From: Chiloscyllium plagiosum
Taxonomy: Eukaryota
NCBI RefSeq assembly: GCF_004010195.1
Contig: NC_057712.1
Coordinates: forward strand, 78,478,529 to 78,542,528
Length of the DNA: 64,000 nucleotides
Reading direction: 5' to 3'
The translations under genes were made by a program, and so were the position numbers. Below the pieces are notes generated by a model. It worked only from the letters and a program-made list of their open reading frames with translations. It was not told where the DNA came from and searched no databases. Positions 1 to 64,000 of the stretch are shown piece after piece. The stretch's first letter is position 1, and the number at the start of each line of letters is the position of its first letter.

Positions 1-680
1 AGAATCCAAAGGGTTTATACAAATACATTAAGGACAAAAGAGTAACTATGGAGAGAATAGGGCCCCTCAAAGATCAGCAAGGCAGTCTTTGTGTGGAGCT
101 GCAGAAAATGGGGGAGATACTAAACGGTAATTTTGCATCAGCATTTACTGTGGAAAAGGATATGGAAGATATAGACTGTAGGGAAATAGATGGTGACATC
201 TTGCAAAATGTCCATATTCCAGAGGAGGATGTGCTGGATGCCTTGAAACGATTAAAGGTGGATAAATCCCCAGGACCTGATCAGGTGTACCCTAGAACTC
301 TGTGGGAAGCTAGAGAAGTGATTGCTGGGCCTCTTGCTGAGATATTTGTGTCATCGATGGCCACAGGTGAGGTGCCGGAAGACTGGAGGTAGGTTAACAT
401 GGTGTCACTGTTTAAGAAGGGTGGTAAGGACAAGCCAGGGAACTATAGACCGGTGAGCCTGACCTCAGTGGTGGGCAAGTTGTTGGAGGGAATCCTGAGG
501 GACAGGATGTACATGTATTTGGAAAGGCAAGGACTGATTATGGATAGTCAACATGGCTTTGTGCGTGGGAAATCATGTCTCACAAACATGATTGAGTTTT
601 TTTGAAGAAGTAATAAAGAGGATTGATGAGAGCAGAGGGTCTATCTGGATCTATATGGACTTCAGTAAGGCGTTCGACAA
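1..680 (+). mobile_element. CR1-clade LINE ORF2 fragment (RT N-terminal part), disrupted
   Basis: ORFs 48-392 and 399-605 give KSPGPD...VPEDWR, PGNYRPVSLTSVVGK and SQHGF..GKSCLTN, which are CR1 RT motifs. In-frame stop and frameshift present. Nearly identical to ~39520-39980. Confidence 0.93.
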
Positions 681-1273
681 TTGAAAATTGAGTCTCACAA
701 TCAGTTGAACATAATTGAATTTGTTGTAATCAATTCCATGTTGCTAAATAAACTTAATATCGGAATTTGCTGCTGTTTGTGATATTATAAATTCTCTTGC
801 TGAATTCAATTTGATGATATCGCAATGTACTAGATTCTTGCTTCTACAAATTTTATGTATTCCTGCAATAGTAAAATTCTTTTGAAAACATCTAAATATG
901 TTTGCTCATTTTACATGATCATCTAATCAGCATGAAATAACACTGCAAGTCAGATAATTTTATATATCAGTAATTTATTAAAAGCATCTCCTCATCCCAA
1001 CTCGTTTATTTTCCTGTATATAGTCGTCAGCATTTCAAGTGGGCAACTTGATATTAATACAATTAGCTGGCTGTGACTAAAGTTAAAAAGAAACAAACAA
1101 AGTACGTAGTCTCATATTTTCTAAAATAAAAGGCCAGCTCGTTTTGGCAACTGCATGTATTACTTTTTAAAAGTTACATTCAGAAACCTATGAGGTATGA
1201 ATAACTGATTGAACTTGTTTAAAATCTGACTTTGACTGTAATCAGCAAAGCCTTATCAAGTATTCAGTAAGAG

Positions 1274-1646
1274 CAAGTTTTGAGAAGATCTGTAGCTAAG
1301 GTTGAGGTTCTGGATGTTGGTTTGCTGGCTGAGCTGGAAGCTTCATTTCCAGACTTTTCGTCACCCTACTAGGTAACATGTTCAGTGAGCCTCCAGGCGA
1401 AGCACTGCTGATGATTCCTGCTTTCTATTTATATGTTTGGGTTTCTTTGGGTTGGCGATTTGGTCATTTCCTTTGATAGATGGGGTCTAACTCAATGTGT
1501 TAGAACTCTTGGAACTTCTGGTTGGAACTCTATCAACAAACACATCAAGTGTGACCCCATCTACCACCCCCCCCCCCCCCCGAGAAAAAAAAACAGGAAA
1601 TGACATCACCAACCCAAAGAAACCCAATCATATAAATAGAAAGCAG
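1274..1646 (-). mobile_element. Penelope-like element terminal fragment with inverted arm and decayed hammerhead motif
   Basis: 1418-1460 is the reverse complement of 1600-1646. Minus strand reads CTGAACA-TGTTACCTAGTAGGGTGAC-GAAAAGTC. Same family as 25272-25547. Confidence 0.7.
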
Positions 1647-1859
1647 TAGCTCCTTTGTAATTGATCCTTATGATAATTAAGTCAGCTATCAATTGTTAAG
1701 CACAATGATTTAACTAGTGCGGATGGAACCCATAAAATTTATGTGCAATAAAAAAGATGAATTTTTGAAATTTGAACTAACCATTTTTAGGTGCACAGGT
1801 AGCATTTCTTTCCTCTATTTACAGAAAGGATTTCTGTGGTGGTGCAAATTACTTAAGTG

Positions 1860-1923
1860 ATCACATGGGTTAATAAGATTATTACTAAAGCAATCACATG
1901 GGTTAATAAGATTATTAATAAAG
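1860..1923. repeat. 33-bp tandem duplication (2 copies)
   Basis: atcacatgggttaataagattatta(c/a)taaag occurs at 1860 and 1893. Confidence 0.9.
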
Positions 1924-2633
1924 AAAACCCATAGCAAGGTTTGTTTCAAGAGGGACAGATTTGAAAAGCAGGAAGGTTGTGATGAACTTGTGTTGAATCT
2001 TGGTTAGGTAACACTTGGAAAACTGTAGATATGTCTGGTCGCCAAATTATAAGGTCAGAAACCTTGAGGAATGTGGGAAGACGGTAGCAAGAGAGATACT
2101 AGAACTGAATGGTTAGCTATCAGAAAAAAACTGAACGAACCACAGTTTTTTTTTCTCTCCAGAAAAGGCTAGTAGTGGCCTTGTAAGATCTAACAAAGTT
2201 TGAAAAGCGAAACAGGTGCAGGACATATCAGATTGTTAGGATAGCAAAACTAGACATGATAACTATAACTTGGTAATTTATAAATCTCTCAGGATATTCC
2301 ACTGAAACTTATTTGTCCAAATCCTGGTAAGAATAGGTGACAATGTAGCACAATGAATATTTAAAGCAAATAGCATTGATGTATTTAAAGAGAAGCTAAA
2401 TAAGTTCTTGGAGGATACGCTGATTGCAGTGGATAAGGAAGGATGGTGAGAGACTCATGGAGCAGAAAGACAGATATTGCCTAGTAAGCTTAATAGTCTC
2501 TAGCTGTGCTTTAAACTCCTATAATTCTTTTATACAAATTTCAAATACCTGGCTTCATTCTATAGAAATGGGCATAACTCATCTTAAAGGTAAAATTGCA
2601 CTCTTTATTTCTTGAAGTACCTGTTTGATCTCT

Positions 2634-3355
2634 TAGAGTCCTAGAGCTGTACAGCATGGAAATAGCCCCTTCCGTCCAATATGTCCATGCCAACCAGGTA
2701 TCTTAAATTAATCATAGGTTCCCTACAGTGTAGAAACAGGCTAGTTGGCCCAACAAGTCCACACTGACCCTCTGAAGAGTATCCCATCCAGACCCATTCC
2801 CCTACTCCTATCACTCTACATTTCCCCTGACTAATGCACTTAGCCTACACATCCCTGAACACTATGGGCAATTTAGCATGGCCAATTCAGCTAAACTGCA
2901 CATCTTTGGACTGTGGGATGAAACCACAGAGAGCTGCCTGAGGCTGGAATCAAACCTGGGTGCCTTGTGCTGGGAGGCAGCTGTGCTAACTACTGTGCCA
3001 CCCCGTTTGCCAACAATTGGCCCATATCTCTTTAAACCCTTCCTATTCATATACCCATCTAAATGTTATAATTGTAGCAGCCTCCACCACTTCCTCTGCA
3101 ACTCATCCCATACACGCAGCACTCTCTGTGTTACAAAGTTGCTCATTAGGTCCTTTTTAAATCTTTCCCCTGTCACCTTAAACCTATGCCCTCGAGGCTT
3201 GGACTCCCATACCCTGTGGGAAAGACCTTGGCTATTCACCCTATCCATGGCCCTCATGATATACACTTCTATAAGGTCACCACTTAGCCTCCGACCCTCT
3301 AGGGAAAACAGCCCCAACCTATTCAGCCTCTCCCTATAACTCAAACCCTCCAACC
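2634..3355 (-). mobile_element. CR1 LINE 3' end interrupted by an HE1 SINE
   Basis: Minus ORF 3066-3515 contains LSYRERLNRLGLFSLEGRRLSGDLIEVY...RGHRFKV, the CR1 ORF2 C-terminus. The 3' tail at 2634-2712 matches 40790-40858. Confidence 0.9.
2713..3003 (-). mobile_element. HE1-type tRNA-derived SINE
   Basis: Reverse complement reads GGTGGCACAGTAGTTAGCACAGCTGCCTC...GTCCAAAGATGTGCAG...GGCCATGCTAAATTGCCC, matching the other copies in the window. Confidence 0.88.
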
Positions 3356-4882
3356 TTGACTGTTGGTTCATTTGTTCCTTCTCATTGTCAAAGATTATCT
3401 TGGATAATGGGAAATTCACATATGAGTGATTAAAATCTAAGAGTTGAAGAAAAACTAGAAAAAGAAAGTATTTAGCGATCTGAAAGGAACTTTCCATAAC
3501 ACAGAATGTCAGCAATTATAGGTAAGCCTGTTGCTTTCTCTTCTGGTAAGATGCCTGACCTCTTCGCAGTCAGTGAAAAATGAAGAGTGCACCATGCAAA
3601 GAAATGTAGATACCAAGTAATAAACCATCATTCTGTGTATATGCAGTATTCCTAGGTGAATCTTTTGAGAATGCTTCCTTGAAAAATGTTGGTTCTGAGG
3701 CTGCTATTCCTGAATGAACCACTGTTACATTTAGATAAAGACTGAGAAAGACTTAAGACTATTGTCTTCAGCCCCCTACCATGAATGCTATCCCCTTAGC
3801 ATCTCGCATTGAAATGGTGTGATTACAACATAGCTGTTAAACTTGACTCCAAATTGAACTTCCAAACAGGATCATGTCCTCTTGCATGTAAAAGCTGACT
3901 TGTTTCAGTAAATTGTCTTGCCAGTGAATGTGATCGACAACCCACTCATCCAAAGCCAATGTACCACAGAAGTGACCAGTTGAGGATCTCCTGCCCTCCA
4001 CTGGCATTTAGTTAATGGTGGAGATGGGTGGGACAGACTGCATTTTGAAGAACCAGCTGCCTAAGCTGTGAGTGTCTTCTGGCAAATTGTGGGAGTGAGG
4101 GCAGGGAAGAGCACACCTTCCTCTTTGGGTACTTTTTGTTTCACAAAGTGATTTCCTGATGTCAAAGGCTACCCCCATGGCAAGCGAATTGCCTTATCAA
4201 TTGCTCTGTGATGTAATTCCTGACCCTAATACGTGGAGATACTGTCAGAGCTATAAGTTCATAAAATTGCCTTTTGCACTGAAGTGATAATATTTGTTTT
4301 ATTTTCCTAAGTTTTGAATCTGTTTTTATTTACTTCCTTCTGCCGTCATGGCTTTTGTGTGCATCACTTCATTACCAGCTGAGCAAACAGACATTTAGGA
4401 CCAATTAGTACTGTACTCATATTACACTGCTGTATGTGCAAAATGTTTTACTTTATTAGGCTCTTGAGTCGTATTTCAGAAGTGGAGCCATTTTAATATT
4501 TGACTCAGTTCATTCTCGTTTGTGGAAATGCCCAACAGCTACCTGCCCTACATTCCTACCTTTGTTTGTGGGCTGTGGGTGTTACTGGCTCAGCCAGCAT
4601 TTATTGCTTCGAGTGAAGTCAAGAGTCAGTCACATTGCTGTGGGACTGGAGTCACATGTAGACCAAAGCAGGTAAGGATGGTAGATTTTCTTCCTGAAAG
4701 GACATTGGTCACATGGTCACCATTTGACCAGCTTTTTTCAAACTAAATGTTTAAGTTGTAAGCAGAAACCTTGGCAGGTTACCAGGCAACATAGGGTTTC
4801 CTAAGATTGATTACCTTAGTTCTTCACCTTTTTTGAAGTCTTTGGAAAGTTCTGACTGAAAGCCAAAAGCAGTTTCAGCAGG

Positions 4883-5101
4883 ATCAAAAAGTGTGGTGCT
4901 GGAAAAGCACAGCCGATCAGGCAGCATCCGTGGAGCAGGAGTGGCGACGTTTCGAGCATAAGCTCTTCACGTTCCTGATGAAGGGCTTATGCTCGAAACG
5001 TCGATTCTCCTGCACCTTGGATGCTGTCTAACCGACTATGCTTTTCTAGCGCCACATTCTTTGGCTCTGATCTCCAGCATCTGCAGTCCTCATTTTCTCC
5101 G
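4883..5101. mobile_element. Palindromic non-autonomous Penelope-derived element with TSD
   Basis: Two inverted arms meet at ~4972. Flanked by ag(c/t)agttt(c/t)agcagg at 4868-4882 and 5102-5116. The arm sequence matches the 3' terminus of the GIY-YIG element at 48894-49520. Confidence 0.8.
4972..5007 (+). ncRNA. Minimal type I hammerhead ribozyme motif (intact core)
   Basis: CUGAUGA(4975-4981)-A-GGGC UUAU GCUC-GAAA-C-GUC(5000-5002). Helix III is reduced to the palindrome ACGU, and helix I is short. Confidence 0.72.
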
Positions 5102-5368
5102 AGTAGTTTTAGCAGGCATGAGCCCCACTGGGTCCAGAATGTTCGCCTGGGCACTGCACTTGCTTGGCTGTAAAGTGCTTTGGGATGTCCTAAAATTACA
5201 AAATGAAGTTCTTTCTTGAGGATGCCTCCAGAACTCCATTAATCTACTTAAAACCTTATGCTCAAATGGGCACAAACTTCTGTCAATCAAAAGGGAAAAT
5301 GGGATGAAAATTCAGTTTCACTCCTGCACCAGTGCAGCGTCAATATGTATCTTCTAATAAACCTTACT

Positions 5369-6265
5369 CAGGACACTATTCAAAAGGGCCACAACACACT
5401 GCAGTACACCAGAACTGCAAAAAGAAGAAGAGGAACACCTATACAAGGTATTCGCCAAAAACGGATACCCGCGCAACTTCATCAACAGGTGCCTAAGAGA
5501 AAGACCATGGAACGAGGATATACCACAACCAAAAGGACTAGCCACACTACCATACATCAGGAGCATCTCGGAACTGACAACCAGACTACTGCGACCCATA
5601 GGACTCATAACNNNNNNNNNNNNNNNNNNNNNNNNNNNNNNNNNNNNNNNNNNNNNNNNNNNNNNNNNNNNNNNNNNNNNNNNNNNNNNNNNNNNNNNNN
5701 NNNNNNNNNNNNNNNNNNNNNNNNNNNNNNNNNNNNNNNNNNNNNNNNNNNNNNNNNNNNNNNNNNNNNNNNNNNNNNNNNNNNNNNNNNNNNNNNNNNN
5801 NNNNNNNNNNNNNNNNNNNNNNNNNNNNNNNNNNNNNNNNNNNNNNNNNNNNNNNNNNNNNNNNNNNNNNNNNNNNNNNNNNNNNNNNNNNGGAGTTTGT
5901 GGGTGGATGCCATGCCTCTAGGAATTTCCTGGCTGTTCTCTGTCTGGCTTGCCCTATGATAGTAGTGTTGTCTCAGTCGAATTCATGTTGCTTGTTGTCT
6001 GCGTGTGTGGCTACTAAGGATAGCTGGTCGTGTCGTTTCGTGGCTAGTTGATGTTCATGTATGCGGATTGTTAGCTGCCTTCCTGTCTTCAACCGGAAGC
6101 GGCAGGGACAGACCACTATAAACACCGGAGGAAACATCAAAGATGCGCTTCGCAGGAGGCTCTCAAGCACTGATGATGATGAAACGTTTGCAACAAAAAC
6201 TTCCAGCTCGGCGAACAGAACCACAACAACGAGCACCCGAGCTACAAATCTTCGCACAAACTTTG
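5369..6265 (+). mobile_element. Penelope-like element (RT thumb / GIY-YIG fragments, internal inversion) with 10-bp TSD, spanning an assembly gap
   Basis: Plus strand reads TLFKRATTHCSTPELQKEEEEHLYKVFAKNGYP...ATLPYI. Minus strand reads TGRQLTIRIHEHQLATKRHD (GIY-YIG region). TSD aaaccttact at 5359-5368 and 6266-6275. Confidence 0.88.
5612..5891. other. Assembly gap (N run)
   Basis: Run of N. Confidence 1.
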
Positions 6266-6356
6266 AAACCTTACTAATTTGTGGCTCAGTGTTATTAGCT
6301 ATTTTCCATAATTTATATTGAATAGAAGTAAGTAACACAGTAGCATCATAAACAAT

Positions 6357-6362
6357 TTTATT
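6357..6362 (-). terminator. Candidate polyadenylation signal AATAAA of col10a1-like gene (3'UTR ~1 kb)
   Basis: tttatt on the plus strand, ~980 nt past the stop codon, at the end of an AT-rich repeat-free UTR. Confidence 0.6.
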
Positions 6363-7343
6363 AGTGTTTTTATATATAAAATACAAAATTTGAAATAATG
6401 AACAGTTTTGTGGCTATAAATGCAATCCACTTCTCAAGGTTGTTCTGACAGGAGAACTTTGTGTTTATACATTACCTTTATAATTTGCTATTTAAATGTT
6501 GATTTCTATTGCTCCAGTCAATGCAGTAGCATCAATGTTAACAAAAGCACCTTCCTGCCATTTAATTGTAACATAATTAAACAATAGATTTAGAATTTAT
6601 CACTTTTGTAACATAACTATCAAATAGATTGTTTTTGAATAGTTCTGTGCAGCTGGCAGGAATATTTTTTATAATTTTGAATTACTTTGTGCCATTTCAA
6701 TATACAACACAATGCGAGAAAATAAATTTGTCATTTGCATATTCCGGAAAATTGCCATTTAGTCATTTGGCGTTGGCCTTTGTATTTCCTGGCTGCACAT
6801 TATATTTCTTTGCAAACAATTTTAGGTTTCATGTGAAGGGGCTCTGATGTTTCCCACTGCAATGAATTTAAGTTCTTCAATTAGTGATGTGGTAAGCTAA
6901 TATTTGATATAGAATTTTAAAACCTTGAAGCAATAAGTTCTAACCACATCATTTGGAATAGTAAGAATTCTCAGTTCCTTTTCTCTCAGTTGAGGTGGGG
7001 ATTACTGGCATTGAATCCACTTTAAAACTGTAGTACTTAAGTGACAATTACAGTGTACTTCCTATGAACTACTGTTTCACCCAAAACCTATGCCATAAAA
7101 GTAAGAGGCAGTAATGGGGCAATTTGATAACCTTTAAACTGGAGCAAACAGTGAGCAGGACTTGTACTATGTCTGACTTGATGACTCCAGTGAGAAAGCC
7201 ACACTTCTTTCATTGTTAGGCCTTGCTGAAATACTTGGTGTGAGCTGCCAGCACTTAGCAGGAGAGTTGTCAGCTCATCGCTTTGGTGGGTTTGGGGAGG
7301 ATGTGTTGGGGGTTGATTTTGGACGGAATGTGATTGATGTACA

Positions 7344-9178
7344 TCAAAATGTCTGACTAATTAAAAACCCAGAGAATGAAGAATGCATATAATCGGAGGA
7401 ATATAAACCATTGGACTCCTCTGAAGGTAACTGAACAGAGACCTCGTCATGTTCATATAATTGTATTATAGCACTTCCTGAAGCTTGATCAACATAACCT
7501 TCTGTATAATCATCATATGTGTACATCACAGGTTCATTATTTTTGAACAGTCCAATCCAAACATTTCCTCCTTTTACTTGTATATGGTAAGAAAATTGAT
7601 AGATGCCTGGTATTTGACATGTAAATATGCCAGTCGTGGGATCATAATTGTTGTTTTGATTAGCCACTATTTTGTTGAAAGCTATTGGCTGTCTTACAGA
7701 TGGAAATGACTCTAAAAGAATAGCTGTGAAAGCTGGATATGATCTCATGACATCCGGTGTTACGTAACCATTATAGCCTCCGTATTTCCCGGGATTCACA
7801 ACTTCTCCTGGCCGTCCTGGTGGACCAGGGAGTCCAGGTGGGCCTGGAGGGCCGGGTGCTCCTGGTGGGCCTGGTGGCCCATACAGATTCTTTTCATTAA
7901 GACTAGAAGAAAGACCTGGTAGTCCAGGAGGACCTGGAGGTCCTGGGTCTCCTTTCTCTCCAGGGAATCCGGGTGGACCTGGAAATCCGGGTAGACCTTT
8001 TGGACCTGGGGGTCCGGCAGGTCCATTTAATCCAACTTCACCTCGGAATCCTGGTGGCCCTGGACGACCTGGAAGGCCACTGTCCCCAGGCTTCCCAGTT
8101 GGCCCGACAGGTCCGATGGCGCCTTTTTGACCAGGTGGTCCCATTTGCCCGACTGCGCCCGGTATACCAGGTTCTCCTGGAATTCCTGATTTTCCTGGGG
8201 CACCCCCAGGGCCTATTGCACCCTTTGGTCCTGGGTACCCTTGCCCTCCAGGTGGACCTGACATGCCCTTTTGTCCTGGTGCACCTGGTAGACCAGGTGC
8301 ACCTCTCAAACCTTGTGGCCCAGGTGGGCCAGTTGATCCAGAAATTCCTGAGCTTCCTGGGCTGCCAGGATCACCTTTCTCCCCTTTCTCTCCACGATAT
8401 CCAGCTAGACCTGGGGCACCAGGTTCCCCTTTAGGTCCCTGTGGGCCTGGCCTTCCAAAACCAGGAAGTCCAGCAGCTCCAGGCTGACCTGGTGCACCAG
8501 GAGGCCCCTTGGGTCCAGGAGAACCTGGCAACCCTGGTGTGCCATCCGCTCCAGGCTTTCCGATTCCTGATGGCCCAGGTAATCCTGGGGGGCCTCTCTG
8601 ACCTGGGATTCCTGAATCTCCAGGTGGACCTGCTGTGCCTTTTTCGCCCTTTGCTCCTGGTAAACCAGCAGGACCAGGGAGTCCTGGTTTCCCATATCCT
8701 GGTTCGCCACGCATTCCTTGTGGTCCTTGTTGCCCTGGAGGACCTCTTGCCCCTGGCTGTCCTGGAATTCCAACTCCTTTTTCTCCTTTTGCACCAAGGG
8801 GACCAGGATACCCTCGTTCCCCTTTCGCTCCGGGTGCTCCTGCCGGCCCTGTAGACCCAGCAGGCCCTGGTGGGCCTGGTTTACCAGGATATGAAATTCC
8901 AGCTGACCCAGGATACCCTCTAGGTCCTGGCTGTCCTTTTGGTCCTTGCATTCCATGAGGTCCCATGCTACCTTTGGGGCCAGGTGTTCCTCTTTCTCCT
9001 GACTTTCCTGGTGCTCCCGGAGCACCAGGTTTTCCAATTCCTGGCATCCCCTGGGATCCTGGTCGTCCTGGAAGACCAGGTTGTCCTGGCTGTCCAACTC
9101 CTGACTTTCCTGGATATCCTGGTGGGCCTGGAGGGCCACGTGGCCCAGGAGGACCCTGTGGCCCACGGTGCCATCTCA
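7344..9178 (-). CDS. col10a1: Collagen type X alpha-1-like, terminal exon (triple helix ~455 aa + C1q/NC1 ~151 aa)
   Basis: Gly-X-Y domain with the G-X-G and GISYPG interruptions typical of collagen X/VIII. C1q domain [44 protein letters not shown] is closer to COL10A1 than COL8. Acceptor tcttctttctttattgatattaacag ends at 9179, phase 1. The ORF-track start at 9212 is intronic. Confidence 0.93.
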
Positions 9179-10002
9179 CTGTTAATATCAATAAAGAAAG
9201 AAGAGATCTCATTTAAATTATAATATGTGGTTAAGTGTTTGAAAGTTCCCTAATTGGAACTGCAAAACTGACATCACAGATATCCTCCTGTTAGTTTATA
9301 CATTTTGAAAAATAGTTATTTTGAACAATGCTTATTGTTTGCAGAGATCTTAAAAAAAATTGAGAAATTGAGCTATACCAGTAAGTGAGCGGTCAGATGT
9401 TAGAAACACTTTTGTCAAGGAATATTGGGGAAGATGTGGGATTGAATTTGAAAAACTAAATCGCAGTTGCTGGCAAAATGGGATTTCTTCAGAATAGACT
9501 TAAGTTTGTGTCTTAAAGTTCACATGGGATGCTTTTTGCAGCTATGCAATTAAGCAAAATTAATTACATAGTAGCGTTTGTTCAAACTACTGAAGTAAAC
9601 CAAATTTGTGTATTTGTTTTATTTTGCCAATAATGAATGCATCTGTGCTTTTCTTTTGTGGTTGCCAAGATTGCATCAGCCCACAAATTAAATAAATTTA
9701 TACACCAAGAGAAAAGCCAATATTTTCATTCTCTTTTATGTTCTTGAAGACCATGTTTTATTACCATATATATTGATGGTAGTTTTATATTGCAAATATT
9801 TTGTTTAATGTGCTTTGGTAAATAGTTCCTTCAAGTTACATTGAGTGTACAGCCCAGTTGTTTTAAACCAATCTTTAAGCTCATTGCAAGCCTCCTCCCA
9901 ACTCTCTTTATCTACCACCTCAATATTATACACCTAGTTCTTTATTTCTCATGCATTTTCCTCGCTTTTCCTTGAATATGCTCTAGTATCTGCTTCAAAA
10001 GA

Positions 10003-10190
10003 TCAGAGGGTTTGAAGTATGAGGAAAGGCTGAATAGGCTGGGGCTATTTTCTCTGGAGCATCGAAGGCAGAGAGATGACCTTATGGACCAAATAGTGGC
10101 AAATGGGACTAGATTAATTTAGGATATCTGGTTGGCATGGACAAGTTGGACTAAAGGGTCTGTTTCCATGATATACATCTCTCTGACTAT
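10003..10190 (+). mobile_element. CR1 LINE 3' fragment (internally deleted)
   Basis: Encodes GLKYEERLNRLGLFSLEHRR, followed by a CR1 3' tail similar to 40770-40858. Confidence 0.8.
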
Positions 10191-11289
10191 ATAACCACTC
10201 CTTGTGATCACATATTTCACATTCTTACCACTTTTTGGTAAGGGGTACTTTTCTAGAATTCCTTGTTTCATTTATTAGTTACTGTCTTATATTTATAAGC
10301 TCCAACTTTGAACTCTTGCCCATATATGAAAGTTTATATATATAGACTACGTTTCCAAAATATTTCATTATTTTCGAGCTAGTATCCCTGTCTCTGAACC
10401 CAAAGCTCCATATTCAAGTGCAACTACAGAGCTAGTTGGTCTTGAAGATGCATTTTTTGACAAGAGACAGAAGGTTGATAGTAATTCTTCTAATACATTC
10501 CCAATACTTCCCAAAGGAGGAAAAATATGAAGATACAAATGGAAGTCAAAAGTTCCCTTAAAGTGCTCTATCTTGTCATCACTCCGTCTTCTTTTTGCTA
10601 GAGACAAGAACCCAGACCTGTTCAGCTTTTCTTAATAAATATATACCCTTGGTTTTGCTATCAATGTCGCATATATTTTTTCCCACTTTCTCCTGTATCT
10701 CAATATCTACTTTGTAATAAGGAAATCAAATCTGCATCATATCCAAGGTGATCTAACTGTGGTTAGACACAACTTATATGTTTTTCAGTTCTGTTGATAT
10801 GGAAAATAAGCAAAATATTTTTTTTCTCTTCTTTTTAAACCACATCATGACTTTTAGTGATCTGTGTATCTGTAACCCTTGTCTTCGTACCTTGTTTAGA
10901 TTTTATCAATGGGAGGTGTGATCTCCTTATACTTCTGAGGACAATGCCATTGGTTAAAGGGACACGCTTAATTTTAAAACTGTGGTATGGAATATTTTGA
11001 AAATGGTAACATTGAAGGGTGTGATGAAGTATGAAGCACTAATAGGATAATGTAAGATATGTCAAGACTAGGATAGAGGAATCTGAGAGTGTTGTAGCAG
11101 TAGAAGGAGAGGTAGCTGGATCTAAATAATTAAATTGATTTGCCGATATGTTTCATGTATTTTTATCACAGGATTGATGGGTATCATCGCACATTAGTTG
11201 TCGTCATCAATTGTTGTGTAGTTATTTTATTGTATTTTCATTTGCACACTCCTTATCTTTGCAGAATCAAATTACTGCAGTTGCTGGAT

Positions 11290-11465
11290 TCTGTTCTGAA
11301 AACAAAAAATGCAGAAGATCACAGCTGATCAATCAGCATCCATAGTGAGAAAGCAAGCTCATGTTTCGAGTCTACATGGCTCTTCATTCTGATGAAAACT
11401 TGTCTAGACTTGTAACAATAGCTTGCTTTCTCTCTATGGATGCCCCCTTATATCTTTGCTTTGAT
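11290..11465. mobile_element. Decayed palindromic Penelope-derived element
   Basis: gagaaagcaagct...tttcgagtcta...tcttcattctgatgaa...tagactt...agcttgctttctc is self-complementary. Same family as 32001-32190. Confidence 0.6.
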
Positions 11466-13257
11466 TTGCTGCTTTGAATTGTCAATAAAGAGTTTACAAA
11501 AATGTGTTGCTACGTGATATGCAAAATATTATTGGGTACTTAACTATGGTGATTGAATAAATCAAATGGTAGTTTTGTTAATTAATGCAGGCGTTTTAGT
11601 GATACCATTAAGTTTGTACCCTGCAGATGAACAAATTGATATGGAAACTGAATCTATGTTTTTTTTATTAACTGAAATGGTTAATTCTTTCCTTTTCAGA
11701 AGCAATGATACAGAGAGTAATTGTTGAAAAAGATTGCAGATTGTAATGACTGGTTTTGGGGCCACTAGGATTGATGCTATTGAGAGGGTGGTTGTGAACA
11801 TTGGCAGCAGGAGTCATAGCATTTAAGAATATGGTAGTCCAACATGGTTGTTATGGGAATGCTATTTTGAGGTATCAAAATCTGATAGTTGCATGGGGTG
11901 ACTTTCAAAGTATGGTTGTACCAAAGGGTTACAGACAGTTCAGAATGCAGAAGCATTGGAGAGGGATCTTGCAGGCTTTGGAAAGGGTTAAAATATGAGT
12001 TAAGATTTCACTTGTATTCTCTTGATTACAAAAGATTGAGGTTTTCACGATAATTAAATGTGAGGATCGATAGAAATTATGTCCTTTTGTTAGGAGTTCA
12101 TGGGAGGGTCAAGCATGCTCCAGAATGAGAGGCCATATCTTAAAATTATGACTAACTTCTTCAGGGTTGATGTCAGGACCTAATTCTTCTCATGATAGAA
12201 ATTGGATATCTGGAATTCTAGCCCAATAACCCCAGAGAAAAGTCTCTCACTCCTTCAAGAGGAAAGCCATTGAGGTTATGCCAATGGACAGCTCAGAACC
12301 TGAAATTGATAGATTTCTGCTACATCAGGATGATTAAGGATACAGAATCAAGGAATTAACAAATGGTTTGCACATGATTGGCCTACTCCTGTTCCGATGG
12401 GGTAGCAGGAAGGGTAGCAAGTTACTGTTTGCAAAAGTTCTATTTGAGGCTGGTCATGGTGAGGAAGATTTTGTTTACATATTTAACAAATCTAGATATG
12501 TTTACTCAACTTTCTTCCTGCTTCCTTCTTGCATTTTCTTCATTCTCTGACATGACTGGACTTCTTTGCAATCAAGAATTGATATAATTTTAATGTTTGT
12601 CAGACCTGACAACTTTTTAGCAGGAGATGTATAGGTCTTAGAATGGGTCAGGTTGTGGTGGGAAAAGATTTCATAACAATAGTTGTTGAACAGTTGTGAA
12701 TCTAATGCTAGTTGAACTCTGATGGATATCCTCCTGCACAAATATCACATTCCCAACTATCTTTAGGATTCTGTTTCAAATTGTTCAAATGCTTTCAGCA
12801 CTTTTCAAATCAGCACTGGCTAGGCAACTGTTGGAGTTGGGACCTGTCATGTGTCATGGATATGATTTCAAAGTAGTTGGAGTATATTTAGTAAAAGGAG
12901 AGGTGAAAATGGCAGTTACGGGCCTATGGAGTTAAGGATATATTTCCAGCAGGAAAAATTGGCCAAGGTAAAGGAAGAAGAGCTGGCTCTTTGGAAGTCT
13001 TAAAGTGGTTTATGGTACCATAAACATAACCAAGCAACACACATTCTGAAAAACAGGTATGGATGACTCATTGAGAGTTAAGTAAATAGCTCAGTTTAAT
13101 TATGACAGGCATAATAAAAGTAGAAAATCATGATGGAAGGTTCTTGCCTCTTAAACATGTGTAGATATACCAGATTTGTTGGCCTCCTACAGTATATCTC
13201 TGATAATGTAAATTAATGGTTTCTAAAATTCTCTTTGTAAAACGATCCATTTCTCAC

Positions 13258-13329
13258 CTGTTGGAGAAGAGTTAATAGACACTCGATTTTCTTCTGAACT
13301 GTCTGAATCTCCATCACTGTATCGATAAC
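13258..13329 (-). CDS. col10a1: col10a1-like internal coding exon (72 nt, phase 1-1): (G)YRYSDGDSDSSEENRVSINSSPT(V)
   Basis: Acceptor ccttgacttttccaaaacag and donor CAG|gtgaga. Length is a multiple of 3, the frame is open, and the phases match both flanking exons. No transcript evidence available. Confidence 0.72.
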
Positions 13330-15814
13330 CTGTTTTGGAAAAGTCAAGGAACACTGTGGACCTTTTTGAATCTTTCATTTGTTACTTTGGGTTCATGTAC
13401 AAGCAGAAAAATAAAATCTGAGAATGGTGGTTGCCACAGAGTTTTTTTGGAGGGGGATTCTATGCAATAGCTGTCAGATGCGGTTGTTTTCAATCACATT
13501 ATAAACAAATAGTGCAGTAACGTATGAAAGTAAGTGCTAAGTTACCTTGGTTGTACACACAATACATGTAACTTTAAAAGCTCATAATGTATAAAGTGTA
13601 ATTAAAAGTTAGGTGTTTGTTCAAGCTTAAATTTAAGTTTTGTTGAAGGATAAAAAGGGAAACGGATGAAACACAGAATTTGGGAAATAAAATGACAGCT
13701 AACATGCTTTTATACAATGTTCACATCCAGGCTTCTCAATGCTGACTGTAGTGTTTACTTTCTTCCTCAAGGTTCCTCCTAAGAAATTTCTTTGAAAAAC
13801 TTCTCTCATAGAAAATGTTATTATAAGCATATCATTCTTTCAAAAATTAGGTAATGCGTTGAAGGTTTCATTATAATCATTCCTTTGTTATTAAAAATAT
13901 TTTGATCAAGCTGTACATGAATAAAAAGTAAACAGAAAATTCAAAAAAACCCCACCCGTGTTTTTGATGGCTATTCTCAAAACAGGAGACTTGAACCTTT
14001 GAGCACGATTATTAAGAAAGACCCAAAATGGGCTGCCATGTCGCAACTGATTTTTGGTATATATGCACTCAGAATCATTTTAAACAAATTTATACTCATT
14101 TGCAAAAGACAGAAACCCAATTTATTTCATAAAACAAGGCAGTGGTTGAACATTCTGTTTTCAAATGTTTTTGGCACCGGCCCTGTAGAAATATTTGTCA
14201 GTTGTCTGAAATCCTTTGGTGCTAATGAAGTGATGGTCTAAATATATTTGGAGGCTTTTAAATGTTTTCACTATAACTAAATTCATGCTTTATGTTGAAT
14301 TTAGTGTAGAAAGTCAAATATCTTGATTACTGACATTACTACCTTAACTTAATATTGCACTCGACTGTCTGCTGAGACTGTGTTCTAACCCACACCCTTC
14401 TGACTCAGGCAAGATTACTGTTTGTTAAACCTTACCAGCACAGTATTGCAATGCCTTAAATAATAATGATAATGCAAAGAATGATTTCCTATTTCTGTTT
14501 GTACACTCTTTGCGCCATTATGTTTGTCAGCAGGATTAGTGAAATGAATGGAATATTTCGACCAGTGTTAAAGTGGTTATATCTTCCAGACAGAATGTTC
14601 TAACTGTGTTCTACTTCTGAATTTAATTATTTTTGTTTCTGCTGGTACATAAAACCAATAGAATATTCTTAACTACAGTTTTGCAGCCATACACGAGTTG
14701 CACTTGAAAGGAACGTTAAGTGCAGTGTTACATTTTATACTAACAACAAATATTTGCCATAAATCGAAAATAGTTTTAAAGTAGATTTTAAATATTTTGC
14801 ATTATATTTCAGTATGTTTATTTTTCTTTATTTGTGCCCATTAATTTAACTTGCAGACATTTGAATATAAAAGCGACTAGGGGCCTGGGTGAAAGAATAC
14901 ATTTTATTATCCAAGCAGGAACTAAGGTTGATGAAAACTTACGAGGTAGTGATTAGTAATGTCAACCAGTTAGAAGATGAAATTTAAATTAGGAAGGTCC
15001 TTAAAAATATGGGTTGCTTAAGCTATGGAACCATAGTTATGTTTCTTATTTCAAATGCACTATATCTGTTTACTTTGTATAAAATTACAATCAACAGAAT
15101 TTTCCATTTGTCTCCTCCTCCTTCAGTGGAAGTTTGGTACATATTGGTTTGTAAATTCCCGATTTGTTCAGCTCTAACTTATTGCTGCTTATGATTTTTA
15201 AAGCTTTTGAATCCATGAAGTATAAGTGACATGAACTTTTGGGTTGTTAGCAACTTTGTGAAATATAACTAGTTAAACCTTCACAATAACCATATCTACA
15301 CTATTTAGTGTTGGCGCATTAATATGAAATTTTCTACTTCACTTGATATTTTTCTTGCATTGCTTTCTGTTTCTCATTCAGTTTCCTTTGTTGCTTGAAG
15401 TGAAAATCTAGATCAGCTGCTTTTTTTCACTATCTCCTAGTAAGTGCACAAATGTCTCAGGTAATCTTTTCCCCTTTTAGGTATCCTACTACTTTTCTGC
15501 GCCTTCCCTTTAATGGCATGAGAGGCATCACAGACTTGCTAAGAATGCAAGTGAAATTGTTTACTGCTACAGGTTACTGCTGTACTTGAACTGGATGCTG
15601 CTCTTTACTGTAAATATTACATATAACTGATCGTGTTGTAAATAGAGGATACCCAAGCAATAATTATTTCAAAAAAAAAAAATTTTTAGTTAGATTCCTG
15701 CATCTGTGGTAACCAGAACTGCATACAGTAATCCATCTATAGTTTGCCATGCTAACTGAAATATATTCTATTATTACAGAATGTTACAGTGGGGCACTTG
15801 GGAAATCTGAAAGC

Positions 15815-17075
15815 AATAAGTCAGAATCAACAAGTTTTTTTTTATGAAGGGAGGTAGTATTTTGTTAATTTATTTGCATTCTTTAAGGAATTAATAAACT
15901 GTGGAGAAAGTAGAACCTGTTGGTGTTCAACACTTATATTTCTGGAAGGCACTTGACAAGGTGCCAAATCAAAACTTGATATGCAAAATAAGAGCTTGTA
16001 GCATTAGAGGCAACATCTTAGCATGGATAGAGGACTGGCTAGCTAACAGCAAACAGAATTGACATAAAGGTGTAATTTTCGGGTTGACGATATGACGAGC
16101 AGGGTACCAGTTAGCTCAATACATATCAATGATTTTGATTAAGGGACTGAGTGTATGGCTGCTCAATTTGCTAATGACATAAAGATAGCAAGATAAGTTG
16201 TGAAGAGGACATGATGCAGAAAAAGGAAATAAATAGTATTCGTGAGTAAGGGGGAAAACTGGCAAATAAAGTCTGCATTCAAATGTTAACTTATCCCAAT
16301 TTGACAGCAAGAAAAGTAGAAACATTATTTAAATGGAGAAAACTTGAAGAATTTAGAAATACAGATGGATCTGGATGACTTGTATCTGAACCACTATATT
16401 GGTTCAGCAAGTGATTAGTGAGGCAAATAGAATATTGTCATTTCTTGCAAGGAGATAGAAAGGAAAAGTAGTGATGTGTTTTTTTTTCTGCTGTATATTT
16501 TGTTGGAATGGCCACATCAGAAGTACTGTGGAAAGTTTTGATCTCCTTAAATTTTTTATAAAAGAAAAGGGCTGTAAATCCTTTAGAAGTAGTTCAAAGA
16601 AAGTTCACTCATCTGGTGCCTGGGATAAGGGAGTTATCGTGAAAGGCTGGATTGACTGAGTCTGTATTCGTGGAGTTTGGAAGAATAAGAGGTGATCTTA
16701 TCAAAACACACAAAGTCCTGAGGGGACTTGACGGAGTGGGTGTGAAGGGATATTTTCCTTATGGGAGAGACTAGACCTAAAGAACGCAATTTGAAAATAA
16801 GAGGTCACTCATTTAGGACAGAGATTAGAAAATTAATTTCTTTGAAGATTGAAAATCTTTGAAATTCTCTGGGAAAGAGAATGATGGAGGCAGAGTCATT
16901 GAATATTTTTAAGGAAGAGCTGATTGATTCTTGACTAACAATGGAGTGAACAGGTATTGGGGCAGGCAGGAGAGTGGAAGTGAGGTCACAATCAGATGAG
17001 CCATGATTTTATTGAATGGAGCTCGTGTGATGGAGCCAATAACCCCTTTTTTGCTCCTGATTGAAATATTTGTAT
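15815..17075 (+). mobile_element. Old degraded CR1-type LINE (RT + 3' end) in collagen intron
   Basis: Remnants of KAxDKVP, KFADD-like and LYSWSLEExxGDLIKT motifs plus a CR1 3' tail, with many stops. Confidence 0.75.
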
Positions 17076-19527
17076 GTTCATAAAAGTAATAATATGTCAT
17101 TGTCAACAACACAGTTCACAACCTCTCACTGTGTATCTTGCTTATATTGTGTGTGCAAAAATTAATTTTGAAACAATTTTAGGTGCAGAATTTAATTCTA
17201 AGTAGAAATTAACTGCTGAAAGGTTTCAGTTTCAGTGTCAGTGAAATATCCTCATCCTTTAGCATCAGTTCTCTGCAAACAGCTGTTGCTTATTACTATA
17301 ATTTTGCCCCTAGTGATCTAGTGTATCTAATAAGAGTTTCGTGAAAGGAATGTACATTATCTTTAGTGTATTATCTTTAGTGTTCTCTACAATTAAAAAA
17401 GATTTCTCCTCACTGAAACCTACAGTGGTCTGTATCTTCAGCTAAATCTTGATGGCATTAAAATAATTTGTAGTTTAAAGTTGAACAATATGTCTGATCC
17501 TATTTCCTTAAAATATTAGGCTTAATTTGTGCAAAAGGTGGATTGAGCTTTCAATATTTTATTGTCACACATAAAGGTAGACAAGTTCCACATTATTTTC
17601 TCTTCCCATTTTTTTTGATGTTTTAGTAATTCTTCGTAAATTTTGGGTAACTCACTGCAGGCAAATCTGAAAACTCCTGACCACTGTGCAGCAGAACCAT
17701 GATCTCATTAGAGAATTTAAATGATTTAGTGGTCATTAATAGAATATCAGATCATTAGACATTTTTTTTCTAAATGGATAAATAATTGTATTCCAAATGT
17801 CACAGTATAATAGGAATTCTGTGCTGCAGTTGTACAGAGTCATTTGAGGATTAAAATAATTATTTTAGTTTTGAATTGTCAAGGATGTGCAGCTTAGATT
17901 ACAGCATAATATTGTTACATCTAGATTTCAATTCTTAAACTTATTTACAATCATAGTTCACATGGGACAACAATTTTGATCCAACAGTTGCTCAGTGCTT
18001 TGCTTACATTGTTTAAAGAGTTATTAAGCTCTTGCTATATTCAATTGTATCCCTTGAACAAATGTAGCTATTAATTGGTGTTGTAAATACATTTTGAGAT
18101 GTTTTCACAATCTATTTTGATTAAAATTCAATTTTTAAACTGCCTACTTTGCTGTGCATATTATGTTAAAACTTGGTCATTTAGGCAGTAGAACGAGTTT
18201 TCCATGGACCATATATCACAACAGCTACTTGCAATTATACGAAATGTTTAACACGATTGAAACAAAGTACTTTACAGAAGAGTTAACAAATAAATTTTGA
18301 CACCAGCCTCAACGGGGAGATCAGGAAAAAAGAATGAACGTGTCAATCAAAAATGTTGATTTTAAAGGCAGTCAGAAAAGAGGTAGAGACGAAGAAAGTC
18401 CAGAAAGTAAGACAAATCCAGAGCACAAGACCAGGGTAGTTGAAGACATGTGCACTGATGAAATGATGAAACTGGTAATGCTCAAGAGACAAGGCTTAAA
18501 TGAATGGAAATCTGTTTGAGGTTTATAGAACTGGCTGCAGAGATGGAGTGGGGTGAAGCCAAGGAGTGATTTGTGAAAAAACGGTGAGATTTTAAAATTG
18601 AAGTATTGTGCACTGGGATGCCAATTAGCTCAGTTGGCTAAATGGCTAGCATATGAATCAGATGATAAGGTTTTGATCCCATTCTGACTGAGGTAGTTTG
18701 AGGCTGCATCTTTGCATCTCTCCAAAATAAAATCTCAGCATAAACCATAATTTGGCAACCATCAAATATTGAAGACCTTACACAGTTTAACCTTCTCAAA
18801 TCTGAGCTCTTTTCATAACTATTTTGAATTTTTTTAAAAATCCAAAAACTCTAGAGTATTTATTTTACCTCCCATTTCCACTATAACAGTAGTCAGATGA
18901 TCCCCACGATAGCCACATACCCTTTTTCCTCCTTTCCATTTCTGGCACTAGCAGTATGGAAGTCACTGTTGCAGGCTTTTACAAATGATTATCACTGTAC
19001 TTAAAGTTGACAGTGATATTAAATTTTTTTTTAATGGTTATAATTCATTTGAATCTTGTCCTTTTCAGCTTGTGATCCAGCAGACATATCTTGAGCAAAA
19101 ATGAACAGCATTAAACATATGCTTTTTTCATCACCCATAACTACCATTACATTCATTGGTGGGGACTGTTTTGGAGAAATAACTGGAGATAATCTATGGT
19201 TTCTAACATTTAAGTAAGCCGTGATGGTGATAATGCATGTGGAATAAATAATATTCTGTGACTTGGATGAGGAGTGCACATTGATTTATAATGCTTAAGT
19301 TGTATAGTTCTTAAAATTGTTTTTCTCATAAGAATCCTAATTCCTAATCATAATACTGCATAGTATGAAGTTGTGATAGCCAAATATTTAATTTTGTCGA
19401 CACTCAGCGATGATTTCAGTTAGCTAACACTAATTATTGATGGAGTCAATGCACTAACATGTTGTGCCAGGTAATGGTTGGCGACAAGTTTGTACAGGAG
19501 TGTCTTAGTCTCACCTTGGTTGTCGAA

Positions 19528-19597
19528 GGAGTTTGTGAAGGATTCCCCTTTGGGAGGGACAGGGAGTTTGTGAAGGATTCCCCTTTGGGAGGGACAG
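19528..19597. repeat. Perfect 35-bp tandem duplication
   Basis: ggagtttgtgaaggattcccctttgggagggacag at 19528 and 19563. Confidence 0.95.
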
Positions 19598-19911
19598 AAA
19601 ATTGAAGTGTACATCAACCTGTGCACAATTTTGCATTCCAAAGTGTCTAGAAAAATTAAATGATAGCGACGTGGATTGCCTGCTTTAAGAGAGTGTTGTA
19701 TCATGTGGGTATTTTATGTGGAGAATATTGGATAAACAAGGTGCTGTGGGAGGAATGTGAATATTAAAATTGCTTGTCTGAGATTTAGCTCAGACTAAAA
19801 TGAAACCAGCAACAAATATTTGAAGTCCGTAGCGAGCTGCCCCCATCTTTTCTGTCAACTTGGATCACCACATTTGTTGTAACTCACGGGGATCACCCCA
19901 TGGACACTTAC

Positions 19912-20011
19912 CAGCTGGATGCTGTGCATGATGATGTCTATAATATCCAAGTCCGTTGGCCAAGGTAACAGACAATAGCAACAGAAGCGCCGCAGTTTCT
20001 CTTACAGCCAT
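19912..20011 (-). CDS. col10a1: col10a1-like first coding exon: signal peptide + NC2 start, MAVRETAALLLLLSVTLANGLGYYRHHHAQHPA(G); full exon 19912-20026
   Basis: Acceptor ttctgtcacaattttacag, 15-nt UTR, Kozak-like aaacATGG, hydrophobic core with A-N-G cleavage motif, donor CTG|gtaagt in phase 1. 100+72+1835 nt = 669 codons including the stop. Confidence 0.9.
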
Positions 20012-20096
20012 GTTTTAACTTCAACTCTGTAAAATTGTGACAGAATTTGTTCTGAACAAAGATAGAAATGTCATCTATTATAATTATATAACATTT

Positions 20097-20432
20097 GGTG
20101 GCACGGTAGCTCAGAGGTTAGCACTGCTGCCTCAAAGCACCAGGGATCTGCGTTTGGTTCCAGCCATGTCTGTGTGGAATTTGCACATTCTCCCTCTGTC
20201 TGCGTGAGTTTCCTCTGGGTGTTCCGGTTTCCTCCCACAGTCCAAAGATGTGCAGGTTAGGTGAATTGACCAAGCTGAATTGCCCGTAGTGTTCGGGGAT
20301 GTGTAGGTTCGGTGCAGTAATCATGGGAAATCTAGGGTAGAGGATTGGGTCTGGGTGGGATACTTTTCGGAGGGTTGCTGTGGACTTGTTGGGCCAAATG
20401 GCCTGTTTCCACACAGTTGGGATTCTATGATC
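20097..20432 (+). mobile_element. HE1-type SINE in collagen intron 1
   Basis: ggtggcacggtagctcagaggttagcactgctgcctc (A-box head), central gtccaaagatgtgcagg, and a CR1-like tail. Confidence 0.9.
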
Positions 20433-20849
20433 TACTGTGCCACTGAGATTCAAAGGTTAAAAGTAAAGGCAAAATGTAAACTGTCAGCAACGATAATTAA
20501 GAAATAGATTATTAATCTTAAAATTTGGAAGAATAAGCTCATTTAGTTTTTAAGTCTGATTTAATTCTTCACACTACAAAAATCATAAAAGCAGATCAAT
20601 ATTGCTGCAATAGTAAGGATGCTATGATATATAGTTTGTAAAGTACTTCGCAAGCAAAATGACAATTAATGTTTGCCGCCTTGTTAATCTTAATTCAAAG
20701 TGAAATTCAAACGTACCAACATATTTTATGTCCAGAATCTTCGTTCACTGTATTCTCCCAATAATTTATCCTCTGAAATAGTGGGGTACCTGATGAAGAA
20801 GTGTTTTCAAAAACAATACATGTTGCTATTTATATATGAGAAAGCTTAC

Positions 20850-21100
20850 TCATACTACAGTGAAGTTGATAGCTCCTCCTTTCAAATGCAAGTACCAATT
20901 ATGCTGTTTCATTTGTCACATTGACAAGTTGTATCAGGTCAGTGGTTTCTTCTGGTTTGAGTTGCCTTTCCTTCTTTGGCTTTGCTCTGCAGTTGCAGGC
21001 ATTTTCAAATTCAAATGTTGAACAGATTTCTGAATTGGGTTTCAAAGATGATTTGTTTGTGGAATTAGAAATCTGACATAAGCAACAGTGAGCAGTATTC
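20850..21100 (-). other. Candidate non-coding exon 1 of col10a1-like gene
   Basis: Lies just downstream of the TATA box. Candidate donor ATGA|gtaagc at 20850/20849. Boundaries are inferred. Confidence 0.4.
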
Positions 21101-21123
21101 TATATCCATGTTACTTGACTTCA

Positions 21124-21141
21124 TTTTATATAATTGTGGTT
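21124..21141 (-). promoter_or_regulatory. Candidate promoter: Runx site AACCACA directly upstream of TATATAAAA
   Basis: Minus strand reads ggAACCACAatTATATAAAAtg, ~1.1 kb upstream of the first coding exon. Col10a1 is an established RUNX2 target. Confidence 0.6.
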
Positions 21142-21571
21142 CCAAAATCTATAAGCTACATCTACTTTTACACCAGATAATCATATTGGGTGTCAGTTTT
21201 CTCAGACTGTAAAATTTGCAGCGGTGACCGTAATTCACAAAACGATCTAAAAGAACAAGGCGAAGAAACTTGAATGAAATGCTGTGAATGTGTTTGTATT
21301 TTTCTTTTTGTTTAAGTGTGTCATAAAGTGTAGAACAATACTGGATGATTTGTGTAAACATCAACATACATATAACATAAATTTTGCAAAGATTCACAGA
21401 TAATTTCCTTCAGTGACATTTAAAATAATGTATGACTGGTGTTAGTAATTCTTATATAACAATGAAATAACACAACTTGGTTACAGTTAGAATAATAAAT
21501 TTGTTCAGATAAAAAATAAGTTGAATTTTGCTCTAGGTTTTAATATTGTTACCATCGTTGTCTCATCTATA

Positions 21572-21745
21572 TTGTGGACAAAGTAAAAAAATCACAAAAC
21601 ACCAGGTTATCGTCCAACAGGTTTACTCAGAAGCTTTTGGAACACTACTGCTTCACCCAGTGGTTGTATCCTGTTGGATATATAACCTGATGCTTTGTGA
21701 TTTTTAACTTTGTCCACCCCAGTCCAACACTGTCTCCTCCAAATC
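21572..21745. mobile_element. Palindromic Penelope-derived short element (hammerhead part largely deleted)
   Basis: gtggacaaagtaaaaaaatcacaaaacaccaggttat is the reverse complement of ataacctgatgctttgtgatttttaactttgtccac. Same family as 34352-34440. Confidence 0.7.
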
Positions 21746-22899
21746 ATTACTATTATCTGTAATGTGATTATCTTCTGACTATTTTGACATTTCTTTTTTG
21801 ACATTTTAATGAACCTATATTGTGTTGATGTTAGTGAATTTATCATATCAAGTATTACAATTAGAAGATTAAAGCAGTTTAATCTACAGTGCATTATCGA
21901 TCTTTACCAGTAGAGTACCTCAGATCCAACAACCTCAGGACCTCGTCTTGCTTGATTGCTCATGTTGCTGAATTTTTGGATATCTTGAAACTACTAAAGC
22001 CTAATATAAAAAACACCCTCAAACAAATTTAGGTTAACCTGAAAGTGGATGATTCTATCCAATTCTTCCTCTAAGCCAGGACCCTACTTTGTATGAAGCA
22101 TCAAAATGTAGGTGAAGGAACAGTCCTGACTGCTCACTCCAGGCACTTCTGCAGATGTCGTAGGAACTGTGCGGTTGTGATTATGTGTTTCCCTTTGCCC
22201 CAGCAGCATGTACTCACCCAAATGTGCCTGGTTAGAAAAACCAAAGGGAAAGCCTCAGGGAGAGTGATTCTGCTCCACAGTAGAAATAAAAAGTGAAAGC
22301 TCGCTTTTTTGATGAGAGAGCTCGTCTGAACACAAGAGAAGTGAAGGAAGAAATCTGGAAATAAACTGAGCAGAAGGATAATCAATAATACAGACATTGA
22401 TCTGAAAACTCGACCAGCACTCCATTTCAAACGTGTCTGATTTATGGAAAATTTCATTTTTAGGCACCCAGCTTTGAGGAACTGTACTTTTACATCAAGT
22501 TCTGCAATTTGAACAGAAGAAAGCCACAAGGAAAATTGAACTACTTAACAATTAAAATTTATGGTAAACAATAATGTTAAAAGTTACTGCTGACAGAGAT
22601 AGTTGGTATGTCGATGTCAAAATTCTGGTTCAACCTGAGAAAGTGACCAAAAGAAACAAGATCAAAAATGGAGTATGTTCTGTTATTTAATCTGATGGTA
22701 ACTTGAACCTAAAGGGACGAATTGATTTAATCTTAAATATCTTCATTTTAATTTTAAGATTATATATCCATGTTCTGGTTGAACCCACCAGAAGAAGTAG
22801 TTATTCTATTTTAGTTAATCCTGCTATCATTTTTATCATCATCACCTGCAGTCCTCTAAATATGGGAGAATACAAGGCAAGTTTATAAAATCTGTACTG

Positions 22900-23330
22900 A
22901 TGGAACCCTTTCAGTCATGTTATAATCCTGGTGAATTTTTGCAATCCTCATTCAAGGCCAGTATACCTGTTCTGAGAGGAAGTAATAGAACCTGAATACA
23001 GCTTTGCACTGGGATTTGTCTAAGGCTATATATAATTGAAACATGCATTCTGAAATGAGGGTCAGCATTGCATCAATATTTTTGTAGTTGGACACTCGGT
23101 TTCGGTCTTCCCACAATCCCAAATCCTTCTGATCCTCCCCAGCCCTCAATATTACAACTTGAAATGAAAAATATTTGCTTTTGTTTTCCATGGATCATAA
23201 ATAGATGACTGTGTTCTTCCCCGCATTGCACACCATCTGTCAGTATTTTCCTAACCTCACTGGCAATGGACCAGACTGTTTGCAAACTCATTATTACATC
23301 TGACCTCTGAGATGAGCTTCTACCCACATG
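22900..23330 (-). mobile_element. Highly degraded CR1-type LINE fragment
   Basis: Minus strand contains EDQKDLG and FQLYIAL remnants of the CR1 RT C-terminal region. Confidence 0.5.
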
Positions 23331-23984
23331 TTTGCACCATCACTACAAATGCCTGTTTCCTAGCCCTGCCCTGAGTAACATCACCAGGCACTGCCTCATC
23401 TCAACTAATCTCTTGCTGAAACTTTTGTTGAAGCCTTTGCTACCTCCAGGCTTAACTATTCCAATGCACTCATGACTGGAGTCCCACATTCTGGCCTCTG
23501 TAAACTTAAGGTCAACCGAGACATCTGCTAACTGTATCCTGTTATTGCTGTCCTTTCATTTCCAAGAGATGATGGACACTCAGTAAACAGTCTATTCAGG
23601 ATCTTTCATCTGGTGAGATAGCTGGAGCGATATGAAAGTGGAAGTCAAAACCTTTATTTTAAGGATGTTTACAATTGTGATGTGAAGGCTCTTGAAATTG
23701 ATTGTCACACCTGAATCAGTAGCTGGTGCAAGGGAAATGGCAGCACCTCCTGTTAGCTGTCATGCAACAACACAACACAGTGAGCCGTGGCTACCTCAGT
23801 TTGGCAATAAGTGTCATTTATCCTTTTTCCTGATTTTATACCTTTCCCCTTTGTTCAGATGCTTCCCTACTTCATTTGTGATAGTTCTGAAACTTCTGGC
23901 ATTTTCTCAATTTCCAGCTTTCTGGTCCCGGCTGCCTTCTCTTCATGGATGATGCTGCCTTTTCCACCAGGCTGCCTGTTGCCT

Positions 23985-24500
23985 CAACTGAAAACTTCCC
24001 ACCATGATTCACAAAGCCCTTGACCATACCTGAGCCATCTCTCTCACTTCTGCCCTCACTCATTCTTACCTTTTCCAGAGCACGATAGGGCTTCCCTTGC
24101 CTTCTCCTCCAGCACAGTGCTACTGCTAAAGATACCTTCCCCTCCCCTCCACCACATTCCAAAGGGATCATTCCTTCCATGGAATTCTAGTCCTCTCTTC
24201 CCTCACTCCTAACTCTTCCACATTCCCCCATGGCAGCTTCCCATGCAATCGCAGAAGGTGTAACATTCACCTCCTCCCTCGTCATCATCCAACCCCCCAA
24301 ACACAGCTTCCACATGAAGCAGCATATCACTTGGTCTTCTAACAACCTATTTTTATTCGCTGCTCACAGTGCAATCTCCTTTACATTGGCAAGATCAAAT
24401 GTAGACGGGTGACCACTTTGTAGAACAATGATCCTGACCTTCCAGTAACTTGCCATTAAAATAAGCTACCTTGTGCTGCCATTAACATTGCCATCCTTTC
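23985..24500 (+). mobile_element. Degraded Penelope-like (Neptune-type) GIY-YIG fragment
   Basis: Remnants of FPCNRRRCN and CSQCNLLYIG..KCRxGDHFVE (Cys knuckle plus YIG). Confidence 0.65.
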
Positions 24501-25271
24501 CCTGCTTTATTGTTCTTATGCAGTCCATCTTCTCGATCTTGTAAACTGCTACCAGTGTTTGTCAGTGGTGTTGAAGTTGGTAGCTGAGTTGTTGGTCAAA
24601 GAGGATGCTTTGGCCAGAATGGTGATGAACTTAATGAGAGTTGTTGGAGTTGCACTCATCCAAGCAAGTGAAGAGTATTCAGTCATGTTCCTGACCCATG
24701 CCTTGTGTATGATGGACAGACTTTGGAAAGTCAGGAGGTGAGATAGTCACCTGAATTCCTAACCTCTGACCAGCTCTTGTTGCCACAGTATTAATACAGC
24801 TTATTCAATTCAGTTTCTGGGCAGTAGTAACCTTGGGATGTCAATAGTAGGAGATTCAGTAATGATTATGCCATCAAGGGTGTCGTTTAGAGTCTCTCTT
24901 GTTGGACATGTTGCACATATGTGGCTCGGATATCGCTTGGCACTTTTCAGTCCAAGCCTGGATATTATCCAGGTATTGTTGCTTATGGACACAGACTGTT
25001 TGAATGTCTGAGGAGTCACGAATGATGTTGACATTGAGCAATTAATCAGCAAATATCCTTACTTCTGACATTAGATGGAGGGAATGTTTTTGATCAAATA
25101 GCTGAGGGTGATTATGTCTCGGACACTCTCCTGAGAAACTCCTGCATTGATGTCTGAGGACAGAGGTGATTAACCTCCAATAGCCATAACTATCTTCCTT
25201 TCTGCTACGTATGATCCTCAACCAGTGTAGGGCTTTCACCCAGTTCCCAATGGATATAGTATTTTTTCTTT

Positions 25272-25547
25272 GCGAATTTTGAGAAGATTTGTAGCCTCTG
25301 GATGTAGCACTGGTGTCATGGACCGTTTTTTATTTGTGTTTAGGTTTTCTTGTATTGGTGACATCCACAGGAAATTATGCCATCACAGGAAATGATGTCA
25401 CCAACCCAAGGAAACCTAAACACATAAATAGAAAGCGGGCCATACCACTAGTGCTTCATCTCAAAGCTCACTGATGATGTTACCTAGTAGGGTGATGAAA
25501 AGTCTGAAAACGAGCCTTTCAGCTCAGCGAGCCAAACCTACGTCCAG
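25272..25547. mobile_element. Palindromic Penelope-derived element with TSD and hammerhead motif
   Basis: tatttgtgtttaggttttcttg pairs with caaggaaacctaaacacataaata. TSD-like tagt(a/t)ttttttct on both sides. Confidence 0.75.
25468..25507 (+). ncRNA. Minimal hammerhead ribozyme motif
   Basis: UCA-CUGAUGA-U-GUUACC UAGUAG GGUGAU-GAAA-A-GUC-UGA. Helix I is UCA/UGA and helix II is 6 bp. Confidence 0.62.
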
Positions 25548-26309
25548 TAGTTTTTTTTCTAGTGCTGCACTTGGTCAAATGCAATCTTGATGTCATGGGC
25601 ATTTGCTTTAAACTCACCTTTGGAATTTAATACTTTTGTCCAAGTTTGGACTAAGGCAGTAGTGAGATCAGAAGCTGAGTCTCAGTTTTGGAACTCAAAT
25701 TGAGCTTCAGCAAGAAGCTTATTCTTTTGCAAGTGGGAGGAGACCCCATGAGTTTTGAAGAGATGTGTACAGGCAGTCTGCCATTGCCTCGAAGAAGTTG
25801 TGTTTAGGGTCATGGTTTTCATGTGTGGAGAAGTATGTGCTAGTTATTTTGAACAAAACTTGTTAGCCGATGTCGTGTATGAGTATGTGTGGTTTCTAGG
25901 AAATTAATGCCTTCCTTCTGTGTTGTGGCTTTAAGATTTATGAAGGATCAATGTTTATTGAGGATAATGATTTTACTAATTCTTCTTGTTTGTTTATCCA
26001 AATGCCCCATGTGTCAGTACAAACATGGAAGGTACTGTTACTTTATTACTGTACCTAATAAATTAATTAGTGTTTATGAAAAATTAGACCCTGAAAATCA
26101 AAAAGGAATCCTTGAGAAAATCTCAAGTTGAGTGCTTGAAAAAATTCTTGACCATCCTCAAATGTAATCATTCAGCTATCAGTGACCAGGCTTTCGTCTT
26201 CCAATGCCTTAAGGTCTGGAATTCTCTACTGAAACCTCCCCACCTTCGATTTCGTCCTTTAAGGTGCTCCCTAAAACCTCTAACCAAATATTTAGTCATT
26301 CACCCTGTT

Positions 26310-26830
26310 ATAAGACATAAGAATCAAAGTAAGCCATTCAGCCCAAAGAATTTGTTCTGCCAAAAATGAAATCACAACTGATTTGATAATCCTCAACTAC
26401 TTTCGGTTTATTTCCCATAACCCTTACTTCCTGTACTGATTAAAATGTATCTCAGAAATATAGTTAATGACACAACCCTCAGCAGCAAAAGGTTCCACTC
26501 TGAGAAAAATTATCTCATCTATGTTGAAACTGGTTGGCCACTTACTCTGAGATTCTGCCCTCTGATCCTAAACTCTACAACAAGGGAAGACAACCTTTCT
26601 TCACCTACCCTTTCAACTTTTCTAAACATCTTACATGTTTGGATTGGGTTGCCTCTCATTCTTATAAACTCAAATGAGTGCAGGCCCTATCTACTCAAGC
26701 CCTCCTCATAAGACAGGCCCTTCACACTCAGGATCAACCAATGAATTTTCTCTGCATTGACTCCAGTGCCAATATATCTTTCCTAAGATAGGAAGAGAAA
26801 ACCAATTCACAGTATTTCAGCTACAGTCTT
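26310..26830 (-). mobile_element. Degraded CR1 LINE 3' end
   Basis: Minus strand reads YEEGLSRxGLHSFEFIRMRGNPIQTCKMF, plus a CR1 tail. Confidence 0.75.
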
Positions 26831-27474
26831 ATATAGTTGTCCCTTGTGTTTCTCTTTATGTGGCACATTGTCAAATGTTGCTTTAATGTGGAGGGGCTCT
26901 GCATAAAATACAGTCCATAGTGTGGAAATGTCCAAGTGTACAGATAGCCAAGGCATGGATGAGGATTTCAGCAGCAAAGTAAAAGATTTACTGTGGATAA
27001 TTCTATTTACAATATAGTCAACAGTGATTGAGCAGATCAACAGCTGCAGAAGATTGATAACTAATGACTGATCTAAGTCACAAGTTTGCACATTTGAAAA
27101 TGCAATTATAAATTACATGGCAAGAAACACATGTGAGAATGCGGTGTTGGAATGGAATCAGGACTTGTGGGTGTTGAGGGATGATCATGGAATATTTTAA
27201 TATGGTTCATCTCACAGCATGAAGATACAAATGTTCAGTTGTTGTTCTTTGGGAATGGGTGGATATAATGTCAAAGAACCTTAGCTAGAATGTTCCGACA
27301 ATGCAGGGGCGAACAGTGGATATCTTGATAAAACCCGGGGAATAAATTTCTAGGTTTGGTGTAGGAGTGATAGTGAGAGGAAACATTTGGGAATAAATAT
27401 TTTAGAAGATAGTCTGGCACCTTGTAACCAGTGGGATAAAAGATGTATGAGAAAGTGAAAGGTATCATAGGAAT

Positions 27475-27497
27475 AGAGAGAGAGAGAGAGAGAGAGA
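27475..27497. repeat. (AG)n microsatellite
   Basis: Direct AG repeat run. Confidence 0.95.
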
Positions 27498-28282
27498 CCA
27501 AAGTATATTTGATGATATGGAACTGGTTGTTGCCATGCTGTCTCAAACGGGACCACTGATGCGAAGTTTAGTCAGATAGTCAGGTATGAATAAGTCAATT
27601 CTTGAAAGCAGCATTTTCAACACCTGGAAACTGGGTGGGAATAGATCTTGGTCTAGACTGAAAGGTATACTCAGACATGTGTAATGATATTCTGATAGTT
27701 TGTAAAAATATTTGTCAAGTTAATCAAAGTAATTTATAATAGAAACATCCTTAATAAACTTTTTTATTTAAATTCTGAGTTTCGGGAAGACCACAGTTTT
27801 TTTATTAAGTCACTGAGACTATGTGGCTCAATCGTTTTGAGCCTCTGCCATTCTTCACATCATCCTCCCACACTGGTGTTAAGGAAAGAATTCCAGGACA
27901 CTGCCAACTTTGAATTTAATCCTGAATAATGGTAGAAATATTTATCTGTGACATACAGGATAAATAAGTAACATCCAAAAACAGAGCCAAAGACACAATG
28001 ATGAAGTTTTTTTTAATATATGAGAAGAAGCATAATGTAACAGGAGGAGACTGGTACCTGAAATAAATCTTAAGATGTTTTCTTATAAAAGAAAAAAAAG
28101 AAGCGGATTTTGGGGTAGCCTGAAGTAGTACCTTGTAACCAATGGGATTTCCTTGGGGATCTTGTAGGGTTGGCTTGCAGTGGAGAACTGGAAGATCTGG
28201 CAGCCGTTGTGTTGGAACAGGGTAAGCGCCAATATGGAACAGAGTCCAAGGCTTGCTCACTGGGAAATTCTTAGGACCATCC

Positions 28283-28702
28283 ATTTGAGTGCATTCTGCC
28301 CAGGATTTACCCACTATTAAAAATAATGGTCAGCAAATCATGAATAGTGCATATCTCATATTCCAGCATGCACTGCCAGCATACACGTCTCTCTTTACTG
28401 AAAGGCAACTGAGAAATTCTAGGGATGGAAAGTTTGTTCTTTCGTGGATGGGGTTGAAGGTTTAATTGTTGACCAGAATATTGACTATCTCAATTGGGTT
28501 TTCTTAATTTTTGTCTCAAAGAAACTGATTAATGCAGTCAGTGCACTTGGCTCAGGGCCATGTTCATTACTAAATTGGTTACCACTCAGTAAAGAGACGT
28601 GTATGTTGGCAGTGCATGTTGGAAAATGAGATGTGCACTGTTCATGATCTTCTGACCATTATTTTTAATAATGGGTAGATCCTAGACAGTACGCACTCAA
28701 AT
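28283..28702. mobile_element. Long inverted repeat / MITE-like element (arms ~118 bp, spacer ~185 bp)
   Basis: 28283-28401 (atttgagtgc...gtctctctttactga) is the reverse complement of 28586-28702 (tcagtaaagagacgtgt...gcactcaaat), with scattered mismatches. Confidence 0.8.
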
Positions 28703-29519
28703 TTTGATCTGTGTTCTCTTAGTCTTCCATCACAGTATGAGTTTGTAATACGATGCTATATATCCTGTACATTGCCATGCCTGCAGTTAATTCCCACATC
28801 CAGCAGATTGTTATGCTTATTATATTTCGATATCTTGAACTATGTCCTTGAATCTGGAGAAGCTGATGTTGCTGAAATTTTCTTTCCTGAAGTAGCAGCT
28901 AAGGTACGTTCTCTTCTGTTGTGTGAGTCTCCTCGGTACATTATCCCTGTGCACCATCTTCCTTAATCGGTCAATAGAAATGATTTGTCAAGTAAAGTTA
29001 GACTTTTGGCTACATAAAGTGGAGATTAATAGTGAAAATGTTAAGGTTATTGGTGTGGCAATTATTGAGAATGTAAAACAAATTAACTGCCAAAATGTAA
29101 ACAGAGGATAGAATGAGCTAACATAGCACAGTGAGTTATCTTTTGAACATTACTGCAAACTTGAAAAGGTAGTCAAACATCCATTTGTTGTGCTGCTTGT
29201 TAGTGGTTTCTAAAACTGCTGGTTCATAGCATCTGGTATTCTGTTTCCAAGTGTGAAGGTAAATGGTCGCAACATAGTGGGGAGTAATTCTAAGGCACGT
29301 TTTCATGTAATTGTACTTGGATTAATGTTTTATTTGTTGTGCCTCACCAGGTAGCTGGAAATCAAACTACAATATTTCCAGAGTTGTCACAAATGTTAAA
29401 AATTTTAAAAAGTACACAGAATTCCCCAGTTTGCCTGTTTTTTTATACCCACATTGACTAAGCACTGCTCCAGTTTCTATACTTAACAAAAATTATGAGT
29501 TATGATGGAACCAAATTGT

Positions 29520-30070
29520 TAATGGTGCAAATGGTGGTTATTTGGCCCATTCTGCTCCCACTGGTTCTGTTATCCAGTGCCAATCTCTTGCCTTTACCCC
29601 ATACCCACTACACCATTTATATCCAAATAACCATTCAAATGCCCTCTTAAATGGCTCAATTGAACCCACATCTACCACATTCTTTGGGCAGTGAATTCCT
29701 TACCTTACTGTGTGAAAGCCTTTTCTCACATGGCCCATGCTTCATTTGCACATCAATTTAAATTTATGCCCCTTCGTTATTTTTCTTCTACAAGTGGGAC
29801 CAGCTTCTCCCTATCTACTCTATCCAGCCTGCTTATGATTTTGAAAACCTTGATCAGATCTCTGCTTATTATTCTCTCCGAAGAGAACAGTCTTAACTAC
29901 TACAATTTATGTTCCTAACTAAAGTTTCTCATTTATGGAAACATTCTTATAAATTGCTTGTGCTTTATCACAACTTAGCAATAAGGTTGTACACACAACT
30001 GTATATGTACTTGAGGTACTGTCTAATAAGTGTCTAATGTAATTTCAATGTCTGTTTTCTGCACTTGTAC
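29520..30070 (-). mobile_element. Degraded CR1 LINE 3' end
   Basis: Similar to 44570-45240. Minus strand has LFSSE...RRDLIKVFKIISRLDRVDREKLVPL remnants. Confidence 0.7.
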
Positions 30071-32000
30071 TCTGTAAATAAATAAATTCGAGCTACAAAT
30101 AAACAATTATTAACTGGCAAGATAACACTATTAAAACTTGAATCGCCTTATAAATCTCCCGTTAAATACACACACACATACTTCTCCAGATATCTTCACT
30201 TGCATGCAGAAGGAAGAGATTGGCTATTTCATGCTTATGAAGTCTCTGGCTTACTGGTTTAGAGCAATAACTTAGAGCCACTGCTGAGAGAAAAATAAAC
30301 TAGCGTTTTCAGCATTAAGGTTTGTTTTTGTTGTTGCGGGGAAAAGAGACGGCTCCTGACCTTGCAGAAGTCTGATTGCTTTTAACTATTTTGTTGTGCC
30401 AAGATGTTAATCTACCTAGGAGCCAATCACATAATTGATGTTTGTCATCAATAGCTGATCACAAGGCCATAGACCAATCAACAACTTGTTGCTGGTTGAA
30501 ACTCTCTTCATTTCTAGGTTTTTCAAACAGCCTTTTCCCATTCCTGTCCACAATCAAGAAAGATAGAAAAATAGAAAAGACACACATCCTTTACTTATTT
30601 TATTTCCAAATGTCTCGTAATGATCACTTTGAACATGAATACCACATTATAACTGTATTTTGTCACATTAGTTGACATTCACTTCATCAGATGTGACTGG
30701 TTAATTATTTTTAGTTCCTTTGAAATTCCCCCAATACATTGTACAATGTTTGCTGGGTGAAGGAAGGGGTTAGTTAACCAGTCTCCACATGATTACTTAG
30801 GTGATATGTTCTGACTCAGCTTGCTTGTAAAAATTTACAATGTTGGCACTTGGAGCCAAGATCTGAAATTTGTCAAATTATCATGCTGTCATTTAGCATT
30901 GTCAATTATTCCATACTCTTTATAACCTTGCGAACACTACAAAATAGGATAAAGTATTACATTTATGAGGTGACTTTTGGTCTGTGTGTAAGTGTTGTAG
31001 AGATTGAATTAGTGTCATGCTTTATATAATGATTGCTACAGATATTCTCATCAACATTGTTCTCTCAATCAGTGTGAACAGAAAGACAGGTTTGATGGTC
31101 AGTAAACTTAGTACCATTTGTTGCATGTTCCCGCAAGCAAAATACACAAACGCAAGTCATGGAATTTCAAATTAATTTACATGTGAACATTTAAAGACTG
31201 TTTTGAGACCCAAAATAAGGAGATGCAGTATAAGTACAAACCTTTTTATCCATGCAATCACACACGAGGTTTCTAGATTGTTGCTGATTTGTTGATATTC
31301 TGAAATATTATGATTAAAATATTTGAACACAGAATTTTGTAGCAACATTTGGAAAAGAGGTCACTCTCATTGATTACACTTCACATAAATTCCGATACAT
31401 CTGGTTCTGGATCTCCAAAGTTGTGATCTCTCAACAGTTCTGTTATATTGACTGAGGTAGTTAGATTTTTTTTTAACCTTTTTATACCTCTGCTCAACTT
31501 TGCAAGTTATGTCCCTTCCCACATAAATGCAATCATTACTAAAAGTCATCTAAGCTACTAGAGCTTCTGCTAATCTTATGGCAATATGTACATATCCAAA
31601 ATTATACATTACTTGAATGCCTCTGCTCCTTTTTAAATATTTGTAGACACTATGGAAATACTAGATATTCCAAATTTAATCTTTTTAAATCCTCAATGCA
31701 TTAAGATATTAGAATTCTCATACTTAATTGCTGAAAATGTAGTGCTGCAGTAAGGCTGCAATTCCAATTATCAAGTTAAATGTCATTTACTTTTCATCAT
31801 TTTATTCACTCAGACATTCACAGATTCGGACTGAAGTGAAAATTCAATTTGAATTCTTTTTGGTCAGAATTTACTACTGCTTGCATGTGAGTGACATATA
31901 CGGCCAGAAAAATATGCCTGAGTCAGATATATATTGAGTGTGAGTAGTGAGTTAGATTTACATGGTAATTCTGTGCACAAAACCTAAAGGTACTTTAAGT

Positions 32001-32190
32001 AAGAGCAAATTACTGCAGATGCTGGAATGTCTACTGGGAAAAAAACAAATGCTGGAAATCGCAGTGGGTCGGTAGCATCCATGGGAGAGAAAGCAAGCTA
32101 ACGTTTCGAGTCTAGATGACTCTTCATTTCAGCTCTGATGAAGAGTCCATGGATACTGTCTGATCCACTGTGATTTCTACCATTTGTTTT
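32001..32190. mobile_element. Palindromic Penelope-derived element with near-intact minus-strand hammerhead
   Basis: Minus strand reads AG-CUGAaaUGA-A-GAGUC AUCUA GACUC-GAAA-C-GUU-AGCU. Inverted arms surround ~32137. Confidence 0.7.
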
Positions 32191-32307
32191 ATTCCGTACT
32201 TTAAGAGCATGAAGACAGAAAAGGGATATGAGTGTGTGTGCGCGCAAGAGGACCAGCCAGTTGCGCAAGAGTATCCAGAACACAACATGAGAACTCGGAG
32301 CAGGACT

Positions 32308-32540
32308 ATAGATTAGAGTGGCGCTGGAAAAGCATAGCATGTCAGGCAGCATCCAAGGAACAGGAAAATCGACGTTTCGAGCAAAAGCCCTTACTCAGGA
32401 GTGACTCATTCTTGATGAAGGGCTTTTGCCAAAACGTCGATTTTCCTGCTCCTCGGAGGCTGCGCGACCTGCTGTGCTTTCCCAGCGCCACTCTATTCCA
32501 GACTCTGAAATCTCCAGTATCTGCAATCCTCACTCTTGTC
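32308..32540. mobile_element. Palindromic Penelope-derived element with two decayed back-to-back hammerheads, inserted in a CR1 tail
   Basis: Arms agagtggcgctggaaaagcatagca and tgctgtgctttcccagcgccactct are inverted. TSD-like ggagcagga(c/g)ta on both sides. Confidence 0.8.
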
Positions 32541-32544
32541 TGGG

Positions 32545-33240
32545 AGCAGGAGTAGGCCATCTGACTCTATAGCCCCCGCCATTCAGTCAGATCATGGCTG
32601 ATCTTTTCATGGCCCCAGCTCCACTTAGGCGCCCTCTCAGTATAACCCTTAATTCCTTTACTGTTCAAAAAGTTTTCTATCTTAGTTTTAAACGCATTCA
32701 ATGAGGAAACCTCAACTACTTCATTGGGCATGGAATTCTACAGATTCACAACCCTCTGGGTGAAGAAGTTCCTTCTCAATTCGGTCCTGAATCTGCTCCC
32801 CCTAATTTTGAGACTATGCCCTCTTGTCCTAGTTTCACCCGCCAGTGAAAACATCCTCTCTACTTCTATCTTATCTATTCCCTTCATAATTTTATATATT
32901 TCTATAAGACCTTCCCCACTCTGTTTCCTAAATTCCAATGACTACAATCCCAGTCTACTTAGTTTTTCGTCATAAGCTAACCCCCTCAACTCCGGAATCA
33001 ACCCAGTGAACCTCCTCTGTACTCTCTCTCGTGCCAGTACATCATTTTCAAGTAAGAAGACCAAATTTGCGCACAGTACTCCAGGTGTGGTCTCACCAGC
33101 ATTCTATGCAGCTGCAACATAACCTCCCTGCTTTTAAACTCAATCCCTTTAGCAGGGAAGGGCAACATTCCATTTGCCTTCCTAATTACCTGTTGTACCT
33201 GCAGACCAACCTTCTGTGATTTACATACAAGTACACCCAG
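32545..33240 (-). mobile_element. CR1 LINE 3' portion
   Basis: Minus ORF 32738-32938 reads LIEIYKIMKGIDKIEVERMFSLAGETRTRGHSLKIRG...RRNFFTQRVVNL. Confidence 0.9.
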
Positions 33241-33299
33241 ATATCCAATTTTTAAAAATTGTTTTGGATATTAATGACGTTGTTAGTTCCTTGGAGGAC

Positions 33300-34850
33300 T
33301 GCATTTGGAGCTAGGTTTGTGGCACCACATGTGGTCCAGCTGTACGGGCAGGGTGGAAGAAGAGAAGTGACAGACAGATATTTCCATGCTTTAGATGTCA
33401 CTCCAGCATGATATCTTTCTTCCCTGGTGACACAACCAAAAATTTCTTGAAGAAACTGCAGGCCATTCTTCTGGTGCAGGATGAACAGTCAGAGTCATAG
33501 TCCATGTGAGTACCAGTGTCTTTACTGGGAAGGGGAATATGATTATCAAAACAGATTTCATAGCTAGGAAAGATATTTTAAAAAAGGCCTCTAAATCAGT
33601 AATCTTAGGAATACTTCCAGTCCCATGTGCTAGTGCATAGACTAAGGGAATTGAGTGATTGAACATGTGGCTGAGGATTGGGATGAGAGGAAGGACATCA
33701 AATTTCTGAGACATTTCTGGGATAAATGGGAATTTACAAGATAGATGAACTGTATCTTCACAGGACCAGGATCCTCAGAGGGAAATTCAGTATTTGGTAC
33801 CACAAGGATTTGAACTAGATTTCAGGAGAATGAAAACATGAAAGAGAGCTCAGATTTAAGAAGCAAAACTGGTAAAGGGAAGTGGAATGCAAAAATAGAA
33901 AACAGATGAAGCACACGTGAGCACCAAATAGGATCAGAATGGAGAATAATATTAAAAAGCAAAATGAATAGCATTCTGTCTGAATACATGTAACATTCAC
34001 AAAAAAGTTCAAGATTTGTGTGCATAAGTTGAAGTATTGCCATTCCATGATTTAGCATCAGGTTGACCTAAGATTGGGAACTGAATACTCAAAGAAATTT
34101 GGCATTTTAGAGCGCTGGGGGGAAAAGAAAATGAGGTTGCCTAGCACTCTTAGAAAGGAACACCATCATCACATTAGTAAGAGTGGTTTTGAGCTCCAAG
34201 TATCAAGATGACGAATGAGTTTGCATGAGGGTATGAAACAGCAAAGGGAAGAAAACATCGTTGAGAATTGTTTATCGGCCACCAAACTACTAGTACTGAT
34301 GATCAACATGTTATAAATCTGACATTTAGAGTTGCATGTATGTAGGTAATACAGCATCACCTGATGAAGGAGCAGCGCTCCGAAAGTTAGTGCTTCCAAA
34401 TAAACCTGTTGGACTATAACCTGATGTGTGATTTTTAAATTTCCGTGCAGTTACGGTCAACCAAATCAGTGCTTTAACTGTGGATAATGAATTTTTGGAG
34501 TGTGTACAATATGGATTTCTGATGTAGTATGTTAAGCTAACTAAGGATTGGGCTATTATGGACCTGTGAGATGAGAAAGGGCTCATAATCTTGGTGTAAA
34601 GAAACTTTTGGGAAATAGTGTCTAGGATAAGATTGAATTTCACGTCAGGTTTGAAGGCAATATAGTTCATTCTGAATCAAGAGTCTTAAGACTGAAGAAA
34701 AGAAATTATGAAGATATGAGTGGTGAATTGGCTAGGGTGGATTGTGAAAATATACCAAAACATTGGGTGGTAGACATGTAATAGCTAGTACTTAAAGAAG
34801 TACAATCTGATTTATAATAGGTATACATTCCTCTAAGGTGCATTGACCCA
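33300..34850 (+). mobile_element. Heavily degraded CR1 5' region (ORF1 esterase and endonuclease remnants)
   Basis: Remnants VIVHVxT, xLNMWLR, DELYLH and QYVKLTKxxAIMDL are collinear with 37900-39200. Confidence 0.55.
34358..34392 (+). ncRNA. Minimal hammerhead ribozyme motif (intact core) in a short Penelope-derived repeat (34352-34440)
   Basis: CAC-CUGAUGA-A-GGAGC AGC GCUCC-GAAA-G-UUA-GUG. Helix I is CAC/GUG and helix II is 5 bp perfect. Confidence 0.7.
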
Positions 34851-36534
34851 AAGGGAAGATAAATCAACAAGATAAATCAAAGATTATATTCAATCAAATA
34901 TAGAAACTGGGATTATAGTATGCTGTTCATCCATCAAATCCTGAATTCTTTATCTTAACTGCATACTCCTGCTGTCTTCAATAAGCTCTACACCCTGAAC
35001 TTCCAGAAATCTACGTCATACTTAGTTAAATATATTCAGTGACTTCACCTCCGCAACCTTCTGTAGTAGAGATTCTGGTTCACCATTCTCTAAGCAAATC
35101 TCTCCTCATAATAGGCCAGATGGCCGACAGTGCATCCGGAAATTGTGGCACCTTATTCTGAGCTTCCTCCACCACCTTAACCAGTTGAAATTCCTACGTC
35201 CAGTCTATTTTTTAATTAAATTCCCTCTTATTCTTCCAAAGTGCAGTGAATACAGATGCAGTCAATGCAAAATTTCCTGTTGTGACAAACATGACATTGC
35301 AGAAATCAGTCTGGTGAACCTTCACTGCATTGACTTTCTTGGCAGTGTAGCTTTTCTTAGGTCAGAGGATCAAAACTGCTCTCAATATACCAGGTGTATT
35401 TTGAAATGGATTATTAGGATGCCAGAAAAAGTGATGAGCCTAGGGATTGCGAGCCATGTGATGCATAACAAACTGTTTAAGAAAGAGAAAAGAGATATGA
35501 ATACAAACTAGTGAAGAACACAAGAGCAGAATGAAAAATGCTGTTTTATGTATCCAAAAATAGAAAGATTAGCTCGACAAATGTGGGCCAAGTAGAGTCA
35601 GGGTCAGGGAAATGGGAAGTGTAATAGGAAACCAGTGAAATAATGAGAAAACAATCTTTGGGTGACCCCAAGTACTCAGCTTACCACCAATTTCTCCAGG
35701 GCAGTTAGTGTTGGGTAATAACATTGAGCTAGCCAATAACGCCCCGTCTATACATGAAAAAAAATCATATTGATGGAAGATATAGAAACCATCTCAGAAA
35801 TACTAGGTGACCAAAGATGTTGTGAAACTGAGCTGCTAAAAGAAACTAGCATCAGTAAAGAAGCAATATTTCAAACGTTAACTCCTTTGAAATTTGATAA
35901 ATCCTCTGAATCAGATGAGCATGATCCTAAGGTGTTGAAGGGAGTAGCTAGTGGAGGCTTTCGTGATTTTCTTTCATAATCCTATAGATTCTGGAGCAGT
36001 TACTGTGGATTGGAAAGTAGCAAATGTCACCATACTTTTAAGAAACTAAGAGGAGAGAAAATGGAGAACTACAAAACTGTTAGTTTGATGCCAGTAATCA
36101 AGAAATGTTAGAATTTATTGCAAATAAGAAGATATTTGGACATTTAGGAAAGAGTGGTAATAATCAAAATCAAAATGGATTTATGAAAGGGAAATTGTGT
36201 TGAACATGTGTGACTTACTTGAGGCTATTTCTTGTAGCATTGATAAAGGAGAATCAGTGGATGCGGTGTTTTTAGATATTCGAAAAGCTTTTGTTAAAGT
36301 CCCACAGAGGAGGTTAACTAAATAAAATTAGACCACATGGGTTTGGCGAAACTATGTCAGGTTGGATCGAGGATTGGTTAACAGACAGTAAACTGACAGT
36401 AGGAATAAATGGGTCATTCTGAGAATGGCAAGCTGTTACTGGTGGGGTGCCATAAGGACCAGTGCTAAGTCCATAGCTGCTGGCATTCTATAGGAATGAT
36501 TTCATTGTGGAGAAGATTTATGTTATTTCCAAAT

Positions 36535-36650
36535 TGGAGGCTCCTACAACAGTGGTGTCCCTTCCTTTGAGCTAGGAGGCCTGGGTTCAAGTCCCACCAG
36601 ATTCTGAGGTGTGTTGTGACACAATTGAATAGGTTGATTAACAACATCTA
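36535..36650 (+). mobile_element. Short tRNA-derived SINE fragment nested in LINE
   Basis: B-box-like gggttcaagtccc. Flanked by tatttc(c/t)aaa direct repeats and interrupts the RT frame. Confidence 0.5.
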
Positions 36651-36844
36651 TTATTTCTAAAATTGCTGACGACACTAAACTGGGAATGCAAGTGGTGAAG
36701 TGATTGCAAAGGAGGCTTTAAGAGAATATGTACAAGTTAAGTAAATGGGCTGCAAGATGAAAAATAATGTGAATAAGAATGACATTATTCACTTAGGTAG
36801 AGGAAAAAAAAATGTAGGACATTTCTTAAATGAGGATTCTGGGT

Positions 36845-39800
36845 AATCCAAGATGGAGGGTGGGAAAATTTCTGGCTGTAACAGCTGCTCCTTTTTTGAG
36901 GTATTTTAGGTGCTGGAGGTGATTTCCTCGAATTCCAGGAGCAGCAATTACTGTTTTATATGCTGTTGCATTGCTTTGGAACTTTGGACAAAAAAAGTCA
37001 AAACAACAGCAGTTTTAAAAGGGAGAAGAACAGACAAAGGAAGCACATTGTGAGGTCAGTGCAGGAGAGAGAGAGAGAGAACCTGCTCAGTTACTGCCTT
37101 TGCTGTTTTGAATTCATGTATCGCTAGACATCGGACTGCGTCTGAGAAAATTAACGAACAGTGAAATTCACAACTAATCATGGAACCTGTTTGGATGAAG
37201 TTCACAGCACAGTATCAGATAAGTTAATCATTGTTTTAAGTGTGTCCAATAGAAAGGCTGCAGTAGTGAGTAGAGTGGGTTCTTTCTTGATTATATGTTT
37301 TTGGAGCTATGTCTCTTGATTAAACTTAAAATACAAGCCATAACTGTTAATTTAACCTAGGGCAGTGTTTTGTAGAGGAATAAGACGGTGTTATTTTCTG
37401 GGTCTGCAGATTGTGAAGGTGCAAAAATAGCCTTCAGTACAGTGATATGTACTTCTTGTCAGATGTGGGAGTTTAAAGAGAGTTTAAGGGTTACTGCGGA
37501 TTATATCTGCCATAAATGCCGTTGACTGCAAATCTTATCAGACCAAATGGATCAGTTTGAGAGACAGTTAGAAGCAATAAGGAATTTGCGACAGCAACAG
37601 TATGTGCGGGATGGCATTTGTAGGAAGGGGGGAAAGTCTCAGATATGGTCACATAGATGGGTTAGCTCCAGGAAAGGTAAGAGAGGTAGGCAGATAGTGC
37701 AGGAGTCTTTTGTGGATATACTCATTTCAAACAAGTATACTGTTTTGGAAAATGTAAGGGATGATGGATTCTCAGGGGAACAAAGCACAAACAGCCAAGT
37801 TTCTGGCATTGAGACTGGCTCTAATGCAACGAGGGGTACGCCGGGGTCCAAGAGATCAATTGTGTTAGGGGATTCTCTAGTCTGAGGTACAGACAGACAT
37901 TTCTGTGACCAGCAGCGAAAAAGCAGAATGGTGTGTTTCCCTCGTGCCAGGATCAAGGATGTCTCAGAGAGGGTGCAGAATGTTCTCAAGGGGGAGAGGG
38001 GCCAGCAGGAGGTCATTGTCCACATTGGAACCAACGACATAGGACGGGACAAGATTGAGATTCTGAAGGGAGATTACAAAGTGTTAGGCAGGAATTTAAA
38101 AAGGAGGTCCTCGAGCGTACTCATATTTGGATTACTCATGGTGCTTCAAGCGAGTGAGGGCAGGAATAGGAGGATAGAGCAGATGAATGCATGGCTGAGG
38201 AGCTGGTGTATGGGAGAAGGATTCACATTTTTGGATCATTGGAATTTCTTTTGGGGTAAAAGCGACCTGTACAAGAAGGATGGATTGCACCTAAATTGGA
38301 AGGGGACTAAAATACTGGCAGGGAGATTTGCAAGAGCTGCTTGGGAGGATTTAAACCAGTAAGGTGGGGGTTGGGGGTGGGGGTGGACCCAGGGAGATAG
38401 TGAGGAAAGAGATCAATCTAAGACTGGTACAGTTGAGAACAGAAGCGAGTCAAACAGTCAGGGCAGGCATGGACAAGGTAGGACTAATAAATTAAACTGC
38501 ATTTTTATTTCAATGCAAGGGGCCTGAAGGGAAAGGCAGATGAACTCAGGGCATGGTTAGGAACATGGGACTGGGATATCATAGCAATTACAGAAACATG
38601 GCTCAGCGATGAGCAGGACTGGCAGCTTAATGTTCCAGGATACAAATGCTATAGGAAGGATAGAAAGGAGGCAAGAGGGGAGGGGGAGTGGCATTTTTGA
38701 CAAAGGATTACATTGGAGCTGCGATGAGGGAGGATATTCCCAGAAATACATCCAGGGAAGTTATTTGGGTGGAACTGAGAAATAAGAAAGGGATTGTATT
38801 ATAGACCCCTTAATAGTCAGAGGGAAATTGAGAAACAAACTTGTAAGGAGAGCTCAGCTATCTGTAGGAATAATAGGGTGGTTATGGTAGGGGATTTTAA
38901 CTTTACAAACATAGACTGGGACTGCCATAGTGTTAAAGGTTTAGATGGAGAAGAATTTAAGTGCGTGGAAGACAATTTTCTGATTCAATATGTGGATGTA
39001 CCTACTAGAGAAGGTGCAAAACTTGACCTACTCTTGGGAAATAAGGCAAGGCAGGTGACTGAGGTGTCAGTGGGGGAGTACTTTGGGGCCAGCAACCATA
39101 ATTCTATTAGATTTAAAATAGTGATGGAAAAGGATAGAGAAGATCTAAAAGTTGAAGTTCTAAATTGGAGAAAGGCCAATTTTGACGGTATTAGGCAAGA
39201 ACTTTCAAAAACTGATTGGGGGCAGATGTTCGCGGGTAAGGGGATGGTTGGAAAATGGGAAGCCTTCAGAAATGAGATAACAAGAATCCAGAGATAGTAT
39301 ATTCCTGTTAGGGTGAAAGGAAAAGCTGGTAGGTATAGGGAATGCTGGATAACTAAAGAAATTGAGGGTTTGGTTAAGAAAAAGAAGGAAGCATATGTAA
39401 GGTATAGACCGGATCAAGTGAATCCTTAGAAGAGTATAAAGGAAGTAGGAGTATACTTGTGGGAAATTAGGAGGGTAAAAAGGGGACATGAGATAGCTTT
39501 GGCAAATAAAATTATGGAGAATCAAAAGAGTTTTTACAAAAGCATTAAGGACAAAAGGGTAACTATGGAGAGAATAGGGCCCCTCAAAGATCAGCAAGGC
39601 GGCCTTTGTGAGCCGCAGGAAATGAGGGAGATACTATTTTGTATCAGTACTTTGGAAAAGTATGTGGAAGATATAGACTGTAGGGAAATAGATGGTGACA
39701 TCTTGCAAAATGTCCATATTACAGAGGAGGAAGTGCTGGATGTTTTGAAACTGGTAAAGGTGGATAAATCCCCAGGACCTGATCAGGTGTACCCGAGAAC

Positions 39801-40858
39801 TCTGTTGGAAGCTAGAGAAGTGATTGCTGGGCCTCTTGCTGAGATATTTGTATCATCGATAGTCACAGGTGAAGTGCCGGAAGACTGGAGGTTGGCAAAC
39901 GTGGTGTCACTGTTTACAAAGAGGATTGATGAGGGCAGAGTGGTAGATGTGATCTCTATGGACTTCAGTAAGGTGTTCGACTCGGTTCCCCATGGGAGAC
40001 TGATTAGCAAGGTTAGATCTCACGGAATACAGGGATATCTAGCCATTTGGATGCAGAACTGGTTCCAAAGTAGAAGACAGGGTGGAGTTGGAGGGCAGTT
40101 TTTCAGACTGGAGGCATGTGACCAGTGGAGTGCCACAAGGATTGATGCTGGGTCCTCTACTTTTTGTCATTTACATAAATGATTTGGATGCGAGCATAAG
40201 AGGTACAGTTAGTAAGTTTGCAGATGACACCAAAAATAGTGGTGTAGTGGACAGCGAAGAGGGTTACCTCAGATTACAGGAGGATCTTGACCAGATGGGC
40301 CAATGGACTGAGAAGTGGCAGATGGAGTTTAATTCAGATAAATGCGAGGTGCTGCATTTTGGGAAAGCAAATCTTAGCAGGACGTATACACTTAATGGTA
40401 AGGTCCTAGGGAGTGTTGCTGAATAAAGAGACCTTGGAGTGCAGGTTCATAGCTCCTTGAAAGTGGAGTCGCAGATGGATAGGATAGTGAAGAAGGCATT
40501 TGGTATACTCTCCTTCATTGGTCAGGATAGGGTAAATAGGCAAAGTCTTTTCCTTGTGGTTGGGGAGTCCAGAACTAGGTTTAGGGTGAGAGGGGAAAGA
40601 TATAAAGGAGACCTAAGGGGCAACTTTTACACACACAGGATGGTATGGGTATGGAATGAACTGCCAGAGGAAGTGATGGAGGCTGGTACAATTGCAACAT
40701 TTAAGAGGCATTTGGATGGGTATATGAATAGGAAGGTTTGGAGGGAGATGGGCCGGGTGCTGGAATGTGGGACGAGATTGGGTTGGGATATCTGGTCGGC
40801 GTGGGCAAGTTGGACCGAAGGGTCTGTTTTCATGCTGTACATCTCTATGACTCTATGA
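36845..40858 (+). mobile_element. Near full-length CR1 LINE (5'UTR, ORF1 Zn-finger + SGNH esterase, ORF2 APE + RT), inactivated
   Basis: ORF1 has CTSC..CHKC, IVLGDSLV, VHIGTND and DGLHLN. ORF2 has IAITETW, MVGDFN, LDLLL, SGVPQG and SKFADDT. Tail ctctatgactctatga. Stops, frameshifts and internal deletions present. Confidence 0.95.
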
Positions 40859-42324
40859 CAGATTGAGCAGCATTAGCCATCAAAAGCACATTGGTGTCTT
40901 TGTTCATGAGGCTCTAGAAGTTAGCTTTAGGTTCAGCAGACAATTAAGAAGGCAAATAATATGTTGATCTTCATTACAAAAGGATGGGAGTACAGAAGTT
41001 AAGATGTTGCTGTTGTACAAAGTGTTGGTGTATTGTGTGCGTATTAATCTCTTTATATATGAATGATATGTTTGCCATAGCAAGAGTGCATTGGAGATGC
41101 TCCAGATAAATCCTGGATTGGTAGGATTAATTTATAAACAGAGAATAAGGAGCCTGGATTTATTTTGCCTAGAGCTTTGAAGAAGGGTAACATAACTGGA
41201 ACTTATAAAGTTTATGACTAAAGGGCCAGTTTTTCTATCATTGCTTTTTGATATTTTGGGATTAAAATTATGCATTTCCCTGGATGAACTACTAGAAAAC
41301 TGTGGAAAAAAAGGTTGAGTTTGTAAAATTTGTAGTTATTACGGTCTTCTTTTCCCACAAGCAAGATGGATTTCACTTTTGTTAAGTATTCTCTTCCTAG
41401 ATATTAACCACAAGATGTTAAGAATGCAGATTTACTAAACTCTTACCGATTGAATATTGTGGCTGTAAATATTTCCATCCATTGACCTGTCCAAATTTCC
41501 CTCCATGCAAGATGTACATAATAAAACCAATTGGTGAACATGTAATAATTGGAAAAAAAAACTACACAAGTGTTTCCAAATATCAAATGTAATAACATAA
41601 ATCTGTTAGTGTATAAAATATCTTGGTATTTTGGTCATTTCCTGAAGCTGCTTGCAGGGTTTGGGTGCCAAAGACAATTTGCAAAATAATGTAAAGACCT
41701 GATGACATGGCCTTGCAGAATATTAGTCACTAGTGCCAGACGTAGTGTGAAATCTGTTGTTATGTGAGCAATCATTTTCTTCCACAGATGTTTAAGATAC
41801 TGGCCAATTAATTTAGTACTTTTAACATAGTAAGAGTATTTTAAATAAAGAAATGACATTAAACTGTAGCTCGAGGAAAAAGTGTTGTCCAAAGCAGTCG
41901 ATCTTCTCTTTGACGAACACACTACATCCACCTGAATTTGGATTATTCAAAGCTTCATAACTCACATCGCCTTCAAGTTGAGCTTGAATCTACGATCTAG
42001 TGATTCAGGCAAGAGCGTTTCAACTAACCTGCACTGACATGTAGGTGCTTTCATCTGTCTCTAATTTTTATAAAGTCTTCCTAAGTCATAAGTAACATTT
42101 TACTCTCCTCTTTGTTTTATTGTTCTAACGGGGTTATGGACCCATTTAACATGGAAAGAACTGGTCAACTTTCTCATGAAGCGAAAATTTAAAAAATACA
42201 AACTATCATCCTTGTTGACATTGTGTCACAAACAAGTAAGGAGAATACGATACAAATACAGAATTGGAACAATCATGTGAAAGAATATAGGAACAATGTT
42301 TCAAATTGATATGCAGTGTTTGCC

Positions 42325-42550
42325 ATTGCTTAGTTGATAGCGCACTCACCTCTAAATCAATAATTGTATGTTCAACTCAAACTTCATCACAAAAATTTAG
42401 GCTGGTGTTCCACTGTGTGCTGTACTGTTGGAGTGGCCTTCTTTCAGGTAAGACAATGGACCTCGAAGATCCCATGCATTGTTTTGGAAAAGAGCAAGGC
42501 AGCTATCCCCACTGGCTTGACCAATTATTATTCCTCAACCAGTCTCACAA
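42325..42550 (+). mobile_element. Ancient DeuSINE-like (SacSINE1/AmnSINE Deu-domain) remnant
   Basis: gaagatcccatgcattgttttggaaaagagcaagg...tatcccc...ccaattattattcctcaacc resembles the Deu-domain consensus as I recall it. Confidence 0.5.
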
Positions 42551-43890
42551 AAGGAATAGCATCTCGCTGAAACTTTTTGCTTTTGAAAAATCAGTGCAGG
42601 AAGGTAGTTGTTGAGCTTGTCTGGTATGCTACATTGCCATGAATACATGATGGCCTAAACGTGTCAGGCTTATTTTTTAGTTTCATTCACTCTTACAAAT
42701 GGTATAGCAGCAGAAGCTCTTTGCATGAAATGGGCTGCAATGTGATCACAAAAGTTCACTTTGATTAAAAGCTGTTTTCTTACTTTTTAGTTTTAGTTGA
42801 AGTCATTTTCCTTAATTTTAGAAGCAATTTGTTTAAATATGAAACTAGTGAGTAATGAGAGGAACTCTGGATCATCAAAATTAACATTACGTGTAACAAT
42901 ATAGTAGAAATAGGATAGCTAACTTTTAATGGTCTGACTTTTTTTCCCTCCTGTCTGGCTGATCAGTATCACTTCTGACAGAACCCAGACTGTAGCCTCA
43001 AAAAAGCATCTCAGTACAAGTTATCCTAAGGGCAACATTTGAGATAATTTTCAAAAACTTGTAACATCTGTGGCTCTGTGTCAGTGATATTATATAATTA
43101 CCTGTAATAGAGTTTATATTTTGTATTTTTTTAATCGATAACTAAGGGAACCAACAAAATGTAAGCAGAAGCAAACTTGTCCACCTGTCAAGCCTGCTCC
43201 ATATTCAGTTAGATCATGAATAAATTGCTTGTGTTTTGAATTCCATGTCCCTACCTAATATATTGAGCTGTTGATTGTCCCACCAAAAAAAATCCATCTA
43301 CCTCAGTTATAAAAATATTCTATTTCCCTCACCCCTGCCATCTTCTCAGGCAGACTTTCAAAGTCATTCAAACCCATCCTTCCCAATCTCCGTCCTGAAA
43401 CTGTGACCCCAACATTAAATAGACTGCCTCCTAATTCTGGGCTGACAGACAAAACATGCTTTCTACATGCATCCTGTCAAGACCATTCAAGATTTTACAC
43501 ACTTCAATGCTGCCAGCCAAACCAAGCTGTTGTGGAAGCAAACCCAGCCTGACCAATCTATCCTGTTAGGACAACACACTACTTATTCTAGGTGTTACCT
43601 CAGTAAACCTCCTATGAATCGCCTCAAATGCATTTTCATAGTGAGACCAAAACGACAGCAGGATGGAGGATAGACTCTTCTCTGCTTCATGGTTCAAGTT
43701 TCTCAAAATCTCAATATCTACAACTAAGTTACCCCATATGATCTTATGTCTTTTTTAATTTGTCCTTAGTCTATTTCCTTTAAAAAGAGAAGGAAAATAA
43801 ACTGTTGTTCTGTCACTTTGTCATTGAGTGATGGTTTCTTGCATGCTGTGAGGATTGTTGGAGTCATTTAAATTTTGGGAGACAAATTTT

Positions 43891-44200
43891 GGGTGGCACG
43901 GTGGCTCAGTGGTTAGCACTGCTGCCTCACAGCACTAGGGACCCGGGTTCGATTCCAGCCTTGGGCAACTGTCAGTGTGTAGTTTGCAAGGATTTCCTCT
44001 GGGTGCTCTGGTTTCCTCCCACAATCCAAGGATGTGCAGGTTAGGTGAATTAGCCATGCTAAATTGCCCATAATGTTCAGGGATGTGTGTGTTAGGTGCA
44101 TTAGTCAGGGGTAAATGTAGAGTAATGGGGAATGGGTTTGGGTGGGATACTCTTCAGAGCGTCAATGTGGACTTTGGTTGTGATTTTGATGATTCTATGA
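43891..44200 (+). mobile_element. HE1-type SINE
   Basis: gggtggcacggtggctcagtggttagcactgctgcctcacagc...gggttcgattcc (A and B boxes). Confidence 0.9.
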
Positions 44201-44569
44201 ACTTAACATTGTACGTTTTCCTCTTCAGAAGAGTATAGTCCTGTATAATGGAATACTATTTCCAAAGGTTGAAACATCGCTGCCATAACTAGCATGCATC
44301 ATGACTAAAATGGAAACACTTATGGCAGTTATAAAGTGCCAAAAATTTTAAAGAGTTCTGCGCATTTAATAACAGTTGGGTCGTGGCAAATCTATTGAGA
44401 CCCTATTATATCAAGTTTTGATTGGGAAGCATTCAGATTTCCAAGAGTAGGCATTTTGTTACTTTGAAAATATTATGAAAATGCTAGATGATGTAATTTT
44501 CAATACTGATTCATCACTCACCGAATGACCTAACTTTCCACTGGTTTTCTTTTTAGAAAATGCGATAAA

Positions 44570-45240
44570 TCACAGAATTGTTATGGTCCAGAAGGAGACC
44601 ATTCAGTCAATTGTGCTTCTTCAAACAAGCATCATTACTGAATGTCAATCTTCTGCTTTTCTCCCCCATATCCTTGTACACTACTTCTATCTAAATAATC
44701 ATCCAATGTCCTTTGAATGCCTCAATTGAAACTGCCTCCACACTTCCAAGCAGTGCATTCCATTACCATGACTACATGCTGAGTGAGTTTTTCCTCTCAT
44801 CATTCTTCCTTTGTACGAGTTTAAATCTATGACCCCTTGTACGTTTTATAAGTGGGAACAACTTTTTCATATCTGCTCTTTCCAGCCTGCTTATGAGTTT
44901 GCAAGCCTTTAATCAGTTATCTTTTCAGTGTTCTTCTCTACAAGGAGAACCATCCTGACTTCTTTAATCTACCCTCATAACTGAAGTTTCTCATTGCCAA
45001 AACAATTCATGTAAGTTGTTTCTGCACTTTGTCCAATGCATTTCACATCTTTTCTATAACATGGCATCCATAACTGTATATACAATACTCCAACTGAGGT
45101 CGAACAAGTGACTTATACAAGTTCAACACCACCTCACTGTTCCTGCACTATATGCCCCTATTAATAAAGCCAACTATACTTTATGCTTTGTTAATTGATC
45201 CCTCCACTTGTCCTGCCACTATCAATTACCTGTGCATATA
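44570..45240 (-). mobile_element. Degraded CR1 LINE 3' end
   Basis: Minus strand has remnants of NLYKSLVRPQLEYC and FSYEGRLK..GWFSL. Confidence 0.8.
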
Positions 45241-45336
45241 ACTGTGCTACATTTACATAGTTCAAAGTTTGTGAGAAGATTTGTAGCTCGGGTGCTCGTT
45301 GCTGTGGTTCTGTTCGCCGAGCTGGAAGTTTTTGTT

Positions 45337-45376
45337 GCAAACATTTCGTCCCCTGTCTAGGTGACATCCTCAGTGC
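45337..45376 (-). ncRNA. Minimal hammerhead ribozyme motif in PLE terminal repeat
   Basis: GCA-CUGAGGA-U-GUCACCU AGAC AGGGGAC-GAAA-U-GUU-UGC. Helix I is GCA/UGC. Confidence 0.62.
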
Positions 45377-45573
45377 TTGGGAGCCTCCTGTGAAGCGCTT
45401 CTGTGGTGTTCCCTCCGGCATTTATAGTGGCCTGTCCCTGCCGCTTCCGGTTGTCAGTTTCAGCTGTCCGCTGTAGTGCCCGGTATATTGGGTCCAGGTC
45501 TATGTGTTTGTTGATGGAGCTTGTGGACTAGCCACACTACCATACATCAAGAACATCTCTGAAATGACAGCCA

Positions 45574-45677
45574 NNNNNNNNNNNNNNNNNNNNNNNNNNN
45601 NNNNNNNNNNNNNNNNNNNNNNNNNNNNNNNNNNNNNNNNNNNNNNNNNNNNNNNNNNNNNNNNNNNNNNNNNNNNN
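45574..45677. other. Assembly gap (N run)
   Basis: Run of N. Confidence 1.
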
Positions 45678-46877
45678 TCGTTCTGTTGTCTTTCTCTTAG
45701 GCATCTGTTGATGAAATTGCGAGGATATCCGTTTTTTGCGAATACCTTGTATAGGTGTTCCTCTTCCTCTTTTTGCAGTTCTGGTGTACTGCAGTGTGTT
45801 GTGGCCCTTTTGAATAGTGTCTTGATTTACATAGTTTATCTGAATGCTTCTGTATTTATTCAAACCATGAAGCTGAAACTTAAATTTAAATGTTTTACAT
45901 CCATGTCTTTTTAAACAAAACTCCACAAATAATTGCTGTTGAAATATAGGTTTCTTCTTGATTTATCCTGTTATTAGAATGATTAAATAAATGTACTCAG
46001 CCTTTTACATAGAACTAAGAAAAGGCACTAATTTCCACATGAATAAATCAGCTTCATGATTATTGTGAGAAGATGCTAATTCTGTTCTCATAAATTGAAT
46101 GATTATTGCTAACTGCAGGCTATTTTTTCCAACTGCACAAGATTTGCTCTTTAGCATTGTTCGAAGCTGTTACACTAACAACACTACCTTCAGTGAACTG
46201 ATCATTGATTTTAAAACTTTTATTTAAACAAAGCATAGAAAGTACTGTTGAAAAGAACTGGCTGAGACTGATTACAACACTATGAATAGCTGGTAGATTT
46301 TGACCTTGATGTTATGGTTTTGCTTTAAAATCCACCTCTCTCATAGTATTTTTACATTGAACATTCTAATGTATCATCTATTAACAAAATGTTAATTATT
46401 TGCTGAGGAAAAGAAATTTCTTCTTGGTTTACTGTAGTACAATACTAGATACTTTATATAAAAAGCCTTGATGTCCAAAGGCCCAGTGTGAATGTGTTGA
46501 ATCAATGCTCTGTTAGTTTACAACTTTTTTTTTCTTGCTTTCCATTCCAATTTTAGCTTTTTTTTTGAATGCTGAATATATGTTCAATATGTACAAGCGG
46601 TCAGAAGTGAAAAGTAAGCATTCATAAACCACACAAGGTCTTTGGCCCTTAGTGCTTTCCTGTGGTTTAACTCAAAGGCCTTTTGTTGCTCTGAAAGTGT
46701 TGACCCAAGCAGTGAATAATTTTAGCTTATTGTTAAGAATCTCCAGAATAAATACTGTTCAAATTTATGCCATACTCAGCACAGATTTTTGAATGATATG
46801 CTATGTTATTTTTATTAGTCTGGATTATGTTGAAACCTTTTGTGAACCATTATCGTTACACAAATAATATAATTAGA

Positions 46878-47072
46878 AAAATAAAAATTGCTGGAAAAGC
46901 TCAGCAGCTCTTGTAGCATCTGCGCAGACAAATCAGAGTTCACCGTTTTGCGTCAAGTGACCCATCCTCAGAACACTTTCAAACCACAGATGCTGCCAGA
47001 CCTGCTGAGCTTTTCCAGAAATTTCTATTTTTGTTTTTGATTTGTAGTATCCTCAGTTCTTTTGGTTTTCAT
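46878..47072. mobile_element. Decayed palindromic Penelope-derived element
   Basis: aaattgctggaaaagctcagcag pairs with ctgctgagcttttccagaaattt. Minus strand has a decayed hammerhead CTGAGGA-TGGGTCACTTGACGC-AAAAC. Confidence 0.65.
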
Positions 47073-48439
47073 AAAACAAGGTTTTTGTTTATTGATTTTT
47101 GTTTGGTTTATGGGATGTGGGTGTCGCTGGCTAGATCAGTATGTATTGCTCTGCGCGGTCACTCATTTAAATGTGCAGCCAAATTTCAAGGTGGCCATGT
47201 AACTTAGAAGGACATTGTTCCTAACAAAATGAAAATTGAGGAATGTAGCTCCAAACTCCAAAAGTTCATGTTGAAGTCACTTGACGTTGCACTGTTTGCA
47301 GTGCAGCTACAATGTGTTGTGAAATTGTGATTAAGATTTCCCCAGAACCAACTAGACCTTGGTTTTGTCTGTACTGATGCTAGATCAAAACAGATGCCAC
47401 TACGGGCTCTTTTGTAACATGGAAGAACAACAACCATTGTGCCATACATGGGTAGAGCTCATTTTTCTGGCAGAGTGTAGGATACAACTAGGTGCAGCTG
47501 GCATTACGTGTGCTGACTTGCAATTGAATGAAGTTAAAAATGCCTACAGCCAGGCACAGGTTGAAAGCAAACAAGGATGCTTGTTCCCCAGCTATGACTT
47601 TATAGAGCCATGCCATAAACAGGCTGGACTCACTCTTTCAGCTAGGTCTAATAGTTTTGCAGCAATGCATGGAATCTGCTGATCTGGAGTAAAAGTTTTG
47701 AAGTAAATGTCATCTTTGCTTGAGGGTAGAATGAACTTTCCCCCATGGTTATGTAGTAGTCTGTTTATTACATGTGAATGCTGCAGTGTGAGAGATTCTT
47801 GAGGTGGGAATCAGCAAGAAATTGATGCAACAACCATTATCTGTCAGAGTGGAAATCTGGGCCCTACATTTAATGGGTACCCGGACAGACATTCATTGTT
47901 TCTCTGCAAACCAAGCGCACCTTGTATTGTAGCCACATCTTGTAGTCCTCGCAGCCCTATTGTCTTACTATTCAGAATATTTCAGAGAAGAGGCCCTGTA
48001 TTTCAATGATAGCTTGCTGCCGGTTCTCCTCCAGCCTAGCCGGGAAAGACAGGGCGTTAGTCTCTCAGGGACAGCAACAGAAGATCCCTCCCATCTGATC
48101 AAAGTGACTTGGATGGAGGGTTAGCATCAGTATTACTGAGAGAATATCCTTGTTGCAGTGCAGGAAGAGAATGCACCATTTGCTGCATGTCACAAGAATA
48201 ATTGGTACTTGGTGTCACTCGGTCTCACTGTGCAAGATTGTGCGTGGAACATTGACTAGTTTGGGCATGGGAGGATTACAGACCCTTTGACGTAACATCC
48301 AGTTCTTCTGTTTGTCTGCAGGAGAAATGAACTCTGTCTATTCAAAGGAGATGCAACTGGGGCAAACATAAAAATTGGTCGAGAAACTCAGCAGGTCTGG
48401 CAGCATCTGTGGAGAGGGAAACATGGTTTACAATGCAAG

Positions 48440-48665
48440 TTCTGGACTCCCCCACCCCTGGAAAAAGGCCTTGTCTATTTACCCTATCCATGCCCCTCAT
48501 GCTTTTATAAACCTCTATAAAATCACCCCTCAGCCTCTGACGATCAATGAAAACAGCCCCAGCCTATTCAACCTCTCCCTATAGCTCAAACTCTCAAACC
48601 CTCGCAACCTCCTTGTAGATCTTTTCTGATCCCTTTCAAGTTTCACAATATCCTTCCAATAGGAG
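48440..48665 (-). mobile_element. CR1 LINE 3' fragment
   Basis: Near-identical to 3200-3355 (LSYRERLNRLGLFSL). Confidence 0.85.
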
Positions 48666-48893
48666 GCTGTACATATTTGAGTGAAGGTTGGTGGTATTTC
48701 CCCCTGTTATGAGTACTGCCCCTGGCTCTGGCACACAAACACATGGTTTCACCTATGAGGGTTTGGTCCAGAAAAGTACTCAGTGGCTGCTTGCACTCAA
48801 ACCTACACTCCATTGCACTGGGTATAGTGCAGTGCAGTAATGGCTGGGTAAGGGCACTAGGACCTCTCTCTCCAAGTGCTCTTCTTTACAAAG

Positions 48894-49520
48894 AGGAGAA
48901 AGTGAGGACTGCAGATGCTGGAGAGTCAGAGTCAAAATGTGTGGTGCTGGAAAAGCACTGCAGGTCAGGCAGCATCTGAGGAGCAGGAGAGTCAATGTTT
49001 CGGGCATGAACCCTTAATCAAGAATGTAGTTGGGGGAGAGGGCTGAGGGATAAATCTGTGGGTGGGGCTGGGAAGGCGATAGGCAGATACAGGTGGAGAG
49101 TGAATGTGATAGGTCAGTTGGGAGGGTGGAGCAAATAGGTAGAGGAAGATGAACAGGTAGAGCAGTTCAAGAGAATGGTGCCGAGTTGGAGGATTGGATC
49201 TGAAATAAGGGTGAGGGAAGGGACATTTAGAAACTAATTAAGTCGATGTTGATACTATGTGAGTGAAGGATCCCAAGTCAGAAGTTGAGGCGTTCTTCCT
49301 GCAGTTGTCAGATGGCTTGGATTTGGCGATGGAGGAAGCCCAGGACTTGCGTGTCCTTGGGGGAATGGGAGGGGGAGTTGAAGTGATCAGCCACAGGGCA
49401 GTGGGGTTGTTTCGTGTATGTGATCCAGAGATGATCTCTAAAATGCTCCGCGAGTTGGTGTCCTGTCCCCCTGATGTTGGTGTCCTGTCCCCCACATCGA
49501 GAGCAACATCTACTTTGTGA
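48894..49520 (-). mobile_element. Penelope-like (Neptune-type) 3' end: GIY-YIG C-terminus + terminal repeat with decayed hammerhead
   Basis: Minus ORF reads CSRCG...GTGHQLAEHFRDHL...PVADHFNSPSHS..QVLG, followed by the same terminal sequence found in the palindromic elements (4883, 32308, 59048). Confidence 0.85.
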
Positions 49521-49734
49521 CACTTCACAAAGAGTCAAGCCAGTGCCATGGAGCTCCATAAAGAAGAGGAGCATCAGCCAGACATTCCAGGGAACTTGAA
49601 GAGTGCCCTGCCTCTCCTCCACTTCAGTACCAGTGACCTTAGGCTCCAGCTGCCCCAGTGTTGGAAACTGATCCCAGGCCGGAGCACTCAGGCCTCAGAC
49701 TATCAGAGGATGGCCAGCAAAGGACATCTCAAGC

Positions 49735-50535
49735 AATGGGCTGTCGTGGGCAGCGGGCCGTCACGGGTAGCAGGCAGTGGGCTGTCGCGAGCAGCAGGCA
49801 GTGGGCAGTCGCGAGCAGCAGGCAGTGGGCCGTCACAGACAGCAGGTAGTGGGCAGTCACGACCAGCAGGCAGTGGGCCGTCACGACCAGTGGGCTGTCA
49901 CGAGCAGTGGGCCGTCGTGAGCAGTAGGCAGACACGAGCAGCAGGCAGTCGCAAGCACAGGCAGTGGGCCGTCACGAGCAGCAGGCAGTGGGCAGTCACG
50001 AGCAACAGGCAGTGGGCCGTCACGAGCAGCAGGCAGTGGGCCGTCACGAGCAGCAGGCAGTGGGCCGTCACGAGCAGCAGGCAGTGGGCAGTCACGAGCA
50101 GCAGGCAGTGGGCTGTCACGAGCAGCAGGCAGTGGGCCGTCACGGGCAGCGGGCAGTGGGCCGTCGCGGGCAGTGGGCCGTCGCGGGCAGCGGGCAGTGG
50201 GCAGTCACGAGCAGCAGGCAGTGGGCTGTCACGAGCAGCAGGCAGTGGGCTGTCACAGGCAGCAGGCAGTGGACTGTCACGGGTAGCAGGCAGTGGGCCG
50301 TCACGGGTAGCGGGCAGTGGGCCGTCGCGGGCAGTGGGCCGTCGCGGGCAGTGGGCCGTCGCGGGCAGTGGGCCGTCACAGAGAGCAGGCAGTGGGCTGT
50401 CACAGAGAGCAGGCAGTGGGCTGTCACAGGCAGCAGGCAATGGGCAGTCGCGAACAGCGGGCAGTGGGCCGTCACAGGCAGCAGGCAGGGTGCAGTCACG
50501 GGCAGCGGGCAGTGGGCCGTCATGGGCAGCAGGAA
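49735..50535. repeat. GC/CpG-rich minisatellite, 24-bp unit (cagtgggccgtcacgagcagcagg) with 17-bp variant units
   Basis: About 800 bp of tandem units, seen as 8-aa periodicity in all overlapping ORFs. Confidence 0.95.
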
Positions 50536-53500
50536 GCCTTCACCTCAGCTGTGACTGCACCCAAGCAAGGGAACAGAAAAAGTAATATTCCAGTTTATAA
50601 AGGGACAAGTTGGCACACATGCCTAATAACTCTATGTTTGCAATATGTCTGTAAGCATATGTTTAATTCACTTTAATTATGTCTATTGTATTTTCAGTAG
50701 GCTGCAGTTGCTGCAGCCATTGCATGTATTTAAGGATGTAATATTTTGTTCCTGATTAGCCTCAGATTGTGTGGGCTTAAAGATACACTGCTTTTTGTGT
50801 CACACCATCAGGAGCATTTCTGAGTAGACTGACATGTAAGATACAACTATCCACATTATTCGTAAAGGTGCAGCCTTGAAGTGCATCATCCAGCTGTCAT
50901 TCCTCTGTGGCTGCTGTCTGAGTAGTGTCTGCAGTCGAGTCAGTGCTTGTTTTGCTGGTATCTGCAATGCATTGCCTCTGTTGGAGAATGCGTCAGTGAA
51001 ATGTAATTGTATCTTGCCATATTGAGATTACACATGAATTCCAGTGGTGCATGCATATGGGGTTTACTAGTGCCAAGGACCTGCAGCGTTGTTTCTTCTG
51101 GGTGTCAGAGGTCAAGGGAAAATGCAGTACTTTGCAGGTTGTGATGTGTTCCTGCTGACACTGACACCACAGTGTTTTCTGTGCAGCATGTTCTGTACAA
51201 GTGAAATCTTTTTCATTTCAAGTTGGTCTATATGAAGGATTGCAAAACAAGCAATATTAATGTGAAAACGTTCGGCATTCTGATGTCCTTGTCCGGTTTA
51301 GTATATCGCCCCTATGTCCCCCTTCCCAAGCACTCACCTTGTTGCCAACTCCGTCTCTCCTTCAGTCAGCACAAGGTATCCTTTTGTGCATGCTCTCCTC
51401 CTCCTCCTCCCACCCAGACATCAATGTTTTTACGTTTGGAATGTGACCATAGAGAGAGGAACACACCTGAGCATGGCTTTCATCTATTTCCTTCATGGTT
51501 AATAAGGTGTTGCAGTCAACATCTCATCTTTCACTGCACTTCCTCTTGCTTTCACAGTTTGCATTTACACAGTGAATGTACTGAAGCTAACAAAATGGTG
51601 TCTGTCACTTTTCAAATGTGCTGCACTGTTTTATACTCTTCTCTGTCACCCCCTGATATCTGTCAACTTTGACCCACTCAGTATAGCCATTCTTCTTCCC
51701 TCAACCTTCAAGCCCTCCAATTACCATTCATCCTATGATGCTCATTCTCAATATTCCTTCTCTCCCATAGGCCTATACTCCTTATTGTGCCCATTTTTCC
51801 ATCTATCACAAAGAACCTGGTCATAGGTCTCCTCTCTCATTCGAGAGAGAGGTTACTGGTGGTGATTTAACCGGAGGGCCACCAAGTCTCAGGTGAGGGG
51901 AGACGTTGAGAAGGAGAATACTTCATGGTAACCTCAACTGGCAGACAGTACTGACTCTGTTCTTTAAGGGTATCTCTCTCCAACCATCAACCCCTCAAGA
52001 CTACCCATTTAAAAGATATCGACACTCAAAATGTAAGATCCTTCCTTCCTTCCCACATTTATGTACCATGCCTTCCCTCCCTTGACACCCCCCCCCAACC
52101 ATCCAACCTATGCCCTTCAGATTGTCTCTACCACATCTCAAGCAGCCCTCTGCACAAGAAGGATAAACAGCAGCTTCTCATTTCAGCTCCAGCTGGTTGA
52201 CCACACTGACTTCACACCACCGATAAGTGGCCATAAATCGGAAGCCACACATTGCTCAATCATGGACAACTTAATTGGGACAGAAGAATTAATTCTAGCA
52301 TGATTGTCTTTCAATGAGCATGTATGACATGCAAATGCATACAAAAGTACTTTCCTAAGCTTATCATCTGCAAACTTCCATGAATTAAATTAATGAGTTT
52401 CATCCTTTCTTCAGGAAGTTGATGTAAGGCTTCCTGCTCAATTAAACTGGCTTTCCTGCCTTAGCTCCCAATCTGGGGAATAGCAGGAGATTCCCACCTA
52501 TAACATGCCAGTGAAGCAACAAATTAATAATGACTCCTCCTGGGCATTGACAGAATAATAATGATATAAATGTAACAGTGCTGTCCCAGTTAAAATCAAT
52601 AACAGAATTAGTTTCTTAAAAACATTATGTCCTCTGGTTACTTCAAAAAAGTTGAGGGCAAAGAAATTACGTAGACATGTCTTGGTCAATAGTCTAGATC
52701 AGGCAGATGTAGACATCATCATTTGTAAATTATGGAAACCACACCCTCAGGGAGACCAAACTGTGCAGGCTCAGAAAAGTCTGTCTGTAAACCTCAATCT
52801 GCTCTGGGTTTTGAAATGTTTCAGAATGCAACAAAATTGTAATGACATAGAGTCCATAAATTACAGAATGCCTTCTTTGCAACCAGAAAATTATGTAGGA
52901 TTCAATTTTTCAATCTTGAGAACAAAGCACAACATTGGGTTTACAACCCCATTACATATATCATAATAAGAATATAATGGGTGAGCACAACAGAGGGATT
53001 TGAAGCATTTTGAGTAAATTCAGAGACTTGTAATTAGCAAATTTCACATACTATTGCAGCTATTCTTTTGTGTCACAAAAATCCCCAAAGCCTTTAAAAC
53101 TACAGAAATAACTATACATTATTTATCATTTATGTCCTAATGATAAAATGGATGTTGATCTTATAGTCAAAGAATCATTCTGGCAAGGAAGGAGATTATT
53201 CAACCATGTTAGCTCTCTCTAGAGCAGCCCAGTCAGTATTATTCCCCTACTCCATCTTTGTAGCCCTGAATGTATCCTCTTGTTTCCCGTGAGGGTCCAT
53301 ACAATTTCTCCTTAAAGGTCATCAGTCGTCTCTCCTTCCACCATACTCTTAGGCAATGAGTTTCAGGTGATTACCACACCCTGCAGAAGAAGATTCCACC
53401 TTGCATCATTACCTGTGTCAATCCCCATCCCAGACCCCTAACAAATCCTTCTGTTTCTCATGCCTCAAATCTTAAATCTGTGTTGTTGAGTTCTTGTACC

Positions 53501-55959
53501 ACTAACAAATGGCAACAGCTTTTCCTTATGTTTGCTAAACCAGGTCTTAATCTTTTACATTTGTTACATTTCTTCTCAATCTCATTCATTTAAAGGAGAT
53601 CAACTTTAGCTTCTCCAGCCTGACCTTTTAAATAAATTTTCTGATCCCTGAAATTATTCTGGTAGATGCTTTACATCCCTCTTAAAGTGTGGTGACCGAA
53701 ACTGGACATTATTCTCCAGTTGTTTTTCTGTGATTTGTTTTTAAGATGTGAGCATTATTCGCTATAACAGCCTTTATTTCCCAAATTGCCTTTGAGGTGG
53801 TGATGGTGAGCTGCCTTCTTGAACTGCTGCCTGAGGATGGTGGGGCTGTCATTGATGAAGATGGTTGGGCCTAGGACACTCCCTGGCCACTTTGTGTAAA
53901 GATATCTTGTAACTAAGTTTCCCCTTCTTTGTGCAAGATGTATCTCTAACCAATCAAGAGTTTTCTTCCTGATTCTCATTGACTTCAGTTTTGCCAACTC
54001 ACTAGCAGTCTTGAATAGTCCTATCAGTTTGCTGATTAGCAAGAATAGATTGATTGGACAGTAAATGGTCAGGTTGGAATGGACTTGCTTTTTATGGACT
54101 GACGTTCCTGGATTATTTTATATATTGACAGATATTTCCCAGTTTTATGGTTGAACTGGAACTGCACTTGGCTATGCGTGGAGCTCGGTCTGGAGGGCAA
54201 GATTTCCCTGCAATTGCCAGAATATTTCAGGGTTTATAACTTTTGCATTATCCACCTCCTTCAGCTGTTTCTTGAGATCACAAGACCAGTAGCTCTGTTC
54301 TTGAAACTCTAAGGTGCCGTATGTTTTGTTAGCTGCTTTCACAATATGTTCTGCAGCCTTCAGCAATCTTCAAGTTCCTGTTTAGATCAATGCTTTGAAA
54401 TTTATATTGCCTTATACCAAAATGCATCACCTTGCACTATCAAATTCCTCTGTCAGTTTTGCTAGCCAGTCAATGTCCTGTTGCAATTAATTAATCTTTA
54501 CAGTTGGCCACAGTTGCAATAGCACCAACAAGTGTGGAAAATTTATTCTGCATTCAAATAGCAGTATTTTTATATAACTCATTAATAAATACATTTTATC
54601 ATGACTAAAGTAACTGGCAGCTTCATATCTAAAATAAATAAGTCTGCTAAAGAAATTTTCAGAAAAAGATTGGACTCAGATTGCAGCACTACTTTAAAGT
54701 AGATGATGTACATCCCCCAGTGAAAGCTGTCTAATTTAAAATTATTAATCTCATAAATTGTAAAATAGTGGTCAATAGAGTTGGTTTATTTTATGAAGTT
54801 TTAAAATAAAAGCATAGTTACTTCGATAGAAAAGTTTATTATGTGCAACTTTCAGACCAGGAGTATTTGGTTAGAAATCTACAGGTTATTAAAAGCTGAG
54901 AAAATCTAAGCTTTCAGTTTTGGGAGCTTTTGTATAAGAAGACTTAGTTATTTGCAAGAAAGAACCAGAACTCAGCTTTAAATGTATGAGAGGGTAGAGT
55001 TCCACCTGAACTGAATTAGTACCATTATATAAAACAATGAATTGACATAATTGAGTTGAATTGAATTAGCTTCATTGTCACATGTAAAAAATTTACAGTT
55101 GTTGACTTACAACTCCATCTTAGACACAAAGGTACCTAGGTGCAGATACTTAAGATCAAATTCTTTGGAAACAAAAAAAAATTAGATAAGTTAAGAAATA
55201 AATTGTCCAGGCATTATCAGTCATAGAGATAAATTAGAAAACTGAAGAAGTAAAATGTTCAGAATGTCAGTCTTTTCAAACCCCAGTCCATGCCGGCATC
55301 CAGCCTACACCACCTCACTGCCTCCTGCACCAGGCCCACCAATGTAGGATTTGCCCCACTTTAGGCAGCATCTCTTCACTGCTGGGCCCACTTTGCTGAC
55401 GCCGCTGAACCCATACATACCCCAAAACAAAGTGTGTCCTGGCTCTGCTGCCAGGCCACTGGCAGGTCACAAGTCCTGCTTCAGCTGCCAATGCCACCTT
55501 GCTGGCCCCGCCATTTTGAGGAGACCCCTGCTGCCAGCACAGCCTCCCTGATTGCAAGGGGAGCTTTGCTGCCACTGTCGCCGGCCCCAAAAAGGGGCGA
55601 ACGCATTCGGGGGTGGACGCACTTGCTACTGTTGTCATTGGCCTCCTATCACTTGGAGAATGTCCTTGCTGCCAGTGAGCCACGTCCGCCACTCCGCATG
55701 CAGCCCACTTTTGCTGCAGCATCAGTGCTGCTGACCAACCCATCACAGAAAAGAAACAAAAAGACCAAACGAAAGGAAAATAAAGCAAAGAACAGAAGCA
55801 AAAGTAAAACAAAGAAGGAAAGAAGATGGAGTGGATGAGCCCTGGGTAAAAGCCTGCACGCAGCCCCGTTACACCCATGCTATCTTTCACCGAATGTAAC
55901 TGTGGATGTGCATGCATTTAAACTGGGATTCCTAGAAGAACCGAATGAAGTGACTTACT

Positions 55960-56070
55960 CACCCGAAACGTTGACTTCTCCACCTCCTGATGCTGCCTGG
56001 CTTGCTGTGTTCTTCAAGCCTCCTGCTTGTCTACCTTGGATTCCAGCATCTGCAGTTTTTTTTTGTTTCT
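55960..56070 (+). mobile_element. Penelope-derived terminal fragment (3' half of hammerhead)
   Basis: cccgaaacgttgacttctccacctcctgatgctgcc...tccagcatctgcag is similar to the other PLE termini. Confidence 0.6.
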
Positions 56071-56759
56071 ATTAAATACCACATAGCAGAATTGTCCATA
56101 TTCCAAGAAGAAATTAAACAGAAAGGTTGTTTCTAAAATGATCATGGAGTTGGTGAGACTTAGATGCAGTTTGGCTAAGTAGATTTTAACAAGTAGTGAA
56201 GAGGTTGCATCAAAGGTTGTGACATTTTGAATAAATGGATGAACTAGATCATGTTGCTGAACAAAATAAAGAGACATAAAATAGTAATGGCAGAAAGGAG
56301 GATGAATTGGTTAAACTAGATGAAACCTGGAAAATAAGTACAATAGGTAGCAAAAGCAAAATATCAAAGATGGGAGTAAGAAGAAAGATTTGATCAAGGT
56401 AAAGGAAAATAGCAGCTGTTTGAAGCAGATAACGTATAGAAAGATAATCAATAAAGCAGGGGGTCACTTGGAGACAAAGAATTCCAACTTTTCTTTGGGA
56501 GCATTGTCCTTTTCTCATATGTTTTCTGCATTCATTTTAAGCCTAAGTGTGAAATAGGGCTCTTGTAGAGCTGGAATAGGCGAGAGAAGGATCCACTACT
56601 GGAAATTAATGACTTAGCACCACTATTGTTTTAAGTAGGAAAATCAGCTGGCTCAGAAGGTTGTGTTTACCTTAGGAGAGGGGGCGAAAACCAGTAACCC
56701 TATTTTTACATCTTACGAAATGGGAATTCTGCCAAGAAACATGACTTATGTGACCCAAA

Positions 56760-58262
56760 AAAGGAAATAATCATTATCCAGGAAGTTAGAGACCAGTTTG
56801 CTTTATTATTTTTTAACTGGGTAAACTTTGAGCATGCATAACATGAGACCAAGTGTGAATAATTACAAAGGTATATGTTAATCAAGAGCAGTTAGCAATG
56901 ATTTGTGAAGGGCCGGACAAATTTAATTGGAACTTTTAAGGCAAATAGAACGTAGGCTAATGCAATAACTTTTGTGTGCATGAATTTTCATCAGAAACTT
57001 ATTAGTGTGAAACGCTTGATTTTTTAAAAAATGATAGCACAGAGAGGGAATCCAAAAGTAGGGTCAGGAAGTTTTTTTACTTAATAAAACGTAGGTGAAA
57101 GGGTGGCTCAGACGCATCTGCTGGGGCCTGGTTGTTTTGCTTTAATGTGAATTGAACAAGACATTGGCACAAAATAGCTACAGAGGAACCTCGATTATCC
57201 GAAGGACACGAGGAGGGAGTAATTTGTTCGGTCAATCAAATGCAAAATAACGTAGTTAGCCAAGCATTGGGACTTTGCGATCTTTTTGGATAATCTGAAA
57301 ATCAATTAATGGGATGCCTGATAATCGAGGTTTCTCTGTGTATGGGAATTTTCAGATAAACCAGTTCTGTAGCCACAACTATTTACAATTTGTGCGCACA
57401 CCTTGGATGAAAGAACAGAAGATATGATTGCAGAAGTTACTGATGACTCAAAAATATGTAAGAAAGTATGTTGTGAAGAAGATGCAACTAAGCTATAAAG
57501 GGATACGGAGGCGTTCAGTGAGTATGCAAAAATCTGACCAGTGGAGTATAATTTGGGGGAATAAAAAGAAAACATATGTCCATCTTGGCAGGAAGAGTGA
57601 AAAGCTTCTGGGCAACCTACTGCATGGATCCCAAGCATATGAAACAGGTACAGCTATTAACCAGAAAAAATAATGGAATGTTTTTGTTTATTGCAGGAGG
57701 AAGTGAATATATAAGTAGGAAGTGTTATGCTTCAATTGTAGCGGGCACTGGTGAAACCATATGTGGTCTCCTTATTTAATAAAGGATGTATGTCTGCTCA
57801 GAGAAGGTTTTATTCAACTAATACATAAGCATGTTCTCGTATGAGGAAAAGTTGGATGGGCTTAGCTTGTTCATGCTAGACTTTAGAAGATTAAGACTAG
57901 TTTGAAACACAAGTTCCTGAGGGGATGTGAAAAGGATGTTTCTTTTTGTGGGAGAATCTAGATCTGATGATCATGTTTTTTCTTTCAAAAAAAATTCTAT
58001 AACATATGAGGCTTTTTCTTTTCTTGAAGGGATGTGAGTCTTTGAAAATTGCTCCTCCTTAAAAAAAAATTGTTGAAATCTGTGTCTTTAAATATTTAAG
58101 ACAGAAGTGGATAGATTTGACAGCAAGGAGGTTGTCGGGGTAGACAGGAATATGGATTTGTTATTACAATCCAATCAGCCATGATTTTATTTAATGGCGG
58201 GACAGGTTTGTGGGCCCGTAAGGCCTACTGCTTATCCTTGTTCAGAAGGTCCTATGTATGTT
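56760..58262 (+). mobile_element. Old degraded CR1 LINE RT/3' end
   Basis: Remnants of PQLFTI, EVTDDSK and YEEKLDGLSLF plus a CR1 tail. Confidence 0.65.
57181..57338. mobile_element. Tc1/mariner-pogo (Tigger-like) MITE
   Basis: TIRs CAGAGGAACCTCGATTATC and GATAATCGAGGTTTCTCTG. Preceded by TA and followed by TG (decayed TA TSD). Confidence 0.8.
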
Positions 58263-58509
58263 CACATTTAAGACTATTGAAGAACCCTGAAACAGCAAAC
58301 CAACAAGTACAGTGCTTATCCTTTATTACAATCTCCCTAGAGACCGTTAACTTTGAAAGTAAATTTGAACTTGTAGTTAATCACTAAAAGGAGGATAACT
58401 AGAATTCAAGTTATGTTTACACACAGAAAAATACTGTTGACTAAACAATGCCTCTATCAACAACTTAAACTTTTCTGTTTAAAGTTTATTTTAAAGTTAA
58501 AGTTCAATA

Positions 58510-59860
58510 CAAACATACAAAGACCAAGAATAAGCCACTCAACCCTTCAAGACTACTCCATGATTCAATGAAATCATGGCTGAGCTAATTTTAACCTAAA
58601 CTCTACGTTCCTGCATATCCTTTCAGTAATCAAGAATTTATCAACCTCTACCTTTAAAAGGTTTAAACATTCTGCATCCATTGCCTTTTGAGAAAGGAAA
58701 TTTCAAAGACACTCATCCCTTTGAGAGAAAAAATAGTTTCCTTATCTCTGTCTTAAATGGGCAACTCCTTATTCTCAAATCATGATTCCCTAATTCTAAG
58801 TTCTCTCTAAACAGTAAGCAACCTTTCAACATCCACCCTGTCAATTCCCCTCAGGATGTTATATGTTTCCATTAGGTCACCTCTGACTCTTTTAAACTCC
58901 AGAGCATACAGCCATCCTTTTTAGCTTTTCATGATAAGGCAATCCACTCATTCCAGGTATTAGTCTAGTAAACCTTCTCTGAACTGCTTCCAGTGCATTA
59001 ACATCCTTCTGTAAGTATGGTGACCAGTACTGTCTACAGTATTCTAGCAGGTCAGGCAGCATCCAAGGAGCAGGAGAATCGACGTTTCGGGCATGAGTTC
59101 TTCTTCAGGAGTTCCTGCCGTCGATTCTCCTGCTCCTTGGATGCTGTCTGACCTGCTGCACTTTTCCAGCAATACATTTTCAGCTCTGATCTCCAACATC
59201 TGCAGTCCTCACTTTCTCCTACAGTATTCTAGACATAGTCTCGCTAATGCCCTGATAATGTATAGCTGGTGCTTGCACCTAAGACGGCACCATAAGAGGC
59301 AGACCTTGTAAAAGCTTTTCACTGTACTCTACAATGGAATACGCGTGACAAAACAAGATATTCTATTCGAGTCTATTTTTGAAATAAAACATAGCATTCC
59401 ATTAGATTTCCTGATTACTCGCTGTGCACTAACCTTCCTCAAATCATGCACTAGGGTACCCAGATCTCTGCATCCCCAGGCTCTGCAACCTTCTTACCAT
59501 TTAGATAATTCGCCTGTTCTTTTTATTCTTTCTCCAAAAATGGACAACTTTACATTTCCATTTGCCAGATTTTGTTCACTCATTTAACCTATTTATATCC
59601 CTTTGTAGGTTCCTCATATCCTCTTCACTTTCCAACTGATCAATGTGTCATCAGAAAATTCAGCTAACCCCTTTAGTCTGTTTATCGATATCATTTCTGT
59701 AATGCCAGTTGAGACCCTAGCACTAACCCCGATGCACACCACTCATGACATTCTACTAGCCTGAAGAAGACCTATTTAATCGTACTCTGTGCTTACTATA
59801 AGCTTGCCAATCTTCTATCCATGCTGCTTTGTTGTTCCTACATTATGAGCTTTTATTTTC
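58510..59860 (-). mobile_element. Degraded CR1 LINE 3' portion
   Basis: Remnants of CR1 RT C-terminus and tail on the minus strand. Interrupted at 59048-59218. Confidence 0.7.
59048..59218. mobile_element. Palindromic Penelope-derived element with perfect 14-bp TSD and minus-strand hammerhead motif
   Basis: TSD ctacagtattctag at 59034-59047 and 59219-59232. Minus strand reads CUGAAGA-A-GAACUCAUGCCC-GAAAC-GUC at 59081-59108, with helix II weakened. Confidence 0.85.
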
Positions 59861-60139
59861 ACACGTCATTCGCACACTTAACTTTTGATACAGTTGAAAA
59901 GCATACTTCATAATATGTTGTCCTGTCCTTTAAGTTGATATTTAGTTCTCCCAGAAGCAATACACATGGTTATTTCTGCTTTTTTGCCCATTGAGCCCAG
60001 TACCTTCTAAGCTCGGAATTGTTCCTCATGCTAAGAAATTACTGGAGATTCTCACTCTAGCGCAAGCTTATTGAATCATGAATTGGGTTCTTTTCAAACT
60101 GATCAATCTTCCATGCATATTCAGACACAGTGAGCCACA

Positions 60140-60522
60140 GATACTCAGTGGTCTGAGCAATGAAGGCAAGCCTGCTAAACGCCACCTTAACTACCCTGTC
60201 TACCTGTGATGCAACTTTCAAAGAACTATATGCCTGAGCCACTAGATCTCTCTGCTTGACAACACTTCCTAGGACCCTATCGTTAACTGTATAAGTCCTG
60301 CTCTTTCCCGTCTTGCCAAAAATGTATTTATCGCATTAATCCAAATTAAACTCTATCTACCATTCCTCACCCCATTGGCCCAATTGATCAAGATCCCTTT
60401 GTAATCTTAGATAATCTTCTTCACTGTCGACTAGCCATTTTTGGTGTCATCTGCAAAATTACTAACCATGCTTCTTAAATTCTCATCCAAATTGTTTATA
60501 TAAATGACAAACAACAGTGGAC
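60140..60522 (-). mobile_element. CR1 LINE RT fragment
   Basis: Minus strand reads PLLFVIYINNLDE..VSNFADDTK..AYSSLKVASQVDRVVKVAF. Confidence 0.85.
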
Positions 60523-60637
60523 TCACATGAAACTTCAGACTCTATGATGTGGTTGCCTTCTGAAACATCCGAGAAAACCATTCAGTTATATCAAGCTGCT
60601 ACAAAGTCAAACTGAAACTGGATGGATCATCATGCAT

Positions 60638-61893
60638 TGGTGGCGCGATGGTGGCGCATTGGTGGCGCGATTGGTGGTTAGCACTGTTGCCTCACAGCGC
60701 TAGGGACCCGGGTTCGATTCCAGCCTCGGGCAACTGTCTGTGTGGAGTTTGCACATTCTCCCTGTGTCCGTGTGGATTTCCTCCAGGTGCTCTGCGTTCC
60801 TCGCTCAGTCTAAAGATGTGCAGGTTAGGTGGGTTAACCACAGGAAATACAGCGTTACTGGGATAGGGCAGGAGGGTGGGTATGGATGGGATGCTCTTCG
60901 GAGGATTGGCGTGAACCCTACGGGCCAAAATGGCTAGGAGCTGCACGGTGGCTCAGTGGTTAGCACTGCTGCCTCAGAGCACCAGGGTCCCAGGTTCGAT
61001 TCCAGCCTTGGGTGACTGTCTGTGTGGAGTTTGCACATTCTCCCCGTGTCTGGGTGGGTTTCCTCTGGGTGCTCTGGTTTCCTCCCACAGTCCAAAGATG
61101 TGCAGGTCAGGTAAATTGGCCATGCTAAACTGCCCATAGTGTTAGGTGCATTAGTCAGTGAGAAATGGGTCTGGGTGGATTACTCTTCGAAGGGTCAGTG
61201 TGGACTTTTTGGGCTGAAGGGCCTGTTTCCACACTGTAGGGAATCTAATCTAGATCTTTAGACAGCAAGATGGCTCAGTGGTTAAAACTGCTGCTTCACG
61301 GCACAAGGGTCCCAAGTTCGATTCCAGCCTCGGACGACTGTCTGTGGAGTTTGCACATTCTTCCTGTGTCCATGTGGGTTTCCTCCAGATGCTCTGGTTT
61401 CCTTCCATGGTCCAAAGATGTGCAGGTCAGGTGAATTGGCCATAGTGTTAGGTGCATTAGTCTGAGGGAAATGGGCCTGGGTGGGTTATTCTTCAGAGGG
61501 TCGGTGGGGGCTTGTTGGGCCGAAGAGACTGTTTCGACACTAGGGAATCTCATCTAATCTACTTGAATTGTTTGGGGTGGCACGGTGGCTCAGTGGTTAA
61601 CACTGCTGCCTCACAGCGCCAGGGACCCGGGTTCAATTCTCACCTCGGACAACTGTCTGTGTGGAGTTTGCACATTCTCCCCGTGTCTGCGTGGGTTTCC
61701 TCCGGGTGCTCCGGTTTCCTCCCACTGTCCTAAGATGTGCAGATTAGGTGAATTGGCCATACTAAATTGCCCATATTATTAGGTGTATTAGTCAAGGGTG
61801 AACTTAGGGGAATGGGTCTGGGTGGGTTGCTCTTTGGAAGGTCGGTGTGGACTTGTTGTGCCAAAGGGCCTATTTCCACACTATAGGGAATTT
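60638..61893 (+). mobile_element. Four head-to-tail HE1-type SINEs (~60638, 60943, 61268, 61575)
   Basis: Each copy has the tggctcagtggtta / ggttcgattcc head and the ctgtctgtgtggagtttgcacattct core. Confidence 0.92.
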
Positions 61894-62351
61894 AATTGGC
61901 CTTGGCATCAGAAACAACAGCAGCAAACTCAGCTGTCCGTACTGAGGGCAAAGTACCTTGCTGGGAAGAGGTGTGTCATGCACTCAAACCTTACCATGTC
62001 CCAGGCACCATCACCACCATCCCTGGCCTGTGGCCCATAACCTATCCCAGGGCCAGGAGCGATGCAGCAACAATAGTCCCTCAGCTGCATGGCTGTTGGC
62101 ACACACAGCCACTCCAAGGTTCAATGTGCAGTGATTGGCACTGGCATGCTGATAGTGGCAGTAACTTCTTGTTCTGGAAGTTGCTGCAATGCACATAGGC
62201 CAATGAATCCAGAAATAAAATTAGAGGGAATGTAGCCTAGCAGAGGTTCTGATGTAGTGGTATGCAGTCAAGAGGGAGTTGCCCTGGGAGTCCCTAACAT
62301 GGTGTCTAGATCCTGTGAGGCCTCATTTGCATCAGGTCAAACTTGGGCAAG

Positions 62352-62447
62352 GATTCCCGAAGAAGGGCTTATGCCCAAAACGTCGATTCTCCTGCTCCTT
62401 TGATGCTGCCTGACCTGCTGCGCTTTTCCAGCAACTCATTTTTCAGC
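62352..62447 (+). mobile_element. Penelope-derived terminal fragment with decayed hammerhead
   Basis: ccgaagaagggcttatgcccaaaacgtcgattctcctgctcc, with two core substitutions relative to 4975-5002. Confidence 0.75.
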
Positions 62448-62754
62448 AAGGAAACCTCCTGCTAATTTGTATGTAATCTGCTCTCTCTCCACCCCCACTC
62501 CAGATGAATCAGTACTCCTCCACATAGAGCACTCATGAAAGGTGGCAAGAGTACAGAATATATTGTGCTGGATGGGGAACTTCAATGTCCATTGCCAGGA
62601 GTGTCTCAGCAGCTGCTGATGATGACACTACCTAAGCTGGTTGAGTCCTAACAAACATATTTACTCTCTGGGTCTAATGCAGATGGTTTGAGAACCAATA
62701 CAAGGGGCAAGCAGACTAGAGCTCATCTTTACCAAGCTGCTTGCCAGACATCTA

Positions 62755-62903
62755 TTGGACATGCTAAATTGCCCATAGTGTTAGGTGCATTAGTCGGGCA
62801 AATGTAGGGGAATGAGTCTGGGTTGTTTGCTCTTCGGAGGATCGGTGTGGACTAGATGGGCCAAAGGGCCTGTTTCCACACTGTAGGAAATCTAACCTAA
62901 TCA
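62755..62903 (+). mobile_element. 5'-truncated HE1 SINE nested in a degraded LINE (~62540-63690)
   Basis: catgctaaattgcccatagtgttaggtgcattag...gggcctgtttccacactgtagg. Flanks show GDFNVH-like endonuclease remnants. Confidence 0.75.
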
Positions 62904-64000
62904 TATAACAGCGTCAGTAGGTGTGACCACCGCACACTTTTTGTGGGGTTGATGTTTTGTCTTCAGACATCCTTCATCGTGCTGTGTGGCTGCACCAACT
63001 GGGATAGATTTTGAACAGACCTAGCAACTCAAGAATGGACATCTATAAGACACTGTGGGCCATCAGCAGAAGCAAATTTGGATTCCGAAAATACAATAAT
63101 TGAATCCCTCACTGTCAGCATTCTTGGTGTTACTATCGACCATGACTTGAACTCGCCATACAAATACAGTGGCTGTAAGAGCAGGTCATGGGCTTGGAAT
63201 CAGACAGTCCACCACTTATTAGATCCAAGTCAGGAAAGTGATCAAGTACTTTTAACTTGCTTGGATGAATGCAGCTCCAGCAATATTCAAGACATTTGAC
63301 ACTACCCAGTAGCTAGATTGATTGCTACCACATTCACTCCACCCACCACTAATGTTCAGTAGAGACAGTATATATGATTTACAAAATTCACTTTGAAATT
63401 CATCAAGGCTCATTAGACAGCACCTTTTAAACCCGCAACCACTAGCCTCCTAGCCAACTATCGTGATTTGGAACTGTACTGTTGTTCCTTCAGTTTCACT
63501 GTCTCCAAGTCAAAATCTTGGAATTCCCTCCCAAACAATATTGAAGTGTACCTGCACCAAAAGGACTGCAGTGATTCAGTCACCTCACCACCACCTTCTC
63601 AATGGCAACCAGAGATGGGCAGTAAATGCTGGCTAAGCCAGCGACACACATGCCCCCTAAATGAAAGAAAATTGTCATGGCCTGTACTTAGTAACATCGC
63701 AAAAAAATTATACTGACAAGTTAATCTGTTAGTGGAAGTTTGTTGTGCAAATTTAACAGTGAATATATTTTAAAAGCAGATCACTGACTGTAGAGCATTT
63801 CAGAATGCCAGAGATTCATGAAACACACAATGCAAGTTTTTTTGGACATTTGCAAAATCAGGCCTATTTCTCTTTCTTAGATGTGATCAGGGCATTGCCA
63901 GCAAGCCCTGCATTTATTCCCCATCCCAAATTTCTCAGAAAGCAGTTCAGATTGATCTCCACTGCTGAGCATAGGGAATCTCATGTCTGTCAGACCAGGT

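Follow-up and report, generated by a model that had tools for sequence, protein, structure and literature searches.

A transcribed mini-exon encodes the acidic DSSEE domain of shark Col10a1.2 and likely shares its origin with mini-exons of four further collagen X paralogs

Collagen X is a homotrimer, and mammalian COL10A1 comprises two coding exons. Sharks possess very few SCPP genes with which to mineralise their enameloid and dentine. The chondrichthyan Col10a1 paralogs predate the split of holocephalans and elasmobranchs, and in one of them a 'short domain S/D S/D DSSEE in Col10a1.2' was described in 2019 (Debiais-Thibaud et al., PMC6759074). In the catshark, Col10a1.2 transcripts are present in the ameloblasts of teeth and scales, both secretory and maturation ones, and none were detected in the vertebrae or in Meckel's cartilage; Col10a1.4 and Col10a1.5 are odontoblastic, and Col10a1.4 is also vertebral (PMC6759074). 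Expression of fam20c was reported in catshark ameloblasts (Leurs et al. 2022, PMC9122587), and the consensus of Fam20C is given in abstracts as S-x-E/pS.

The locus described here lies in a stretch of 64,000 nucleotides from Chiloscyllium plagiosum, referred to as the window. The clean 72-nt phase-1/1 exon that the initial annotation had placed between a signal-peptide exon and a collagen exon is confirmed, as it is preceded by AG and followed by GTGAGA in the window sequence, keeps an open frame and is joined to both neighbours in three of three contig runs. Joined in phase 1, the three exons (Table 1) encode an open protein of 668 amino acids with a signal peptide, a short N-terminal region, a collagen helix, a C1q domain and the peptide given in the initial annotation, and the frame is likewise preserved if the signal-peptide exon is joined directly to the collagen exon. 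The mini-exon contributes 23 whole codons, including 7 Ser, 5 Asp/Glu and 2 Arg (D/E/S in 12 of 23 residues), with S-x-E twice and S-x-pS once behind the signal peptide. The peptide itself gave no Pfam match. A strict scan of both introns revealed one other symmetric phase-1 exon candidate (19646-19515), which is non-acidic and had zero depth in all four runs examined.

Outside this gene, the window contains a long low-complexity tandem array (49500-50700), both strands of which carry repetitive open frames that overlap one another. Penelope-like and CR1/LINE-like open frames at 5250-6050, 37600-40900 and 45480-45960 are presumably retroelement remnants, and two of these three are broken by assembly gaps.

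Table 1. Features of the Col10a1.2 locus (window positions) and mini-exons of three neighbouring paralogs (positions on contig C3).
Feature	Position	Strand	Basis or remark
Mini-exon of Col10a1.2, coding, 72 nt, phase 1/1	13258..13329	-	splice ends, frame, transcript joints
DSDSSEE motif; two S-x-E serines and one S-x-pS serine, predicted Fam20C sites	13289..13309	-	matches published short domain
3' splice site of mini-exon, A-rich, ends AAAACAG	13330..13345	-	
5' donor GTGAGA of mini-exon	13252..13257	-	
Signal-peptide exon; ATG at 20011, 100 coding nt, phase-1 donor after 19912	19912..20026	-	
Last coding exon: collagen triple helix and C1q (NC1)	7344..9178	-	Pfam PF01391, PF00386
RWHR, directly ahead of triple helix; possible minimal R-x-x-R convertase site	9165..9176	-	
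Intron upstream of mini-exon, 6582 nt	13330..19911	-	transcript contig skip
Intron downstream of mini-exon, 4079 nt	9179..13257	-	transcript contig skip
Col10a1.3 mini-exon, 60 nt, phase 1/1, SLEE	C3:78445985-78445926	-	beyond left edge of window; DNA profile
Col10a1.5 SE domain: seven tandem mini-exons, 63-90 nt	C3:78381042-78364967	-	scans and horn shark model
Col10a1.6 mini-exon, 39 nt, very acidic, phase 1/1	C3:78334568-78334530	-	composition scan

The gene of the window is the ortholog of shark Col10a1.2. It possesses the signal peptide, triple helix and C1q domain of that paralog, and the published short domain is present between signal peptide and helix as DSDSSEE. Of the 23 residues of its signal peptide, 21 are identical to whale shark Col10a1.2 (counted by eye in the supplement of PMC6759074); the helix is closely similar as well, and by eye both parts also match catshark Col10a1.2 in the same supplement. 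Six collagen X C1q matches lie within 270 kb on C3, the gene of the window being the first in transcription order, and two further single loci in the genome group with collagen VIII. In a tree of 14 rows, the six tandem copies branch as (.1,(.2,(.3-.6))), with the gene of the window branching second, which is the order published before (PMC6759074); the support values of 87/87 for the.2-.6 clade and 82/87, not starred, are moderate, and Col10a1.1 forms a long branch. The five other copies were named by eye against the supplement of PMC6759074. The expected place of Col10a1.2 is intron 6 of Nt5dc1 near Frk; a search of the genome with PF05761 (Nt5dc1) yielded 25 matches, none of them on C3.

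Col10a1.2 orthologs of other species were compared by means of the sequencing runs and PMC6759074. A homolog search gave 5 matches among 74 candidates, none of them chondrichthyan and none informative on the N-terminus, and a search of representative proteins gave one useful protein among 150 listed, a fused model of Col10a1.5 and Col10a1.6. This public horn shark model (XP_067876004.1, 2324 aa) bears the name 'collagen alpha-2(IV) chain-like' and wrongly fuses LINE-like sequence with Col10a1.5 and Col10a1.6. The signal-peptide exon of Col10a1.1 was located at C3:78230256-78230184 on the minus strand (73 nt) and ends in a cysteine just ahead of the helix; the catshark and ray Col10a1.1 rows in the trimmed supplement alignment of PMC6759074 show no signal peptide.

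For transcript evidence, four of 24 listed runs were compared with window positions 6500-20150, using the contigs of X1, X3 and X5 and the raw reads of X20. X1, X3 and X5 represent three studies; that they are RNA is only guessed, yet in their contigs the two introns are removed exactly. The inclusion joints on either side of the mini-exon (9178^13258 and 13329^19912, with canonical ends) were both found in the contigs of all three, as foreseen in the junction check put forward with the initial annotation. A single X1 contig of 3055 nt covers all three exons and is identical to the window along 2679 nt of the last exon. X20 consists of raw single-cell reads, and the roughly 2% of them that were examined contained neither joint and no reads on the mini-exon or the collagen exon, a sample uninformative on the level of expression. 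As originally proposed, transcripts of a chondrichthyan collagen X gene that is duplicated and tied to mineralisation thus include an extra exon bearing S-x-E and S-x-pS. Although X5 carries the same organism label as X1, each of its contig pieces over 6500-9178 differs from the window by 9-13 letters, whereas X1 is identical; this reflects either a different population or a label issue.

At the 5' side, alignment of the contigs of X1, X3 and X5 ends at an acceptor, 20027, beyond which they continue for 76, 105 and 26 further letters, respectively. Because the contigs run on beyond this acceptor, a further, unlocated non-coding exon probably lies upstream of 20027.

A symmetric exon could be alternatively spliced, and a joint from 9178 to 19912 that skips the mini-exon was detected in X3, with a depth of 12.1 in comparison to 18.5 for the inclusion contig and with exact splice ends. 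The shorter side of this joint measures 29 letters, and the joint was flagged 'between: not known'. X3 stems from a relative and departs from the window by 60 letters and 39 gaps over 2.7 kb. Absence of the skip joint from the contigs of X1 and X5 was not counted as evidence, because contigs drop rare variants. A paralog as the source of the skip joint was rejected, since at the two flanks just 7-12 and 4-16 of 30 letters, respectively, agree with the five paralogs, and the 354-kb region lacks the joined 40-mer. Skipping would yield an in-frame form of Col10a1.2 that lacks the acidic tag. The possibility of alternative splicing raised at the outset therefore gains an in-frame skip junction in one of three contig runs, that of a relative, which suggests rather than establishes that both forms are made.

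The initial annotation also regarded the acidic module as a feature of this paralog of its own; this part did not hold, as related mini-exons are present in Col10a1.3,.4,.5 and.6. The neighbouring DNA (290 kb) and the window, 354 kb together, were scanned for acidic phase-1/1 exons. In each of Col10a1.2 to Col10a1.6, the corresponding intron holds a phase-1/1 mini-exon, and the register of the acidic motif is largely kept: one copy each in.2,.3,.4 and.6, and seven in.5. Here the composition scan detected six exons in.5 and a single exon each in.4 (72 nt) and.6 (39 nt). The seventh.5 mini-exon was detected by an acceptor-pattern scan, and a DNA profile of ten mini-exons led to the 60-nt exon of.3, which the composition filter had missed. 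In Col10a1.1, the corresponding intron (9481 nt, free of gaps) yielded seven generic candidates that lack an acidic S-x-E core and do not match the profile, and no mini-exon. The transcript check covered the mini-exon of Col10a1.2.

The seven.5 exons match the horn shark model XP_067876004.1 in order, with 13-23 identical residues each, and therefore correspond to the published SE domain; the fifth apparently requires a GC donor. The.4 mini-exon reproduces the published pattern of Col10a1.4 (PMC6759074). For Col10a1.3, the text of 2019 mentions no short domain (PMC6759074). A peptide resembling the.6 mini-exon occurs in XP_067876004.1 and in the tail of the whale shark composite of supplementary figure 3, unnamed in the text (PMC6759074). 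S-x-E stands at residues 11-13 in.2,.3,.6 and two of the.5 copies. A strict S-x-E is lacking in the.4 exon and in one.5 copy, and the exon of.3 is hardly acidic.

Whether these exons share one origin was addressed with leave-one-gene-out profiles (nhmmer, 354 kb). An exon of the left-out gene was the top match outside the training set in five of five tests, with E values of 2e-5 (.2), 1e-4 (.3), 0.035 (.4), 9e-5 (.5, best copy) and 0.074 (.6), and two of the seven.5 copies ranked among background matches. Ungapped identity in register from the acceptor, summed over ten pairs of the exon bodies of the five genes, amounted to 166-183 matches in comparison to 112 +/- 9 for codon-shuffled bodies. 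None of 20,000 codon shuffles reached the observed identity for any of the seven choices of the.5 copy, and the p values for amino acids were 0.0001-0.005. In addition, an A-rich acceptor ending in AAA[CT]AG was found in 10 of 11 mini-exons (four of five genes; nine found without selecting on it) and in none of six collagen-exon acceptors.

That splice sites or composition alone cause the profile matches was rejected for.3,.4 and.6, whose matches mostly disappear once the bodies are shuffled, and only in part for.2. The body of the.2 exon alone is weakly recognised (body-only profile E 4.7; pairwise body z at most 2.0), and shuffled.2 bodies with real flanks still score (E 0.03-0.13), so that part of the.2 signal comes from the acceptor. 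The end of the signal-peptide exon, which has a similar Y-x-[IV]-K look, was likewise rejected as a source of the mini-exon because the DNA profile does not match the signal-peptide exons. At the two col8 loci (94 kb) the profile gave nothing at E under 1, a weak test in which the first coding exons of col8 were not located.

Because the identity in register exceeds that of all 20,000 codon shuffles, it is likely, judging from the sequences, that the mini-exons of Col10a1.2 to.6 descend from one ancestral acidic phase-1/1 exon. This exon would have been gained once after the split of Col10a1.1; alternatively, it might have been lost in Col10a1.1. A more far-reaching scenario can be put forward tentatively, as a possibility somewhat short of even. 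One Fam20C-target mini-exon may have been gained in the stem of cartilaginous fishes right after the Col10a1.1 split, inherited by.2-.6, shrunk in.6, de-acidified in.3, multiplied sevenfold in.5 and made skippable via an A-rich weak acceptor. In that case, differences in exon copy number between genes and alternative splicing within a gene might allow sharks to adjust how much mineral-binding charge collagen X carries, as a collagen-borne stand-in for the SCPP family.

With respect to function, it is fairly probable that the spliced-in exon of Col10a1.2, which encodes the published DSSEE domain and likely derives from the ancestral.2-.6 mini-exon, provides a predicted Fam20C-phosphorylated, calcium- or apatite-binding N-terminal tag in enameloid. 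Fam20-family loci are present on four contigs of the genome. Fam20C would phosphorylate up to three serines of the mini-exon in the Golgi, which would shift the net charge of the exon from -3 to about -9 per chain and threefold in the trimer. The three phospho-tags would cluster at the N-terminal end of the collagen X trimer, and tagged Col10a1.2 may bind calcium or apatite in the enameloid matrix. The original proposal of a phospho-module for mineralised cartilage or teeth agrees with the ameloblast expression in teeth and scales on the side of the teeth, but not on that of cartilage, as Col10a1.2 was undetected in vertebrae and Meckel's cartilage (PMC6759074).

The exon could also encode a low-complexity spacer or carry another modification, such as an N-glycan at the N-S-S sequon or tyrosine sulfation, with S-x-E being incidental and skipping of little consequence. 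The exon bodies indeed differ greatly among the paralogs, the.4 exon and one.5 copy do without a strict S-x-E, each protein contains 1-4 further S-x-E elsewhere, and a skip form exists. This reading is nevertheless rather doubtful, since the serine and acidic core is kept in register across paralogs that have been dated to before the holocephalan-elasmobranch split, the motif is conserved across species enough to be named in print (PMC6759074), and Col10a1.5 has expanded to seven exons that together hold 13 S-x-E.

A further possibility is that the acidic N-terminal piece is cut off at RWHR and tunes or inhibits crystal growth as a free phosphopeptide instead of remaining bound to the collagen. 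The R-x-x-R immediately ahead of the triple helix in.2 would permit this, and basic residues ahead of the helix also occur in.3,.6 and the.6 part of the horn shark model. R-x-x-R is the minimal convertase pattern, however, so that RWHR is only a predicted site, and.4 and.5, the most acidic copies, possess no basic site at that place. S-x-E-rich copies of Spp2 occur in sharks, and PMC13188829 raises inhibition as a possible role of their multiplied SxE sites. On balance, release of a free peptide is unlikely, and the collagen-bound phospho-tag is the reading that we prefer.

As an SCPP-like motif, the peptide qualifies by composition and chemistry (D/E/S-rich, S-x-E) and not by intron phase and locus. 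According to Leurs et al. (PMC9122587), SCPP genes derive from 5' exons of sparc-L and their introns are mostly phase 0; in elasmobranch scpp the first three coding introns are phase 0 and the fourth is phase 1. Both introns that flank the mini-exon of Col10a1.2 are phase 1, contrary to this pattern, and the resemblance is therefore one of composition only. With regard to a sparc-L origin or synteny, the exon lies inside a collagen X gene and has its relatives in Col10a1 paralogs. Capture of the exon from an SCPP or sparc-L gene by exon shuffling, which would make it a true SCPP-derived module, is consequently most improbable, even if SSEE and the D/E/S-rich make-up resemble segments of SCPP and DMP1 and a DMP1-family annotation was mentioned for the.5 domain (PMC6759074). 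The authors of that paper called the resemblance to SCPP convergent, the peptide matched no Pfam family, and a DNA search of the genome, of limited reach, returned the mini-exon itself and no second match.

Since the motif has been published, the finding as first posed adds little: the motif, the paralog and the link to mineralisation have been known since 2019 (PMC6759074). The text of that paper does not describe the.2 domain as an exon of its own, contains no match to 'splic' and draws no link of descent to the other paralogs, and its supplement, in which the alignment is trimmed and two of nine pages are pictures, gave no text match to 'DSSEE' or 'exon'. Earlier reports on a shared origin of.2-.6, on the exons of.3 and.6 or on the skip form were not found in a search of mainly open-access literature, in which only PMC6759074 proved relevant. 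In comparison to the papers searched, three points are likely new, as a modest contribution to exon-level anatomy: the likely common origin of.2-.6, the existence of the exon in.3 as well as.6, and the skip joint in a single run. In the exon view, three separately described domains (.2,.4 and.5) and two that the text of 2019 does not mention (.3 and.6) probably go back to one origin. With its inclusion and skip forms, Col10a1.2 provides a natural pair, with and without the putative acidic phospho-tag, that bears on the role of this tag in apatite growth.

Compared with the known systems, SCPP/SIBLING proteins (DMP1, osteopontin) and elasmobranch Scpp are likewise secreted, D/E-rich and provided with S-x-E, and share ameloblast expression alongside fam20c; they are derived from sparc-L with mostly phase-0 introns, whereas the mini-exon of Col10a1.2 is phase 1/1 and lies within a collagen X gene. 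The short domain of Col10a1.2 described in PMC6759074 corresponds to the present exon in paralog, motif and place between signal peptide and triple helix. The short domain of Col10a1.4 and the SE domain of Col10a1.5 from the same paper occupy the same intron position as in.2, and both are encoded here by phase-1/1 mini-exons. Col10a1.2 possesses one such exon with two S-x-E and is ameloblastic, whereas Col10a1.5 possesses seven with 13 S-x-E and is odontoblastic.
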